A stretch of 64,000 nt of DNA from an uncultured Verrucomicrobiota bacterium (GCA_903831085.1 CAIKWE010000003.1:23468-87467), one strand, 5' to 3'. Positions 1 through 64,000 are shown, counted from the first letter of the stretch. Numbers and translations are program-made. Notes: generated from the letters alone by a model not told the origin.

Positions 1-1372
1 GGATAAGCGCCACCTCTTCGTCAGGATGCCTAACCGGAGCGGCGGGCACTTCCGGCGCGGCGGGCGGTATAGGACGCTCTTTTTTACGGGCCAGATCGCG
101 CCGCAGCGCGGCGGTTGAAAGGCCCAGACGTTCCGCGGCGCGCTGCACCATGCGGTCGCGCTGAACCGCGCCGGGCGCATGCGCAATCAGCGACTGCACC
201 GCGCGGGCCGTGCGCATCAGACCGGCTTCCTCTTTCAAATTTTCGCGTGAAGCCATCACGTCGATTAGAAAATCAAGCGCGGAAACGGCTTCGGTGACAC
301 GTGAACGAAGCGCCTCGGCCCCGTGGTCGCGCACCAGCGAGTCGGGATCTTCACCATCAGGCAAAGACGCCACGCGCACACTGAGCTCTTCAGCAATAAA
401 AGACTCCGACGAGCGTAACGCAGCCTTTTGTCCGGCGGCATCGGCGTCAAGCACCAGAATCACTTCATCGGCATAGCGCCGGATCATGCGGGCATGGTCG
501 GCGGTCAGCGCTGTGCCCTGCGATGCGACAACATTTGCGAGTCCCGCTTCGTGACAGCGGATCGCATCAATCTGCCCTTCGCAAACAATCGCGACGCGGC
601 TGTCGGCCATGGCGCGGCGCGCTTTATCAATGGCAAACAGCACACGACTCTTGTGAAAAAGCGGCGTCTCAGGACTGTTGACATATTTGCCGGATTTTTC
701 GTCCTTAACGATGGCGCGGCCGCTGAAACCGATCACGCGGCCCGCCTCGTCGCGGATCGGAAACATCAGGCGGTTGCGGAAGCGGTCATAATATCCGCTG
801 CGCTTGTCGGACTTGATCATCAACCCCGCCTGCTCCATTAGCTCGAGCGGAATTTTTTTCTGCTGCGCCCATTTTTCGAGAGCATCGAAACGGTCAGGCG
901 CGAAGCCGACCTGAAAATCTTTGACGGTCTCCGGCTTTAAAGCCCGCGTGGCGAGATAGGCGCGGCCCGCCTCGCCCGATTCGTGTTCGAGCAGAATGCG
1001 CTGGTAGAGCTGCGCGACGCCTTCATGAATCTGAAAAAGCTTCCGCTTGTCCGCGCCGCCGCCCTCGCCGCCTTCCTCCAGACTCATCTCTATGCCCGCG
1101 CGATCAGCCAGCATTTGCAGAGCCGTCATGAAGTCGACTTTTTCATATTCCTGCACAAACCGGATCACATCGCCGCCCGCGCCGCAGCCGAAGCAGTGGT
1201 ATATCTGGCGGTCGGGACTGACGGTGAACGACGGGCTTTTCTCTTTATGAAACGGACAGAGCGCTTTGAAGCGCGTGCCGGCGTTTTTAAGCGAGAGGTA
1301 GGAGCCGATCACCTCGGCAATCTCATTGCGCGACCGAACTTCTTCGATAGTTTCTCTAGGGATCTGCTTCAT
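1..1372 (-). CDS. dnaG: DNA primase (3' part runs off the window)
   Basis: Not in the ORF track (no stop in window). Manual translation from ATG at 1372: MKQIPRETIEEVRSRNEIAEVIG...CPFHKEKSPSF...YHCFGCGAGGD (CHC2 zinc finger)...DRFRNRLMFPIRD. Confidence 0.95.
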   Translation of the reverse strand, partial: MKQIPRETIEEVRSRNEIAEVIGSYLSLKNAGTRFKALCPFHKEKSPSFTVSPDRQIYHCFGCGAGGDVIRFVQEYEKVDFMTALQMLADRAGIEMSLEEGGEGGGADKRKLFQIHEGVAQLYQRILLEHESGEAGRAYLATRALKPETVKDFQVGFAPDRFDALEKWAQQKKIPLELMEQAGLMIKSDKRSGYYDRFRNRLMFPIRDEAGRVIGFSGRAIVKDEKSGKYVNSPETPLFHKSRVLFAIDKARRAMADSRVAIVCEGQIDAIRCHEAGLANVVASQGTALTADHARMIRRYADEVILVLDADAAGQKAALRSSESFIAEELSVRVASLPDGEDPDSLVRDHGAEALRSRVTEAVSALDFLIDVMASRENLKEEAGLMRTARAVQSLIAHAPGAVQRDRMVQRAAERLGLSTAALRRDLARKKERPIPPAAPEVPAAPVRHPDEEVALI

Positions 1373-1385
1373 GAATCGGGCCGGT

Positions 1386-1943
1386 TCATCGGGTCACGTC
1401 GTTGAGTTTCTCACCCATTTTATCCTTTAAAACCGGCAGTTTCATGACACGCGGCTGCGCCCAGGGTGTAAGCGTATTGCAAACCCAGGCTCCGACCGAA
1501 GATTTTTCAGACAGCGTCCGGTAAAGTGATTCATTCGGAATCAGGCTGACTCCGGAGAAAACGGCCAGCCCCAGCAGCGCGCCGCGCAGCGCGCCGGCCA
1601 GCCCGCCGGCGATTTTATCCGCTGACTCGCCGAGTTTGCTTTTCAGCAATTGCTGGAACAGCGCGCGCACCAGCAGGAAAAGAAGAACCGCGGCCAGCAA
1701 CAGCATCACCGGCACGGCAATCTGCACAACCAACGGGGACAACGCGCGCCAGTGGTCGGACACCAACTGCGTGAGTTGCGAATAAAAAAAACAAACCCCG
1801 ATCAACAGCGCGATCAGCGTTACCACATGAGCGATCTCGCCGGACAGCCCGTGTTTTATTCCGCTGAACACAAACAGCAACACAAACACCGCGAACAGAA
1901 TATCTATTGTATAAAGTTGTTCAGGAAACCACATAGTTATCAC
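1386..1943 (-). CDS. cvpA: CvpA family membrane protein
   Basis: IDILF...GIKHGL...E N-terminus, four hydrophobic helices, DKIAGGLAGALRG and SxxG motifs. Confidence 0.8.
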   Translation of the reverse strand: MITMWFPEQLYTIDILFAVFVLLFVFSGIKHGLSGEIAHVVTLIALLIGVCFFYSQLTQLVSDHWRALSPLVVQIAVPVMLLLAAVLLFLLVRALFQQLLKSKLGESADKIAGGLAGALRGALLGLAVFSGVSLIPNESLYRTLSEKSSVGAWVCNTLTPWAQPRVMKLPVLKDKMGEKLNDVTR

Positions 1944-2156
1944 CTCGTGACGGTTTTATAGCACATCCGTTTCAGGAACGCAGAGATTTTTCCGAGTCTT
2001 GGAAAATCTGCGTCCGGGTTTCCCTGCGAATTGGAATAATGGCGGCCTTTCCTCCGATTTATTTTCCAATGTTTGGAACTATTTTTTAATGAAAAACTAA
2101 CGCATGGAGGGCCTTTTTACCGGAACGTTCTAAATCGCATAGATTTACAAAAAAAA

Positions 2157-2203
2157 ATACAATATGTTGTGGTTTCGTTTGACAGCCATACAGCATTTGG
2201 ATA
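2157..2203 (+). promoter_or_regulatory. Tandem NrdR boxes upstream of nrdD
   Basis: ATACAATATGTTGTGG (2157-2172) fits the NrdR consensus acaCwAtATaTwGtgt; a weaker ATACAGCATTTGGATA starts 31 bp later (2188-2203), the usual NrdR box spacing. Confidence 0.7.
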
Positions 2204-2205
2204 AT
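2179..2205 (+). promoter_or_regulatory. Putative sigma70 promoter of nrdD
   Basis: TTGACA at 2179-2184 and GATAAT at 2200-2205 (15-bp spacer, short); lies between and overlaps the NrdR boxes. Confidence 0.4.
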
Positions 2206-2279
2206 TTTTGTCCCGTCGCTCAGCGAATATTTACTAAAAAAGCCAGTTATAATCAGGTTATCAACAGGGGGAAAATTCT

Positions 2280-5009
2280 ATGGCTGAAACAATTACAGAA
2301 AAAAACACACTTTTCGACGGATTCCGCAAACGCTCCGGGTTGATCGTGCCTTTCAGTCCTAAAAAAATTGAAATGGCCATTCATCTCGCGGTTGAAGAAG
2401 TTTCACGCAAGCAGAATACACCGCGCAACGAAGGCCTCGCGCCGAAAATCACCGCTCAGGTTCTCGAGCAGCTCAACAACCCTCAATCCGAATTTTATGT
2501 GCGCGCTGAAGCCGATAACAAACGCATCCCGCACATCGAAGACGTGCAGGATCTGGTTGAAATTCTGCTGGCTGAAAGCGGAGAGACACTCGTTGTTGCG
2601 GCCTACAAACGTTACCGCAAACAGCGCGAACTGGCGCGTAACAACATCCGTGTCCGTGACGGCAGTCTGAAAAAAGATAAGGTGGATGTCACCGACGCCA
2701 GCCTGCTGCTGGTCGAGTCCCACTCCGCCGAAGTTACCCTGCCCTGGGACCGCAAGCGCATCGTGAAACAAATTCTCGACAAGACCGACCTCGCTGTTGA
2801 CGCCGCCATCGGCATCGCAAAGGCCGTTGAGAACCGCATCATCGCGAGCAACATAAAGGCCATCAGCACCACGCTCATCCGTGAGATGGTCAACAATGAA
2901 CTGGCCGAGCGCGGCCATCAGGCGCAGTTGCGCGACCTCTCGCTCTACGGCGTGCCGCTCGACTACGTCGAAAAACTGATGTTCACCAAGTCCACCGAAA
3001 ACAGCAATATCGTCAACAACAACCCCGAAGCGGTGAACCTCGGCATTGCTGAACTGGTGCTTAAACAATGGGCGCTGGATACCATTTTCACGCCCGATAT
3101 CAAGCGCGCGCACAACACCGGCGCCGTGCATCTGCACGACCTCGGCTATCCGCACCGCGTCTACTGCTCCAGCCACTCGATCGAGTACGTCAAGAAATAC
3201 GGCCTCAAAGGGCTGATCAATCTTAATACCGAATCCAGCCCGGCGAAAACCGCTTCGGTGCTCACCGGACATCTCAACACCTTCCTCGCTTCGATGCAGG
3301 CCAACTATGCCGGCGCGCTCGGCATCGCTTACATCAACATTCTTTACGCGCCATACCTCGAAAAGATGAGCCCGCGCGAACTTAAACAGATCGCGCAGGA
3401 GTTGATCTTCAACGGCTCACAGAACGCGTTCAGCCGCGGCGGGCAGACCCTGTTCCTCGACTTCAACATTCACTCCGGCGTTCCGGGCTACATGAAAACC
3501 GTTCCGGTCATCGGCCCGGGCGGCAAATACATGCTCAAGCTGAAATCCGGTCAGCGCGTCCGCCTCGAAGAGGTTCTGCGTGAAGACCGTGATGCCAGCG
3601 GTTATAAGCTGATGGATCTCTACCTCGAAGAGGATGACGGCTCTCAGCGCCTCGTCATGCGCGAAATCAAAGGCAAAGAAGGCCTTGAGTATGACGCAAC
3701 CGTAGCCGCCGACTTGGAAGCGCGCGGCGAGAAAATCGTCACTTACGGCGACTACACCAAAGAAGCTCAGGATTTCTGCCGCGCTCTGCTCGAAGTCTGG
3801 GGCGACGGCGACAGCAACGGACGCATCTTTGAATTTCCGAAATGCGATTTCCACATCAGCGATGAAACCTTCACCGATCCGGAGCAATATCAGATTTATC
3901 AGGCCGCCTGCCGTCTGGCCGCAAAGAACGGCTCGACCTATTTCATCTTCGACCGCGATGAAGTCACGCTGTCGGCCTGCTGCCGCCTGCGCACCACCAT
4001 CAGCGACAACCGCATGCTGCGCCATCCCGAAAATATGCGCTTCTGCGGCTTCCAGAACGTCACCATCAACATCCCGCAGGCCGCTTACCGCGCGGCGCGC
4101 AGAGGCGGCGACATTCTCCAGAACTTCTACGAAGAAATCGATAGCATGATGGAACTCGTCGCGCAGGCTCACCTGCAGAAGAAGGCCAAGATCGCCCAAA
4201 TGATGAGTGGCAACGGCCACCCGCTCTGGCAGATCGGCAAAGAGTCGAACGACGGCAAACCGTACGTCAACCTCGATACCTGCACCTATATCATTGGACT
4301 CATCGGCGTCAACGACACCGTGAAATTCCTGATCGGTCAGGAACTGCACGACAGCGACGAAGCCCAGCAGTTCGGTCTGCGGATCGTGGCCCACATGTAC
4401 ACCCGCACCAAGAAGCTGAGCAAGAAGTACAACCTCAAGTTCACGCTGGAAGAGTCGCCGGCCGAGAGCGCCGCGCGCCGCCTCGCCAAGACCGACCTCA
4501 TCTATTTCCACGACGAAGCCAAAGACATCGTTAAAGGTGAGACCGAGGATGTCTGCTACTACACCAATTCCATCCATCTCACCGCCGACGCCCCCGTCGG
4601 TCTGGTCGGCCGCATTGTGGAGCAGTCCAAATATCACAGCCTGATTGAATCCGGAGCCATCACCCACGCCTTCGTCGGCGAAGAACAGCCCTCAGCCGCT
4701 TCCATTGAGAAACTCATGACCGAGACCTTCTTCCGCACGCAGTCGGCGCAGGTGTGCATCTCGCCCGAGTTCACTTTCTGCAACAACTGCCACCACCAGG
4801 TGCGCGGACTGATCGAAACCTGCCCCGCCTGCCAATCCGCCGATGTTGTCGGCGAAACCCGCGTGGTCGGTTACTTCAGCAAGATTCAGAACTGGAATAA
4901 ATCCAAACGCTACGGCGAACTCAAAGCCCGTCAAAGAGGCAGCGAGTTTTACAGGGTTGAAACCGCCGACACCGTTGTCGAACAGCCGATGGTCAAAGTC
5001 GAAGGCTGA
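2280..5009 (+). CDS. nrdD: Anaerobic (class III) ribonucleoside-triphosphate reductase with two ATP cones
   Basis: Two N-terminal ATP-cone-like segments; HLHDL, YCSSHS, finger loop SACCRL, EESPAES, YYTNS; C-terminal CxxC..CPxC and glycyl-radical motif RVVGYF. Confidence 0.95.
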   Translation: MAETITEKNTLFDGFRKRSGLIVPFSPKKIEMAIHLAVEEVSRKQNTPRNEGLAPKITAQVLEQLNNPQSEFYVRAEADNKRIPHIEDVQDLVEILLAESGETLVVAAYKRYRKQRELARNNIRVRDGSLKKDKVDVTDASLLLVESHSAEVTLPWDRKRIVKQILDKTDLAVDAAIGIAKAVENRIIASNIKAISTTLIREMVNNELAERGHQAQLRDLSLYGVPLDYVEKLMFTKSTENSNIVNNNPEAVNLGIAELVLKQWALDTIFTPDIKRAHNTGAVHLHDLGYPHRVYCSSHSIEYVKKYGLKGLINLNTESSPAKTASVLTGHLNTFLASMQANYAGALGIAYINILYAPYLEKMSPRELKQIAQELIFNGSQNAFSRGGQTLFLDFNIHSGVPGYMKTVPVIGPGGKYMLKLKSGQRVRLEEVLREDRDASGYKLMDLYLEEDDGSQRLVMREIKGKEGLEYDATVAADLEARGEKIVTYGDYTKEAQDFCRALLEVWGDGDSNGRIFEFPKCDFHISDETFTDPEQYQIYQAACRLAAKNGSTYFIFDRDEVTLSACCRLRTTISDNRMLRHPENMRFCGFQNVTINIPQAAYRAARRGGDILQNFYEEIDSMMELVAQAHLQKKAKIAQMMSGNGHPLWQIGKESNDGKPYVNLDTCTYIIGLIGVNDTVKFLIGQELHDSDEAQQFGLRIVAHMYTRTKKLSKKYNLKFTLEESPAESAARRLAKTDLIYFHDEAKDIVKGETEDVCYYTNSIHLTADAPVGLVGRIVEQSKYHSLIESGAITHAFVGEEQPSAASIEKLMTETFFRTQSAQVCISPEFTFCNNCHHQVRGLIETCPACQSADVVGETRVVGYFSKIQNWNKSKRYGELKARQRGSEFYRVETADTVVEQPMVKVEG

Positions 5010-5035
5010 ACTATTTAAACCAAGGAAACTTAACC

Positions 5036-5431
5036 ATGGAAAAACCTTATAAAATTAAAGTGTTCGGCAAAGAGGGCTGTGCCAAGTGCAAAATACTAAA
5101 CCAGCGTCTCGATAAACTGCTCGAGGAAAAAGAGTGGTCCGACTTCGAAAAAGAATACTGCGATGTCGAAACGGTTGACGGTCTCGTCGCCTTCGCCTCC
5201 GCCGAATGTATCAACCCCCAGCGGATTCCGGCCATGCTCGTCACGCGCCGGAAGGAAGAAACCGGACGCTACGAACCGGTTCAGACCCGCGAACCCAAGC
5301 CGCGCTGTGAAGTCTGCGGCAAATCAAAGCTCTACCAGTACGTCGGCCTGCAAACCGATTACAGCGACGAAGGTAAAGGAATCATCTCCCCCCAGATGAT
5401 CACCATGGTTCTCGAAGAGGTCCGTGTGTGA
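5036..5431 (+). CDS. Small thioredoxin/glutaredoxin-like protein
   Basis: 131 aa, IKVFGKEGCAKCK redox-type motif, RIPAM cis-Pro-like loop, second CEVC; sits between nrdD and nrdG. Confidence 0.65.
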   Translation: MEKPYKIKVFGKEGCAKCKILNQRLDKLLEEKEWSDFEKEYCDVETVDGLVAFASAECINPQRIPAMLVTRRKEETGRYEPVQTREPKPRCEVCGKSKLYQYVGLQTDYSDEGKGIISPQMITMVLEEVRV

Positions 5432-6174
5432 TGCCCCCCGGAGCGTCAGCTCCGCGTAAGCAGGCGGCTCTGCCGCAAGGCGAGTCGCCTGTTTACGCAC
5501 TTTTAGAAAAGCCCTCGCTCATTGATTACCCCGGTTATTTGTGCGGGGTTTTTTTCATCAGCGGATGCAACTTTTCCTGCGGTTTCTGCCATAACGCCCC
5601 GCTCATGGGCAAAAAGCAGAACGGTCTGCCATGGAGCCGCCTCGACGAAGTCTGCCGCAAATTCAAAACTGAATGGGTCGATGCCGTCTGCATCACCGGC
5701 GGCGAGCCGACGCTCGCCGCCGACCTCATTCGGTTAATTGGGTTCTTCCGAGGCTACGGCTTCAAAATCAAACTCGACACCAACGGCGCACTACCCGAGG
5801 CACTCAAAGGATGCCTGCCGCTGATCGACTACGTTGCCATGGACATTAAAGCCGGACTCTCCGGCTATCCGGAACTCGTCGGCTTCACCCGCACCGAAAA
5901 AATTGCTGAATCAGTCAAACTCATCATGAGCAGCGGTGTGGATCACGAATTCCGCACCACCATCATCGAGCCGTTTCATACGGATGAACAGATGATCGAA
6001 GCTGGCGAACTCATCAAAGGTGCCCGGCGTTATTGCATCCAGCCCTTCATCCCCAAAGACAACCTGCCCAACCCGATTCTGCGCGAAACCAAACGCACCA
6101 CCCCCGCCCGTCTCCGCCGCATCGAACAGCTCATGAAGCCCTACGTTCAGGAAATCATCGTCCGCGGTGCGTGA
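5428..6174 (+). CDS. nrdG: Anaerobic RNR activating enzyme (radical SAM); start uncertain
   Basis: SLIDYPG, GCNFSCGFCHN (CxxxCxxC), ITGGEPT, KLDTNG, AMDIK, EFRTT. Confidence 0.92.
   Translation: MMPPGASAPRKQAALPQGESPVYALLEKPSLIDYPGYLCGVFFISGCNFSCGFCHNAPLMGKKQNGLPWSRLDEVCRKFKTEWVDAVCITGGEPTLAADLIRLIGFFRGYGFKIKLDTNGALPEALKGCLPLIDYVAMDIKAGLSGYPELVGFTRTEKIAESVKLIMSSGVDHEFRTTIIEPFHTDEQMIEAGELIKGARRYCIQPFIPKDNLPNPILRETKRTTPARLRRIEQLMKPYVQEIIVRGA
5439..5498. other. Double stem-loop at the 5' end of nrdG
   Basis: CGGAGC-gtca-GCTCCG, then GCGTAAGCAGGCGGCTC...GAGTCGCCTGTTTACGC (17-bp stem with G-U pairs, 5454-5498). Confidence 0.7.
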
Positions 6175-6298
6175 TAACATTCCCAATGTTTGGAAGAAAT
6201 GCGTCCAGCCCTTGGAAACGATTTGCCAGCCGCCCCCCATCCTGCTAGAGATTGATGGTTTCATAGATATTAATACAACCCGACAGGTGGAGGTTCCC

Positions 6299-7723
6299 AT
6301 GTGCAATTCAACTTACCGCGCCGTTCTGGCTCTTGTTCTCTGTTCCGCTTTTGTGACAGGAACTGTCTTAGCCAAAGAGATCATCATCGCCGACCCAACG
6401 AGCCTGAGCTTAATCGACACCGCTTTGCCTGGCGATGTCATCACTCTTAAGAACGGGAACTGGAACGATGCGTTGATCCAGATCAAAAAAGGAGGAACGG
6501 AAAAGGCACCCGTGCTGATCAAAGCCGAGACTCCCGGCGGAGTGGTTTTAAGCGGCACTTCCTCTCTCGTGATTGATGCGCCCTACGTCACGATCGATGG
6601 GCTCCTCTTCACGGATGGAGCGATTGCCAAGGAGTCGGTGATCTGGTTCAAATCCCACCACGGCATTGTACGAAACACGGCGATCATCAATTATAATCCC
6701 GCCAACTTCAAAACAAAATACTTCTGGGTGGTCTTTTCCGGCGAAAACAACCTCATAGATAAGTGCTATTTTAAGGGGAAAAACAACATGGGCCCTGTTG
6801 TAAATAATGACGACGGGGACTGCCGGTCCAACTCGGTAATCAGATCCTATTTCAAGGACATCCCGCTGAAAGCCAAGGTTAATGGCCGGGAAATTATGAG
6901 GATCTGGGGCGCCGGCCATGCAGATGCATCTTCCACGGACGGATCGTATTTCACCATCATGGAGAATCTGTTCGAGCATACCGATGGAGAAGGGGCGGAA
7001 ATCATCTCGCTCAAATCCAACAATAACAAGGTTCTCCGCAATACCATTATCACCTCGGCCGGGTGTCTCAATATCCGGAGGGGAAACTTCAATGAAGTTA
7101 AGGGCAATGTCATTCTCGGCCAGGGAATGCCGGGAGCTATGGGCATCCGGATGTCCGGAGAAAGCAATCTCGTTGAAGGGAATTTCGTGTCAGGATGCGA
7201 ATACGGTATTCAGGTTTCCAGCGGTGAACATTGGACAGATGCGATTACGCCAGCCTATGTCATCAATCAAAACCCAAACAATGCGAAGCTCGGGGTGGCC
7301 AATAAGGCCCGCTATCCGCAAAACAAGTACGTCACGATCGTCAGCAACATGATGATTGGAAATTCAGGACCTGACCTGAACATCGGCGGCAATTATAAAA
7401 AACACTGGCCTGAGCAGCAGAACATCCTGATCCCCGAGGAGTGTCTGATCAAAAACAATACATTCGTGCGTCCGAAAGGCGGCACCTCTGTTATCGGCGC
7501 GACACCTGACACTAACCCGCCGCTGGATCGCTTTACGTTCAAACCCAATATCTATGCGGGAAATCTCCTCTACGGCGGAAAGAACAGTTACGCCGAATCC
7601 GCCGCCGGTTTCAAGGAAGAGGTCATCCCGGCAGGATGGTCTGAGGACAAGGCCGTTGCCGGCTTCAAGCCGCTCACCCCGGTTGATGTGGGACCGGACT
7701 GGGTTCGTGAAAAAGGGCTGTAA
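6299..7723 (+). CDS. Secreted polysaccharide lyase family 6 (chondroitinase B/alginate lyase-like beta-helix)
   Basis: Start reassigned to ATG 6299 (GGAGG SD upstream, signal peptide MCNSTYRAVLALVLCSAFVTGTVLA); PGDVITLKNGNW, AETPGGVVLSG, EIISLKSNNN motifs. The ORF track starts at 6167. Confidence 0.85.
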   Translation: MCNSTYRAVLALVLCSAFVTGTVLAKEIIIADPTSLSLIDTALPGDVITLKNGNWNDALIQIKKGGTEKAPVLIKAETPGGVVLSGTSSLVIDAPYVTIDGLLFTDGAIAKESVIWFKSHHGIVRNTAIINYNPANFKTKYFWVVFSGENNLIDKCYFKGKNNMGPVVNNDDGDCRSNSVIRSYFKDIPLKAKVNGREIMRIWGAGHADASSTDGSYFTIMENLFEHTDGEGAEIISLKSNNNKVLRNTIITSAGCLNIRRGNFNEVKGNVILGQGMPGAMGIRMSGESNLVEGNFVSGCEYGIQVSSGEHWTDAITPAYVINQNPNNAKLGVANKARYPQNKYVTIVSNMMIGNSGPDLNIGGNYKKHWPEQQNILIPEECLIKNNTFVRPKGGTSVIGATPDTNPPLDRFTFKPNIYAGNLLYGGKNSYAESAAGFKEEVIPAGWSEDKAVAGFKPLTPVDVGPDWVREKGL

Positions 7724-7741
7724 CCTCTCCTAACTTCGCCG

Positions 7742-8764
7742 TCAGACGAAGTCGGCGGGACGAGAAACGCAGAAGGCGATCAGTCCGGGAATGGCGGCGG
7801 CGTCCATGCCGCGCCAGAAGACAACCCAGTCGCCGGCGGCGTGCCGTCCATCGGCGTGCCGGTCATACCACTGGTTGACCGGATTACCTTTCCGCGACCG
7901 CCAGAAAAAGGCCGGATGATTTTTGCAGACTTCATCCCACAGCTCCTGAGCCAGACCTTCGCCGCGCGCTTCCGGGCCGACGGCGAATTTAGAAAGGTAG
8001 AATCCTTCCGGTTTCTGTTCGAGCAGCGCCGCGCCACGGTAATTTTCTTCGAAATAAATCTGCGTGACGTCCGCAAGAACGCCCGGCCTTGGTTTTTTAC
8101 TGAAACTTTCCTCGAGTAGAGCCAGCAACCGCTTGGAATCGGCCTTCTTGCCGGAAAGAATGGTTGAGCCGCGCCGAAAGACAGTGCCCGCCCCTTTGAC
8201 AGTGAAAATTTCCTTGAGCAGGTTAATCGGCGAGGTGACGGAAATATGCGTTCCGGGCCGCGCTTCGAGCAATGCACCAGCTGTGTCAGCCATGGCCTTG
8301 TCTTCCGGCGAAAGCTCTGCGTCCGGCTTCTGGACGTAATAATATTCCGTGCTCAGCCCGCCGCCAGCGCGAATAAAGTGAACCCGTTTTCCAATGCTTG
8401 GAACTTTTTGCAGTAAACTTTCCAATGTCTGGACGTTCTCTTCGACGAAAACCGGTATACCTGCCTTCCGTTTTCCAATGCTTGGAAATTCCGTCAGCTC
8501 AAAAAGAGAGTTGTCTTTGAGCAGACTCCATTTGGCTCCGGCATCGGTGCCGCACAGCACGACAGCGGGCCGGAGTCCCAGCTTGAGGAGGAATTTCAGA
8601 TCGAAGGCCAACGCCTCGGCGCCCTGCTCCAGACTTTCGAGGTCGGGAACGAGCAACGCGAAACAGTCGGCACCGGCGGCCTGGAATTTATTGAGGTAAA
8701 ACTCATATTCCTCGCGCCGTCCAATGCTGTCCAAAAACAGCCGTATGGTTTTGTTAAGAAGCAT
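7742..8764 (-). CDS. DUF619-type N-acetylglutamate synthase-like protein with a shortened amino-acid-kinase domain
   Basis: C-terminal YLSKFAVGPEARGEGLAQELW..FFWRSRxxNPVNxWY..ADG NAT domain; LLKEIFTVKGAGTVF linker typical of NAGS/K. Confidence 0.8.
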   Translation of the reverse strand: MLLNKTIRLFLDSIGRREEYEFYLNKFQAAGADCFALLVPDLESLEQGAEALAFDLKFLLKLGLRPAVVLCGTDAGAKWSLLKDNSLFELTEFPSIGKRKAGIPVFVEENVQTLESLLQKVPSIGKRVHFIRAGGGLSTEYYYVQKPDAELSPEDKAMADTAGALLEARPGTHISVTSPINLLKEIFTVKGAGTVFRRGSTILSGKKADSKRLLALLEESFSKKPRPGVLADVTQIYFEENYRGAALLEQKPEGFYLSKFAVGPEARGEGLAQELWDEVCKNHPAFFWRSRKGNPVNQWYDRHADGRHAAGDWVVFWRGMDAAAIPGLIAFCVSRPADFV

Positions 8765-8878
8765 GCGCAGAAAAAACCATCATTCGCCGCAAAAGTACAC
8801 TAAAAACACCAGCCTGGGCTTGGAGAAAAAGCTAGTTGCGACTAGGATGATCCCGATTGGTAAATCCGTCAGTCCGTT

Positions 8879-9619
8879 ATGATTGTTAAAACGTCAGCGA
8901 TTCCGCTTTATTGGACAGATGTCTCGAACACCTCGCGCATCGTCACCTGGCTGACGGCGCATTATGGGAAACTCTCAACCACCATCAAAGGCGACCAGCG
9001 CAAAAACAGCCTCTTTCGCGGACAGTACGATTTGTTCTCTACCAGCGAACTGCTCTTCTACGACCGCACCGAACGAGGCACGCACATCGCCAAAGAATGC
9101 TCCATGCTCCACCAGCGAACCGTTTTCCGCACCGACTGGCGCGCCTGTACCAGCGCCGGTTACATCGCCGCCCTTTTCGCCCGCACCACGCCGCGCCACG
9201 GCCACGAACCGGGCCGTTTCGAATTTTTTGAGGAGATGCTCGGTCACGCCGAAGAATACGGACGGCATCCCGCTTTTCTCGTCTGGTTCGATCTGAAGTT
9301 TGCGGAATTTCAAGGTCAGCTTCTGCAACTCAACGACACCGAGCGCAAAGTCTACCGATTTTCTGCCGAGCATGGCGGCGTCATTCAGCCGGACTATGCC
9401 CGCTCGCAGCGCATTGCCGCCGCGCCGCTTGCCCCTGAGTCGGTTGCGCTACTCAAGGCGTGGCAGCAGGCGGAAACACCCGAAGACGTTCTGGCAACCG
9501 GTTGCCATCCGGCGCACATGGCACAGATTGAGCGCGTGATGGAAAAATTTGTGACCTACCAGTTCGACCTGCCGCCGCATGTGCGCCGCACCGCTGTCGG
9601 AACCCTCCGCGCCGCCTGA
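8879..9619 (+). CDS. recO: DNA repair protein RecO
   Basis: SRIVTWLTAHYGKLSTTIKG OB-fold start, recO-like length and helical C-terminus. Confidence 0.85.
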   Translation: MIVKTSAIPLYWTDVSNTSRIVTWLTAHYGKLSTTIKGDQRKNSLFRGQYDLFSTSELLFYDRTERGTHIAKECSMLHQRTVFRTDWRACTSAGYIAALFARTTPRHGHEPGRFEFFEEMLGHAEEYGRHPAFLVWFDLKFAEFQGQLLQLNDTERKVYRFSAEHGGVIQPDYARSQRIAAAPLAPESVALLKAWQQAETPEDVLATGCHPAHMAQIERVMEKFVTYQFDLPPHVRRTAVGTLRAA

Positions 9620-9640
9620 TTTTCCAATGACTGAAAACGT

Positions 9641-10708
<1,068 letters not shown>

Positions 10709-10791
10709 TTCGGCAACTCCTTCTGGATTAAATGAATGAAAGAGAGTAAATCAGAGAGCAATTGGATACGCATTAAAAAAGGGATGGAAAT

Positions 10792-11862
10792 ATGCAGTTT
10801 CGCCACATTCTGATTACCGGAGGCGCGGGCTTTGCCGGATCTTCGCTCGCGACGCTGTTCAAAGAGCACTTTGAAGGCGTTAAGGTCACGGCGCTCGACA
10901 GCCTGATGCGACGCGGAAGCGAGCTGAACCTGGCGTACCTGAGGGAATACGGCGTGGATTTTGTACACGGTGACGTGCGTTGCCGCGATGATTTCCAAAC
11001 CTTGGAAAAATTTGATCTGCTGATCGACTGCTCCGCTGAGCCGTCCGTGCATGCGGGCACCTCCGGCTCACCGCGCAAGGTGATTGATATCAACCTGAGC
11101 GGCACGGTCAATTGTCTGGAAGCGGCGCGCGAAAACGGTGCCGCCGTGCTGTTTCTGAGCACCAGCCGGGTCTATCCGATTGAGCCGATCCGGAATCTGA
11201 AATACACAGAAACAAAAACCCGCTTCGAGCTGGATGCCAAACAATCCCTGCCCGGCGTCTCGGCCAAGGGAGTCAGCGAAGATTTTCCGCTGGACGGCGC
11301 ACGATCGTTTTACGGCTCCACCAAACTGGCGAGCGAATATTTTCTGCAGGAGTACGTTTATAACTGCGGCATGCGCGGACTGATCAACCGTTGCGGACTG
11401 CTGACCGGCCCGCGCCAGATGGGCCGGGTGGATCAAGGCGTGATCACGCTTTGGCTGGCGCGGCATATTTATCAGAAGCCGCTGAAATACATCGGTTTCG
11501 GCGGAACCGGCAAACAGGTGCGCGACTTGCTACATATCCGCGACCTTTTCGACCTGATTGTGAAACAGATCGCGCAGCCGGATTGCTGGAACGGCGGCGT
11601 TTTCAACGCCGGCGGCGGACGCGAGGTGTCCGTTTCGCTTCAGGAGCTGACCGCTTTCTGCCAGACCATCACCGGAAAGAAAATTTCCGTAACTCCGCAG
11701 CCGGAAACCGCGGCGGTGGATATCCCGATTTATCTGACGGACAATACACGGGTTGAAAAGCAGTTCGACTGGAAACCGCGCACCGGCGTGGAGGAGACCC
11801 TGGGGGATATCGCCAACTGGATTGAGGAAAACAAAGCCGGACTGGAATCTGTTTTTGGTTAA
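10792..11862 (+). CDS. Second RfbE/Tyv-like NAD-dependent epimerase
   Basis: ILITGGAGFAG, RRGSELNL, AEPSV, YGSTK (YxxxK), GKQVRDLLH. Confidence 0.8.
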   Translation: MQFRHILITGGAGFAGSSLATLFKEHFEGVKVTALDSLMRRGSELNLAYLREYGVDFVHGDVRCRDDFQTLEKFDLLIDCSAEPSVHAGTSGSPRKVIDINLSGTVNCLEAARENGAAVLFLSTSRVYPIEPIRNLKYTETKTRFELDAKQSLPGVSAKGVSEDFPLDGARSFYGSTKLASEYFLQEYVYNCGMRGLINRCGLLTGPRQMGRVDQGVITLWLARHIYQKPLKYIGFGGTGKQVRDLLHIRDLFDLIVKQIAQPDCWNGGVFNAGGGREVSVSLQELTAFCQTITGKKISVTPQPETAAVDIPIYLTDNTRVEKQFDWKPRTGVEETLGDIANWIEENKAGLESVFG

Positions 11863-11875
11863 CCGCAGGAGCCGT

Positions 11876-12625
11876 ATGAACAACTCTCCGTTCTTTTCAA
11901 TGATTATCCCCGCTCACAATGAAGAGGGGTGTATCGCCGAGACCTGCGAGGCGATTGCCGCACGGTTTATGCAGGAAAAAATTGATGACTACGAAATTCT
12001 GGTCGTCAACGACAACAGCCGCGACCGGACGGAAGAGATTCTGAAAAAGCTGGCCGCGGAGAATCCGCACATCCGCTATGTCAACAACGCCCCGCCGAAC
12101 GGATTCGGGTTCGCCGTGCGCAAAGGTCTTCAGGAATTCCGCGGCGAATGCGCCTGCGTGGTGATGGGCGATCTCTCAGACCATCCTGACGATATCGTCG
12201 TTTACTACCGCGAAATGAAAAAAGGCGCCGAGTGTGTTTTCGGATCGCGGTTCATCAAGGGATCAAAGATCATTGATTATCCGAAACACAAAATGATGCT
12301 GAATCGGATGGCGAACGGTTTTATTAAAATGATTTTCCGACTTGGCCACAACGACATCACCAACGCCTTCAAGTGCTACCGGCGTGAAGTGATTGAAGGC
12401 ATTCAGCCTCTGCTCTCTCCCCATTTCAACCTCACGGTGGAAATGCCGCTGAAGGCGATTGTCCGCGGTTACCGTTTTGTGACCGTTCCGATTTCTTGGA
12501 CCAACCGCAAGGCGGGCGAGTCGAAACTGAAGATTAAAGAAATGGGCAGCCGCTATCTCTTCATCGTGCTCTACTGCTGGCTGGAAAAGCGGCTGGCCCG
12601 CGGCGATTATGTGCGACGCGGCTGA
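11876..12625 (+). CDS. GT2, polyprenol-phosphate glycosyltransferase (DPM1-like)
   Basis: Start reassigned to ATG 11876 (AGGAG upstream); IPAHNEEG, VNDNSRD, GFGFAVRKG, VFGSRF, DITNAFK, RKAGESK. Confidence 0.85.
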   Translation: MNNSPFFSMIIPAHNEEGCIAETCEAIAARFMQEKIDDYEILVVNDNSRDRTEEILKKLAAENPHIRYVNNAPPNGFGFAVRKGLQEFRGECACVVMGDLSDHPDDIVVYYREMKKGAECVFGSRFIKGSKIIDYPKHKMMLNRMANGFIKMIFRLGHNDITNAFKCYRREVIEGIQPLLSPHFNLTVEMPLKAIVRGYRFVTVPISWTNRKAGESKLKIKEMGSRYLFIVLYCWLEKRLARGDYVRRG

Positions 12626-15021
12626 TTTTTCAACGACAGCGCAACGCCCCATGCGATACAGATTAATCCGCCCCAGACCAACCAAAGGCTGCGGGCCAGA
12701 ATCCGGTCAGACCAAACGCTGACGGTGCTTTTTTCGCGCGGAGCGTGAAAGGCAAACCAGGCCACCGGATCATAATCCTCAGCCTCAATCACCAGATTCG
12801 CCTTACCCGGACATTTCATCGTTAACGGATTCCAGAGAATATCCGGCTCGACCAATCCTTTCGCCGAACTCTTTTCCCCGGACACTTCATCCATCACACT
12901 CAACCGGGTCTCAAAACCGCTGCCCAGCCGGTTGAGAACGGGAAATTCGAGCCAGGGATAAACCGGCGTTTGCATTATCCGGGCGCGTAATCTGCCGACG
13001 GTGCGATCGCCCTCCCGTCCGTAGGAGCCCCATGAGGGCTCGAACAAATCGATCTGAAGGGCGGGGTAAATCCCCGGAGAAACAAAACCGGTTTGCGCTT
13101 CGATTTTCAGAGGAAGCGGAGGCCGTACAGACGCCGGAAGAATCGCGCGGATCCGGTCGCTACGCAAGTAACAGAGCAAAGCCAGCGGATCGGGATATGG
13201 AAGCTCCCCTTCCTTTTTATCGAGCAAAGAAAAGATTTCAGGATTCTGCTGAAATTGAATCGTGGTGCGAATCGCACGATGCTGGCACGCAATGCGCTGC
13301 GCCGCAGGCACAGACAGTTGATACAGCGTGATCGCCATCACGCCGTAAACCATCAGCGCCGCCCAAACAGCGGCGAACCGGCGGGTGTATTTCTGCCAAA
13401 GGCCGTCCGGTCTGCTAAGCATCCAGAGAAGCGCCAGCGCGTTCACCAGCGCCGCCAGTGAGGTAATATCCATGTAGCGCGAGGCGGGGCCGCCGGAAAA
13501 TCCACCGCGATAAAGACCCATGCCGGCCGCATTGAGCAGACACCAGCCGCCCAGCGCGATAATCCAAAGCTCCATCCGGTCCGGCTTGCGCCGCGAAAGG
13601 AAGGCTGAGACCGCCAGTCCGCCCAGCGGAAGCCACAGCAGAGGCCAAAACCACTGTTGCGTAATAAACGGCCACGACAGGGTTTTGCCGAAGGTCGCCA
13701 GAAACTGCTGAACGTTTTTGGTCTGCATACCGTAGTTGTGCTGCTGGATCATGAACGGATAATTGAGCGCGGCAATCGCCGCTCCGGCCAGCAGAGTCGG
13801 CACAACGGCTCGCCAGTCACGCGGGTCGCGCAACAACCGATAGACGGAAAGACCGATCACCGTCACTACCGCCATCATGCCGGAACCGACGGTGAACATC
13901 GCCCAAAAGGCGACGGCGCAGCCCATCCACCAACGGGCGGAAAACGGACGACTGAGACCCAGCAGCCAGAAGGTCAAAAACGAGAACCCGGCGAAGAAAT
14001 AGAATTGCGACTGGTTGGCCCAGACCGTGTTCTCCCACGAAAAAGGAAGTGCACAGAAAGCAACCGTCAGGCCTCCGATCAACGCGGCGTGACGCCGCCC
14101 GGCGGAACACCACAGCGCCAGCATCAGACCAAAACAGGATAAAGAAAAAAACAGAGAGTTTAATGCCGCTTCATAGGTGTTGTCCCACTGGCCGTTCAGC
14201 CGGAAACTGAAAAGTGAAAAGACGCGGGTAAAGAAAATGCGGTGTTCATTGACCGGTGCGAAAAGCGATTTCCAGGAAAGGGTTCCGTCTTCGAAAGGAA
14301 AATAAACCGTCCAGGGAAACTGCCAGTAGTCCCAGAACGGCGAGGAAAATCCGAAATGACGGATTGTCAGCCAGCGCAGGCCGACCAGCAGAAGAAAGCA
14401 TCCGCCGAAAAGCCAGCGTTCGCCAGTACGGGCCGATTTCAGAACCTTCACAAGAACCAGCGCCAACCCAGCGGCGCAAAGACCGAGAAGGCTCCAAAGA
14501 ATCCACATGCCAACGGCGGTCACACGGGGCAGTTCGTCTACCGCCGTATCCAGCGGGCCGGGTGTTTTCAGCAGCAGCGCTGGATAATCTTCGGCACCCG
14601 TCCGTGAAATAGTCAACACTTCTCCTTCGACCTGCGGAGCAGAGCGCGGATTCATCGAATCCCAGTTCGTGGCAGTAACCGGAGTCAGTTTTCCGGAACT
14701 GCTACGGAACTGCACATTCCGTAACCGGATGGTTCCGGTGCGGTCGGGTAGCGGGTCGAGGCGGATGTTTAGAAGCGGGTCTGCGCCGACAGAAAGAGGA
14801 ATCTCGAACGGTTTAAATTCTGTACCAGCGGGCCATAGGAACCGGGAGGTTCGCACACCGTCGGCGACCACCTGCGCCTCAATCCGGCCGGACGCCTGCA
14901 CTTCGCCGATCAAGGCGGGTGGAACATGCGTCTTCACGGGCTTGTCCAGGAAGTTAGCCTTGTACACCCATCCGACACTGAGAATTAAAAACAAAGCAGA
15001 TAAAGCCGCTCTAGTTTTCAT
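12607..15021 (-). CDS. Large multi-pass membrane protein, probable GT-C glycosyltransferase with soluble N- and C-terminal domains
   Basis: About 11-13 hydrophobic segments; first-loop WDYWQ and NEHRIFF motifs; long C-terminal soluble domain. Confidence 0.55.
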   Translation of the reverse strand: MKTRAALSALFLILSVGWVYKANFLDKPVKTHVPPALIGEVQASGRIEAQVVADGVRTSRFLWPAGTEFKPFEIPLSVGADPLLNIRLDPLPDRTGTIRLRNVQFRSSSGKLTPVTATNWDSMNPRSAPQVEGEVLTISRTGAEDYPALLLKTPGPLDTAVDELPRVTAVGMWILWSLLGLCAAGLALVLVKVLKSARTGERWLFGGCFLLLVGLRWLTIRHFGFSSPFWDYWQFPWTVYFPFEDGTLSWKSLFAPVNEHRIFFTRVFSLFSFRLNGQWDNTYEAALNSLFFSLSCFGLMLALWCSAGRRHAALIGGLTVAFCALPFSWENTVWANQSQFYFFAGFSFLTFWLLGLSRPFSARWWMGCAVAFWAMFTVGSGMMAVVTVIGLSVYRLLRDPRDWRAVVPTLLAGAAIAALNYPFMIQQHNYGMQTKNVQQFLATFGKTLSWPFITQQWFWPLLWLPLGGLAVSAFLSRRKPDRMELWIIALGGWCLLNAAGMGLYRGGFSGGPASRYMDITSLAALVNALALLWMLSRPDGLWQKYTRRFAAVWAALMVYGVMAITLYQLSVPAAQRIACQHRAIRTTIQFQQNPEIFSLLDKKEGELPYPDPLALLCYLRSDRIRAILPASVRPPLPLKIEAQTGFVSPGIYPALQIDLFEPSWGSYGREGDRTVGRLRARIMQTPVYPWLEFPVLNRLGSGFETRLSVMDEVSGEKSSAKGLVEPDILWNPLTMKCPGKANLVIEAEDYDPVAWFAFHAPREKSTVSVWSDRILARSLWLVWGGLICIAWGVALSLKNQPRRT

Positions 15022-16999
15022 TTATTTTCCCTTCGGCTTGCGCAGGCTTCCAGCGGATATCGAAAACAAAGAGTGGATCGCCGGACGGGCTGGTGAATGG
15101 AATTTTATTTTCCCCGGGTTGGAGCGTCTGCGGTATCGTCCATGCCCTGATCCGGCCAGATGCGAAAACCGTGTTCACTCCGTTCACCGAAACGGTCTTG
15201 GGGTGCTGCGCCGTTACTGCGGAGATTTCGACTGATCCACTCAACGGAATCTCTTTCAGATTATAGAGTTTTACTGATGCCGTCTGGTTGAAGGTGCGAT
15301 AGTCCTCAAACCGGCCCTGCTGCCAGCCGGGTTTGGCATAGCCCCACCCTGCGCCGTAAAGGCGGAGGACGTCGCGTCCCTGTTGACGGGCGGCGGCAAT
15401 CAGATCTTCGGTCGTGTTGTAGAAAATCCGCACAACGACCCGATTGGTATTGGCTGCGGAAAAGTCATCCCCCGGTATCACTTTCATGCGGCGCAGAACC
15501 ATGCCGGCATCATTGGAGACAGAGGCAACGCGGGCAAAATAATGCTGAGGAAACGTCCACGAACCAAGCTGTTTTTCATAACGGCCGCGGCAGAGTTCGA
15601 GAAAGGCGGCATCCGGATATTTTTCAAAGAACTGCTCAACCGTCGCGGGCCAGTTAAACTGGCGATAAGTGTCGACCGGTTCGTCGGGAACAGTAAAGGT
15701 GTAATTAATGCCGCCGGGATTATGCACGGCCAGCTCGTTCCACGGCTCGAACCAGCGGTCGGTCAGCACGGGCGTTCCGGCGGGCAGATTCTGCAGAACC
15801 CAATTATTGATTTTATAAAACGGCGTCGGCTTGCCTTCGAGATGAACAATGGCCCAGTCCGGCAATGCAGTGAGTGCGATATACCCGCCGGCCAGCAATA
15901 CAACCAAACCTGTTCGCCATGGTTTCAGGGTCAACGCCTGAACCCCCAGATAAGAGCCAATCCCCATCAGCAGAATAAAGTGCGGCCAAATCGCCGAGAA
16001 GTAGGCGATTTTCGCGGCTCCGCCGCCGATGAACCCGACATAGAGCATGAGAACCGCGATGTGCAACGCACAAATCCACACCAGCGAGCGGAAGCGGCGA
16101 ATCGCGTCCGATGTTCGGAACAGAGCAAAGACCGCCAGCCCGACGAAAATCAGAAGCAACACGACGGCAAACATATTTTCACCGGCGAAGTAGGCCGGAA
16201 GAAGCCGTATAAATTCCGCTCGGGCATCTGTTCCAAGTTGCTTCGCACCGCTCTGGGAAAAATCCAAGGTCATTTTAACGGCCCGGAATACCCAGCGTCC
16301 CATCACCGCACCCAGCAACAATCCGCCGACAGAGAATTGCAGCAGGAACCGGTTCCGGTCTGCTCCTTTTAATCTGAGTCCGAAAATCAGAAGCAGAAGT
16401 CCTTGAAGACCGGCAACAACCCAGACAGACATGTGCATATGACAGGCCGCGACAGCGGCCAGAAACCACAGCCCCAACTGTTTTTTCGTCGGTGCTTCAT
16501 TTCGCTGCAACGTTTCTTTGATCGACCAGAAGGCCAGAAAAAGAGCCGCCGACCAGCAGACCGCGCCGGAATAGTGATAGGCCTCGCGTGAGAAATAAAT
16601 CTGGTATGGATTAAAAACTGCCAACAACAAGGTCAGCAGAGCCGCGCCAGCGCCGAACCAGCGGCGGGCAAATCGCCAGACAAAGAAAAGTGCCAAAACA
16701 CCCATGAGCGCAAACGGCAGGCACACCACAAACGGCGTCGGTGGCAATCCGGCTTTGACCAGCAAGAGGCTTAGTGTTTCGTTAAGTGGAATCTGGTTCA
16801 TCCACGGCGGATTTCTCCAGAACTCCACGATGTTCTGATTCCTCAGGGCCAGTTTATAAAATTCCATGGTATCGCTACGGAACGGCGCGGCCCCCAACAT
16901 CCAGAAGCGGAAAAAAACTCCGGTCAGGAACAGACAGAGAATCGACAGGAGACCAGCTCCGGAGGCAAAGGTCAGTTTGCGGCGTGTGATCATTTTCAT
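15011..16999 (-). CDS. GT-C (PMT_2/ArnT-like) membrane glycosyltransferase
   Basis: First-loop RSDTMEF, NPYQIYFSREAYHY motif, multiple TM helices, periplasmic C-terminal domain. Confidence 0.7.
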   Translation of the reverse strand: MKMITRRKLTFASGAGLLSILCLFLTGVFFRFWMLGAAPFRSDTMEFYKLALRNQNIVEFWRNPPWMNQIPLNETLSLLLVKAGLPPTPFVVCLPFALMGVLALFFVWRFARRWFGAGAALLTLLLAVFNPYQIYFSREAYHYSGAVCWSAALFLAFWSIKETLQRNEAPTKKQLGLWFLAAVAACHMHMSVWVVAGLQGLLLLIFGLRLKGADRNRFLLQFSVGGLLLGAVMGRWVFRAVKMTLDFSQSGAKQLGTDARAEFIRLLPAYFAGENMFAVVLLLIFVGLAVFALFRTSDAIRRFRSLVWICALHIAVLMLYVGFIGGGAAKIAYFSAIWPHFILLMGIGSYLGVQALTLKPWRTGLVVLLAGGYIALTALPDWAIVHLEGKPTPFYKINNWVLQNLPAGTPVLTDRWFEPWNELAVHNPGGINYTFTVPDEPVDTYRQFNWPATVEQFFEKYPDAAFLELCRGRYEKQLGSWTFPQHYFARVASVSNDAGMVLRRMKVIPGDDFSAANTNRVVVRIFYNTTEDLIAAARQQGRDVLRLYGAGWGYAKPGWQQGRFEDYRTFNQTASVKLYNLKEIPLSGSVEISAVTAQHPKTVSVNGVNTVFASGRIRAWTIPQTLQPGENKIPFTSPSGDPLFVFDIRWKPAQAEGKINEN

Positions 17000-17054
17000 T
17001 CCTTCGTATTCTTCTTTGCGGTCAAGACGTGCCCACCGGGCAACGCCAAACGGT

Positions 17055-17924
17055 CTATCTGATTTTCACCATTTCGTAAACCCTTATGCTGCGCGGCGCA
17101 CAGGCCGCTACCAGCATACCAACCGGCATCATGGCCAGGAATAAAAGGTGATGGTATTTTCCCGCCAGTACTGTGGCAAGACTGGCCGCCAGCAAATTCG
17201 GGAAATAGGCCGGACGCTCCGTCGCCACCCGCAAACCATGAGCGCGCCCGATTCGATCCAGCGCGGCCCGATCCGGAAAACAAATATGTCGCGGGGCATC
17301 GAGCCCGTGCCAATGCCGGCCAAAAAGGCGCGCTTCCCACGAGCGGATATCCGGCAAGGCCAGATGAATGCGCCCATCGGGACTCAGCAATGCGGACATG
17401 AGCTGGATCGAACCCTCTATATCGGTTACATGTTCCAGCACAAAATGCGCTGTGATCCGATCCACAGAGCCGGCGTGATCCTTTATAAGCTGTGTTGAAT
17501 CCGAATAAACGGGCAACGCCAGACGATCGGCCAGAATCGCCGCATGCGCGGCATCCGGCTCAAACCCCAAAAGCCGCCCCACCCGGCTTCGCCATTGCGA
17601 AAGATAGGATCCATCCCCGCAGCCGTAATCCAGCAGTGTCCAGTCACGGGCGGTCTGCGGCGGCTGGAAATAAGGACTGCGCAATACCGTCCGGCGCGCC
17701 AATTCGAGCAGACTCGAGCGTGGCTTGTGTTGCGGATATTGAGGATAAAACGGCGCAATGTCGGCTGGCACGGGCGCCTGTTGCACGAGCTTACAGTTCG
17801 GGCATTCATAATAGGTAACCCGAAAGGGCGTCCCTAGATACTCATCTGGACAATCTGTCAGCCAAGGCGCATCCAGAGGGGTCTTACACAACAGACAACT
17901 CAATTTTGACAAAGTCGATTCCAC
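17055..17924 (-). CDS. Class I SAM-dependent methyltransferase with N-terminal Cys cluster
   Basis: CLLC..CPNC; LLDYGCGDG; HFVLEHV; DAPRH. Confidence 0.8.
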   Translation of the reverse strand: MESTLSKLSCLLCKTPLDAPWLTDCPDEYLGTPFRVTYYECPNCKLVQQAPVPADIAPFYPQYPQHKPRSSLLELARRTVLRSPYFQPPQTARDWTLLDYGCGDGSYLSQWRSRVGRLLGFEPDAAHAAILADRLALPVYSDSTQLIKDHAGSVDRITAHFVLEHVTDIEGSIQLMSALLSPDGRIHLALPDIRSWEARLFGRHWHGLDAPRHICFPDRAALDRIGRAHGLRVATERPAYFPNLLAASLATVLAGKYHHLLFLAMMPVGMLVAACAPRSIRVYEMVKIR

Positions 17925-17931
17925 CGCATAC

Positions 17932-18546
17932 TCACTTTTTTAATTCAAGTCCGCCGGGGCGGTTTTCCAGTCTGAAAACTGTCATGTTGAAAATATAGTA
18001 ATCACCCGGAACGCGCCACGGGATAGGATGCCGGTACTGCCGGGCCAGCGTCAGTTGATGCTTCAGAGCCATTTGGTTAATTAATTCTTTATCAACGAAA
18101 GTTTTGTGGGTTGGATCACTCTCATAACCCCGCCGGTTTGGAACGATAACAAGCAGAACGCCGCCCGGCGCCCAGTATCGTTTTACGTTTGAAAAAAAGG
18201 CGTCAATTTCATCCGGAGACAGATGTTCCAGCACGTTGTCGCAAATCAGATTCGGCGCGGGCGGATAATCGGCTTTCGGACGGACAATATCTTCTAAGGT
18301 GACCGCGAGACCTTTCTTCAGACACCGCTCGACTAATTGTGGATTACTGTCAAATCCCTTTGCCGGAAGATTCTTCCGCTTGCAGTATTCCAGAAAAGCA
18401 CCCAATCCGCAGCCGATGTCATAAATAGGCCCGGAAGAAAACTCGGCCGCACAGCGGGGATAAATAAAATGTGTCAGATAAAAATCACGCCCGGGGCGGT
18501 ATTTTGTCTCCAGAAAATCAACGTATGCTTCTTCAGTGGTTTGCAT
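17932..18546 (-). CDS. Class I SAM-dependent methyltransferase
   Basis: IYDIGCGLG, NVLEHL, DPTHKTF. Confidence 0.8.
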   Translation of the reverse strand: MQTTEEAYVDFLETKYRPGRDFYLTHFIYPRCAAEFSSGPIYDIGCGLGAFLEYCKRKNLPAKGFDSNPQLVERCLKKGLAVTLEDIVRPKADYPPAPNLICDNVLEHLSPDEIDAFFSNVKRYWAPGGVLLVIVPNRRGYESDPTHKTFVDKELINQMALKHQLTLARQYRHPIPWRVPGDYYIFNMTVFRLENRPGGLELKK

Positions 18547-19375
18547 GGCACACCCTGCGGTAAATCAGATGGCGAAGCAAGGCCCCCGCCTTGGCTTTGC
18601 AACTTCCGACGAAGCAATCAGAAGAGGAAACTGCCGAATCGCCGGATTGCGCCGTTTCATAAATTAGCCCCGCAAATTGCCGGCTTTGTTTTTTCGCCAG
18701 CTGAAAACTCCAGCTCTGCGCAGAGATCCGGAAGTCGCACAGCGGTTCAGCCAGATAAAAGCAGTCCCCGCGCTTGAGCAGTTGAAACCAGAAATCCAAA
18801 TCGATGACGTACGGATAACGGGCGCTGAATCCATTCAGTGTATTCCAGTCCGAAGCGCGGAACAGCGCTGAGCCGGGCTCGCCGATCAGGTTAGTTCCCG
18901 ATCTGACGATCTGCCGAATGGCCTTGCTACCCTCAACCATTTGATCCCGTTTCTTCCAACAACGAGTGAGAATGGTCTTCCCCGATGGATTTACGATCCG
19001 TCGCGCAGCAGTAACCAGCGAAACAGACTCATTGCCGGACTGTTCAAAAACAGCCACCTGCCGGGCGAGGCAGTCGGGATGAAGTCTGTCGTCATGACAA
19101 AGCAGTTTGCGGTAAATCCCCCGCCCCTCATTCACGCAACGGTTCCAGTTACCCTCCGCGCCCAGCCGTTTCGGATTGAGCAGGTAACGAATGCGCGGAT
19201 CGGAATACGAAGAGACGATTTCCGCAGACCCGTCCGTAGAGCCGTCGTCGGTAATCACCAACTCCCAGTTGGTCAGAGTCTGAGACAGCACCGACTCGAT
19301 GGCCTCGCGAATATAAAGACCGCTGTTGTAGAGAGGAATGCAGACTGAAACAAGTGGCGTGTCGACCTGGCTCAT
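18533..19375 (-). CDS. GT2 family glycosyltransferase (soluble)
   Basis: VSVCIPLYN, ITDDGSTD, LCHDDRL, IGEPGS. Confidence 0.85.
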   Translation of the reverse strand: MSQVDTPLVSVCIPLYNSGLYIREAIESVLSQTLTNWELVITDDGSTDGSAEIVSSYSDPRIRYLLNPKRLGAEGNWNRCVNEGRGIYRKLLCHDDRLHPDCLARQVAVFEQSGNESVSLVTAARRIVNPSGKTILTRCWKKRDQMVEGSKAIRQIVRSGTNLIGEPGSALFRASDWNTLNGFSARYPYVIDLDFWFQLLKRGDCFYLAEPLCDFRISAQSWSFQLAKKQSRQFAGLIYETAQSGDSAVSSSDCFVGSCKAKAGALLRHLIYRRVCHANH

Positions 19376-20439
19376 ACATCTCCCGGCAAACCGGTTTCGA
19401 ACCGCTTAATCTGGCGAAGGGTTTCGACTTTCATATCCGCGCCCGCCAGCTGCGCCTTCCACCAGGCGACGGTCTGCTCCAACGCAATATCCAGCGTCCA
19501 TTGCGGATGCCAGCCGAGCGCAGAGCGGACCCGCGAAGAGTCGAGAAAGAGAAAGGCTGTTTCGTGCGGATGCTGACCCTTCGCGCATTCCCACGCAGCG
19601 TCACCGTCCCACAGGACAATCAGCTTTTCCAGCAACTGCTGCACTGAGACATGACTTTCTTCATCGGGCCCGAAATTCCAGGCGGATGCATACGCACCCG
19701 GATTTTCCGCCAGTTTTTGCGCCAGCATCAGGTATCCGTAAAGCGGATCCAGCGCATGCTGCCAGGGGCGTATCGCCTGCGGCGAACGGATGAGAGGCTT
19801 CTTTCCAGCGGCCAGCGCATTGAGCACGTCGGGCAACAGCCTGTCACGAGCGCGGTCGCCGCCGCCGATGACGTTACCGGCGCGTGCGGTTGCCACAGGC
19901 GGACAGTCAGCGAATGAATGACGGTAAGATGCCACCGCCAGTTCGGTGCAGGCTTTGCTGGCGGCATAAGGATCATGTCCGCCCAGCCGGTCGTTTTCCG
20001 TATAGCCACGGCGCAGTTCGCGATTTTCATACACCTTGTCCGTGGTGACCGCCACCACAGAGGAAACGCCGCCCGCATGGCGCAAGGTTTCGAGCAGATT
20101 CACGGTGCCCATGACATTAACTGCAAAGGTTTCAACCGGCTGTTCATAGGAGACGCGCACCAACGGCTGTGCGGCCAGATGGAAAACCACTTCGGGACGA
20201 GTGGCTTCCACGACGCGACCAAGCGCGGAAAGATCGCGCACATCGCCGATCACCGACTGCATGCCAGATGTGACATCTGCATCGGCAAAGAGACTTCCGG
20301 CGGCATCCGGCTCCAGTGCGTAACCAGTCACCTGCGCGCCGAGCTGCTGAAGCCACAAACACAGCCAGCTGCCTTTGAAGCCGGTATGTCCGGTCACCAG
20401 CACTCGCCGGTTTTTCCAAAATGAACGGTTCATTTCCAT
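19372..20439 (-). CDS. rfbG: CDP-glucose 4,6-dehydratase
   Basis: FWKNRRVLVTGHTGFKGSWL, HLAAQPLVR, TTDKVYEN, DPYAASK, RPWQH, WNFGP. Confidence 0.93.
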   Translation of the reverse strand: MEMNRSFWKNRRVLVTGHTGFKGSWLCLWLQQLGAQVTGYALEPDAAGSLFADADVTSGMQSVIGDVRDLSALGRVVEATRPEVVFHLAAQPLVRVSYEQPVETFAVNVMGTVNLLETLRHAGGVSSVVAVTTDKVYENRELRRGYTENDRLGGHDPYAASKACTELAVASYRHSFADCPPVATARAGNVIGGGDRARDRLLPDVLNALAAGKKPLIRSPQAIRPWQHALDPLYGYLMLAQKLAENPGAYASAWNFGPDEESHVSVQQLLEKLIVLWDGDAAWECAKGQHPHETAFLFLDSSRVRSALGWHPQWTLDIALEQTVAWWKAQLAGADMKVETLRQIKRFETGLPGDV

Positions 20440-20457
20440 AGCATCCTCGACACCCGT

Positions 20458-21381
20458 TTACTGATTGCGCAGAAAATACAACGGGCGTTTTTTACTCTCT
20501 TCAAAAATACGGCTGACATATTGACCGACCAGACCGAGGCAAAGCAGCTGGATTCCCGTCAGAAAAAGAATCAGCGCCACGACCGTGGCCCAGCCTGAAG
20601 CAAACTCCTCCGGATGCAGAATCTTCCCGACGATAACCCTCAAACCCTGGATGAAACCGCTGAAGGCAATTATCACACCGAGGCCCATAACCCAGCGCAA
20701 CGGCGCGGCGGAAAATGAAGTGATGGCATCGAAGGCCAGTTTGAGCGATTTCCAGACCGGATATTTGGTGACGCCCGCCTTGCGGGCGGCACGGTCGTAA
20801 TACACGGCGCCCTGTTTGAAACCGACCCAGCAGGTCAGGCCGCGCATGAAACGGTGCAGCTCGCGCACTTCTTTGAGCGCATTGATCACCTTGCGATCCA
20901 CCAGCCGGAAGTCGCCGGCATCCATCGGTACGTTCACTTTAGCGAGCCGGTGGAAAATCCGGTAGAAGGAGGCCGCCAGAAATTTCTTAAGCCAGGTTTC
21001 GCCCTCGCGGCTTTTACGGACGGCATAGACCACTTCAAATCCTTCACGCCACTTGGCGAGCAGATCCGCAACGACCTCCGGCGGATCCTGCAGGTCGGCA
21101 TCAATAATGACTACGGCATCGGCATCGGCGTGATCCATACCGGCAGTGATGGCGATCTGGTGGCCGAAGTTGCGGGAAAGCTGCAAGACTCCAACCCTTG
21201 GATCGCTCTGCCGTGTTTTTTCCAACCATTGGAAACTCCCGTCGGTCGAGCCGTCATCCACAAAAACAAACCGGAGTTCTTCCGGCTCTTTTTCAAAAAC
21301 CGCGCTTACCCGGCGGTAGAGCTCGGGCAGATTTCCCTCTTCGTTAAGAAAAGGAACCACGATGGCCACTGTTTTTTTCAT
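20458..21381 (-). CDS. GtrB-like polyisoprenyl-phosphate glycosyltransferase (GT2, two C-terminal TM helices)
   Basis: LSRNFGHQIAITAG, IDADLQDPP, DAGDFRL, FEESKKRPLY. Confidence 0.9.
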   Translation of the reverse strand: MKKTVAIVVPFLNEEGNLPELYRRVSAVFEKEPEELRFVFVDDGSTDGSFQWLEKTRQSDPRVGVLQLSRNFGHQIAITAGMDHADADAVVIIDADLQDPPEVVADLLAKWREGFEVVYAVRKSREGETWLKKFLAASFYRIFHRLAKVNVPMDAGDFRLVDRKVINALKEVRELHRFMRGLTCWVGFKQGAVYYDRAARKAGVTKYPVWKSLKLAFDAITSFSAAPLRWVMGLGVIIAFSGFIQGLRVIVGKILHPEEFASGWATVVALILFLTGIQLLCLGLVGQYVSRIFEESKKRPLYFLRNQ

Positions 21382-21423
21382 AAGTACCGCTCCGTTCCGT
21401 ACGCTAAATCAAAACCATCCCGA

Positions 21424-23511
21424 TCAGTTACCAGCCGCTTCGATACTAACCTGGTTCACAAACAATTCTCCAGCGACATTCGCCGAACGTGGAGTCACTT
21501 GAAAGTTAAAAATATTGGTGCCGGGAGCCAGAGGAACGGAAGGGATGGTCAATACACCCGGGCCTCCCGAAATGTCTGCGCCGGAAATCAAGGTATTACC
21601 TGCCGAATCGCGAACCGTCACGCGGCATCCGGGGCTCAGCACTGTCAGCTTAATAGCCGCAGTTGCCGGATTGGTTCCCGTGTTTCCAATCAGCATCTGA
21701 CCGACCCCGGACAGACCCATCCAGTTCATATTCAGGCGCGGCGAGCCGTCGCTTTGTTTTGCATAGCGCCACTGACGCCCCCATTCGTGGCTGAACGGAC
21801 GTTTATTGCGAGCGGCAAGGGCGAATGCATCGCCGGGCTCGTTCCAGGAAACCAACACTCTCGGCATATAAATCGAGGCGGCCTGCCGTTCGCCGATGGG
21901 CAGAGTTCTAAGGCGCACCAGCCATTCCCAGGCGTTATCGACGAGCCAGATATGGCGCATGAATAATTCGTCGCGGGGTATCGGCGGCTGACCCTGTTCG
22001 GGCACAAGAATGTCGTATGGGGTGATTTCCAGCAGGTAGGCGCTGGGTTGAAGGCTGAACAGGGCGCGGGTCAGGGCGGGCACCGGATTCATAAGGAAAT
22101 CCTGCGTGGTACTATTGGCGCTGACAAACGTCGCCTGACGTCCCGGTGTCGGATAGGCGCTTGGAACACCGCGCATTTCGTAGATGCTCATGTTGGCATA
22201 TAGGCCGCCTTCCGGCACATTCCGGCTGATCCATTGCGCCATATCCTTGTAGTTGTACCCTCTGCTTTTCAGGCCAATCACCAGCAAATCATTCAGCAGC
22301 AGCCACGATACGAGAATCGCCACCAGTGCAATGCCCGCCGTTCGCCGCACCATGCCCCCATTTTTCGTTCCGGTGAATAATCCGCCAAAAAGAGCATCCG
22401 CTCCGATCCCGGCAAATGTGATCAGGATCGGAAATAAACTGCAGAAGTAGCGAACCTCGAACCGGCTATTGGTTTGAATCTGATAGGTCGCCTGAAAAGC
22501 AACATAGATGATCGCCTGGAGCAACAGGATCATGCCGGCAGTGTGTGCGATATCTTTCCGGGAGACGCGGAAAATCCGGTAGATTCCCCAGCCGACCACC
22601 AGCAGGAAGAATGCTGCGGCGACCCAGGACTCGCCCCACCCCATGCGAGACACCAACGTCAGCGCGGCGGCGGGAGTGAAATAGTAGGTTCCTGCGCCGA
22701 CATCGGTGCTCTTATATCCACTGGTCAGCAGTCGAATTAAAAATGGTGAGAACAGCAGATATGGGATCACCATCATCAACCCCAGCAAAAGAAGCCGTCC
22801 GCGTTTCCACAGCGCCGGGAGTCCGTGTCGCCAGATCAATGCCAAACCAAGAATCGGCGTCCATACCGAAAGAAATACAGTCGCCGTCAAATGGGTTTGC
22901 AGGAAGAGCGACGCAAAAAGAACGTAGCCGGCGAGCCATCGCCACGGCACCGCGTCTTTTCGCCAATCCTCCATCAGGATACGCAACGAACACCACAGCA
23001 TGCCCGTGGAGAAAAACATCAGGTAGCCATAGGCATAGGCTTCGCGTGCATAATAAATGTGAAAGGGCGAAAGCGCCGCGAGCGACATCGCAACCAGTCC
23101 GGCCCGGCGGCCGGCCAAGGCCCGTGTAAGCCAGTACATCAAAGGCATCAGCAGACAACTGATTAACGCGCTGGGCAGGCGGAGATAAAATTCGGGAGGG
23201 AAGCCTTGGCTGACGCCTATCAATTTCCCGACGTAATGAATTGGAACCATGAACAGCGGCAGAACCCGGTACCAGTGAAACCGCTGCAGTTCGGTCTGAT
23301 AAATGGAAAAAACGTCGGACTGAAAAATAGCATCGCGGATGGTGACGATTTCATCAATCTGCAACGAAGCGCGTCCCAGCCAGAAAAGCCGGAGAAGCAG
23401 CCCGATCCAAAGAATCGTCATGAAAGCGTAGTCGCGTTTACGAGTCGTCGGAGCTTTTTCCGTGTGGACGTTCTTCTTCACGAAAGCTCTCCTGAGTGCG
23501 TCCTGTACCAT
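21424..23511 (-). CDS. GT-C (PMT_2-like) membrane glycosyltransferase
   Basis: ASLQIDE first loop, SPFHIYYAREAYAY, multiple TM helices; resembles 15011-16999. Confidence 0.7.
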   Translation of the reverse strand: MVQDALRRAFVKKNVHTEKAPTTRKRDYAFMTILWIGLLLRLFWLGRASLQIDEIVTIRDAIFQSDVFSIYQTELQRFHWYRVLPLFMVPIHYVGKLIGVSQGFPPEFYLRLPSALISCLLMPLMYWLTRALAGRRAGLVAMSLAALSPFHIYYAREAYAYGYLMFFSTGMLWCSLRILMEDWRKDAVPWRWLAGYVLFASLFLQTHLTATVFLSVWTPILGLALIWRHGLPALWKRGRLLLLGLMMVIPYLLFSPFLIRLLTSGYKSTDVGAGTYYFTPAAALTLVSRMGWGESWVAAAFFLLVVGWGIYRIFRVSRKDIAHTAGMILLLQAIIYVAFQATYQIQTNSRFEVRYFCSLFPILITFAGIGADALFGGLFTGTKNGGMVRRTAGIALVAILVSWLLLNDLLVIGLKSRGYNYKDMAQWISRNVPEGGLYANMSIYEMRGVPSAYPTPGRQATFVSANSTTQDFLMNPVPALTRALFSLQPSAYLLEITPYDILVPEQGQPPIPRDELFMRHIWLVDNAWEWLVRLRTLPIGERQAASIYMPRVLVSWNEPGDAFALAARNKRPFSHEWGRQWRYAKQSDGSPRLNMNWMGLSGVGQMLIGNTGTNPATAAIKLTVLSPGCRVTVRDSAGNTLISGADISGGPGVLTIPSVPLAPGTNIFNFQVTPRSANVAGELFVNQVSIEAAGN

Positions 23512-24455
23512 TCATATGTTCGAGCCAGCCCTTCGCGGAGCCCCACGGTGTTTTCCCAGTCCAGCAACTGCTTTTCGCGGGTCGGCACATAAATTTTATC
23601 CACCCGCTCATCGCATTTTTCGTGCAGGATACGGGGAACTAAGTCGTTCCAGCCTGAGATTTCAACAAGCTGACGGACGATATCCAGAACCGAACTGTTG
23701 ATCCCGGTGGAAAGCCGGAATATCTGCCCGCGAACATCCGTACGGTGCAATCGTTCAGCGATCGCACAATAGGCATTTACCGCATCTTCGATATACACAT
23801 AAGCCCGAGCGAGCTGCCCGTCGCCGCGGATGACCGGCACTTTTTCCTGCAACAAAGATCGTATGGTGCCGGGGATTAATCGCTGCCAATTGAGATCGCC
23901 GCCGCCGTAGAGATTGTCGGAGCGAACACAGGATGTCAGCAGACCGAATGTGTCATTGTAAGCTCTGGCCATCAACTCAGCGGAAGCCTTTGAAACCATG
24001 TACGGATGATGTGGCCGGACAGACTGTTCAGAGAAACACTCCTCCGCTTCCCGACTCGATGCGATTATGATACGGGCCTTTGGCGATGCCGCGCGACAGG
24101 CTTCCAGCACAGTATAAACACCGCGAATGTTTGCCTCCCACAATGCGTACGGCGGTTGGGTTCCTGTGTTGGAATTGATCGCGGCCAGATGAAAAACGGT
24201 ATTGATTCCGGAATCACCGCACAGGCCAGTCAGCAAAGATAAATCTGTTATGTCGCCGCGAACGATGGTTGCTCCGGCCGCCATCAGGTTTTTTACATCG
24301 CATTCCTGATTGCCGGACCATACCAAGGCATACACGGAGGCCCCGCGCGCCAGCAGGCTGCGCGTCATGGCCCCGCCTAAAAATCCGTCCGCACCGGTAA
24401 TCAGCACCCGCTGATCCGGCCAATGAAGTTTGGACGATTTTTCAGCGGCGTTCAT
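23478..24455 (-). CDS. NAD-dependent sugar epimerase/4-ketoreductase
   Basis: VLITGADGFLG, FHLAA, YMVSK (YxxxK), NLYGGGD. Confidence 0.8.
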   Translation of the reverse strand: MNAAEKSSKLHWPDQRVLITGADGFLGGAMTRSLLARGASVYALVWSGNQECDVKNLMAAGATIVRGDITDLSLLTGLCGDSGINTVFHLAAINSNTGTQPPYALWEANIRGVYTVLEACRAASPKARIIIASSREAEECFSEQSVRPHHPYMVSKASAELMARAYNDTFGLLTSCVRSDNLYGGGDLNWQRLIPGTIRSLLQEKVPVIRGDGQLARAYVYIEDAVNAYCAIAERLHRTDVRGQIFRLSTGINSSVLDIVRQLVEISGWNDLVPRILHEKCDERVDKIYVPTREKQLLDWENTVGLREGLARTYEWYRTHSGELS

Positions 24456-24458
24456 AAA

Positions 24459-25769
24459 TCAGAGCGAATAGGACTGATCTCCGAAATCGTTGTCCAGATA
24501 ACGTTCGTAGTTGTTGATGTCCACCAGGTGCAGACGCGGCAGCGAGAAAATCAAGGTGCCGCCGCGCCGGAGGAAATCCATTTCATCCCGGATGACTTCA
24601 CTGCGGAAGTGCCAGATAAAAACAAACAGGTACTCCGGTTTGAGAGCGCGCAATTTCTCGTGGGAGATAATCGGAATGCGTGCTCCCGGCGTCACGAGCC
24701 CGTCTTTTTCCGGGTTACGGTCGCCAATGGCAACGATGTCGCCGGGCCCGAGATCGCAATAGTTTATAACCACGTTCCCCTTGGTCGAAGCGCCATAGCC
24801 ATACACCTTTTTCCCTGCGGCGCGCATAATTTTGAAAAAGTTTTTGACATCATCGCGGTGGGCGAGCATCCGGTTGCGCAGACGCTGATAGGGCGGCGGG
24901 AAGTCCAGCTCAGCCTCAGAAGCAAGAAGGCTGTCGAGGTGTCTCTGCTCCGGAACATAGGGGCCGTCCGCGCGTCCGACATAAAGGTAGAAACTTCCGC
25001 CGTTCATATCGTTAAATGACACGTTCAGTATTTTAAGACCCTCCTTCCGCATCATCCAATCCATCTGGCGAAGGCCGTAATAGGTGACATGCTCGTGGCA
25101 GATCTGATCATAGGAAAGCTGCTTCAAAAAGAGCGGCATGTATGCCAGCTCCAGAGCCCACACCCCGTCAACGGCGAGCAAAGCACGGATTTGACGGATA
25201 AACGACAGCGGATCGTCGAGGTCGTAGAACATCGCGATCGACGTGATGATCTTGCAGTTCTTGCTGCCGATCATGGAACGCGTTCCCTTCTCCGAAAAGA
25301 AATCATATACGACATTGATGTCAGGCTGGTAGTTGTGGCGGAATTTTTCTGCGGAAGGATCCATTCCGATGCGGGTAAATCCGGCTTCGCTGCCGTAAGC
25401 GTTCAGCAGAGTTCCATCATTGCTGCCGATATCGAGGAGGACATCGCCGCGGCGGGGCTTGGCATACGCAACGAGATCGCGCACCTTGCCGGTCAGGTGG
25501 GCCGTCATGGTCGGACTGATGGACGAAAAATATCCGTAGGTGCTTCCGTACATTTCTCTAAGGTCCGCCGTGTCGCGGAGCTGAACCAACCCGCATGCGC
25601 CCGGTTTTGCGCTGATGTCACAGCGGATTAAATCCAGCGGGGAAGACGACGGATCAGGCTCCGATGGCTTCGGGAACACGCCGCTAAGGGGCTGCGTTCC
25701 CATGTCGACGACCGGGACGAGGTGGGGGTTGCCGCAAATGCGACATTGGTTCCATATTTTAGATGCCAT
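24459..25769 (-). CDS. NDP-hexose C-methyltransferase (TcaB9/KijD1 type)
   Basis: N-terminal CRICG and C..CGLVQL zinc ligands, LDIGSNDG, ICHEH..YY, YGASTKGN. Confidence 0.85.
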   Translation of the reverse strand: MASKIWNQCRICGNPHLVPVVDMGTQPLSGVFPKPSEPDPSSSPLDLIRCDISAKPGACGLVQLRDTADLREMYGSTYGYFSSISPTMTAHLTGKVRDLVAYAKPRRGDVLLDIGSNDGTLLNAYGSEAGFTRIGMDPSAEKFRHNYQPDINVVYDFFSEKGTRSMIGSKNCKIITSIAMFYDLDDPLSFIRQIRALLAVDGVWALELAYMPLFLKQLSYDQICHEHVTYYGLRQMDWMMRKEGLKILNVSFNDMNGGSFYLYVGRADGPYVPEQRHLDSLLASEAELDFPPPYQRLRNRMLAHRDDVKNFFKIMRAAGKKVYGYGASTKGNVVINYCDLGPGDIVAIGDRNPEKDGLVTPGARIPIISHEKLRALKPEYLFVFIWHFRSEVIRDEMDFLRRGGTLIFSLPRLHLVDINNYERYLDNDFGDQSYSL

Positions 25770-25773
25770 TTTG

Positions 25774-26784
25774 TCAGTTCCTTATTTCGTTGGGACACGG
25801 AGGAAGCCGACCGGCATCGACTCCGTGACTTTGGTCAATCACATACAAAGGCCTGTTTTGCACTTCGCGATAAACCCGGCCAAGATACTCGGCGACAACG
25901 CCGATGGAAATCAATTGGAAACCGCCCAGAAACAGAATGGCGGTCATCATACTGGCATAGCCCAGCACGTCTTTTCCAAACACCATGGTCCGAATGACGA
26001 GAGCGAGGGCTGCCAATATTGCCAGCATCGATATCCCCAAGCCGATGTAGGACCAGATGCGCAAGGGGCGGTTGGTGGTGGACAGGATAGCGTCTACGGC
26101 GTAATTCCAAAGGAAACCCCAGTTCGATTTGGATTTGCCTTTGATCCGTTCGGGGCGGTCGAACATGATGGCGGTGCTCTTGAATCCCGCCCACGCCGTC
26201 AGACTGCGGAGGAACCGTGATTTTTCCCGGATATGCCGGATCACTTCTACGATTTTGGCGTCAATCAGCCGGAAGTCCCCGGTGCGCTGCGGAATGCTGT
26301 TCTCGCTGACAACGTTGAACACCTTATAGAACAACGTGTTCAGGAATGTTTTGAATCCGCTGTCGATGCCGGAGCGGCAGCGGGTAGCGTACACCATATC
26401 GTAGCCTTCACGCCATTTGGCGACAAAATCCGCCATCATCGCCGGCGGATCCTGAAGATCCGGATCCATAAGAATCACGGCATCGCCTTTGGCATAATCA
26501 AGGCCTGCGGTAAGAGCCATCTCCTTGCCGAAATAACGGGAGAAACGAATGACTTTAATTTCCGGATGCCGCTGGCGCCACAACAGCAATTGTCCATACG
26601 TGTTGTCGGTGCTGGCATTATCCACACAGATCACCTCGAACGGCATGTTCAGTTTTTCCAGGTGAAGCATTAATTCCTCGAAAAACAGGTCGAGAATTTC
26701 GGTCTCGTTTAAAAACGGAACGATCACCGAAAGCAATTTATCCCCGGATGGATTGTTCATAGTTTGGTTAACTGTTTCAGTCAT
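25774..26784 (-). CDS. GtrB-like polyisoprenyl-phosphate glycosyltransferase
   Basis: FSRYFGKEMALTAG, MDPDLQDPP, TGDFRL, YREVQNRPLY, two C-terminal TM helices. Confidence 0.9.
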   Translation of the reverse strand: MTETVNQTMNNPSGDKLLSVIVPFLNETEILDLFFEELMLHLEKLNMPFEVICVDNASTDNTYGQLLLWRQRHPEIKVIRFSRYFGKEMALTAGLDYAKGDAVILMDPDLQDPPAMMADFVAKWREGYDMVYATRCRSGIDSGFKTFLNTLFYKVFNVVSENSIPQRTGDFRLIDAKIVEVIRHIREKSRFLRSLTAWAGFKSTAIMFDRPERIKGKSKSNWGFLWNYAVDAILSTTNRPLRIWSYIGLGISMLAILAALALVIRTMVFGKDVLGYASMMTAILFLGGFQLISIGVVAEYLGRVYREVQNRPLYVIDQSHGVDAGRLPPCPNEIRN

Positions 26785-26815
26785 TATCCGATTACTCCTG
26801 CCACTGCGCCCCTGC

Positions 26816-27589
26816 TCACGCCCACATTTTCCATGGGGCTTTGCCGCCGTCCCACAAATCCTGAAGAGTCGTTTTGTCGCGGAGCGTGTCGACCGGCTGC
26901 CAGAAGCCCTCGTGAAGATAAGTGGAAAGCTGCCCCTCAGATGTAAGCCGATTCAACGGTTCGCGTTCCCATACGGTTTGGTCGCCATCGATATAGTCCA
27001 GCACTTTGGGCGAGCAAACAAAAAATCCGCCATTAACCCAAGCGCGGTCACCGGCGGGCTTTTCCTCAAAATCCAATGCCTTGTTGTTGGCAATTCGCAA
27101 GGCACCAAAACGGCCAGGCGGACGAGTGGCCGTCAGAGTGGCCAGAGTCTTCTGCTTACGGTGAAACTCCAGAAGTTTCTTGATGTCCACATCGCCGACG
27201 CCGTCTCCGTAGGTAAGACAAAAATCTTCGCCTTCCACTAAGTACGGCTTAATTCTTTTGATTCGCCCGCCCGTCATGGTGTTTTCTCCGGTATCGACCA
27301 GCGTCACTGTCCACGGATCCGAGTAATTGTGGTGCACCTTGATCTCGTTATTGGCCAGATTGATGGTTACATCGGACATGTGCAGAAAATAGTTGGCGAA
27401 GAATTCCTTGATCATGTAGCCCTTGTGCCCGAGGCAGATGACAAAATCCGTAAGACCGAACGCGGAATAGATCTTCATCACGTGCCACAGAAGCGGCCGT
27501 CCGCCGACTTCGATCAGCGGCTTGGGCTTGATAGCCGTTTCCTCGCTGATCCGCGTGCCCAATCCACCTGCTAAAATCACCACTTTCAT
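26816..27589 (-). CDS. rfbF: Glucose-1-phosphate cytidylyltransferase
   Basis: ILAGGLGTRISEET..PKP, TMTGGRIKR, LTYGDG, GFWQPVDTLRDK. Confidence 0.95.
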   Translation of the reverse strand: MKVVILAGGLGTRISEETAIKPKPLIEVGGRPLLWHVMKIYSAFGLTDFVICLGHKGYMIKEFFANYFLHMSDVTINLANNEIKVHHNYSDPWTVTLVDTGENTMTGGRIKRIKPYLVEGEDFCLTYGDGVGDVDIKKLLEFHRKQKTLATLTATRPPGRFGALRIANNKALDFEEKPAGDRAWVNGGFFVCSPKVLDYIDGDQTVWEREPLNRLTSEGQLSTYLHEGFWQPVDTLRDKTTLQDLWDGGKAPWKMWA

Positions 27590-27778
27590 AACGTTTCGAC
27601 CTCAGAGCTCATATCTTACACCATCAGCAACCCACCGTGCGCCGGACGTATGTTCTACCCGATCTGTCCCTGTACTGCAAGAAACCCGTTTAAAAGAGAT
27701 GGCTCCTGTGGTTACTTTACTTGACTCCGGAAATCTTACGGCACCCCCCGCTGACTGTCCTGCGGAGGGAAGGTTGGG

Positions 27779-28354
27779 TTATATTCCGGGAAAGAGTTCG
27801 TTTTCCACCTGTTCACAGATGCAGTGATAGACTACCACTCCCACTTCTTGAATATGTGGCGTAAAGTTGGAGGGTATTTCGATCAGCACATCGGCCAGTT
27901 TCGCCAATGCACCTCCGCCGCAACCGGTCATGGCGATGGTTTTAACGCCCATAGTCTTCGCGGCTTTAAAGGCTTCCACTACGTTTTTGGAGTTGCCAGA
28001 CGTTGAGAAGCCGAAAGCAATATCGCCGAACGCTGCGTTAGCCTGCAATTGTCTGGAAAAAATCTGTTCATAGCCATAATCGTTGGCCAGGCAGGTTACC
28101 GTGGAGGCGTTGCAGACCAGCGCCTGAGCCTTGAGGGGCTTCCGCTCTTTAAGATAACGCCCATTCAGTTCGCCAGCCATGTGCTGCGCATCGGCCGCCG
28201 AGCCGCCGTTGCCAAAAAGGAACAGCCCGTGTTCTTCACGGTAGGCCGCAACAATCATACTGGCAGCACAGCTGATGGAACTCGCACTTTGCTCCAATGT
28301 CTTGCGCAAAAGCTGTTCGACTTCCTGAAAGCGTTTGGTAAGCAGTTCTTTCAT
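27779..28354 (-). CDS. gmhA: D-sedoheptulose-7-phosphate isomerase
   Basis: GNGGSAADAQH, NDYGYEQIFSRQ, STSGNS, IQE. Confidence 0.93.
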   Translation of the reverse strand: MKELLTKRFQEVEQLLRKTLEQSASSISCAASMIVAAYREEHGLFLFGNGGSAADAQHMAGELNGRYLKERKPLKAQALVCNASTVTCLANDYGYEQIFSRQLQANAAFGDIAFGFSTSGNSKNVVEAFKAAKTMGVKTIAMTGCGGGALAKLADVLIEIPSNFTPHIQEVGVVVYHCICEQVENELFPGI

Positions 28355-28386
28355 TACATACTCCTGTTCAACAGTTCATTACCTGC

Positions 28387-28902
28387 TCAAACCGGCAGAT
28401 CCAGCACCTCAATCAGTTCGGAAATCCGGCGCGTACATCGCGTTGACTCTGCCCCGCCTAACATTATCCGGTTCGGGATACCGGCAGTTTCGGCGGCGGC
28501 CATATCGGTATCCTTGTCACCAAGCATCCATGAATGCAACGGATCAATATCATATTCTCTAATGGCCTGCAGAAACATCCCCGGTGCGGGTTTCCGGCAG
28601 GAACATCTCTCCTCCGGAGCGTGCGGACAGCTGTATACAGCCGCAATTTCAACATCCTGCTCTGCAAACTTCTGTATCATCCATTCATTGAGCTTTCTGA
28701 AGTCCTCTTTGGTGTAATATCCCCGTCCAATCCCTGACTGGTTAGTCACCACGACCAGTTTATACCCCTTCTCCGCTAACTGTCTTAAGACCGGAAAAAC
28801 CGACTTGATGAACTCAAAATCCTCAATGCGGAATACATATCCGTGATCCACATTGATCACCCCGTCACGATCCAGAAAAAAAGCTTTTTGCCCGCCACTC
28901 AT
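28387..28902 (-). CDS. gmhB: D,D-heptose 1,7-bisphosphate phosphatase (HAD)
   Basis: Start reassigned to ATG 28902; FLDRDGVIN, VTNQSGIGRG, CPH..CSCRKP, GDKDTD. Confidence 0.92.
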   Translation of the reverse strand: MSGGQKAFFLDRDGVINVDHGYVFRIEDFEFIKSVFPVLRQLAEKGYKLVVVTNQSGIGRGYYTKEDFRKLNEWMIQKFAEQDVEIAAVYSCPHAPEERCSCRKPAPGMFLQAIREYDIDPLHSWMLGDKDTDMAAAETAGIPNRIMLGGAESTRCTRRISELIEVLDLPV

Positions 28903-29099
28903 ATATCTCTTCGTTCCCACATATCCTCGGCCCGACAGGTGAGCAGGCAAGGTATCAGACTGAAAAACCGATTCAAGTGCAATACACCGATTCACAGCCG
29001 GAAGCCACGGTTCAAAAAGGTAACACGAATTTTTAATTTCCGTAATCCGGGGTTCTCCGGTATGTTTAACGGGATTTTTTACGAAAGGATCTCCTGGAT

Positions 29100-30032
29100 A
29101 TGAATATTCTTATTACCGGCGGAGCCGGTTACATTGGTTCCATACTGACCCCACGCCTGCTGTCCCTGGGACACAAGGTTACCGTGATCGACAACTTCAT
29201 GTACGGGCAGACGTCTCTGCTCGATTGCTGCCATAACCCCGATCTGACCATCGTCCGTGGCGACATCCGTCATCCGGATTTTGTTAAAAAGCATCTGGCT
29301 AAAGCGGATGTCATCATTCCGCTGGCCTGTCTGGTTGGTGCTCCGGTCTGCAATCAGAAACCCATTGAGGCGCGCACCATCAATCTGGATGCCATTAAAA
29401 TGCTGGCCGACCTGAGCGGTAAGGGACAGATTCTTCTCTCCCCCACCACCAACAGCGGCTACGGCATCGGCGAAGAAGGCCTGTTCTGCACTGAGGAAAC
29501 GCCGCTCCGCCCCGTTTCGCTCTATGGCACGCTCAAAGTGGAACTGGAGGAATATCTGCTGGCCACCGGCCGCGCCGTTTCGCTCCGCCTTGCGACGGTC
29601 TGCGGCATCAGCCCGCGTATGCGCCTCGATCTGCTGGTCAACGACTTCACCTACCGCGCCGTGACCGACCGTTTCGTCATCCTGTTCGAAGCGCACTTCA
29701 AGAGGAACTACATCCATGTGCAGGATGTCGCCTCCGCCTTCATTCATGCGATAAAGAACTTCGATGCGATGAAAAATCAGGCCTACAACGTCGGCCTGAG
29801 CGAAGCCAATCTCTCGAAGATGGAGCTCTGTCTTGAAATTAAGAAGTTGGTTCCTGACTTCTGTATCATGGAATCGGAAATCGGCAAAGACCCCGACCAG
29901 CGCAACTACATCGTCAGCAACGATAAGATTGAAAAAACCGGCTTCAAGCCGCAGGTTTCAATCCAGCAGGCGATCAGCGAGTTGATCAAAGGCTATCAGG
30001 TGATCCGCCGCCACGACTTCACCAATCTCTAA
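29100..30032 (+). CDS. SDR dehydrogenase resembling Campylobacter Cj1427 (GDP-D-glycero-D-manno-heptose 4-dehydrogenase)
   Basis: GGAGYIGS, IIPLACLVGAP, TNSGYGIG, PRMRLDLLVNDF, RNYIHV, DPDQRNY motifs, which I recall from Cj1427; needs alignment. Confidence 0.75.
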   Translation: MNILITGGAGYIGSILTPRLLSLGHKVTVIDNFMYGQTSLLDCCHNPDLTIVRGDIRHPDFVKKHLAKADVIIPLACLVGAPVCNQKPIEARTINLDAIKMLADLSGKGQILLSPTTNSGYGIGEEGLFCTEETPLRPVSLYGTLKVELEEYLLATGRAVSLRLATVCGISPRMRLDLLVNDFTYRAVTDRFVILFEAHFKRNYIHVQDVASAFIHAIKNFDAMKNQAYNVGLSEANLSKMELCLEIKKLVPDFCIMESEIGKDPDQRNYIVSNDKIEKTGFKPQVSIQQAISELIKGYQVIRRHDFTNL

Positions 30033-30042
30033 CGGAGCAGAC

Positions 30043-30987
30043 ATGTTCAAGAGGATCCTCGTCACCGGCAGCACTGGCTTTCTCGGGCATCATTTCATGC
30101 CGCGACTGAAAGAAGCCTTTCCGAATGCCGAACTGATTGGACTTGGCCGCCGCGACTACGATCTACTCGAACCCGACGCGCCCTCTGCCATGCTGAAAAA
30201 GATCAAGCCCGACTGTGTCGTCCACATGGCCGCGAAGTCCGGCGGCATCATCACCAATAAAAAGAGGCCGGCCGATTTCTTCTATGAAAACCTGACGATG
30301 AACACCCACACGCTCCACGAATCGTGGAAGGCGGGTGTCAAAAAGTTCATCACCTTCATGGGAGGATGCTCCTATCCGTCAAACGCCCAATCGCCGATCG
30401 GCGAAGACCAGATGTGGAACGGCTACCCGCAGATTGAAAGCGCCGGTTACTCCGTCGCCAAGAAAATGCTCATCACCCAGTCGTGGGCCTATCGAGTTCA
30501 GCATAACTTCAACTCGATCGTGCTGATCCCCGGCAATGTTTACGGCGAATGGGATAATTTCAACCTCGAAGAGTCCCACGTTATTCCTGCACTGATTCGC
30601 AAATACATCGAGGCACAGGAGCGCAGCGACAAGACCATCACCGCTTTCGGCACCGGCCGCCCCACCCGCGATTTTGTCTACGCCGGCGACGTCGCCGCCA
30701 CCGTGCCGTGGTTCATCAAGAACTACAACTCCAGCGAGCCGGTCAACATTTCCGCTGGACGGCGCATCTCCATCCGCGAGCTGGCCGAAACCGTCAAAAA
30801 AGCCACTGGCTTTACTGGAGAAATCGTCTGGGACGCCACCAAGCCCGATGGTCAAATGGATAAAATTTTCTCTGTGTCGCGACTGAATGAGCTCGGTCTC
30901 TCCTGCAACACCACGCTCGAAGAAGGCCTGCGCCGCACCGCGCAATGGTTTCTCAAAGCCCGCAAAGAAGGAACTGTGCGCCTGTAG
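30043..30987 (+). CDS. GDP-L-fucose synthase-like epimerase/reductase
   Basis: HMAAKSGG, CSYP, GYSVAKK, PGNVYGEWDNF, HVIPALI, DGQ. Confidence 0.85.
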   Translation: MFKRILVTGSTGFLGHHFMPRLKEAFPNAELIGLGRRDYDLLEPDAPSAMLKKIKPDCVVHMAAKSGGIITNKKRPADFFYENLTMNTHTLHESWKAGVKKFITFMGGCSYPSNAQSPIGEDQMWNGYPQIESAGYSVAKKMLITQSWAYRVQHNFNSIVLIPGNVYGEWDNFNLEESHVIPALIRKYIEAQERSDKTITAFGTGRPTRDFVYAGDVAATVPWFIKNYNSSEPVNISAGRRISIRELAETVKKATGFTGEIVWDATKPDGQMDKIFSVSRLNELGLSCNTTLEEGLRRTAQWFLKARKEGTVRL

Positions 30988-31049
30988 GGTTGATTATACA
31001 GGGCGTAACCGGATATAAGAACGCCCGAAGGAAATAAGGTAAAATAGAA

Positions 31050-32036
31050 ATGATCATCGCACGCACCCCTTTTAGAATCAGTTTTTTCGGTGGCGGCACC
31101 GACTTCCCCGCTTTCTTCCAGCAGCACGGCGGCACGGTTCTTGGCAGTACCATCAACAAATACTGTTACATTTCCGTGCATCACCTGACTGCCTTCTCCA
31201 AACACCGTTTTCGTGCCAGCTACTCGCGCACCGAATCGGTTCTCAAGCCGGAAGAATTTCAGCATCCACTGATCCGCGAAACGCTCCTGTTGCTCAACCA
31301 GCAGGAAGGCGTTGAAATCTCGCATGTCGCTGACTTGCCCGGACAGACCGGACTCGGCTCTTCCTCGGCGTTCACTGTCGGACTGCTCAACGCGCTCTAC
31401 GCCTTCCGCGGACAACGCATCACCCCCGAAGAGCTGGCGCGGCAGGCGATCCACATTGAACGTGACCGCGTCGGCGATGCCGGTGGCTGGCAGGATCAGT
31501 ACGAAGCGGCCTACGGCGGGTTCCGCCGCATCAATTTCCGCAAAGGACAGCCGGTGCAGGTGCTGAGTATCGGCGTCACCGCCGACCGCCTGCAGGAACT
31601 CGAAAACAATCTGCTTCTTTTCTATATGGGCACCGAAAGCTCCGCCGAAAAAATCCTGCAGGATCAGAAAAAACGAGCCGGCGAAAATGAAAAAGCGTTG
31701 CTCACCATGATGCAAATGGTGGATCACGCCGAACGCATCCTCGCCGATGGCGGCCCGCTCGCTGGATTCGGCGACCTGCTCGACGAATCCTGGCGGCTCA
31801 AACGTTCCCTTGCCGATGGCGTCAGTAACCCGCAGATTGACCAGGCCTACGAGGCCGCTCGCGCCGCCGGAGCGCGCGGTGGCAAACTGCTCGGCGCAGG
31901 CGGACGCGGGTTCATCTGCCTTTACGTCGAACCGGAAAAACAGGCCGCCGTGCGTGAAATGCTCAAAGGTCTCAACGAGGTCCGTTTCGGTTTCAGCGCC
32001 GAAGGCAGCCGCATTATTTTCCAAGCATTGGAATAA
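31050..32036 (+). CDS. hddA: D-glycero-D-manno-heptose-7-phosphate kinase (GHMP)
   Basis: RTPFRISFFGGGTD, GLGSSS, GGWQDQY, GGKLLGAGGRG. Confidence 0.85.
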   Translation: MIIARTPFRISFFGGGTDFPAFFQQHGGTVLGSTINKYCYISVHHLTAFSKHRFRASYSRTESVLKPEEFQHPLIRETLLLLNQQEGVEISHVADLPGQTGLGSSSAFTVGLLNALYAFRGQRITPEELARQAIHIERDRVGDAGGWQDQYEAAYGGFRRINFRKGQPVQVLSIGVTADRLQELENNLLLFYMGTESSAEKILQDQKKRAGENEKALLTMMQMVDHAERILADGGPLAGFGDLLDESWRLKRSLADGVSNPQIDQAYEAARAAGARGGKLLGAGGRGFICLYVEPEKQAAVREMLKGLNEVRFGFSAEGSRIIFQALE

Positions 32037-32041
32037 CTTCT

Positions 32042-33136
32042 ATGAAATCAAATCGCGAAATCCCTTGGTTTATTCCTGTTCTCGATGACGCCGACAGCGA
32101 GGCTGTTCGGCAGACAGTCGTATCCGGCTTCGTCAATGAGGGCCCTGAAAACCGGGCCTTTGAGCGCGAGTTGCAGTCTTACTTTGACGTTCCGTACGCC
32201 GTCACCATGCCCAGCTGTACAACGTCCATTGCGCTGGCGCTCAAGGCGCTCGGTGTCGGTCACGGCGATACTGTGCTGGTACCAACGGTCACCTTTATCG
32301 GCACAGCCAGCGCTGTCCGCCTGACCGGTGCCGAGCCGATTCTTGTTGATGTTGATCCGGTGTCTTTCAACATGGATCCGGCCGATGCCGCCCGCCGTGT
32401 GCAAAAGAATACCAAGGCCATTGTGCCGGTACACCTGAACGGACGCCCTGCGGCATTACCGGCTTTGCGAAAAATCGCCCTGAAACATAATCTGGCCATT
32501 GTGGAAGATACCGCCGAGGGGCTGGCTTCAAAAAGCGGTGAAGGCTGGCTGGGCACCCTCTCGGATGCCGGCTGTTTTTCGCTCGCACCAACTAAAATCA
32601 TCACCAGCGGACAAGGCGGCTTTGTTCTGACCCGCCGCGAAGACGTTCGCGACAATCTGATCCGGCTCCGCGATCACGGACGGCTGTCGCGCAGCAGTGA
32701 TGTTCATCCCGTTACCGGATTTAATTTTAAGGTCACCGATATGCAGGCGGCGCTGGCCCGATCGCAATTTAAAAAACTGCCGGGCCGCATCGAACGCTCC
32801 CGCGAAATTGACCGGCGTTATCTGGATGGATTGAGCGACCTTCCGGAAATGATCTTCACGCCCCGTCCGGAGGACGGTGGATATTTGATGTGGCCGGATT
32901 TTAAGAGTAAACAGCGCGACGCACTGGTGGAGTCACTCAAGGCTCAAGGGATCACTCTTCGTCCCTTCTGGCCGGCGTTGCATAACCAGCCGGCCTACGC
33001 TTCATCGTCGGCATATCCCGGCGCAGACGAAGCAAGCCGCGAGGGTTGCTGGCTACCCTGTTCGCCGAACATTACGGATGAAGAACTCGACCGGGTCATT
33101 GACGCTATTCGTAAATTTTTCAAGGGAAATAAATAA
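32042..33136 (+). CDS. DegT/DnrJ/EryC1/StrS PLP-dependent sugar aminotransferase
   Basis: PVHLNG, IVEDTAE, FSLAPTKIITSGQGG (PLP lysine present), GFNFK. Confidence 0.9.
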   Translation: MKSNREIPWFIPVLDDADSEAVRQTVVSGFVNEGPENRAFERELQSYFDVPYAVTMPSCTTSIALALKALGVGHGDTVLVPTVTFIGTASAVRLTGAEPILVDVDPVSFNMDPADAARRVQKNTKAIVPVHLNGRPAALPALRKIALKHNLAIVEDTAEGLASKSGEGWLGTLSDAGCFSLAPTKIITSGQGGFVLTRREDVRDNLIRLRDHGRLSRSSDVHPVTGFNFKVTDMQAALARSQFKKLPGRIERSREIDRRYLDGLSDLPEMIFTPRPEDGGYLMWPDFKSKQRDALVESLKAQGITLRPFWPALHNQPAYASSSAYPGADEASREGCWLPCSPNITDEELDRVIDAIRKFFKGNK

Positions 33137-34380
33137 TGCCGGAATCTCTGCAACCCGCTCAGCGCCGCAAACGGATCGCCGTTTTTTCACGTTACCAACT
33201 GGCCGAGCAGTATGACCTGGCCGCCGAGTTCAAAGGGATGCTGACCGCTCTGGCAGAGAACAACGATGTGCTCCATCTGAGCTTTCGCAACACCCGCCTG
33301 CCTGCCGGAGGAGTCCCCGCCGGAGTGGAACTGGCGGAAATTCCTCTGACTGTTGACCGCCGTTGCGCCCGCGACATCACCGTCAAATCCATGCTGATGT
33401 TTCTCTACCTGCCGCTGGCCGCGTGGAAAATGCGCCGCTTCAAACCGGATGCCATTTTTGTTTCTGAAATTCTCCCGCTGTGCGGCCTGTTTTTTAAACT
33501 GTTCTGCAACACACATGTGGCCACCGCCTACGGCGACTGGCATGTTCATAATTTTCTGGGACGAAAAGTATGGAGCCGCCCGTTTGTCAAACTGGCGGAA
33601 GTACTGGAACGGCTTGAAATCCGCTGTCTGGACGGCTTCTTCTGCCGGGCCGACGCCGCAGGTAAAAGACTAATCACCTGCGGTGCCCGCGAAGAACAGA
33701 TTCGTGTCGTCAATGACGCTCCCGATCTGTCCGCCTTCTTTCCTCAGGATCAAAGTGACTTGCGCCATCGCAACGGTTTTTCCGATGAAGATGTGGTGCT
33801 GCTCTACCATGGAGTTATGCATCAAGGCAAAGGCCTCGACCGCCTGCTGGAATGGACGGCTGATCTATACCGCGAAGATCCCCGCATTGGCATCTTTCTG
33901 GTCGGTGCCGGTGCTGAATTGAAAGCGCTTCAGGAACAGGCCGTGCGACTCGGTCTCGGCTCGCGGGCCGTCTTTACCGGCTGGCTTAAAACTGTCCACG
34001 AAGTCGGGCAGTTCTGCAACGCCGCCGACATTTGCATCGCCATGCGCACCGGTGCCGAGTCAAATGTTCATATCATTCCCGGAGCCCTGCTCCATTCCAT
34101 GGCCTGCCGCAAAACAGTCATCGGCCCCGACCTGCCGGGAATCCTTGAAGTCATCCGCGACGGCGAAAACGGTTTTGTGTTCAAAGCCGACGACGGCAAT
34201 TCCTTCAAAGCACTGATCCGCAGGCTGGCCGCAGATCCGGTTCTGCGCAACCGGACGGCCGTGCAGGCTGAGCTGGATATTCTGGATCGATTCTCGGTTC
34301 CCGCCACCGCAAAGAAATATGCCGCAGCCATTGAACATTACGCGGCGCTGCCGCGAAAAAAAGAAAGGGCCAGATCATGA
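33136..34380 (+). CDS. GT4 family glycosyltransferase
   Basis: YHGVMHQGKG, D-x-CIA, EVIRDGENGF. Confidence 0.85.
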   Translation: MPESLQPAQRRKRIAVFSRYQLAEQYDLAAEFKGMLTALAENNDVLHLSFRNTRLPAGGVPAGVELAEIPLTVDRRCARDITVKSMLMFLYLPLAAWKMRRFKPDAIFVSEILPLCGLFFKLFCNTHVATAYGDWHVHNFLGRKVWSRPFVKLAEVLERLEIRCLDGFFCRADAAGKRLITCGAREEQIRVVNDAPDLSAFFPQDQSDLRHRNGFSDEDVVLLYHGVMHQGKGLDRLLEWTADLYREDPRIGIFLVGAGAELKALQEQAVRLGLGSRAVFTGWLKTVHEVGQFCNAADICIAMRTGAESNVHIIPGALLHSMACRKTVIGPDLPGILEVIRDGENGFVFKADDGNSFKALIRRLAADPVLRNRTAVQAELDILDRFSVPATAKKYAAAIEHYAALPRKKERARS

Positions 34381-34955
34381 CCGGCAACAACATATTCTTC
34401 GACCTCGCAGAGCTTAAAAGCCTTGGCCACGACAGCATCGTCGGACGCACCGTCCGTATCCGCAAACCGAAACTTTGCTCTGTCGGCCATCACACTATTC
34501 TGGACGACTTCACCTATGTCTCCTGCGGCATAACTGTCGGGGACTACACGCATATCGGTGCCAACGGCGTGTTGATCGGCGGCGAGGCACACATCACCAT
34601 CGGCCATTTTGTAAACATCGCCCCCGGTTGCCGCCTGATCGCCGCCTCCAACGACTTCAGCGGCGGCGGATTGGTCGGCCCGACCATCCCGCCCGAATTT
34701 GCGGCGCGTTCCATCATCAGCAAAATCACGCTGGAAGATCATGCTTTGCTGGGAACCAACACGGTCATTCTCCCCGGCGTCCATGTACCGGAAGGGGTTT
34801 CTACCGGAGCCATGACGTTGCTGACCGCCGATATGAAACTTGAGCCGTGGACGCTGTATGTCGGAAGCCCGGCGCGTCCGCTGCGCAAACGGGATTCATC
34901 ACAAATACTGGCAACCGCCGCCCGTCTGCGGGCCGCAGAAAAATCCAAAGGATAA
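34377..34955 (+). CDS. Hexapeptide-repeat acyltransferase
   Basis: Left-handed beta-helix repeats (SVGHHT, TVGDYT, TIGHFV), PWTLYVGSPAR. Confidence 0.8.
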   Translation: MTGNNIFFDLAELKSLGHDSIVGRTVRIRKPKLCSVGHHTILDDFTYVSCGITVGDYTHIGANGVLIGGEAHITIGHFVNIAPGCRLIAASNDFSGGGLVGPTIPPEFAARSIISKITLEDHALLGTNTVILPGVHVPEGVSTGAMTLLTADMKLEPWTLYVGSPARPLRKRDSSQILATAARLRAAEKSKG

Positions 34956-34960
34956 AAAAC

Positions 34961-35722
34961 ATGCAGCTACATCTGTTTCACTTCACTCCGCATGGGCTTG
35001 CCAGAGCTTACAGTCATCTCGTGGCTGGAAAAAAACTTTGCCGTGCGGCAGGACTTAAACTCAGACCCTTGATTCCCGATTCCGTAAACAGCATGACCGC
35101 CGCATGGAACGTGTACCAGACCTTCGAAAAGTCCGGACTGCCCCGTCCCAGAACCATCATCGATGTGGGGGCAAATGTCAGCCAGATGACCCGCCTGTTA
35201 CTTGGAACAGCACCTGACGCCAGGGTGCTGTCCTTTGAGCCGAATCAGAAACTTCTTCCGGCCGGAGAGGTCCACCGGGTTGCTCTTTCCGATACGGACG
35301 GAACAACGGATTTTTTCATCCCGCAGAATGATTCTGACTGGGGAACTATCGAATCAGGCAAGGTTAACATTACTTCGAATACAGCCCGGTATTCCGTCCC
35401 GACCCGACGCATGGAATCGCTGATTGAAAATGGCGAAATCGAATGGACGGGGGATGGGCAACCGATTTTTGTAAAAATTGATACTGAGGGCAGCGAAAAA
35501 AAGGTCATTGATGGATTTGGCAAATACCTTGGCGATGTCTCGTACCTGCTGGTCGAAGTGGAGAATCAGGAAGCACGGGGCCAAAACTACAATCTGATTT
35601 CGTTGTGTACCGCATTGGCTGAAAAAGGATTCGACTGCGCAAAAATAGTCTATTCCTGCTACGACGGTCCTGAAGCACCCGCATACAGCGACATTCTCTT
35701 CTGGCGAAGCAACAAATCCTAG
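34961..35722 (+). CDS. FkbM family methyltransferase
   Basis: Start reassigned to ATG 34961; IIDVGANV, SFEPN, VKIDTEGSE. Confidence 0.85.
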   Translation: MQLHLFHFTPHGLARAYSHLVAGKKLCRAAGLKLRPLIPDSVNSMTAAWNVYQTFEKSGLPRPRTIIDVGANVSQMTRLLLGTAPDARVLSFEPNQKLLPAGEVHRVALSDTDGTTDFFIPQNDSDWGTIESGKVNITSNTARYSVPTRRMESLIENGEIEWTGDGQPIFVKIDTEGSEKKVIDGFGKYLGDVSYLLVEVENQEARGQNYNLISLCTALAEKGFDCAKIVYSCYDGPEAPAYSDILFWRSNKS

Positions 35723-35738
35723 ACTTCAAGAAACAAAA

Positions 35739-36455
35739 ATGGGTAATGCTGAAACCAAATCGATGGCTGTCATTCTGCTCGGCGGAAAAGGAACCCGGAT
35801 TCAGTCGCTCTACGGCGACCGTCCGAAATGTCTGGTGCCTGTTGCCGGCAAACCGATTCTGCTCTGGCAGCTCGAATGGTTGCGGCGCGGCGGTATCAAA
35901 CGCGTCCACCTCGCCGCCGGCTACATGGCTGATGTTCTGCGCGACTGGCTCAAAACCGACGCACCAAAAGACATGGAGATCACCTTTTCCGTCGAACCCG
36001 AACCGCGCGGCACCGGCGGCGCGATTAAATTCGCCGTGCCGTGGATTCAGAGTGACCCCTTTTTCGTTTTGAACGGTGACAGCCTTACGCCCGGCCTCGA
36101 TTTCCACACCTTGGAAAAGGTGCACCGCAATTCTTCCGATGTCTGGATAACGCTCGGTGTCGCGCAGATCGAAAAGACCGGACGTTACGGAACCGTTGAG
36201 TTTGACGAGCAGAACCGCGTCACCGCGTTCCTCGAAAAATCCGAACGTGAACACGGCTGGATCAACACCGGCGTTTACTGCATCAGCCGCCGCGCACTGG
36301 AAGCGATTGCGCCGGATAAAAACATCTCGATTGAAACCGATGTTTTCCCGTCGCTGGCTTCCGCCGGCCGCCTCCGCGTCTTCCGCGCCGCGCCGCCCCT
36401 GCTCGACATGGGCACCCCCGACGGCCTTGCGGCGATGGAAAAATTTCTGAGCTGA
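35739..36455 (+). CDS. hddC: Heptose-1-phosphate guanylyltransferase-like nucleotidyltransferase
   Basis: LLGGKGTR..PK, EPEPRGTGGA, NGDS, INTGVY, DMGTPD; context with gmhA/gmhB/hddA. Confidence 0.75.
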   Translation: MGNAETKSMAVILLGGKGTRIQSLYGDRPKCLVPVAGKPILLWQLEWLRRGGIKRVHLAAGYMADVLRDWLKTDAPKDMEITFSVEPEPRGTGGAIKFAVPWIQSDPFFVLNGDSLTPGLDFHTLEKVHRNSSDVWITLGVAQIEKTGRYGTVEFDEQNRVTAFLEKSEREHGWINTGVYCISRRALEAIAPDKNISIETDVFPSLASAGRLRVFRAAPPLLDMGTPDGLAAMEKFLS

Positions 36456-36461
36456 CCGGCC

Positions 36462-37475
36462 CTATTTATTTTCGCTGAGGTCGCGATTCGGGCGGAAAAA
36501 TTCAAACCATTCGGCGAGGCCGTAGCTCAGGTGCATGATGGGAATCATAAAGAAGACCAGCAGGTCACGCGCCCGACGGGTCTGTACAGCCGTTTCCAGA
36601 GCAACCGCCGCCGCCATTAGCGCATAAAGCCCGAGATCCAGCTTGAGCAGAAAAGCGTAAAGGTTACAGACCAGCGCGGCAGGCACCAGCACAACGAGCG
36701 AGAAAACCCAGACCGCAGGAATCAGCGTGGTCCATTCGAAATCAGTGCCGGCGCGTTTCAGGCGAATGCGCGTGGCGCCGTAGCCCCACATCTGCCGGCA
36801 GAAGCGTTTCACCGACTGCCTCGGATAGTGATAAACCCATGCGGACGGAATGAAGAGCAGTTTATGTCCGAGCTGCTGGGTGCGCCATGCGGCAATCATC
36901 TCTTCGCCCGGATAAAATTCCGGCGGGAATCCGCCCATCTGTTGAAAGACGGTTTTGCGATAGGCGGCATTACAACCGATAATCCGACTCCAGGTTATTT
37001 CCCGTACAGCGGTGTTCCCAATCCGGTAACGCTCCGCCACATAACCGGCGGCACGCGAGGTCAGTGCCAGACCAGCCAGCCGTGCCGATAAATTAATATC
37101 CTCCGGCACAAGACTCGGGCCGCTGACCAGACCGACCGCAGGATTTTCAAATGCTTTTAAAATATGTTCCGGCCAGTCAGGAGCGATCACCACATCGTCG
37201 TCCAGAAACGCGACAATGTCCGCGCGACTTTCCTCCGCGCCGCGGTTTTTCTTACGGCTGGAGTCGCCGTCCGGATACGAAATGGCAATATGGCGCACGT
37301 TCGGATTGGCCGAAACGATCGCCGTAACTTTCCGCAGTACGTCGCTGTCGCGGATTTCGCCGACAACGATCACTTCCATCTGATCCGCGCCTTTCGTTGC
37401 CAGAACAGACTCCAATGTGCGCACCAGAATCGGGCGGCCCATGGTTGGAATAACGATAGAAAGATTCGGGTTCAT
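36462..37475 (-). CDS. GT2 glycosyltransferase with C-terminal TM helices
   Basis: Start reassigned to ATG 37475 (ATGA overlap with the upstream gene); FLDDDV, GCNAAYR, PGEE, VYHYPR. Confidence 0.85.
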   Translation of the reverse strand: MNPNLSIVIPTMGRPILVRTLESVLATKGADQMEVIVVGEIRDSDVLRKVTAIVSANPNVRHIAISYPDGDSSRKKNRGAEESRADIVAFLDDDVVIAPDWPEHILKAFENPAVGLVSGPSLVPEDINLSARLAGLALTSRAAGYVAERYRIGNTAVREITWSRIIGCNAAYRKTVFQQMGGFPPEFYPGEEMIAAWRTQQLGHKLLFIPSAWVYHYPRQSVKRFCRQMWGYGATRIRLKRAGTDFEWTTLIPAVWVFSLVVLVPAALVCNLYAFLLKLDLGLYALMAAAVALETAVQTRRARDLLVFFMIPIMHLSYGLAEWFEFFRPNRDLSENK

Positions 37476-39880
37476 ACGGTTTTCTTTTTCTTCGGCAGAA
37501 TAACGCAAACAACAGCGGCCGCACAAACCGCCATGCCGCCAAACTGGAGCCAGAGAGTTTGATGCGGAGCGGTGATTTTCAGTTCGACTTCGTGTGTACC
37601 GGCAGGAACATAGACCGCCTGGAAAAGATAATCGGCGCGCAGAACAACGCCAGGTTTCCCGTCTACTACCACCCGCCAGCCGGGATCGAATTTATCGGCG
37701 ATGCGCAACAGCGCGGCCTGCTCCGACTGTGTGCGCAACTGAACGTGTCCGGTTTTGTAACCAAGCACTTCCACCGTTCCGGTGATACCCTGCCCTGAGG
37801 ACGCAGGCACGTCGGCATCCGGCGCAAGCAGGACGCTTCCAAACATCGGAACTTTCGTATCGGCAAGTTCGGCCAGCGCCTGCTGGTCCGTCATTTTTTT
37901 CCATCCGGCGATCAGCGCAAAACGCGGCGCGGGCTGGCGGTCACGCAAAATGATGTGCTGGCCCCGCGGGGCGGCAGAAACGAGAATGTCTCCTTCAGGC
38001 GTGCCGCTGACGTTATAGGAAAAAACCGGCTCATACTCACCGGCGGGAAGCTGCGCAGCAACCTGTGCTGGGCCCATCAGATGAGTGACGCCCGCCAGCC
38101 GCCACATACGCAACGGATTTCTCCCGAACGCACTGAGAAACCGGCTGTACTCTTCGGGCATGCGCGGCATCTGGGTGATGTTGAAAGCACGAATGTCATG
38201 ATATGGAAAGAGGTAGGTAAGCCAGTTGTTATAAAAGCTCTCCTGAGTAATCAGTGCGACACGCTGCACGCCGAGCTGCTGTTTTAACAAGCGGGTAACG
38301 TCGTTTTCAGCAATTAAACTTTCGGGAAGCGGTTGAATATAGTGGCGCGACAGCAACGCGGCGTCACCAGCGACCAGAAGAACCGCGACAGCAGTAAGCG
38401 CAGGTTTCCAATGGTTGGAACCGGCGAGGCCGGATTTTAGTTTTTTTCCAATCATTGGAAACCCAGCGAATAGCGCGGTGGTCGCGGCGGCCATAGCCGC
38501 CGCATACCACAAGGCCTGAACCTGATTGGAGGCGATCACCTGAGCCATTTGCGCCGGCCAGCCCTGAGTCATGAGTCCGGACACGGCTTCGCCCCGGCCA
38601 AAGGAGGCGCTCAGCGCCCCCAGCAGAACAACTCCCGCAACGCCCGTAGCAACCCACAAAAATTTATTGCGCGGGTTCTTTTCTTCACGATTGAACAGTT
38701 CCTGCGCGCCGAATGCGGCGAGCACGGCGACGGCCAGCTGAAAGACCTGCAGAAATTTATTCGGATTGCGGATATTGTTGATGACGGGCAGATGGTAGAG
38801 CGCACCATAAAGCGGAAAATATTTCCCGAAGGCGAGCAGTAGCGTCACTCCGGCGGCGCAACCCCAGAACACCGTGTCGGCGCGCCCCTCGCGGCGGCTG
38901 ACACCGCGGACAACAGCGAAAAGCGCGAACATCAGCGGAAGGATGCCGAGATACGTGTTCTCCAGTTTAAAATTCATGAAGCCTTGCCGGGTGGATTCCC
39001 AGCCGGCGCTGCGGCCCATTCGTCCCCAGTACGGGCCGGCGGGCTCGCCACTGCGCCAGCCGGTGTAGCCTGGAGCGATAAAATCAATACTCTCTTCCGG
39101 CGGCCAGCTCCACTGGGTGGCGAACTCCCATTTGGCCTGCGGATTTTCCGCCGACTGCGAGGCGATTCCCTGCACGGCGCTGCGGTAGCCGCTGAGCAGT
39201 GAGTGTGAAGCGACCAGTAAGGCAACGACAAAAGCAGGCGCGGCGAATTTGAGCATGAATTTCAAAAAGGCTTTTTTGTCTTCGCGCCAGAGAGCGAAAA
39301 GCAGATATGGACCGAGCATCAGCGCCATGAAAAGCGCACTGTCCTGCTGTTCGGTGAACATCGCGCCGAGCGCACCGCCCGTCAGCACAGCCCACGGAAT
39401 CCGGCGGGTTTGCGCAGTCTTTTCGATGCAATAAAGCGCGGCGGAAGCAAAAAGAACCACGCCGAATTTTCCAATATGCCCGGCATAGGTGAGCGTGAAG
39501 TTGCTTCCGACCCAGAAGGCCGTCAGCGCGCCAAGCAGGCAGGCGGGCAGTCCGCAACGGCGAAGCCGCAGGAATCCGGCCAGCAGTAGCGAACTGAGAA
39601 TCAGGTCGATCGCATGCATCCAGTTGGTGAAGAAGCGTAACGGCTGGAACCAGAGGTTGAGGTTCGTCCAACTGAGATTCAAAGAATCAGGAAACCCGGC
39701 CAGCGCACTGTCATACCAGCCGCCAAAGAAAACAGACGGGATGCCGGAGGCGCGGGCGGCGAGGTGGCCGATGTTGTCGTCGGTGGTAAAGAGAACCCCG
39801 CCAGTCAGGCAGCAGCGGAAAATAATCAGAGCGAAGATCAAAAAGAACAGCGCGGCGGAAATTTGCGGATGTTTTTTCAT
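37472..39880 (-). CDS. YfhO-family (GT-C) membrane protein
   Basis: Start reassigned to ATG 39880; LFTTDD first loop, AGHIGK, RNPNKF, C-terminal GWRV.VDGK..ADYLFQAV.VPAG.HEV typical of YfhO. Confidence 0.8.
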   Translation of the reverse strand: MKKHPQISAALFFLIFALIIFRCCLTGGVLFTTDDNIGHLAARASGIPSVFFGGWYDSALAGFPDSLNLSWTNLNLWFQPLRFFTNWMHAIDLILSSLLLAGFLRLRRCGLPACLLGALTAFWVGSNFTLTYAGHIGKFGVVLFASAALYCIEKTAQTRRIPWAVLTGGALGAMFTEQQDSALFMALMLGPYLLFALWREDKKAFLKFMLKFAAPAFVVALLVASHSLLSGYRSAVQGIASQSAENPQAKWEFATQWSWPPEESIDFIAPGYTGWRSGEPAGPYWGRMGRSAGWESTRQGFMNFKLENTYLGILPLMFALFAVVRGVSRREGRADTVFWGCAAGVTLLLAFGKYFPLYGALYHLPVINNIRNPNKFLQVFQLAVAVLAAFGAQELFNREEKNPRNKFLWVATGVAGVVLLGALSASFGRGEAVSGLMTQGWPAQMAQVIASNQVQALWYAAAMAAATTALFAGFPMIGKKLKSGLAGSNHWKPALTAVAVLLVAGDAALLSRHYIQPLPESLIAENDVTRLLKQQLGVQRVALITQESFYNNWLTYLFPYHDIRAFNITQMPRMPEEYSRFLSAFGRNPLRMWRLAGVTHLMGPAQVAAQLPAGEYEPVFSYNVSGTPEGDILVSAAPRGQHIILRDRQPAPRFALIAGWKKMTDQQALAELADTKVPMFGSVLLAPDADVPASSGQGITGTVEVLGYKTGHVQLRTQSEQAALLRIADKFDPGWRVVVDGKPGVVLRADYLFQAVYVPAGTHEVELKITAPHQTLWLQFGGMAVCAAAVVCVILPKKKKTV

Positions 39881-39970
39881 GCTTTTTCCAATGAGGTGGT
39901 TCTGGATTAATTTAGAGGAAGAGAGTAAATCAGAGAACCAACTGGTAAGCATTAAAAAAGGAATGGATTC

Positions 39971-42067
39971 ATGCACTTACGCTCTGCTTCGATTTATGCC
40001 GCGTTTTCCCTGCTTGTGCTGACGGGCTGCTCTGACGGGCCGAAGGGTGAAACGGTTCCGTATGAAACACTCGTGAAGCGGCTCGCCGATCCAGCGCAAA
40101 TGTCCAGTCTGGATACGCCGGGCGCAAAAATCGCCACTTCGTACGACCGGAGCGGCAGCAATAATGACTACGGAAACTTTCTGAAAAAAGGGCCGGACGG
40201 CTGGATGGTGCTGGCGGACTTAAAGGGTCCCGGCTACGTCTCACGCACCTGGTTTACCGGATCCAAGGATGGCTCGAAAAAAATCCGTCTCTATTTTGAC
40301 GGCGAAAAGTCGCCCTCCATCGAAATCACGCTGGACGAATGGTGCGGAAAAAAAGAGCCTCTTACTCTGCCGCTGGCAGGCTACGAACCTTACTGCTGGT
40401 ATTCATGGCTTCCGGTTCCTTTCAAAAAGCGTCTAATCATCATGGAGCAGGCTCCGGTTCGGGATGAAAAGCTCTACTACCAGATCGCTTATAACGCCCT
40501 GCCTGCCGGTCAGACGGTGGAAAGCTTTAAGCTCCCGTTGAGCGCAACGGCCATAGCGGCGATCGCCGAAGTAAAGACCCGCTGGAACGAACGTGGACCG
40601 GCGCAACCTGGGCCGGGAAAACAAAATCGCCTCGAACTACAGGGGCCGGGCCTCATTCAGGAACTTCAATTCACTCCGGACTGGTCCAGCCTTCCGTCTC
40701 CCGCCGCGATTGAAAAGGCCTTACAGGAGACGATCGTTCGCATTTACTGGGATGGAAACACCTCACCCAGCGTAGAAGCGCCGCTCGGCGCGCTGTGCGG
40801 CAGTATGTGGAGCCGCATGCGCTACCAGAGTCTCTATTTTGGCATGACCAATGAAACTCTCAGTCTGCGTTTCCCGATGCCATTCAAGTCATTGGCGGTT
40901 GTTAAAATTGACGGGCCGGCGCCCGTTAACATCGCGGCTGTTACCGGGAAGCCGCAGCTGGCGCAAGGATACCTGCACAGCGGATGGAAAAAAAGCACGG
41001 CACAGGCCGTCGGCAGTCCGCACACGATTTTACAAACGTCCGGCTCCGGCAAATACGTTGGCTGCATCCTTGGCGTACGCAGTCTGGATCAAAGCTGGTG
41101 GGTCCTTGAGGGCGACGAACTGACCGCCGTGGACGGCGAAACAACGCCGGGCTGGAAAGGAACAGGTCTGGAGGATTATTTCAACGGCGGCTGGTATTAC
41201 GGCAACGCGCTGGCCGCGCCGCTAAACGGCGTTGTTTTCAAGGCGCCGTTCCGTATTGTGCAGTACCGGATTCATCAGGCCGACCCGGTCGCCTTCACCA
41301 ATTCGTTCAACATGATTTTTGAACGCGGCCCGGACCACGCCAGCCACGCCGCTTTTGAAAGCGTCTCCTTCTATTATCTGGATCGGCCGCAGAAAGCGGA
41401 TTCCGACATTGGGAAACAGCCTCTCCATCCGGAACCCGACCCGCTCAGCAAACTGACCCTGATGACCGAGATTAACGACAGGGAACGTCTGGGTGATTAC
41501 ACCGCGGCGCAGGACACGATTAAAATGTATCTGGAAGAGTTCAAGGATGCGCCATTCGCCCCGCAGCTTTTCCAGAGACTGGAAAACTACCGTAACGGCG
41601 AAACGATTCCTGAAGGGCAAGCCCTGCTCGGCGTCTATGCCAATATGTCCGCCACGGTTTTTCTGGACGGCACAGTCATTGGCCGGTTCGGCGACCCGCA
41701 GGCTATGCAGTTTAAAACTGTAAACCTCGCCCCGGGCAAACACGTTCTGGCTGTTCAAACCGCTCGGCAGAATTACCCCGACTGGCTACAGGTAGGGCTG
41801 AAATACGGAAACAAGATCGTCGGCACCGACGGCACGTGGAAGTTTTCGTTTAATCAGGGTTCCGATTGGAATACGGCAAACTTCGACGACTCATCGTGGG
41901 AAACTTTGAGCTGCTGGGTGAAAGGTCCGCCGGAAGAGCCGTACATTTTCTGCAAGCCGAACGAACACGTCGGCATGCAATCGGTTCCGTGGGGAATCCG
42001 TCCGGCGAAAGACTGGCCGGCGAACGCCCGGCAGGTTTTCTACCGGAAGGTGTTTACGGTCGAATAA
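39971..42067 (+). CDS. DUF2961 (GH172-like) lipoprotein
   Basis: Lipobox LTGC; SYDRSGSNND, GPGYVSRTW, YFDGE..PSI, WEGDE-like LEGDE, GTGLEDYFNGGW, YRIH..DPV.F motifs. Confidence 0.8.
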   Translation: MHLRSASIYAAFSLLVLTGCSDGPKGETVPYETLVKRLADPAQMSSLDTPGAKIATSYDRSGSNNDYGNFLKKGPDGWMVLADLKGPGYVSRTWFTGSKDGSKKIRLYFDGEKSPSIEITLDEWCGKKEPLTLPLAGYEPYCWYSWLPVPFKKRLIIMEQAPVRDEKLYYQIAYNALPAGQTVESFKLPLSATAIAAIAEVKTRWNERGPAQPGPGKQNRLELQGPGLIQELQFTPDWSSLPSPAAIEKALQETIVRIYWDGNTSPSVEAPLGALCGSMWSRMRYQSLYFGMTNETLSLRFPMPFKSLAVVKIDGPAPVNIAAVTGKPQLAQGYLHSGWKKSTAQAVGSPHTILQTSGSGKYVGCILGVRSLDQSWWVLEGDELTAVDGETTPGWKGTGLEDYFNGGWYYGNALAAPLNGVVFKAPFRIVQYRIHQADPVAFTNSFNMIFERGPDHASHAAFESVSFYYLDRPQKADSDIGKQPLHPEPDPLSKLTLMTEINDRERLGDYTAAQDTIKMYLEEFKDAPFAPQLFQRLENYRNGETIPEGQALLGVYANMSATVFLDGTVIGRFGDPQAMQFKTVNLAPGKHVLAVQTARQNYPDWLQVGLKYGNKIVGTDGTWKFSFNQGSDWNTANFDDSSWETLSCWVKGPPEEPYIFCKPNEHVGMQSVPWGIRPAKDWPANARQVFYRKVFTVE

Positions 42068-43382
42068 CCGGCTTCAGCCGGAGCACCGCATAAAGTCCAG
42101 TCAGCAGCGCGGCAACGTTAAAAATACCGGATGCCACGGCAATCTGCTGGGCGGTACCGTGGAAAAGGTGTGCAGACAGCAGGTAAAGAAGACAGGATCC
42201 CCCCACCCCAAGAGTCTCTTTGAACCGGCGCTGCGCCAGTAGAAACTGCACAACCACATTCAGCAGCGCGGAAGCCGACATGGCCAGCGCCATCAGCCGG
42301 GTCAACTGCACCATTGAATCGGACGCGGCGTGAATCCCGAACAGGATGTGGAGCAGCAGGCGCGGCAGAAGAAGGCAACCGACCGCCGCCGCCGCTACGC
42401 ATATCGCCGTGTAGCTGAATGAATGGAGGAATATTTTCCGGTGCTCCGCAGTTGCGCCGCCCGATGAAGCCACTTTGGGGAACATGGCCATCGCCACCGG
42501 CATTGGAAGCCAGGCCACGAGTCGCCCCAGCGTTGAGGCAAAGGCTAATTCCGTATTATCCGGCAGGTAATGTTTCACCAGCACCACATCGGCGTTCAGC
42601 AGTACCGCAAAGGCCGTCAAAACAAAAGAGCTCTGCAATAGATAGAAGCGCATACTCGGCAGAGCCGTGCTGGTTTCGGCCCCGCCGCGCAGAACCAGAA
42701 ACAGTCCGACCGCCAGCACCGCCGCCGACAGGTAAATGCCCGCGCTGTGCCCCAGCATCGCCCATCCGCAAGCCGGATACCAGAACCAGACCAGCCCGGC
42801 ACCAAGCAACAGACGAAGAACTGAACCTAAGATTCCCGAAAGTGAACTCCAGCCGAAAAGCTGCAAGCCCTGCGCTGCGCCGGTCAGCACCGGAAGCCAG
42901 AACATTGCCGGAAGCACCGCGCCGGCAATGATAACCGGCGCAAAGCGGTTCAGATTCATATACCCCGCCACCGGATGGTTGAATACGACAGCCGCCGCGC
43001 CCAGCAGAAAAGCGGGCGCACTGCTCAGTAACAGCCATTTACGAAGTAACCGTTTCACATCACCCGCGCGGCCTTCCTGCTGAAGCAGGCTGCTATAGTG
43101 GCTCAATCCCGTAGTGAGTGTGGCAAGTGGATAGCTGATAATTGCCAGTACACCGAGAAAAGCCGCCAGCAATGCATATTCTTCCGGTGTTTTTCGGAAG
43201 GCGCGACTGACCGCCATCTGATAGACCAGATTGCAGACATGCACCACCGCCATACCGGCGAACAGGACCGCCGTATGTCTCAGCAGATCATCCGCGAAAA
43301 GCGCGGTGAGTCTGCCACGAAGTTTTTTTATTGTATTCAAGCGGCGTAAACATAACCGGAACCCGGCTCCGGCGGCAGTCAA
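42054..43382 (-). CDS. Oligosaccharide flippase (Wzx/MOP family); start uncertain
   Basis: About 12 hydrophobic helices, DVVLVKHY, MFPKVA. Confidence 0.8.
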   Translation of the reverse strand: MTAAGAGFRLCLRRLNTIKKLRGRLTALFADDLLRHTAVLFAGMAVVHVCNLVYQMAVSRAFRKTPEEYALLAAFLGVLAIISYPLATLTTGLSHYSSLLQQEGRAGDVKRLLRKWLLLSSAPAFLLGAAAVVFNHPVAGYMNLNRFAPVIIAGAVLPAMFWLPVLTGAAQGLQLFGWSSLSGILGSVLRLLLGAGLVWFWYPACGWAMLGHSAGIYLSAAVLAVGLFLVLRGGAETSTALPSMRFYLLQSSFVLTAFAVLLNADVVLVKHYLPDNTELAFASTLGRLVAWLPMPVAMAMFPKVASSGGATAEHRKIFLHSFSYTAICVAAAAVGCLLLPRLLLHILFGIHAASDSMVQLTRLMALAMSASALLNVVVQFLLAQRRFKETLGVGGSCLLYLLSAHLFHGTAQQIAVASGIFNVAALLTGLYAVLRLKPVIRP

Positions 43383-43561
43383 AATTTCGTTTTTTAACTC
43401 CCTAAAGCATTGAAAAATAAGAGTTCCCTTTTAAAAGGCAATGTGTCATCTTTCCGGTCGCGTTCGTCCAAAGGGACGTTGCATCGGTTCAAAAGCCCTG
43501 TGTCATGGGTTAAGAATTGGTTGAAATAGAGTTGAGTATGACACATGAGAGGAAAGAACAG

Positions 43562-43906
43562 ATGGACATCTACGTAGGAAATCTGCCGTATTCGGCAACA
43601 GACCCTGACCTGCAGGAACTCTTTGAGCAGCACGGCAAGGTCACTTCGGCCCGTGTTATTCTCGACCGCATGTCGGGACGCTCCAAAGGCTTTGGCTTTG
43701 TCGAAATGCCTGAACAGAGCGAAGGTCAGGCTGCAATCGAAGCGCTGAACGGCTCAGAGTTCATGCAACGTGCAATCCGCGTCAACGAATCCCAGCCCAA
43801 ACCGGCCGGCGAACGTCGTAGCGGTGGTGGCGGCGGCGGCGGCGGCGGACGCGGCTTCGGCGGCGGCGGCGACCGTGGCGGCGAACGCCGTGAATCTCGC
43901 TGGTAA
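43562..43906 (+). CDS. RRM RNA-binding protein with Gly-rich tail
   Basis: Start reassigned to ATG 43562 (GAGG upstream); IYVGNL (RNP2), SKGFGFVEM (RNP1). Confidence 0.93.
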
Positions 43907-43927
43907 ACAGCGATTCACATCGTAAAG

Positions 43928-43958
43928 ACGGCGCACTTTCGAGTGCGCCGTTTTTTTT
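43928..43958 (+). terminator. Rho-independent terminator
   Basis: ACGGCGCAC-tttcga-GTGCGCCGT followed by a T run. Confidence 0.85.
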
Positions 43959-43959
43959 G

Positions 43960-44727
43960 TTATCCGGAATAGCGCAACAGCCGTTCGGCCAGCCGTCCGA
44001 GCATCGGAATCATGAAGCGCAACGGCGAATAGAACATCCGTAGCCGGACCATCGCCACAAACATATTCACCGACGATCGGCCGATCTCAACTTTAGAACC
44101 GCTCACATCGTGCCAGACCGTCGGAACCTCGCGGATGGTGGCCCCGAGGCGTTTAGCCTGAAACAGCATATCCACGTCGAACGCCCAGTTCGTCACACCC
44201 AGATTGCGCAGTACCGGCTGAATCACTTCGCGCCGAAACAGCTTGGCTCCGCACTGCGTGTCCGTCAACTTAAGCCCAAACAGCACCCTCACCAGCAGAT
44301 TGAAACAGCGCGAAGCCGCGCGCCGCGAAAGCGGCTGTTTCGGACTGACATCCGCCCCTTTCATCCAGCGGGAAGCAATGATACAGCCGTCCAGACTGAT
44401 TTTTTGAACGAGGTCATCAAACGCTTCGGGTGAAGTCGCGCCGTCGGCATCAACAAAACCGATCAGGTCGCCCTCCGCCGACTGCGCACCCAGCAGCACC
44501 GCACCACCCTTACCGACGCGTTTCGGCTCCTCAATCACCTTCACCTGCGGATAACGCAGGCCAATGCCGCGCGCCACCTCCGCCGTGCGGTCGCTGCAAA
44601 AATTGGGCACCACAATCAGTTCGGCCTCGTCCCCGTACTTTTCGTCAAAGTATTTAGCGTAGGCTTCCAACATCGGCGGAAGCCGATGTTCTTCGTTGTG
44701 GGCCGGAATGACGATGGAGAGCTTCAT
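43960..44727 (-). CDS. Dolichyl-phosphate glucosyltransferase-like GT2 (ALG5 type)
   Basis: IPAHNEEHRL, GKGGAV, FVDADGAT, DTQCGAK, WAFDVD. Confidence 0.85.
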   Translation of the reverse strand: MKLSIVIPAHNEEHRLPPMLEAYAKYFDEKYGDEAELIVVPNFCSDRTAEVARGIGLRYPQVKVIEEPKRVGKGGAVLLGAQSAEGDLIGFVDADGATSPEAFDDLVQKISLDGCIIASRWMKGADVSPKQPLSRRAASRCFNLLVRVLFGLKLTDTQCGAKLFRREVIQPVLRNLGVTNWAFDVDMLFQAKRLGATIREVPTVWHDVSGSKVEIGRSSVNMFVAMVRLRMFYSPLRFMIPMLGRLAERLLRYSG

Positions 44728-46352
44728 TTGCGTTCGAAGATTTCAAGCGTGGTAGAGGCCTGACCGAAATTTTGGACTTCCCGGCATTTTGTGTAATTCG
44801 TTTCTAAAACAGCCTGCAGAGCCTTCCGATCACTGGAAGAAAGCTCCGCGATTTCCGGCGAACGGATGGTCAGGCCATAGCCGCTGAGAGCCGCGACCGG
44901 GGCGTGAGCTTTCGAAAGAATCTGGATCAGCATCTCTTTATTCAGCAGATTTAATTTTTCCGCCTTTTCCTTCGGCATGTCGGGATAATAGGAGAACGGC
45001 CCCATCTCCATGCCGTGCGGCACGCGGGCTCCGGCTTCAACCGCCAGATAAGTGTCCTGCGTCAGCAAAAGACCATCGTCGCCGAGTTTCCCGCGCAGTT
45101 CCGCGCCGACCTTCTGCAACGCTGCGAGATCCGGTGTTTCTTTAAACTTCCACCAGATCCGGTCGCGCCCGCGGATCAGCCAATCCTGATTCATTGGTGA
45201 AGAAAACGAGGCGGCGGTACAGATCAGTAGCACGGCGAAAACCGCCCGCAACTGCTGCCGTTCCGGACAATGCGGCACCAGCGTCACCGCCAGCGCGGCG
45301 GACAGTAACGGATAGACAATCACCTGATAATCGTCATACGGAAACGGCGCCATAAAGTGCACCAGCGTAATCAGCGCGCCGGAAAACCAGAGAAGCGAAA
45401 CGAAACTCCGCGCAAATGGCGAGCGTTCCGCATTCGCCTCGCGCAGCAGTTCGATGAGGTTGGGACGGCTGTCGAGTGTCATTTCCTCGAACCCACGCTC
45501 CCGAACCGGCCAATGCAACCGTTGCAGAGCAAACGTCACCAAAAGTCCGGCGAAGAAGACAAAGTAGGCCTGAACGGAACGGGAAATGAAACCGGCTTTC
45601 AGCGCGATCATCTGCATCAGACTGCCGGGCGAACGCCCCGCATGATAGCCGAACAGCGCAAATTCCGTATTTCCCGGAGCCAGAAAAAAGAACGTGCCCA
45701 GTCCGAGCAGCAGAATAAAACCGCCGCCGAGCCCGAATGCGATCCACGACAATGGAAAAACCTTTTTGCGGTTCCAGAGCAGCCAGAGCCCTGCCACCGG
45801 CAGCGCGATTCCGGCCGAGAGGCGCGTACAGGCCGCCAGTGCCAGCAGAAATCCGCCCCAGAAAGCGGCCATAGCGCCGCGACGGCTGTTGCTGGTGTAG
45901 CTCAGCGCCACAAAACCGGCCGTCAGAAAAAAGGCGCAGAGCGCGTAGGTTTTCACGATGACGGTGAAATAGCTCTGATACACGTTAACGCCAGCCAGAA
46001 TAAGCGCACAGAGCGCGGCGGCTTTCCGGTGTTTGGAAGAAACCGAACGAACAGCCAGCCAGGCCGCACAGCCGACGGCGGCCAGCCCGAATAGCGCGGT
46101 GATCAGCCGTCCGCCCGCAACACCGAACTTTTCAATGATTGGAAAAAGCACGCCGTAGATGTAAGGAAGCGCGGCCCCTTGCGTGAACATGAAGTCGCGA
46201 TAGAGCACCTGTCCCTGGGTGATTTGTTTCGCGGCGTAAAGATACCAGCCTTCATCCTGATTTAAACCGCCCAGAAAAAGGTTGGCCGTGCTCAGCAGAA
46301 TACACAGCCCGACCGCAATCACAGTGATGGAAACCCATGTGGCTCGTTTCAT
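44724..46352 (-). CDS. GT-C-like membrane glycosyltransferase
   Basis: First-loop LNQDEGWY (DE motif), G...YRDF, multiple TM helices. Confidence 0.7.
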   Translation of the reverse strand: MKRATWVSITVIAVGLCILLSTANLFLGGLNQDEGWYLYAAKQITQGQVLYRDFMFTQGAALPYIYGVLFPIIEKFGVAGGRLITALFGLAAVGCAAWLAVRSVSSKHRKAAALCALILAGVNVYQSYFTVIVKTYALCAFFLTAGFVALSYTSNSRRGAMAAFWGGFLLALAACTRLSAGIALPVAGLWLLWNRKKVFPLSWIAFGLGGGFILLLGLGTFFFLAPGNTEFALFGYHAGRSPGSLMQMIALKAGFISRSVQAYFVFFAGLLVTFALQRLHWPVRERGFEEMTLDSRPNLIELLREANAERSPFARSFVSLLWFSGALITLVHFMAPFPYDDYQVIVYPLLSAALAVTLVPHCPERQQLRAVFAVLLICTAASFSSPMNQDWLIRGRDRIWWKFKETPDLAALQKVGAELRGKLGDDGLLLTQDTYLAVEAGARVPHGMEMGPFSYYPDMPKEKAEKLNLLNKEMLIQILSKAHAPVAALSGYGLTIRSPEIAELSSSDRKALQAVLETNYTKCREVQNFGQASTTLEIFERK

Positions 46353-46419
46353 AATTGGGATGCATCATGCCCTGCCACAACCCGTTTTCCGAATCTTTTT
46401 TTTCAAACCTTAGAAACTT

Positions 46420-47319
46420 TTACGCCAGAACGATCAGAATCACCCCGGCGAGAACCCCGGCCAGCGCCCAGGCTTTACTGCGGCGGTTGACGTCGCCAAA
46501 CAGAAAGGCGCCGACCGCAAAGGAAACGACCACGCTGCTGCGCCGCAGAAGGGAAAGGATGACGATTAGTGCATCGGGGTTTTTGACAGCGTTAAAGTAG
46601 ACAAAGTCGGCGGCCACCAGCAACAGCCCGATCATTGGAATACTCCAGCGCCATTCAAGCGGTGTGTATTCCTTGCGTTTTGGCCACCAGACACAGGCGG
46701 TGAAAGGCCCGAGCAGTGCCACGTTGTAAAAAGAGAACCAGAACTGGACGAGCATCGGGGTGTAGCCGAGTTGCTGGATCAGATATTTGTCGTAAAGAGT
46801 GCTGATGCTGCCGATCAGGGTGGCTAGAAAGATATAAAGAATCCAGCGGCTACGATGGAACACCACTCCTTCTTTCTGCCCGATAACCGAAAAGGCGTAG
46901 TAGGAGCAGAAGATTACGGCAATGCCGGCCCATTGCATCGGAAGCGGGCGTTCGTGGAAAAGAAGCACTGCGCCAAGCAGCGTCCAGGCCGGGCCCGAGG
47001 CTCGGATGGGGGAAAAGAGAGAAATTGGCAGGTGCTTCACCGCGAAGTAGGCCAGCACCCACGAAACGGTCACAATGCCTGATTTGAGCAGGATGTGCAG
47101 ATGTTCGGAAAGTGTGGCAATGGGCACATAACAGTGAATCTGCTGCATCACCTCCGGAGCGAGCCGGGAAGCCGCCAAAAAGAACGGCATCGGCATAAAA
47201 CCGGCGACCGTGGACAAAAACAGTACCGGCAGGACGGCGTTATGGTTCAGCGCGTGCTTTTTACAAACGTCGTAAAGGCCCAGCAATACAGATGAAATCA
47301 GCCCAAGGTATATCCACAT
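46420..47319 (-). CDS. EamA/DMT family transporter
   Basis: Ten TM helices in two repeats, AVKHLPIS, RRSSVV. Confidence 0.8.
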   Translation of the reverse strand: MWIYLGLISSVLLGLYDVCKKHALNHNAVLPVLFLSTVAGFMPMPFFLAASRLAPEVMQQIHCYVPIATLSEHLHILLKSGIVTVSWVLAYFAVKHLPISLFSPIRASGPAWTLLGAVLLFHERPLPMQWAGIAVIFCSYYAFSVIGQKEGVVFHRSRWILYIFLATLIGSISTLYDKYLIQQLGYTPMLVQFWFSFYNVALLGPFTACVWWPKRKEYTPLEWRWSIPMIGLLLVAADFVYFNAVKNPDALIVILSLLRRSSVVVSFAVGAFLFGDVNRRSKAWALAGVLAGVILIVLA

Positions 47320-47552
47320 AATGGGTCCGCCATGCGTTTAAAACAGGAAACCGGACATGGTACGGATTCCAATCAGGCGTACAAGGCGAAACCGGCTGAT
47401 CGGCGTTCCTCTAATTTTTCATTTCTTTCCCGTTGCACTCTGGCATCAAGACCTTATAGTTCATGTCCGATAGATGTACTCGGCAAAATAGATATGAATA
47501 CCGTGAAAATCCGCATCGGTCTAAAAATTGACTTTAACGGTTCTCGAACACC

Positions 47553-48311
47553 ATGAAATCGATTCTGCTAATAGATGATGATAAGTTTGTAACCACGCTC
47601 TACGCAGCCAAATTGCAGAGCGAAGGGTTCGCTGTGGATACGGCGCACAGCGGGGATGAGGCCATTGAAAAGCTCGAGAAAAACCGCCCGGATGTGATCA
47701 TCCTCGACCTGAATATGCCCGGCATCTCCGGCGTGGAATTGCTCAGGGCAATTCGGGCCGTTCCGCTGTTTCAGCATGTTCCCGTTATCATTTTTTCCAG
47801 CGGATACATCCGGACGCTGGTCGATGAGGCCAGGCAGCTGGGTATTAATAAAATTCTCGCAAAATCACAGTGTCCGCCCAAGATGCTGATTTCTGAAGTC
47901 AAAGCGATTCTGGATCGGGTGCCCGCAATGGCGGATTTTCTGGCCACTGATGCCGCCACCCTGCCCGCGAATCCGACAACCAATGATATTCCCGGCCTCC
48001 TTGAGCAGTTCGTTTCTTCCCAGGAAGCCGCTGTGTTGCACAATGTGCTGCTGAAAATCTACAAGGCCTCACTTCAATGTATCAACGAGGCGCTGAAAGA
48101 GCCTGAGAGTACGATACGGGGTCAACTGGGCCGGGCACTCGAAAAACTGATTGAAGACCTCTATGCCAACCCCGGACACATCACTGAATCGACCAAACAA
48201 ACGCTGGTCGCAGGACTTCAGAAACTGATCCGAAGTGAAGCCGAAAAGTCCAAAGCGGAGCTGGGATCCGAGCTGGCATTAAAGGACATCCTCCGGTCGC
48301 TCGAAGAGTAA
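47553..48311 (+). CDS. Response regulator receiver plus helical C-terminal domain
   Basis: ILLIDDD, PDVIILDLNMPGISG, K motif; no DNA-binding domain recognised. Confidence 0.8.
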   Translation: MKSILLIDDDKFVTTLYAAKLQSEGFAVDTAHSGDEAIEKLEKNRPDVIILDLNMPGISGVELLRAIRAVPLFQHVPVIIFSSGYIRTLVDEARQLGINKILAKSQCPPKMLISEVKAILDRVPAMADFLATDAATLPANPTTNDIPGLLEQFVSSQEAAVLHNVLLKIYKASLQCINEALKEPESTIRGQLGRALEKLIEDLYANPGHITESTKQTLVAGLQKLIRSEAEKSKAELGSELALKDILRSLEE

Positions 48312-50084
48312 TCAGTCTGCCCGGCATTCTTCGATCTCAGCCCAGCGGGCAAAGGCGGCATCCATCTCTGCTGAAACAGCTCCGGCGCATTCCGTGACCG
48401 TTTTAATTTCATCTGCCGGGCGGCGATAAAAATCCGGCTCATTCAGCTTCCGATTCAGCTCGGCCAGTTCCGCTTCGAGCTGCTCAATTTTTTTTGGAAG
48501 ATTTTTTAGATCTTCGCGTTCACGGTTGGTCAGCTTGCGCGTCTTCCTCGTTTTCTCTGCCGAAGACGGCTGATCTCTGCCGTCTGACTTCTGATTTCTG
48601 GCTCCTGCGGCCTGTTGCAACCAGTCGTCGTAACCGCCGGCATATTCGCCGATCTGCCCGTTGCCTTCGAACACGAGCGTCTCAGTTACCACGTTATTGA
48701 TAAACGCGCGGTCGTGGCTCACCAGTAGCACGGTGCCCTGATATTCCACCAGTAACTCTTCGAGCAAATCGAGCGTTTCGACGTCGAGATCGTTGGTTGG
48801 CTCGTCGAGCACCAGTACGTTGGAGGACTGGGCAAAAATTTTGGCCAGCATCAGCCGGTTGCGCTCGCCGCCCGAAAGCGATCCGACCGGTTGCCGGGCA
48901 TCAGCGGGCGAAAAAAGAAAATTCTGCAGATACCCGATCGCATGCTGCCGCCCGGTGCCGGTCTGGACATAGTCGTTATCCATGCAGAGGTTCCACTTCA
49001 CGCTCTTTTCCTCATTGAGCGTAATGCGGTGCTGATCGAAATAGGCAATTTCCAGCTTTGTACCGTGCCGAACCTCACCCTGCCGCGGCGCGAGCTGTCC
49101 CAGTAGCGCGTTGAGCAGCGTCGACTTCCCGCATCCGTTGGGGCCGATAATCCCGATGCGGTCGCCACGCAGGATTTCGACAGAAAAGCCGTTAATGACA
49201 TCCGCGCCGCCGTAGCCGCACGAAATATTTTTGGCCGTGATGACCTTACGCCCAGACATCTCCGCTTCGTTCAGTTGCATTTTGACGGTGCCGGTCCGTT
49301 CGCGCCGCTGGGAGCGCTCGACCCGCAGTTTTTCGAGTTCGCGGACGCGGCCTTCGTTACGCGTCCGGCGCGCTTTGATCCCTTTACGGATCCAGACTTC
49401 TTCCTGTGCGAGCTTGCGGTCGAATTCAGCCCTTTGCCCTTCCTCGGCTTCGAGCAGCGCCTGCCGGCGGCTCAAATAGGTTTCATAGTCGCATGCCCAG
49501 CTGGTCAGATTCCCGCGATCAAGCTCCACAATGCGCGTGGCCAGCTTTTTGAGAAATACGCGGTCATGAGTAACAAACAACACCGTACCGCGCCAGCGCA
49601 GCAGAAAGTTTTCCAGCCATTGGATCGATTCGATATCGAGGTGGTTGGTCGGCTCGTCGAGGATCAGCAGATCCGGTTCATTCACCAGCGCTTTGGCAAG
49701 CAGCGCGCGGCGGCGCATCCCGCCGGACAGCGAGGAAAATTCCTGGTCTGGATCGAGACCCAGCAGAGAAATCGCCTTCTCCACCGGATGATCTAGGGCG
49801 TGTTCGTGGTTCCAATCTTTGGACACCAGATCGAAAACCGTCCCTTGAATATCCTGCGGAACCGTCTGTTGAAGCCGTGCAATCCGCACCTCGCGCGAGC
49901 GGACAATCTCACCTTTGTCCGGCTCCAGCTCGCCGCTGACAATTTTCAGCAGTGTGGACTTGCCTTGGCCGTTACGTCCGACCAGACAGATGCGCTCGCC
50001 CGGCTCGATTTGCAACGTCACGCCGTCCAGCAATGCCGGTCCGCCGAACGCGATATGAAGATTCTGTAAACTAAGTAATGCCAT
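48312..50084 (-). CDS. uup: ABC-F family ATPase Uup
   Basis: Start reassigned to ATG 50084; two ABC cassettes (GRNGQGKS, GPNGCGKS, LSGG, DEPTN), EEVWIRKGIKARRTRNEGRVR linker. Confidence 0.9.
   Translation of the reverse strand: MALLSLQNLHIAFGGPALLDGVTLQIEPGERICLVGRNGQGKSTLLKIVSGELEPDKGEIVRSREVRIARLQQTVPQDIQGTVFDLVSKDWNHEHALDHPVEKAISLLGLDPDQEFSSLSGGMRRRALLAKALVNEPDLLILDEPTNHLDIESIQWLENFLLRWRGTVLFVTHDRVFLKKLATRIVELDRGNLTSWACDYETYLSRRQALLEAEEGQRAEFDRKLAQEEVWIRKGIKARRTRNEGRVRELEKLRVERSQRRERTGTVKMQLNEAEMSGRKVITAKNISCGYGGADVINGFSVEILRGDRIGIIGPNGCGKSTLLNALLGQLAPRQGEVRHGTKLEIAYFDQHRITLNEEKSVKWNLCMDNDYVQTGTGRQHAIGYLQNFLFSPADARQPVGSLSGGERNRLMLAKIFAQSSNVLVLDEPTNDLDVETLDLLEELLVEYQGTVLLVSHDRAFINNVVTETLVFEGNGQIGEYAGGYDDWLQQAAGARNQKSDGRDQPSSAEKTRKTRKLTNREREDLKNLPKKIEQLEAELAELNRKLNEPDFYRRPADEIKTVTECAGAVSAEMDAAFARWAEIEECRAD
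48571..48605. repeat. 7-nt periodic motif inside the uup linker
   Basis: TGATCTCTGCCGTCTGACTTCTGATTTCTGG, encoding RNQKSDGRDQ on the - strand. Confidence 0.45.
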
Positions 50085-50130
50085 AAGAGGCGGAGAAGGT
50101 ATCAGTCCGGCGGGCCGATGAAAACAGCAT

Positions 50131-51792
50131 TTACACAAAATGGCGGCCGAGCAGTTCTTCGACCTGATCGCGCCAGATGGCGTCATATTTACAGCCTTTT
50201 TTCAGCCGCACAAAAATACGGCGTGAAGCGATCTGATCGAACAGCGCCGCCGAAGCGTAACGATCCAGCAGATGCGGCGGCTGCTTTTTGATGGTTTCAA
50301 TCATCGCTTCTAGCAGTCCGATCGGTTCTTCGCGCTCCGAACAAAGCACAAACTGCCAAAGTATGTCCGGCTCGCGAACGATTGCCTGCTCGATCATTTG
50401 GCAGATTTCTTTTCGGCGGGCGTTGAGGTCGTCGCCACGAATAATCACTGCGCAGCGGTTCTGTCCGGCCTGTTCCTTAAACAGCCCTTCAAGCCGATAG
50501 CCGGTAAAGCGCGACGTCACCGGATCGGCGGGCAACTCGATACTGTCGTGTAGTAAAACTTCAATGCGCGTCATTTCCTCTTCGGACATCGTCGAAGTGG
50601 AAAACACGCCGTACGGCGGAAGCGGCATCGCTTTCATTCCATATAGTTCGGACTGATCGCGCAGATCGGTACCCGGTAGCAAAAGCGTCTGCATGCACTG
50701 AATACTGATATTCGGCCCGAAACCGCGCGCCCATTCAATACTGCGGAGTACATCGTCTATCGTCTGCTCCGGCAAACCGTACATCAGGTCGAGCGTCACC
50801 TTCACGCCCGCGCCAGTCAGCAAACGGATTCCTTTTTCAACCTGCGCGATATTCACCGGACGGCGGATCGCGCGCAGTACTTTCGGATCGGTGCTCTGCA
50901 CACCGACTTCCACCTCCACAAAATTAGCTTTGGCCATCAGTTCCGCCTGTTCCGGCGTCAGCGTATCGGCGCGCAGCTCGGCAAAAAATCCAAGCTTCCG
51001 GTCGGTGTTAATTTCCGCCAACCGTTTCAGCAAACCGGTGAAGTCGGCGCGGGCATTAAAGGTCGGGTCAACAAAGCGGATTTCCCGCGCACCAGCGGCG
51101 CGTAGCTCCTGAACCCGTTGCGCCGCCGCTTCCGCCGGAAGTGCTCGAACGCCCTTCTGCAAATGGTGATAACGGCAGTATGTGCAGGTCAGCGGACAGC
51201 CACGCGAGGTTTCCACATAAACTGACGGGCGTACTTTGATGCACTCCCGCAACATCGCCACCGGAACTTGAACTGACGCCAGATCAATCTGTGGCGGCGG
51301 TTTACTGCCGCGATTCCAACCTTTGGAACCTGAAACCAGCACGTTGTCATACGCCGGCAGTTTGCCGATGCGGATTCCTTTCAGAATCTCCGGAAAAACC
51401 GCCTCACCTTCGCCGGTTACCAGCGCGTTAAAAAACGGCTCTTCCAGCAGAAATGGATGATCCTCCGAAATCTCCGGGCCGCCCGCCATCAGGAAAAGTT
51501 CCGGACAAGATTTGCGGAGCATTCCAGCAATTCGCAGACCGCGTTCGACATTCCAGAGACAAAGCGTAAACGCTACGGCTTCGACGCCACTCACCAGAAT
51601 CTTCTGGATCAGATTCGCGTTATCCAGTTCGTCCCACTTCGCCGGAGCCGGAACAACTTCCCAGAACTCGCCTTCGGAGTGCTGAGACAGCGCATGTGAA
51701 AGCCAGAGACCGGCGAACGGAAAATTTTCGCGTTGCGTCGAAGTGTCGTTGTCCAGCAACGGAAGCTGGATGAATAAAATCTTCTTTTTCAT
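50131..51792 (-). CDS. B12-binding domain radical SAM protein
   Basis: Start reassigned to ATG 51792; GGPEI, VTGEGE, ETSRGCPLTCTYC, EVGVQS, DLMYGLP. Confidence 0.85.
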   Translation of the reverse strand: MKKKILFIQLPLLDNDTSTQRENFPFAGLWLSHALSQHSEGEFWEVVPAPAKWDELDNANLIQKILVSGVEAVAFTLCLWNVERGLRIAGMLRKSCPELFLMAGGPEISEDHPFLLEEPFFNALVTGEGEAVFPEILKGIRIGKLPAYDNVLVSGSKGWNRGSKPPPQIDLASVQVPVAMLRECIKVRPSVYVETSRGCPLTCTYCRYHHLQKGVRALPAEAAAQRVQELRAAGAREIRFVDPTFNARADFTGLLKRLAEINTDRKLGFFAELRADTLTPEQAELMAKANFVEVEVGVQSTDPKVLRAIRRPVNIAQVEKGIRLLTGAGVKVTLDLMYGLPEQTIDDVLRSIEWARGFGPNISIQCMQTLLLPGTDLRDQSELYGMKAMPLPPYGVFSTSTMSEEEMTRIEVLLHDSIELPADPVTSRFTGYRLEGLFKEQAGQNRCAVIIRGDDLNARRKEICQMIEQAIVREPDILWQFVLCSEREEPIGLLEAMIETIKKQPPHLLDRYASAALFDQIASRRIFVRLKKGCKYDAIWRDQVEELLGRHFV

Positions 51793-51801
51793 TTTGGTTT
51801 T

Positions 51802-51891
51802 ACAGAAGGGAACAAAGGGCAACGAAGGTTGCCGGGCAAATCATTCTTCTCTCTATTCAATCTACCTTGGTTTTCCTTCGTTTCCTTCTGT
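51802..51891. repeat. Inverted repeat with 9-nt periodic arms
   Basis: Left ACAGAAGGGAACAAAGGGCAACGAAGG; reverse complement of right arm ACAGAAGGAAACGAAGGAAAACCAAGG. Confidence 0.75.
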
Positions 51892-51898
51892 TAGAAAA

Positions 51899-52687
51899 TT
51901 ATTCATTGGAAGTCAATGGGGGACGGACATACGGCGGATAGCCGGGCAGAATTTCCGAAAGCGCCTGCTTGATGCGGGCGATGGCGAACGGACCGGAAAA
52001 CTGCGCATAAACTTTATCCACCGCGGCCTGATTCTCCGCGCTCTGGTCCGTTTCGATGCGGACGTACGGTAGCGGATCGGCATTTGATGCTGCGCTGACA
52101 AATCCTTTCGCTCCGGCGGTGTACGCGGCGCAGATTTTCCGGTCGCCGCCGACGAAATAGCGCGGCGTCGCCGGAATAAGCGACAGATCGGCGGAAGAAT
52201 CTTTCATTCCGTAATGCGGCACCTGCGCCAGAATTTCCGGTGTCAGTGGATTGCCGGTATGTTTCGGAAAGTTATAGAGAATCAGCGGGAGCGCGGTGGA
52301 TTCCGCCAGTGCGGTGAACCATTCCACCAGACCGGCGGCGGGCGCACCGGCAAAATAAAACGGCGGAAGTGCGGCGATAAAGTCAGCACCCTCGCCTTCG
52401 GCGGCGCGGGCGGTTTCCAGACATTGGAAAAGCACCGGACTGCCGGTATGGGCGATAATGATTCCGTCCCAGTTTTCGCGGGCGACTTGCAGCAATTGCA
52501 ACTGCTCGGCGGGCGTCAGAGAAAAAAACTCACCGGTCGTTCCGTTCACCAGCAGATTGCGCACGCCGCATTCGGCCAGCCAGTCGAGATGCGCCAGAAA
52601 CGCCCCAAAATCCACCGCACCGCTCTCCGTAAACGGCGCCGGCGCCGGGACAACTAACCCCTTGAGCTCAAAATCGGTTTTGTTCAT
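51899..52687 (-). CDS. Dihydrodipicolinate synthase (DapA/NAL) family aldolase
   Basis: Start reassigned to ATG 52687; NGTTGEF, LYNFP, GMKDSS. Confidence 0.85.
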   Translation of the reverse strand: MNKTDFELKGLVVPAPAPFTESGAVDFGAFLAHLDWLAECGVRNLLVNGTTGEFFSLTPAEQLQLLQVARENWDGIIIAHTGSPVLFQCLETARAAEGEGADFIAALPPFYFAGAPAAGLVEWFTALAESTALPLILYNFPKHTGNPLTPEILAQVPHYGMKDSSADLSLIPATPRYFVGGDRKICAAYTAGAKGFVSAASNADPLPYVRIETDQSAENQAAVDKVYAQFSGPFAIARIKQALSEILPGYPPYVRPPLTSNE

Positions 52688-52715
52688 GGGCGGATATGCT
52701 AATCTGTCCGGCCTG

Positions 52716-53390
52716 ATGACGAAACAAGAATCTATTCCGGCCTGCCCGCTCTGCGCCAACGGCTCGACGGAGCCGTTTCACCGTGACCGGAAGCGCGAGT
52801 TTTTCCGCTGTCCGCAGTGCGATCTGGTTTTCGTGCCGCCGGAATTCCACCTTTCACCGGAAGCGGAAAAGGCGCGCTATGATTTTCACAGCCAAAGTCT
52901 GGACGATTCCGGCTACAGCGATTTTTTGAACCGGCTGTTCCAGCCTGTGCAAAAGAAACTTCTGCCCGGCGCGCGCGGACTCGACTTCGGCTGCGGCCGG
53001 GAACCGACGCTCTCCGTGCTGTTCGAGGGCGCCGGATTTCCTTGCGCCAACTATGACCTGCACTTCGCCAACGATCCGGCGGTTTTAGAAAAGCAGTACG
53101 ACTTTCTCACCTGCTCGGAAACGATGGAGCATTTCTATCGTCCGCGCGAAGAATTCGCGCGCTTCCTGCAAATGGTGAAGCCCGGCGGCTGGATCGGCAT
53201 TATGACCCAGTTGCGCGATGAAGCTCCGCCGTTCTCAACGTGGTTCTACAAAGATGACGCAACGCACGTCTGCTTTTTCTCGCGGAAAACTTTCCAATGG
53301 TTGTCAGAAACATACAGCCTGAAACTGGAGTTTCACCCGAACGGAGTCACCCTCTTCCAGACATTGGAAGCTTCGCAGGATTTCGTTTAG
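52716..53390 (+). CDS. Class I SAM methyltransferase with N-terminal zinc ribbon
   Basis: Start reassigned to ATG 52716; CPLC..CPQC, LDFGCG, ETMEHF, YKDDATHVCFF. Confidence 0.8.
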   Translation: MTKQESIPACPLCANGSTEPFHRDRKREFFRCPQCDLVFVPPEFHLSPEAEKARYDFHSQSLDDSGYSDFLNRLFQPVQKKLLPGARGLDFGCGREPTLSVLFEGAGFPCANYDLHFANDPAVLEKQYDFLTCSETMEHFYRPREEFARFLQMVKPGGWIGIMTQLRDEAPPFSTWFYKDDATHVCFFSRKTFQWLSETYSLKLEFHPNGVTLFQTLEASQDFV

Positions 53391-53459
53391 CCACAAAAAA
53401 CACAAAAAGTCACGAAGCGGAAAATCCTGTTTTTGTGGGTTTTCGTGTTTTTGGTGGCC
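53390..53459. repeat. Inverted repeat with CACAAAA-periodic arms
   Basis: Left GCCACAAAAAACACAAAAAGTCACGAA; reverse complement of right arm GCCACCAAAAACACGAAAACCCACAAA. Confidence 0.75.
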
Positions 53460-53477
53460 AATAATTTTTCCAATGTT

Positions 53478-53514
53478 TAAAAATAAAAAGGCCGGACACA
53501 CCGTCCGACCTTTT
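53478..53514 (-). terminator. Rho-independent terminator after infC
   Basis: On the - strand: AAAAGGTCGGAC-ggtgt-GTCCGGCCTTTT followed by ATTTTT. Confidence 0.7.
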
Positions 53515-53533
53515 GTCTTCCAATCCCTGGAAA

Positions 53534-54082
53534 CTATTTGGTCTTTTTGGGAACAATCATCATGTAGATGTTGCGGCCCATGAGTTTCGGAGTCTGCTCA
53601 ACGGTCGCCACTTCTGTGCAGTCGGTGATGATGCGCTTCATCAGCTCGAATCCGAGTTCACGGTGAGCGTTTTCGCGTCCGCGGAACATGAGAGAAACTT
53701 TCACGCGGTCGCCGCCCTCAATAAAGTCATGCGTGTGGCGAAGCTTGGTCTGGTAGTCGTGGTCGCCGATGTTGACGTGGAATTTGACCTCTTTGAGCTT
53801 GGCAGCCGTCTGCTTCTTCTTCTGCTCTCTCTTTTTCTTCTCCGTCTCAAACTTGAATTTGCCGTGGTCCATGATGCGGCAGACTGGCGGTTTGCAGGTG
53901 GCGGAGATTTCTACGAGGTCGAGGCCTGCTTCGTGAGCGCGTACCAGCGCCTGGCGGGTCGGGATGATACCCATCTGTTCGCCGTTTTCGTCGATACAGC
54001 GAATCTCGGGAACGCGGATCATGTTGTTCATTCTCGGGCCGAACTCTCTGCGCGGCCTCTCTTTATAATTCGGATTACTAAT
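53534..54082 (-). CDS. infC: Translation initiation factor IF-3, AUU start
   Basis: PPVCRIMDHGKFKFE, KEVKFH, DRVKVSLMFRGRE; in-frame ATT at 54082 preceded by GGAGG (54088-54092), 17 codons upstream of the ORF-track ATG. Confidence 0.93.
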   Translation of the reverse strand: MSNPNYKERPRREFGPRMNNMIRVPEIRCIDENGEQMGIIPTRQALVRAHEAGLDLVEISATCKPPVCRIMDHGKFKFETEKKKREQKKKQTAAKLKEVKFHVNIGDHDYQTKLRHTHDFIEGGDRVKVSLMFRGRENAHRELGFELMKRIITDCTEVATVEQTPKLMGRNIYMMIVPKKTK

Positions 54083-54106
54083 AGCTTCCTCCCAGGTTTC
54101 TCTTAA

Positions 54107-55828
54107 TCAGGCCTTACTCTGCACGGCCTTTTTAACTTTTTCAACAAAATCAGCCAGCGTCATGACTTCCTGCGCGCCGCTACGATCGCGCACGGCGACG
54201 GTGCCGCTCTCGATTTCTTTGGCGCCGAGCACCAGCATATACGGCACTTTGTCCATCTGCGCCGTACGGATTTTCGCGCCGATCTTGCCAGACTTCTGGT
54301 CAACCGTCGCGCGGATATCCTGCTGGCGAAGTTCTGCGGCCATCTTGACCGCAACGGCCGTCTGGTCTTCGGAAAGAGGCAGTACGCGCACCTGCTCCGG
54401 CGCAAGCCATGCCGGGAACGCGCCGCTGTAATGTTCAACCAGAATGCCGAAAAACCGTTCGATGCTACCGAACAGCGCGCGGTGCACCATATAGGGTCGG
54501 TGCGGCTTGCCGTCTTCGCCGATATAACTGAGGTCGAAACGGTCGGGCAGGTTGAAATCGAACTGGATGGTGCTCATCTGCCACTCGCGGCCGATGGCGT
54601 CCTTGATCTTCAAGTCGATCTTCGGGCCGTAGAACGCGCCGCCGCCGATATCGGTCTCGTACGGAAGGCCCGACGCCTTGAGCGCGGATTCGAGCGAAGC
54701 CGTCGCCTGCTCCCAGCGGGCCGGATCGCCGACCGCTTTTTCAGGCCGCGTGGAGAGATAGGCGGTAATGCTTTCGAAACCGAAGGTTTTCCAGATGAAG
54801 GTCGAGAAGCGCAGCACTTCTTTGATTTCGTCCTCAATCTGATCCGGCGTGCAGAAAATGTGTGCATCGTCCTGCGTGAAGCCACGGACACGGAGCAACC
54901 CGTGAAGTACGCCAGCCTTTTCGTAGCGATACACGGTGCCCAGCTCGGCCCAGCGCAGCGGCAGGTCGCGGTAGGAACGGATGTCGGATTTATAAATATT
55001 GATGTGGAACGGACAGTTCATCGGCTTGACGTAATAGTCCGACTTGTCGATTTCCATCGGGGCGTACATGCCTTCCTTGTAGAAATCGAGATGGCCGGAG
55101 GTCTGCCAGAGATTGGCTTTGCCGACGTGCGGGGTGTAGAGCAGTTCGTAGCCGTTACGGAAATGTTCCTGCCGCCAGAACTCTTCGATCAGCGAACGGA
55201 TGCGTGCGCCTTTCGGATGCCAGTGGATCAGCCCCGGGCCGACTTCTTCGTGCACGCTGAACAGATCGAGTTCTTTGCCGAGCTTGCGATGGTCGCGCAG
55301 TTTAGCCTCTTCGAGTTGCTTCAGGTAAAGACCGAGCTGCTTGTCATTGGTGAAAGCCGTTCCGTTGATGCGCTGAAGCATCGGGTTGGTTTCTTTGCCG
55401 CGATAGTAGGAACCGGCGAGCGTCAGCAGTTTGAAGGCTCTGATTTTACCGGTGCTCTCGACGTGCGGGCCGCGGCAGAGATCGAAGAACGTTCCGCATT
55501 TATAAAAGCTGATCGCTTCGCCTTCCGGAATGTCGGCCAGACGTTCGAGCTTATACTTCTGCCCGGCCAGCATTTTGACCGCTTCGGCGCGGCTGACTTC
55601 AATGCGCTCAAACGGCAGATCTTCGGCGACAATTTTCGCCATCTCCGCCTCAATGGCCGGAAAGTCCTCCGGCGTCAGGCGCTGCGGCAGATCAAAGTCG
55701 TAGTAAAAGCCGTCATCGGTCGAAGGGCCGATGTCGAGATGGACGTTTTCGTAAAGCCGGCAGACGGCGGCGGCCATGACGTGGGCCGTGCTGTGCCGAA
55801 GAGTTTCGAGTTGCAGGTCGTTTTTCAT
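54107..55828 (-). CDS. thrS: Threonyl-tRNA synthetase
   Basis: Start reassigned to ATG 55828; LRHSTAH, DLCRGPH, RDHRKLG, KPMNCP, RVRGFTQDDAH, FYGPKID. Confidence 0.97.
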   Translation of the reverse strand: MKNDLQLETLRHSTAHVMAAAVCRLYENVHLDIGPSTDDGFYYDFDLPQRLTPEDFPAIEAEMAKIVAEDLPFERIEVSRAEAVKMLAGQKYKLERLADIPEGEAISFYKCGTFFDLCRGPHVESTGKIRAFKLLTLAGSYYRGKETNPMLQRINGTAFTNDKQLGLYLKQLEEAKLRDHRKLGKELDLFSVHEEVGPGLIHWHPKGARIRSLIEEFWRQEHFRNGYELLYTPHVGKANLWQTSGHLDFYKEGMYAPMEIDKSDYYVKPMNCPFHINIYKSDIRSYRDLPLRWAELGTVYRYEKAGVLHGLLRVRGFTQDDAHIFCTPDQIEDEIKEVLRFSTFIWKTFGFESITAYLSTRPEKAVGDPARWEQATASLESALKASGLPYETDIGGGAFYGPKIDLKIKDAIGREWQMSTIQFDFNLPDRFDLSYIGEDGKPHRPYMVHRALFGSIERFFGILVEHYSGAFPAWLAPEQVRVLPLSEDQTAVAVKMAAELRQQDIRATVDQKSGKIGAKIRTAQMDKVPYMLVLGAKEIESGTVAVRDRSGAQEVMTLADFVEKVKKAVQSKA

Positions 55829-55949
55829 AAATAAGGCGCAAACTGTACATTTACAGCTATAGCGTGTCAATCAGACGCCTTGTTAGATGGCTGTTTTCCG
55901 ATGCTTGGAAGCCCGAAGGTCAGTCGGTGAGCCTGTAGATGCGAGTCGT

Positions 55950-56510
55950 CTATTTCCTCTTGAGAACAGCGCGCCAGCCGGTCGATTCTTCATAGACCGG
56001 CATTTGCTGGTGGCTCACTTCGCGGGCCTGTTCGATGATGTAGAAGGCATCGGGATCATCCGCCTTGATGAGATCAAGAATCCATTTAATGTCCCGGCGG
56101 CGGCAGACAATCAGCAGTTCCATCACCGGGCCTTCGCGTCCCTCACCTTCAAATGTGGTGACGATCTGCCCCGCCGCGCGCAGTTTCGCGGTCAGAACCG
56201 CGCACGCCGTGCGGGTGAAAACCCGCAGGGCAAGATGCCCCAGAGCCAGTTTACGTTCCAGCGCGATGCCGACAACATTGCCGGTGGCGAAGCCAAGTCC
56301 GTAAAAAATCGCCAGCACCGGCGCGGTGTGAATCTTTGCGACAATAGTTGAAATGATCGTCACCCAGAGAGTGACTTCCATGAAGCCCAGCGCAAACGCC
56401 AGCCGCGTCCGGCCCTGCACGGTGACAATCGTCCGGAGCGTGCCGATGGAAACGTCCACAATGCGGGCGCAGAAAATCAAAAGCCCGATCAATAGAATAT
56501 GCCAATTCAA
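55950..56510 (-). CDS. DUF2179/DUF5698 (UPF0316) membrane protein
   Basis: IFCARIVDVSIGTLR, GFMEV, GFATGN.VG, GEGREG. Confidence 0.85.
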   Translation of the reverse strand: MNWHILLIGLLIFCARIVDVSIGTLRTIVTVQGRTRLAFALGFMEVTLWVTIISTIVAKIHTAPVLAIFYGLGFATGNVVGIALERKLALGHLALRVFTRTACAVLTAKLRAAGQIVTTFEGEGREGPVMELLIVCRRRDIKWILDLIKADDPDAFYIIEQAREVSHQQMPVYEESTGWRAVLKRK

Positions 56511-56522
56511 AACCGGCCTCCG

Positions 56523-56771
56523 TTAGCCGTGGTTGGTGGCATCAATGACCGACTGAACGGCGGGAACTTTTTCTTTAAGCAGACGTTCGATGCCGTTTTT
56601 CATGGTCATACGGGCGCCCATGCAGCCGCGGCATCCGCCCTGCAGTTCCACATAAACCTTGCCGTCTTTGACGGTCGTGATCTTCGCGCCGCCGCCGTGA
56701 CCGGCCAGCGCCGGATTGATTTCCTCTTCAAAAATTTTCTCTACCGCTTCGAGTATTTCAGCATCGTTCAT
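56523..56771 (-). CDS. NifU-C/Nfu-type Fe-S carrier
   Basis: INPALAGHGGG, LQGGCRGC, TMKNGIE. Confidence 0.88.
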   Translation of the reverse strand: MNDAEILEAVEKIFEEEINPALAGHGGGAKITTVKDGKVYVELQGGCRGCMGARMTMKNGIERLLKEKVPAVQSVIDATNHG

Positions 56772-56836
56772 GACTCATTTCCTCTCATTGAATAAAACGT
56801 AATTCATTGCCCCGCGATTGGCAAACATCATGTTTT

Positions 56837-57574
56837 CTATAACTCCTCTTCGACCAGCCGTATCTTTTTCTGGGGTTTCCTCACCTTTTTATGGTATTTC
56901 CGGAGCACCCGGGCGAAGCGGATCAGATCGCGGAACGGAGCGATCAAACTCTTGTGATGCTTCGGCGGCTTAGTGATACGAACCGAGCCAACACGAATGC
57001 GGCGCGAGGCGATATTGAGCAGAGTTTCAAACTCGGACGGAAGCGACGACTTCTCCTCAAGAATAAACGGCAGCACGTCACAGCGGTAAAAACGGAACCC
57101 GCACGGCGGATCGGGCACATACACGCCCAGCAGGCGGTAAATCCAGAAACTCATCGTCCGGATCGTCCAGCGACGCACCAGCGGAATACGTTTAACATCC
57201 GCCATCCGGTTGCCGATCAGCACCGGCAGATGCGTCCGGTAATAGGCTTCAAAAAAATTCGATATCTCGGCCGGATCGTGAAATCCATCGGCGTCCAGAG
57301 CGATCACCGCGTCGAATCCCTGGGCGAGAATATACTTAAAACCCTCGGTCAGCGCGGCGCCTTTGCCGCCGTTTTCCTTACGCCGAATAACAGTGGCTCC
57401 GGCGGCCTCGGCGCGCGCGGCGGTCTCATCCGTCGAGGCATCATCCACCACGATCACATCCGGCAGATAGTTGAGGGCCTTGGAAACAACATCTCCGACG
57501 GTCCGCTCCTCGCAGAAGGCGGGCATCAACACCGCGACCTTGGCCACCTCTTTATATTGCGCAATTGTTGCCAT
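56837..57574 (-). CDS. GT2 glycosyltransferase (DPM-like)
   Basis: VVDDASTD, GKGAAL, LDADG.HDP, IGNR, GFRFY. Confidence 0.85.
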   Translation of the reverse strand: MATIAQYKEVAKVAVLMPAFCEERTVGDVVSKALNYLPDVIVVDDASTDETAARAEAAGATVIRRKENGGKGAALTEGFKYILAQGFDAVIALDADGFHDPAEISNFFEAYYRTHLPVLIGNRMADVKRIPLVRRWTIRTMSFWIYRLLGVYVPDPPCGFRFYRCDVLPFILEEKSSLPSEFETLLNIASRRIRVGSVRITKPPKHHKSLIAPFRDLIRFARVLRKYHKKVRKPQKKIRLVEEEL

Positions 57575-57576
57575 CG

Positions 57577-58440
57577 TTATTTCCGATTCCGGGCCAACTC
57601 GTCCGCCCGATAGGAGGAGCGCACCAGCGGGCCCGCCGCCACGCCCTCAAATCCGATTCCCCGAGCAAGTGCGGCCAGTTTATCAAAATGTTCGGGGGAA
57701 AGATAGCGTTCAACCGGATGATGTTCGCGTGTCGGCGCCAGATACTGCCCCAGCGTCAGCAGGCGGACGCCCGCCGCATACAAATCTTCCAGACATTGGA
57801 AAATCTCCTCATCGGTTTCGCCAAGCCCCAGCATCAGTCCCGACTTCACCTGCACTCCACATCGCTCCGCCGCCTTGCGCAACGTCGCCAGCGACTTTTC
57901 ATAGCTCGCCTGCGGACGAACCGTTGCCTGAAGCCGCTCGACCGTTTCAAGGTTGTGATTAAATACATCCGGTTTCGCATCCAGCACGATATCGAGATGC
58001 TCTACAAAATCGGGCGTCAAAACTTCGACCGATGCTTCCGGCATCGCCGCCTTTACCGCGCAAATCGTGTTGGCAAAAGCCTGCGCGCCGCCGTCAGGCA
58101 GATCGTCGCGCGTTACGCTGGTGATCACCACATGCCGCAAATTCAGCCTTTTGGCGGCCTCGGCCACGCGGGCCGACTCGTCCGGATCGACCGGCGACGG
58201 CTTGCCGGTGTTCACATTGCAGAAACGGCAGTTGCGTGTGCAGATGTTACCAAGAATCATCACCGTCGCTGTTCCGCTGTTCCAGCACTCATGGCGGTTG
58301 GGACACTTTGCGCTGGCGCAGACCGTATTCAGCTGAAGACTCTCCAGCAGCTTTCTCACATCCGGATAGCTCTGATCCGTCGCGATCGGCCGCCGCATCC
58401 ACCGCGGCAGCCGCTGCGCTTTGGGTTTGAGCTCATTCAT
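57577..58440 (-). CDS. lipA: Lipoyl synthase
   Basis: TVCASAKCPNRHEC, CTRNCRFC, VFNHNLETV, LGQYL, LVRSSYRA. Confidence 0.97.
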   Translation of the reverse strand: MNELKPKAQRLPRWMRRPIATDQSYPDVRKLLESLQLNTVCASAKCPNRHECWNSGTATVMILGNICTRNCRFCNVNTGKPSPVDPDESARVAEAAKRLNLRHVVITSVTRDDLPDGGAQAFANTICAVKAAMPEASVEVLTPDFVEHLDIVLDAKPDVFNHNLETVERLQATVRPQASYEKSLATLRKAAERCGVQVKSGLMLGLGETDEEIFQCLEDLYAAGVRLLTLGQYLAPTREHHPVERYLSPEHFDKLAALARGIGFEGVAAGPLVRSSYRADELARNRK

Positions 58441-58448
58441 GGCGAATC

Positions 58449-61121
58449 TCAGGCGGACAGCGTTTCGATCAGCTTCTGGAGTTTTTCGCGTTTTTCAAGC
58501 AGCTCGCCTTTACGCTTCTCTTCACCGGCAACGACGTCGGCAGGCGCCTTGCTCATGAACCCGGCGTTGGAAAGTTTTTTGACGATTCCGGTGATGCCGT
58601 TCTCGACGATCTCAATCTGCTTTTTCAGCTTCTTGATCTCGGCATCGGTGTCCACCAGTCCTTCGATGGACATATACACTGTGCCAAGTTGGCTGATGCC
58701 GCTGGGCATCGCGCCTTCCGGCGTGAAGTCGCGGTCGATCCCGATGGATTCCGCGCCGAGCAGTGACGAAACCGACGCGATGTCCTCGCGGAGCAGTTTA
58801 CCGGTGCGTTCCTGCGCCGGACGGATATAAAACTTCGCCTGTTGTTTCGGCGTGAGGTTGTAGTCGGTGCGCAAAGTACGGCCGACGCGGATCAAGTCGT
58901 GCTTGGCATCCACATAATCAACCGTTTCACGTTTCACGCCCCACGCACTCAGGTCTTCATAGGAAAGCGCCTTCGGCCACGGCGCGGTTTGAATGGACTC
59001 GCAGGAACCGTTATATCCCATGCCGTGCCACAGCTCTTCGGTGATGAACGGGATAAACGGATGCAGCAGACGGATGGCGCTGGAGAAAACATAGTGCATC
59101 ACCTGCTCGACTTCCTGTTTGCGCTGCGCGTCTTCGCCGCGGAACACGCTCTTCGAATATTCGACGTACCAGTCGCAGTAGTGATGCCACATGAAGTCGT
59201 ACATCGCCAGCGAGGCATCGTTGAAGCGGCAGCGCGCCAGATTATCCTCGGTGTTGCGGACGGCTTCGCTCAGCTTGGCGAGAATATGCTGATCGTCCGG
59301 ACTGAGCGTCATCTTGCTGAAATCAATCTTATCGGGATCGATCGGCGCGCCGGTGGCGTTCATCTGCATAAAGCGCGCGGCGTTCCAGATCTTGGTGCAG
59401 AAGTTGCGACCCAACTCAAATTTTTCGTCACTGATATAAACGTCCTGCCCCGTCGCGGTCAGCATCATCAGACTGAAGCGCAGCGCGTCGGCGCTGTATT
59501 TATCGATGATGTTAAGCGGATCGATCGAGTTGCCGAGACTCTTGCTCATCTTGCGGCCCTGATCGTCGCGCACGGTGCCGTGGATATAAACCGTGTCGAA
59601 CGGAATCTTATCCATGAACTCCATGCCCGCCATAATCATACGCGCCACCCAGAAGAAAATAATTTCCGAAGCGGTCACCAGTGTTTTGGTCGGGTAAAAA
59701 TGTTTCAGATCAGCGGTCTGCTCCGGCCAGCCGAATACGCTGAACGGCCAGAGCCACGACGAAAACCAGGTATCAAGAACGTCTTCGTCCTGACGAATGT
59801 CCTTCACGCCGCAAACCGGACAGCTTCCGGGAACTTCCCGCGCCGCCCATTCATGGCCGCAGGCATCGCAGTAGAACACCGGAATGCGGTGGCCCCACCA
59901 GATCTGACGCGAAATGCACCAGTCGCGGATGTTTTCCATCCAGTCGAGATACACCTTGTTCCAGCGCTCCGGCACAAACTTGATGCGGCCGTCGCGTACC
60001 GCTTCGATGGCAGGCTTGGCCAGCGGCTTCATGTTGACGAACCACTGCGGTGACAAGCGAGGTTCGACAACCGTCGCACAGCGGTAGCAGTGACCAACCG
60101 AGTGCATGTGCTTGTCGATCTTCTCCATCAGCCCGCCGTGCTTCAGGTCTTCGACCAGCTGTTTGCGGCAGTCGAACCGGTCCAGTCCGGCGTACGGCCC
60201 GGCGGCTTCATTCATCACGCCGTGATCGTCCATCACATTGATCGGCGTCAGCTTGTGGCGCAGACCGATTTCAAAGTCGTTCGGATCATGCGCCGGCGTC
60301 ACCTTAACACAACCGGTTCCAAAGCTCGGATCGACAAACTCGTCGGCGACGACCGGAATTTCTCTTCCAAGGATTGGAAGAATCAGCGTCTTGCCGACCA
60401 GGTCGCTGTAGCGTTTATCGCGCGGGCTGACGGCGACAGCCACGTCGCCGAGCATCGTTTCCGGACGCGTAGTGGCGACCGTGATCTTACGCTTTTCGTC
60501 TTTGACGGTGTAGCGGATGTAATACAGCGCGCCCTCGGTCTCGACGTGTTCACTCTCTTCATCGGAAAGCGCGGTGGTGCAGCGCGAGCACCAGTTGATG
60601 ATGCGGTTGCCGCGGTAAATCAGTCCCTTGTCATACAGACGGCAGAAAACTTCCAGAACGGCTTTGCTCAAACCCTCGTCCATCGTGAAGCGCTCGCGCT
60701 CCCAGTCGCAGGACGAGCCGAGCTTCTTGAGCTGGCTGACAATCGTGCTGCCGTACTCCTCTTTCCACGTCCAGACTTCCTTCAAAAATTCATCGCGCGA
60801 AAGGTCGTGGCGGCTCTTGCATTCTTTAGCCAGCTTGCGCTCGACCACGTTCTGCGTCGCGATACCGGCGTGGTCGGTGCCCGGCACCCACAGCGCATTC
60901 TTGCCCTGCATGCGCTGCCAGCGGATCAGCACGTCCTGAATCGTGTTATTCAGCGCGTGGCCCATGTGCAAAATACCGGTCACGTTCGGCGGCGGAATGA
61001 CAATCGTCCACGGCTCTTTGCTCGCGTCCGGCTTCGCGCTGAAGGCTTTCTCCTCCAGCCACTTCGCATACCACTTCGCCTCAACGCCGGCGGGTTCATA
61101 ATTCTTCGGTAACTCAGCCAT
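58449..61121 (-). CDS. valS: Valyl-tRNA synthetase
   Basis: PPPNVTGILHMGH (HIGH-type), DWCISRQIWWGH, KMSKS, C-terminal coiled coil. Confidence 0.98.
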   Translation of the reverse strand: MAELPKNYEPAGVEAKWYAKWLEEKAFSAKPDASKEPWTIVIPPPNVTGILHMGHALNNTIQDVLIRWQRMQGKNALWVPGTDHAGIATQNVVERKLAKECKSRHDLSRDEFLKEVWTWKEEYGSTIVSQLKKLGSSCDWERERFTMDEGLSKAVLEVFCRLYDKGLIYRGNRIINWCSRCTTALSDEESEHVETEGALYYIRYTVKDEKRKITVATTRPETMLGDVAVAVSPRDKRYSDLVGKTLILPILGREIPVVADEFVDPSFGTGCVKVTPAHDPNDFEIGLRHKLTPINVMDDHGVMNEAAGPYAGLDRFDCRKQLVEDLKHGGLMEKIDKHMHSVGHCYRCATVVEPRLSPQWFVNMKPLAKPAIEAVRDGRIKFVPERWNKVYLDWMENIRDWCISRQIWWGHRIPVFYCDACGHEWAAREVPGSCPVCGVKDIRQDEDVLDTWFSSWLWPFSVFGWPEQTADLKHFYPTKTLVTASEIIFFWVARMIMAGMEFMDKIPFDTVYIHGTVRDDQGRKMSKSLGNSIDPLNIIDKYSADALRFSLMMLTATGQDVYISDEKFELGRNFCTKIWNAARFMQMNATGAPIDPDKIDFSKMTLSPDDQHILAKLSEAVRNTEDNLARCRFNDASLAMYDFMWHHYCDWYVEYSKSVFRGEDAQRKQEVEQVMHYVFSSAIRLLHPFIPFITEELWHGMGYNGSCESIQTAPWPKALSYEDLSAWGVKRETVDYVDAKHDLIRVGRTLRTDYNLTPKQQAKFYIRPAQERTGKLLREDIASVSSLLGAESIGIDRDFTPEGAMPSGISQLGTVYMSIEGLVDTDAEIKKLKKQIEIVENGITGIVKKLSNAGFMSKAPADVVAGEEKRKGELLEKREKLQKLIETLSA

Positions 61122-61133
61122 AAGAAATCTCCA

Positions 61134-61195
61134 TGGAACGGTGGAATAAAGGAATGTTGGAATATTGGCGTAAATTCGCGTTCATTCGCCGGTTT
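61134..61195. repeat. Short periodic low-complexity tract upstream of valS
   Basis: 8-nt units TGGAACGG TGGAATAA AGGAATGT TGGAATAT, then ATTCGCGTTCATTCGCCG. Confidence 0.55.
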
Positions 61196-61406
61196 TGTAT
61201 TCGCCCGGTTCTTCCGCAACCTTCAGCTCCGCATCGCCGTTGCGCTTTTCCGTCAGTCGGCGGTACATCGGACCCAGAATTGGATCCGATAAAATCTCGC
61301 GCTTCATTTTCTTTTTTTGCTCCGCCAAGGTCAGTCCGGCATACTCCGCCTGCAACTTGCGCTGAATTTCATTTTTCATTTCAACACAATCAAATGTCTT
61401 TTTCAT
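61182..61406 (-). CDS. Small hypothetical protein, putative partner (antitoxin-like) of the PIN protein
   Basis: MKKTFDCVEMKNEIQ...; GGAGGTG SD upstream of ATG 61406; overlaps the PIN gene end. Confidence 0.6.
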   Translation of the reverse strand: MKKTFDCVEMKNEIQRKLQAEYAGLTLAEQKKKMKREILSDPILGPMYRRLTEKRNGDAELKVAEEPGEYKTGE

Positions 61407-61857
61407 AACCGACCACCTCCTGTGGACTGCGAATGTCAATTTGACCGTAGCCTTTCAATACATTGATTGCATTATAGGCCTTAATCTTATCAAAGTGAAC
61501 GATATGCTTGAAATTCCAGCTAACCAGCAAATCAACCTCTGCAACGCTTGCTACTGCAATATGCTCAGCATCATTCAGGCTCGATTTACCTAGAATTCCA
61601 GCCTCTAAATACGAATCTCGTAAAACTGTGATTTCATCGGTTAAACCAACGGATTCCACATGATCTTCCAGGTCAAAAAGAACTCTCTTTACTTCCTCAC
61701 GAGCCCGGCTGACTTCCATCACAATCCGCTCAGAAACGACAACATTAAACCGTCCGGCTCTTACCTCATCAAAAAACTGACAGCTCGCTTTATCGAATCC
61801 TTCGTCAAAGCATCCGCCGAACACCGACGTATCAACAAACACTCTTAATTTCCGCAT
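61390..61857 (-). CDS. PIN-domain nuclease (VapC-like)
   Basis: VFVDTSVFGG, NDAEHIAVAS, LVSWNFKH; visibly AT-richer than flanks. Confidence 0.8.
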   Translation of the reverse strand: MRKLRVFVDTSVFGGCFDEGFDKASCQFFDEVRAGRFNVVVSERIVMEVSRAREEVKRVLFDLEDHVESVGLTDEITVLRDSYLEAGILGKSSLNDAEHIAVASVAEVDLLVSWNFKHIVHFDKIKAYNAINVLKGYGQIDIRSPQEVVGYEKDI

Positions 61858-61891
61858 GATTCAGCCTTGCCGTTTTCCAACCATTGGAAAA

Positions 61892-63481
61892 TTACTTCTT
61901 CGCTTTTTCCTCTTCGAGGAACAGCTTGTACTCCACGCTGTCGACCAGCGCTTCCCACGACGCTTCGATGATATTTTCCGAAACGCCGACCGTGCCCCAC
62001 GTCTTCACGCCGTCGCTCGACTCGATCAGCACGCGGGTTTTGGCCGCAGTCGCCTCTTCGGGATCGAGGATGCGCACCGAGTAGTCGATCAGCGCGACAT
62101 CGGCGATCACCGGATAAAACTTCACCAGCGCGTCACGCAACGCATGGTTCAGCGCATCGACCGGGCCGTCGCCTGTGCCGGTAGCCGAAACATTCTCGCC
62201 GTTGACACTCAGTTTCACATTCGCTTCGGAACGGCAACCGGTGCCCGCGCCCTGCTTATCGACCGTGACGCTGAAACTCTTCAGGTCAAAGAAGGACTGA
62301 TGCTTTTTGAGCACCTTCTTGATCAGCATCTGGAACGACGCGTCGGCCGACTCATATTCGTAGCCGTCCTTCTCCATCTGCTCGAGCTGCTTGAGCACCT
62401 CGCGCACTTCCGGCGACTTACGGTCGAGTTCCAGCCCCATCTCGATGGCTTTCAGAAACACATTGCTCGCGCCCGACAGCTCAGAGATCAGGATGCGGCG
62501 GCTGTTGCCGACCGCTTCGGGGTTAACATGCTCAAAACTGCGCGACACCTTGCGCACGCCGTCCACATGCATCCCCGCCTTATGGGCAAACGCGCTGTCG
62601 CCGACAAACGCCTGCTTGGTATAGGCGCGCATATTGGCCTGCTCATAAACAAACTGCGAAAGCGCGCGAAGCTGCTTGAGATTGTCCGCCTTCGTCAGGC
62701 AGGCGCATCCCATCTTCAGCATCAGGTTAGGTATCGCTGAACTCAAATTGCAATTGCCGACCCGCTCGCCGATCCCGTTGATCGTCCCCTGCACATGAAC
62801 CGCGCCGACGTCTACAGCGGCCAGCGCGTTGGCCACGCCCAGCTCGCCGTCGTTATGCGTATGGATGCCGACCGGCGTCTTAAACGCCTTGATCACCGTG
62901 GCAGTGATTTCCGCCACTTCGTGCGGAAGCGCGCCGCCGTTCGTTTCGCACAGAACAAGACAGTCGGCTCCGGCGTCCGCCGCCGCTTTGAGCGCGGACA
63001 TCGCGTATTCCGGGCTGTCTTTGTAGCCGTCGAAAAAATGCTCGGCATCGTAGATCACCTCTTTGCCGTGCGCTTTCAGAAACCGGACGCTATCAGCGAT
63101 CATCGCCAGATTTTCTTCGGCGGTTGTCTGAAGCACTTCGGTCACATGCAAAAGCCAGCTCTTGCCGAAGATCGTGCAAACGGGCGTATCGGCCTCCAGC
63201 AGCGCGGCGAGACCTTTGTCCTCTTCCGGCTTAATGTTCGCGCGGCGGGTCGAACCGAATGCGGCGACCTTGGCGTTCTTGAGGGTCTCCTTCTTAATCA
63301 GGCGGAAAAACTCCATGTCTTTGGGATTGGACGCGGCGAACCCGCCTTCAATGTAGGCGAGGCCGAACTCGTCGAGACGTTTGGCAACCTGCACTTTGGC
63401 GACGGCGGAAAAGGAAACTCCCTCCGCCTGTGCGCCGTCGCGCAGCGTCGTGTCATAGATGGCTATCTTTTTCGTACTCAT
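61892..63481 (-). CDS. cimA: Citramalate synthase (IPMS family)
   Basis: Start reassigned to ATG 63481; YDTTLRDGAQ, YDAEHFFDG, HTHND, AHKAGMH, GVSENIIEASW.AL.D. Confidence 0.92.
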   Translation of the reverse strand: MSTKKIAIYDTTLRDGAQAEGVSFSAVAKVQVAKRLDEFGLAYIEGGFAASNPKDMEFFRLIKKETLKNAKVAAFGSTRRANIKPEEDKGLAALLEADTPVCTIFGKSWLLHVTEVLQTTAEENLAMIADSVRFLKAHGKEVIYDAEHFFDGYKDSPEYAMSALKAAADAGADCLVLCETNGGALPHEVAEITATVIKAFKTPVGIHTHNDGELGVANALAAVDVGAVHVQGTINGIGERVGNCNLSSAIPNLMLKMGCACLTKADNLKQLRALSQFVYEQANMRAYTKQAFVGDSAFAHKAGMHVDGVRKVSRSFEHVNPEAVGNSRRILISELSGASNVFLKAIEMGLELDRKSPEVREVLKQLEQMEKDGYEYESADASFQMLIKKVLKKHQSFFDLKSFSVTVDKQGAGTGCRSEANVKLSVNGENVSATGTGDGPVDALNHALRDALVKFYPVIADVALIDYSVRILDPEEATAAKTRVLIESSDGVKTWGTVGVSENIIEASWEALVDSVEYKLFLEEEKAKK

Positions 63482-63615
63482 GGTTTTCCCCGATGGAATA
63501 GAAGGCAGGAAAGATATACGACCCCCCCGCAGATTTAAAGCCTTCACCGGCCCTTTTTTCGGGGGAATTTAACCGCTGGAGCATATTCAAAAATTTTGTG
63601 GCCGTCTGCTTCTTC

Positions 63616-63671
63616 TGTAGGTGCGGCCGGTGGCCGCGCTCTTTCTTCCGCGGTCACCGACCGCGGCTACA
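63616..63671. repeat. GTAG-type REP-like inverted repeat
   Basis: TGTAGGTGCGGCCGGTGGCCGCG versus reverse complement of right arm TGTAGCCGCGGTCGGTGACCGCG. Confidence 0.75.
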
Positions 63672-63734
63672 GTTCAGATAAAAATGCTCTAACTGGACGC
63701 TAATCGACGCAAATGGGTTCCAGATATTGGAAAT

Positions 63735-63814
63735 GTGGAAACGGCTTCCTGCGGCGGGGCGAAGCTCTATGCGAAGACCGCAGCCGCTGGCCAGAGGCAG
63801 GATGCCTCTTCCAC
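63735..63814. repeat. GTGG..CCAC REP-like inverted repeat
   Basis: GTGGAAACGGCTTCCTGC versus reverse complement of right arm GTGGAAGAGGCATCCTGC. Confidence 0.6.
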
Positions 63815-63945
63815 CTTAAAATCTTTACCGCCCGCGACACCTGCCCGCAGTGCTACAGCGTTGCAGGCGGGAGACACCAAGGCCGCAAAGATAATCCCCT
63901 CGGCCGAAGGACGGGGTGGGTATTTCCAATGCTTGGAAACAGAGA

Positions 63946-64000
63946 GCGCCCGGTGAGGTCACCGGGCCTACAAAAGATCCGTCATCTGTAGGCCGGGCGC
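63946..64000. repeat. GTAG-type REP-like units (second unit truncated by the window end)
   Basis: CCCGGTGA-gg-TCACCGGG-CCTACA, then TGTAGGCCGGGCGC. Confidence 0.65.

Follow-up and report, generated by a model that had tools for sequence, protein, structure and literature searches.

Candidate genes for a 4-acylamido-4-deoxy-heptose in an uncultured member of the Kiritimatiellales

In Campylobacter jejuni HS:2, the capsular heptose is synthesized by GmhA, HddA, GmhB and HddC, followed by the C4-dehydrogenase Cj1427, the cupin 3,5-epimerase Cj1430 and the C4-reductase Cj1428 (PMC10680097). Fourteen GDP-heptoses have been described for C. jejuni, and no amino sugar is among them (PMC10680097). 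The locus described here shares with this pathway the GDP-heptose supply genes, a C4-dehydrogenase with 56% identity and the predicted succession of C4 oxidation, epimerisation and C4 finishing (PMC10680097). Two points set it apart. An Fcl-like SDR with a glycine at position 107 apparently takes the role of the cupin epimerase, and, judging from the genes, a PLP aminotransferase and an N-acyltransferase would complete C4, where C. jejuni uses a reductase.

The L-heptosamine of septacidin and spicamycin is formed by the FAD oxidase SepI, the TIM-barrel C5 epimerase SepJ, the VOC C3 epimerase SepA and the aminotransferase SepG (PMC9978623). The order of these steps, heptose 4-oxidation, C5/C3 epimerisation and 4-transamination (PMC9978623), is the same as that proposed here. 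However, the septacidin enzymes act on an ADP-heptose-derived L-glycero-D-manno-heptose already on the nucleoside, in the synthesis of a secondary metabolite, whereas the steps proposed here would use a GDP-sugar and SDR-fold enzymes for an envelope glycan, in a genome apparently devoid of HldE. TIM-barrel or VOC epimerases of the septacidin type were not found among the cassette genes, and in place of an FAD oxidase there is a Cj1427-type SDR.

The GDP-perosamine/N-acetylperosamine pathway (Gmd, Per/RfbE, PerB) likewise comprises a GDP-4-keto sugar, its amination by a DegT enzyme and N-acylation by a hexapeptide-repeat protein. In that pathway mannose undergoes 4,6-dehydration, whereas here a heptose would be dehydrogenated at C4, leaving C6 hydroxylated and C7 present. 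The route proposed here probably has an additional, epimerase-like step, and the nearest relative of its acyltransferase is AntD and not PerB.

The operon and a divergent gmhB-gmhA pair are read here as a self-contained set of genes that would build and transfer a 4-acylamido-4-deoxy-heptose, with a probability of about 0.5. No description of such a sugar was found in the literature for any bacterial envelope.

The locus and its predicted GDP-heptose supply

The window, i.e. the whole analysed stretch of 64,000 nucleotides, belongs to the MAG of an uncultured member of the Kiritimatiellales, which is 94.6% complete. Domain and NCBIfam searches confirmed that the ten genes named in an earlier note on this DNA are all real open reading frames, each in the family assigned to it. 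They are given here with three neighbouring genes:

27779-28354, minus strand: gmhA, predicted sedoheptulose-7-phosphate isomerase (191 aa; SIS_2 domain)
28387-28995, minus strand: gmhB, predicted heptose 1,7-bisphosphate 7-phosphatase (202-aa ORF from GTG)
29100-30032, plus strand: Cj1427-like SDR (Cj1427L; matches PDB 6VO6/6VO8)
30043-30987, plus strand: Fcl-like SDR (FclL; 314 aa; matches GDP-fucose synthases)
31050-32036, plus strand: HddA-like GHMP kinase, putative heptose-7-phosphate 1-kinase (328 aa)
32042-33136, plus strand: DegT-family PLP aminotransferase (364 aa; PF01041)
33136-34380, plus strand: GT4 glycosyltransferase (414 aa; Glycos_transf_1, Glyco_trans_1_4)
34377-34955, plus strand: putative hexapeptide (left-handed beta-helix) N-acyltransferase (192 aa; PF00132)
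34958 (likely start)-35722, plus strand: FkbM-family methyltransferase (ORF open from 34847; TIGR01444)
35739-36455, plus strand: HddC-like protein, putative heptose-1-phosphate guanylyltransferase (238 aa)
36462-37526, minus strand: membrane-type GT2 (Glyco_tranf_2_3, Glyco_trans_2_3 and GT21 matches)
37472-39976, minus strand: YfhO-like, GT-C-type membrane protein (834 aa; weak YfhO match)
39971-42067, plus strand: GH172/DUF2961 protein (698 aa; PF11175, E 2e-54)

A second deoxysugar pathway, which is CDP-glucose-based, lies directly upstream within the window, and a further glycan cluster of the same genome is located on contig C60.

The first step, the supply of GDP-heptose, is suggested by homology and genome content. 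The stretch 27779-36455 contains genes for all four families, with a GmhA-type SIS isomerase, a GHMP kinase, a HAD-IIIA phosphatase and an NTP transferase. The best NCBIfam models for GmhA are phosphoheptose isomerases (E 7e-54 and 1e-52), with scores below the cut-offs (182.6 bits vs 276; 178 vs 209). GmhB exceeded the cut-offs of NF006506 (193.5 bits, cut-off 178) and TIGR00213 (188 bits, cut-off 149.6); its true start is probably the Met codon at about 28902. GmhA and the HddA- and HddC-like proteins are members of their families whose sequences have diverged too far for the curated models. A tblastn search of the genome yielded one copy each of gmhA and gmhB, and neither HldE domain I nor a GT9 heptosyltransferase was found in this 94.6% complete genome. 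Here gmhA and gmhB can therefore supply this GDP-heptose route only, and not an ADP-heptose route to the LPS core. Among relatives, gmhA is present in seven of eight well-assembled genomes with the cassette and in half of the related genomes without it.

It was also considered that the kinase and the nucleotidyltransferase activate mannose or a similar sugar, with a 4-acylamido-4-deoxy-hexose as the end product. The HddC-like protein scored slightly higher on the mannose-1-phosphate guanylyltransferase model than on HddC (155 vs 134 bits), the latter with a cut-off of 300; both scores are below the cut-offs, as is that of the kinase on its best NCBIfam model, HddA (135 bits, cut-off 600). In most relatives, moreover, gmhA and gmhB do not adjoin the cassette. 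Against this, the best solved relatives of the kinase are all heptose-phosphate kinases (PDB 3K85, WcbL 4USK/4UT4 and C. jejuni 4N3O; E 6e-42 to 2e-32), and that of the nucleotidyltransferase is Yersinia HddC (5XHW/6JQ8, E 2e-37). The dehydrogenase shares 56% identity with an enzyme that is specific for heptose, gmhA and gmhB adjoin the operon here without another possible use in the genome, and gmhA accompanies the cassette in the seven genomes mentioned above. A hexose product is thus very improbable, and a heptose is assumed in the following.

Proposed C4 oxidation and conservation of the cassette

Cj1427L matched PDB 6VO6/6VO8 (Cj1427) with 56% identity over 308 residues without gaps (401 bits, E 2.6e-119). 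Cj1427 is the GDP-heptose C4-dehydrogenase of Campylobacter, and enzymes of this type act on GDP-heptose and contain tightly bound NADH, which is recycled by alpha-ketoglutarate (PMC10680097). From this identity to a characterised enzyme, we infer that Cj1427L oxidises C4 of GDP-heptose, and the second step would thus yield GDP-4-keto-heptose.

The order of the seven core genes (Cj1427L, FclL, kinase, DegT, GT4, hexapeptide protein and NTP transferase) is kept at no fewer than 12 further loci of Kiritimatiellia with differing neighbours, so that the arrangement is not due to chance. Some of these loci are flanked by housekeeping genes only, and Cj1427L is therefore the sole possible source of a keto sugar there. 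The gene for Cj1427L occurs in 8 of 9 genomes with the DegT gene and in 0 of 16 without it.

Within the class, 71 genomes encode FclL, and all 71 encode a Cj1427-like protein. In 63 of them a small RmlD-like SDR (SDR265) is encoded directly downstream of FclL and DegT is absent; in the other 8, DegT occurs without SDR265. No genome had both or neither (raw counts, not corrected for shared ancestry). SDR265, whose match to RmlD is weak (24 bits), is a putative 4-ketoreductase.

Orthologues of the neighbouring genes also recur beside the cassette, those of the YfhO-like gene in L005, L006, L011, L061 and L062, and those of the GH172/DUF2961 gene, with both cassette types, in L002, L003, L005, L007, L010, L011, L012 and L059/L060.

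The Fcl-like SDR as a probable epimerase

FclL had been described as an Fcl-like reductase. Its placement in the Fcl-like family holds, since it scored 206 bits against GDP-fucose synthases vs 142 bits against the reductase-only enzymes of Campylobacter, and 268.6 bits on the NCBIfam Fcl model NF047922 (below the 500-bit cut-off). Like E. coli and human GMER (Fcl), it has the same fold, the NADP-type Rossmann motif GxxGxxG, the epimerisation pair Cys109/His179, Tyr136 and Lys140, all at identical positions. Unlike GMER, it carries Gly107 at the position of the catalytic Ser107. The triad Ser107-Tyr136-Lys140, the SDR catalytic triad of GMER, is thus incomplete. All 17 FclL orthologues examined have the motif 'GGCSYP', and Gly107 does not vary in either cassette type, whereas the ordinary Fcl paralogues of the genome have 'SSCIYP' and keep Ser107. 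Further differences to GMER are the separate C4-finishing enzyme, which always co-occurs, and the substrate, which would be a 6-hydroxylated heptose.

The glycine and the constant presence of a partner enzyme speak against a finishing reductase. FclL is probably a C3/C5 epimerase of the 4-keto-heptose, and in the third step, as comparative genomics suggests, it would epimerise C3 and/or C5 and leave the reduction unfinished. The absence of a cupin 3,5-epimerase, which had been reported before, was confirmed: no RmlC-type cupin is encoded within the window, and the two cupins of the genome are located on other contigs. If FclL is the missing 3,5-epimerase, this absence is explained. Distant DegT homologues (45-47% identity) also adjoin genes for Fcl-like proteins and acetyltransferases; these Fcl-like proteins are without the YxxxK and Rossmann motifs and are therefore not reductases. 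FclL itself may still have reducing activity, as Tyr136, Lys140 and the NADP-type Rossmann motif are intact.

Such activity leads to a second possibility, namely that two products arise from one intermediate. FclL would then be a full 3,5-epimerase/4-reductase forming a GDP-L-heptose, e.g. D-glycero-beta-L-galacto-heptose, and DegT would aminate the un-epimerised 4-keto-heptose to a D-manno 4-amino-heptose ('hepto-perosamine'), which is then acylated. The five retained elements (GxxGxxG, Tyr136, Lys140, Cys109 and His179) and the closer match to bifunctional Fcl than to the reductase-only Campylobacter enzymes are consistent with this, and GDP-perosamine synthase, the best solved relative of DegT, uses an un-epimerised D-sugar. 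A second glycosyltransferase is also often adjacent, i.e. the GT2 encoded at 36462-37526, whose orthologues (52-95% identity) adjoin the cassette in L003, L005, L007, L010, L011, L012 and L061. However, the strict pairing of FclL with SDR265 or DegT would be unexplained if FclL finished its own product, the serine of ordinary Fcl is replaced throughout by Gly107, and the cassettes L001 and L002 have one glycosyltransferase only. Two products are hence considered possible but rather unlikely, and epimerisation by FclL ahead of amination is preferred.

Proposed amination, acylation and transfer

DegT scored 312 bits on PF01041 (cut-off 19.8) and has the PLP-binding Lys185 in the motif APTKIITSG, not the His of the dehydratases ColD and E1, to which it showed only 75-107 bits. 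The best PDB match was GDP-perosamine synthase 3BN1 (177 bits), closely followed by inositol-, dTDP- and UDP-sugar aminotransferases (159-176 bits), and no equivalog model was matched in NCBIfam. From its gene context, which suggests both the nucleotide and the carbon attacked, the protein is proposed to be a GDP-4-keto-heptose 4-aminotransferase. In the fourth step it would convert the 4-keto to a 4-amino group with glutamate as donor. The alpha-ketoglutarate released by DegT is the co-substrate that recycles the NADH of Cj1427-type enzymes, and the two steps may therefore be coupled.

The nucleotide specificity of DegT is not readable from its sequence, and DegT and the acyltransferase might instead serve an unrelated nucleotide sugar, such as a UDP- or CDP-4-keto-hexose. 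The heptose branch would then stop once the sugar is reduced, epimerised and perhaps O-methylated, and no amino-heptose would be made. The other nucleotide sugar could come from the CDP-glucose-based pathway directly upstream or from the cluster on contig C60. However, the CDP pathway is missing from most cassette-bearing loci, and DegT orthologues lie inside the cassette at every locus, even where no other sugar genes are nearby. Among adequately complete genomes DegT never occurs without a Cj1427-like gene, and it replaces SDR265 one-for-one. Amination outside the heptose route is accordingly improbable, and DegT is retained as the candidate enzyme for amination of the 4-keto-heptose.

The hexapeptide protein is proposed to N-acylate the sugar 4-amino group. 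Its best PDB matches were AntD (3VBI-3VBP, E 8e-32), followed by QdtC (E 9e-10), and the matches to NCBIfam O-acetyltransferase models were weak (at most 42 bits). The structure 3VBN is AntD (PMC6031040). In anthrose synthesis, AntD of Bacillus cereus, the best solved relative, adds an acyl group to the C4 amine of dTDP-4-amino-4,6-dideoxyglucose; nucleotide and sugar would both differ here. The acyl donor of AntD is 3-hydroxy-3-methylbutyryl-CoA. For the fifth step, N-acylation of the amine by the AntD-like transferase, acetyl is the default guess. In L006, a relative of the same genus, the acyltransferase has given way to an ATP-grasp ligase and the GT4 to another GT4, and this ligase would be a second way of acylating an amine.

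The GT4 gene overlaps its neighbours at start and stop. GT4 proteins of aminotransferase-type cassettes are 55-65% identical to each other vs 28-32% to those of reductase-type cassettes, i.e. the GT4 follows the type of tailoring. This GT4, which would be co-translated with its neighbours, is proposed to transfer the finished sugar, in the sixth step, onto an envelope glycan. The FkbM protein (TIGR01444, 63 bits vs cut-off 37.7) has a counterpart among the relatives in L006 only; it is probably an optional accessory for O-methylation, and in this genome it would add a methyl group as the seventh step.

The earlier proposal, a GDP-4-amino(acylamido)-4-deoxy-heptose, a heptose that is epimerised and O-methylated, or both, is thus supported at the level of sequence by the homology to Cj1427, Lys185 of DegT, the co-occurrence of DegT with the Cj1427-like gene, the mutual exclusion of DegT and SDR265, the AntD-like acyltransferase and the ATP-grasp swap in L006. 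If two products were formed after all, an amino-heptose would still arise, in another configuration and with FclL outside its pathway. A heptose cassette is common in Kiritimatiellia, and the one described here appears to be its rarer 'amino' version, the common version having the small RmlD-like SDR in place of DegT and the acyltransferase.

Gene content of the cassette and heptose supply

Each of the ten genes that the earlier note had named for the cassette was recovered as an open reading frame at the position assigned to it, and each belongs to the family under which it had been listed. The features considered here are:

27779-28995, divergent from the operon: gmhB-gmhA pair
29100-36455, plus strand: tightly packed operon
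29100-30032, plus strand: Cj1427-like short-chain dehydrogenase/reductase (SDR)
30043-30987, plus strand: Fcl-like SDR
32042-33136, plus strand: DegT aminotransferase
33136-34380, plus strand: glycosyltransferase GT4
34377-34955, plus strand: hexapeptide acyltransferase
34958-35722, plus strand: FkbM methyltransferase (most likely start)

Intergenic gaps in the operon range from -4 to 62 bases; DegT and GT4 overlap by 1 base, GT4 and the acyltransferase gene by 4 bases. Two starts most likely differ from the mechanical ORF call: FkbM would begin at 34958, right behind the acyltransferase stop, and gmhB near 28902. The assembly totals 2.14 Mb over 60 contigs, at a completeness of 94.6%.

The Cj1427-like protein aligned without gaps over 308 residues to PDB entries 6VO6 and 6VO8 (E 2.6e-119; 56% identity). 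We take 6VO6 to be the structure of Cj1427, an assignment that reportedly goes back to Huddleston et al. 2020. For the GHMP kinase (HddA-like), the closest solved structures are heptose-phosphate kinases (3K85, WcbL of Burkholderia and 4N3O of C. jejuni), and for the nucleotidyltransferase it is HddC of Yersinia. GmhB exceeded the curated NCBIfam cut-offs; GmhA, HddA and HddC matched the correct models with scores under the cut-off. That the substrate is a hexose is very improbable in view of these relatives of the kinase and the nucleotidyltransferase; the closest solved structure of DegT is, by a slim margin, a GDP-perosamine synthase.

By its sequence, DegT is a true aminotransferase. Its reading as a 3-dehydratase of the ColD/E1 type was rejected, because the PLP lysine is present (Lys185 in APTKIITSG) and aminotransferases scored far above the His-type dehydratases ColD and E1. 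The hexapeptide protein is closest, by a wide margin, to AntD (3VBI-3VBP, E 8e-32), an enzyme that acylates a nucleotide sugar on the amine at C4. PDB entries 8VR2-8VR7 (SDR, DegT and acetyltransferase) gave weak matches to three cassette proteins.

Both gmhA and gmhB occur once in the genome, inside the window. Neither an HldE kinase domain nor a GT9 heptosyltransferase was found in the genome, so the ADP-heptose route to the LPS core is absent and a role of gmhA and gmhB in feeding that core was discarded for this organism. The adjoining HddA/HddC-like pair would be the sole visible consumer of the GmhA and GmhB products. As a discriminator of the cassette, gmhA proved unsuitable: half of the genomes that lack the cassette (8 of 16) carry it as well. 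No RmlC-type cupin is encoded in the window, in agreement with the earlier remark that no cupin 3,5-epimerase was seen there; the two cupins of the genome belong to other clusters, located on C55 and C60.

Further glycan loci were noticed. On the minus strand, gmhA is followed directly downstream by a separate CDP-glucose pathway (19372-27589) with genuine RfbF (440 bits) and RfbG (453 bits), a TylC3-like C-methyltransferase, an SDR, GtrB/PgfS-like GT2s and a PMT_2/GT-C protein, which is partly conserved beside the cassette in the related loci L005 and L011. A second large glycan cluster (C60:27600-74400) holds two canonical Fcl paralogues, an RmlC-type cupin, three DegT homologues and one nucleotidyltransferase.

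Conservation of the cassette and exchange of its aminotransferase

Close homologues of DegT (57-97% identity) fell into roughly 100 clusters, and Kiritimatiellia-type MAGs were the source of all of them. A core of seven genes, encoding the Cj1427-like and Fcl-like proteins, kinase, DegT, GT4, hexapeptide transferase and nucleotidyltransferase, was found around DegT wherever the flanking DNA reached far enough. The flanks differ by locus, with sulfate transporter and pyruvate dehydrogenase genes at L001 and glucose-6-phosphate isomerase at L002 and L003. This variation indicates that the core is a mobile, self-contained unit, in which only the Cj1427-like enzyme can be the source of a keto sugar for the aminotransferase. 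The gmhA and gmhB genes adjoin the core only in the window and in its nearest relative, L005, and FkbM is present only in the window and L006. Common neighbours are a membrane GT2, a YfhO-like GT-C protein and a GH172 protein. An Arn-like lipid A system (DegT as ArnB, GT2 as ArnC, GT-C as ArnT) is unsupported, as the neighbouring GT2 does not resemble ArnC and a deacylase was not observed. The GH172/DUF2961 protein (39971-42067 in the window; L002, L003, L005, L007, L010-L012 and L059) recurs beside both types of cassette described here; characterised GH172 enzymes act on alpha-D-furanosides. The amino-type cassette is patchy (about 10 of 201 class genomes, or about 5%; 2 of 11 genomes of the same genus), which rules out a universal core function in Kiritimatiellia.

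The Fcl-like query retrieved many more close homologues than the DegT query. They belong to a sister cassette with the order Cj1427-like, Fcl-like, SDR265, kinase, GT4, nucleotidyltransferase, lacking DegT and the acyltransferase. SDR265 is a weakly RmlD-like SDR of 265-270 residues with GxxGxxG and YxxxK. Examples are:

L059:9001-13806, sister cassette
L061:6957-13640, sister cassette
L062:8064-15737, sister cassette

In L059 and L060, the Cj1427-like gene does not adjoin the others. Between the Cj1427-like and Fcl-like genes of L061 (7941-9022), two ORFs of 182 and 178 amino acids without NCBIfam match were observed. The sister cassette occurs in about a third of the Kiritimatiellia genomes (63/201), and its product is probably an L-heptose. 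Each protein was searched against the same 201 genomes.

Distribution of cassette proteins in 201 Kiritimatiellia genomes
Cj1427-like: 93
Fcl-like orthologue: 71, and one distant match
SDR265: 66
DegT orthologue: 10
Partner in the 71 genomes with Fcl-like orthologue: SDR265 only, 63; DegT only, 8; both, 0; neither, 0

All 71 genomes with the Fcl-like orthologue also carry the Cj1427-like gene. The pairing with either SDR265 or DegT was highly significant when genomes were counted without regard to phylogeny (Fisher's exact p = 9e-11), its few exceptions are fragmentary assemblies, and by coordinates SDR265 mostly lies directly downstream of the Fcl-like gene. Such strict either/or pairing implies that DegT with the acyltransferase and the reductase-like SDR are alternatives for one functional slot; on the simplest reading, both occupants would finish a keto group that the preceding enzymes leave at C4. 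DegT and the acyltransferase, which the sister cassette lacks, might serve another sugar; given this pairing and the constancy of the core among changing flanks, we regard that as improbable. GT4 shares 55-65% identity within the amino type and 28-32% between amino and reductase type, while identities across types stay high for the kinase (62-71%), Fcl-like (76-87%) and Cj1427-like (75-87%) proteins. This fits a putative role of GT4 as the transferase for the finished sugar. The Cj1427-like gene was also found without an Fcl-like orthologue in 22 of 201 genomes (G004, G015, G026, G031, G032 and 17 others), which suggests further heptose-tailoring combinations.

A third form of the cassette occurs in the same genus (DegT 89% identity):

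L006:8205-16319, methyltransferase inserted after the Fcl-like gene, radical SAM/SPASM gene after the nucleotidyltransferase

In place of the hexapeptide transferase and GT4, this locus has an ATP-grasp enzyme and another, different GT4. Enzymes of the ATP-grasp family link carboxylates to amines as amides. Thus, two unrelated amine-acylating chemistries would operate downstream of the same DegT, in further support of a free amine as the predicted intermediate.

The Fcl-like protein and the proposed pathway

When aligned to human GDP-fucose synthase, the Fcl-like protein has the numbering of E. coli GMER. It keeps Cys109, Tyr136, Lys140, His179 and GxxGxxG, and has Gly at position 107. The roles of these residues are taken by us to be those in GMER, where position 107 is the Ser of the SDR triad. 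Each of the 17 orthologues inspected, which represent the two cassette types, has the motif GGCSYP; in the ordinary Fcl paralogues on C60, two in number, the motif reads SSCIYP. A literature search for GMER mutant data returned nothing relevant.

The constant C4-finishing partner, together with the missing cupin epimerase, suggests that the Fcl-like protein performs C3/C5 epimerisation and leaves the C4 ketone. Two further loci point in the same direction. In L057 and L058, distant DegT homologues (45-47% identity) adjoin an Fcl-like protein (L057:11111-12052; L058:11149-12069) and an acetyltransferase, and in these Fcl-like proteins YxxxK, His179 and the glycine motif of the Rossmann fold are gone and Ser107 and Cys109 remain. 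Such proteins, paired with an aminotransferase and an acetyltransferase, may form a degenerate family that derives from Fcl and has no redox activity. The Tyr136, Lys140 and NADP motif retained in the window protein could serve reduction or enolate stabilisation, and the chances that it is an epimerase only are about even. Were it to reduce, it could complete an L-heptose of its own, with DegT acting on the un-epimerised ketone and two products arising; beside the either/or pairing with a C4-finishing partner, this seems rather unlikely.

A bolder reading, to which we assign a probability of roughly 35%, is that Fcl-like proteins with GGCSYP are SDR-fold 3,5-epimerases of a new class, which bind NADP and have abandoned ketoreduction. 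The L-configured GDP-4-keto-heptose would pass to the small reductase in the common cassette or to the aminotransferase in the window, where the product would be GDP-4-acylamido-4-deoxy-D-glycero-beta-L-heptose. All steps of the proposed pathway were deduced from homology and comparative genomics: the Cj1427-like enzyme would oxidise C4, the Fcl-like protein epimerise C3 and/or C5, DegT transaminate C4 with glutamate as donor and the AntD-like transferase acylate the amine; GT4 would then transfer the sugar, and FkbM may methylate the sugar nucleotide or the glycan. Cj1427 binds NADH tightly and recycles it with alpha-ketoglutarate (PMC10680097). An attractive, putative corollary is that the aminotransferase supplies the alpha-ketoglutarate which Cj1427-type enzymes need as oxidant, so that in the resulting cycle the net need would be glutamate only. 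The amino(acylamido)-heptose proposed in the earlier note is thereby supported computationally and made more specific by the exchange of reductase and aminotransferase and by Gly107 as a signature.

Relation to known pathways and significance

The C. jejuni HS:2 capsule pathway has the same supply route and C4 oxidation as the cassette; this pathway and the 14 GDP-heptoses that have been catalogued in this species involve hydroxyl or deoxy end products and a cupin epimerase (PMC10680097). GDP-perosamine and N-acetylperosamine follow the same logic of amination and acylation, but the perosamine route proceeds by 4,6-dehydration, whereas the predicted sugar of the cassette is a 6-hydroxylated heptose formed by dehydrogenation. 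In the septacidin L-heptosamine route, the order of the chemistry matches; it starts from an ADP-heptose derivative and employs an FAD oxidase, a TIM-barrel epimerase and a VOC epimerase (PMC9978623), and its enzymes are unrelated to those of the cassette. A literature search covering few subscription papers, and therefore weak evidence, found no paper on a GDP-heptose-derived or envelope amino-heptose except for the septacidin pathway, and with the same coverage nothing on point for LPS of Kiritimatiellota. To our knowledge, GDP-heptose tailoring in Campylobacter, Yersinia and Burkholderia yields only hydroxyl or deoxy sugars, and the sole known amino-heptoses are those of actinomycete nucleoside antibiotics, for which unrelated enzymes are responsible.

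If the bolder reading is true, its product would be unprecedented both as a GDP-linked heptosamine and as a heptosamine of a cell envelope, and an amino-heptose from the GDP route would be a new monosaccharide among bacterial envelope sugars. The pathway is of solid interest for sugar biochemists and amenable to the methods established for Cj1427; the natural swap of reductase and aminotransferase offers a clean way to ask by experiment if an Fcl-like SDR is able to act purely as an epimerase. Since Cj1427-type enzymes are already in preparative use, the cassette would also provide ready-made enzymes for the synthesis of GDP-amino-heptoses. Kiritimatiellia are a widespread anaerobic group of polysaccharide degraders for which we know of no characterised envelope glycans, and the proposed sugar would be the first concrete hint at their surface chemistry.
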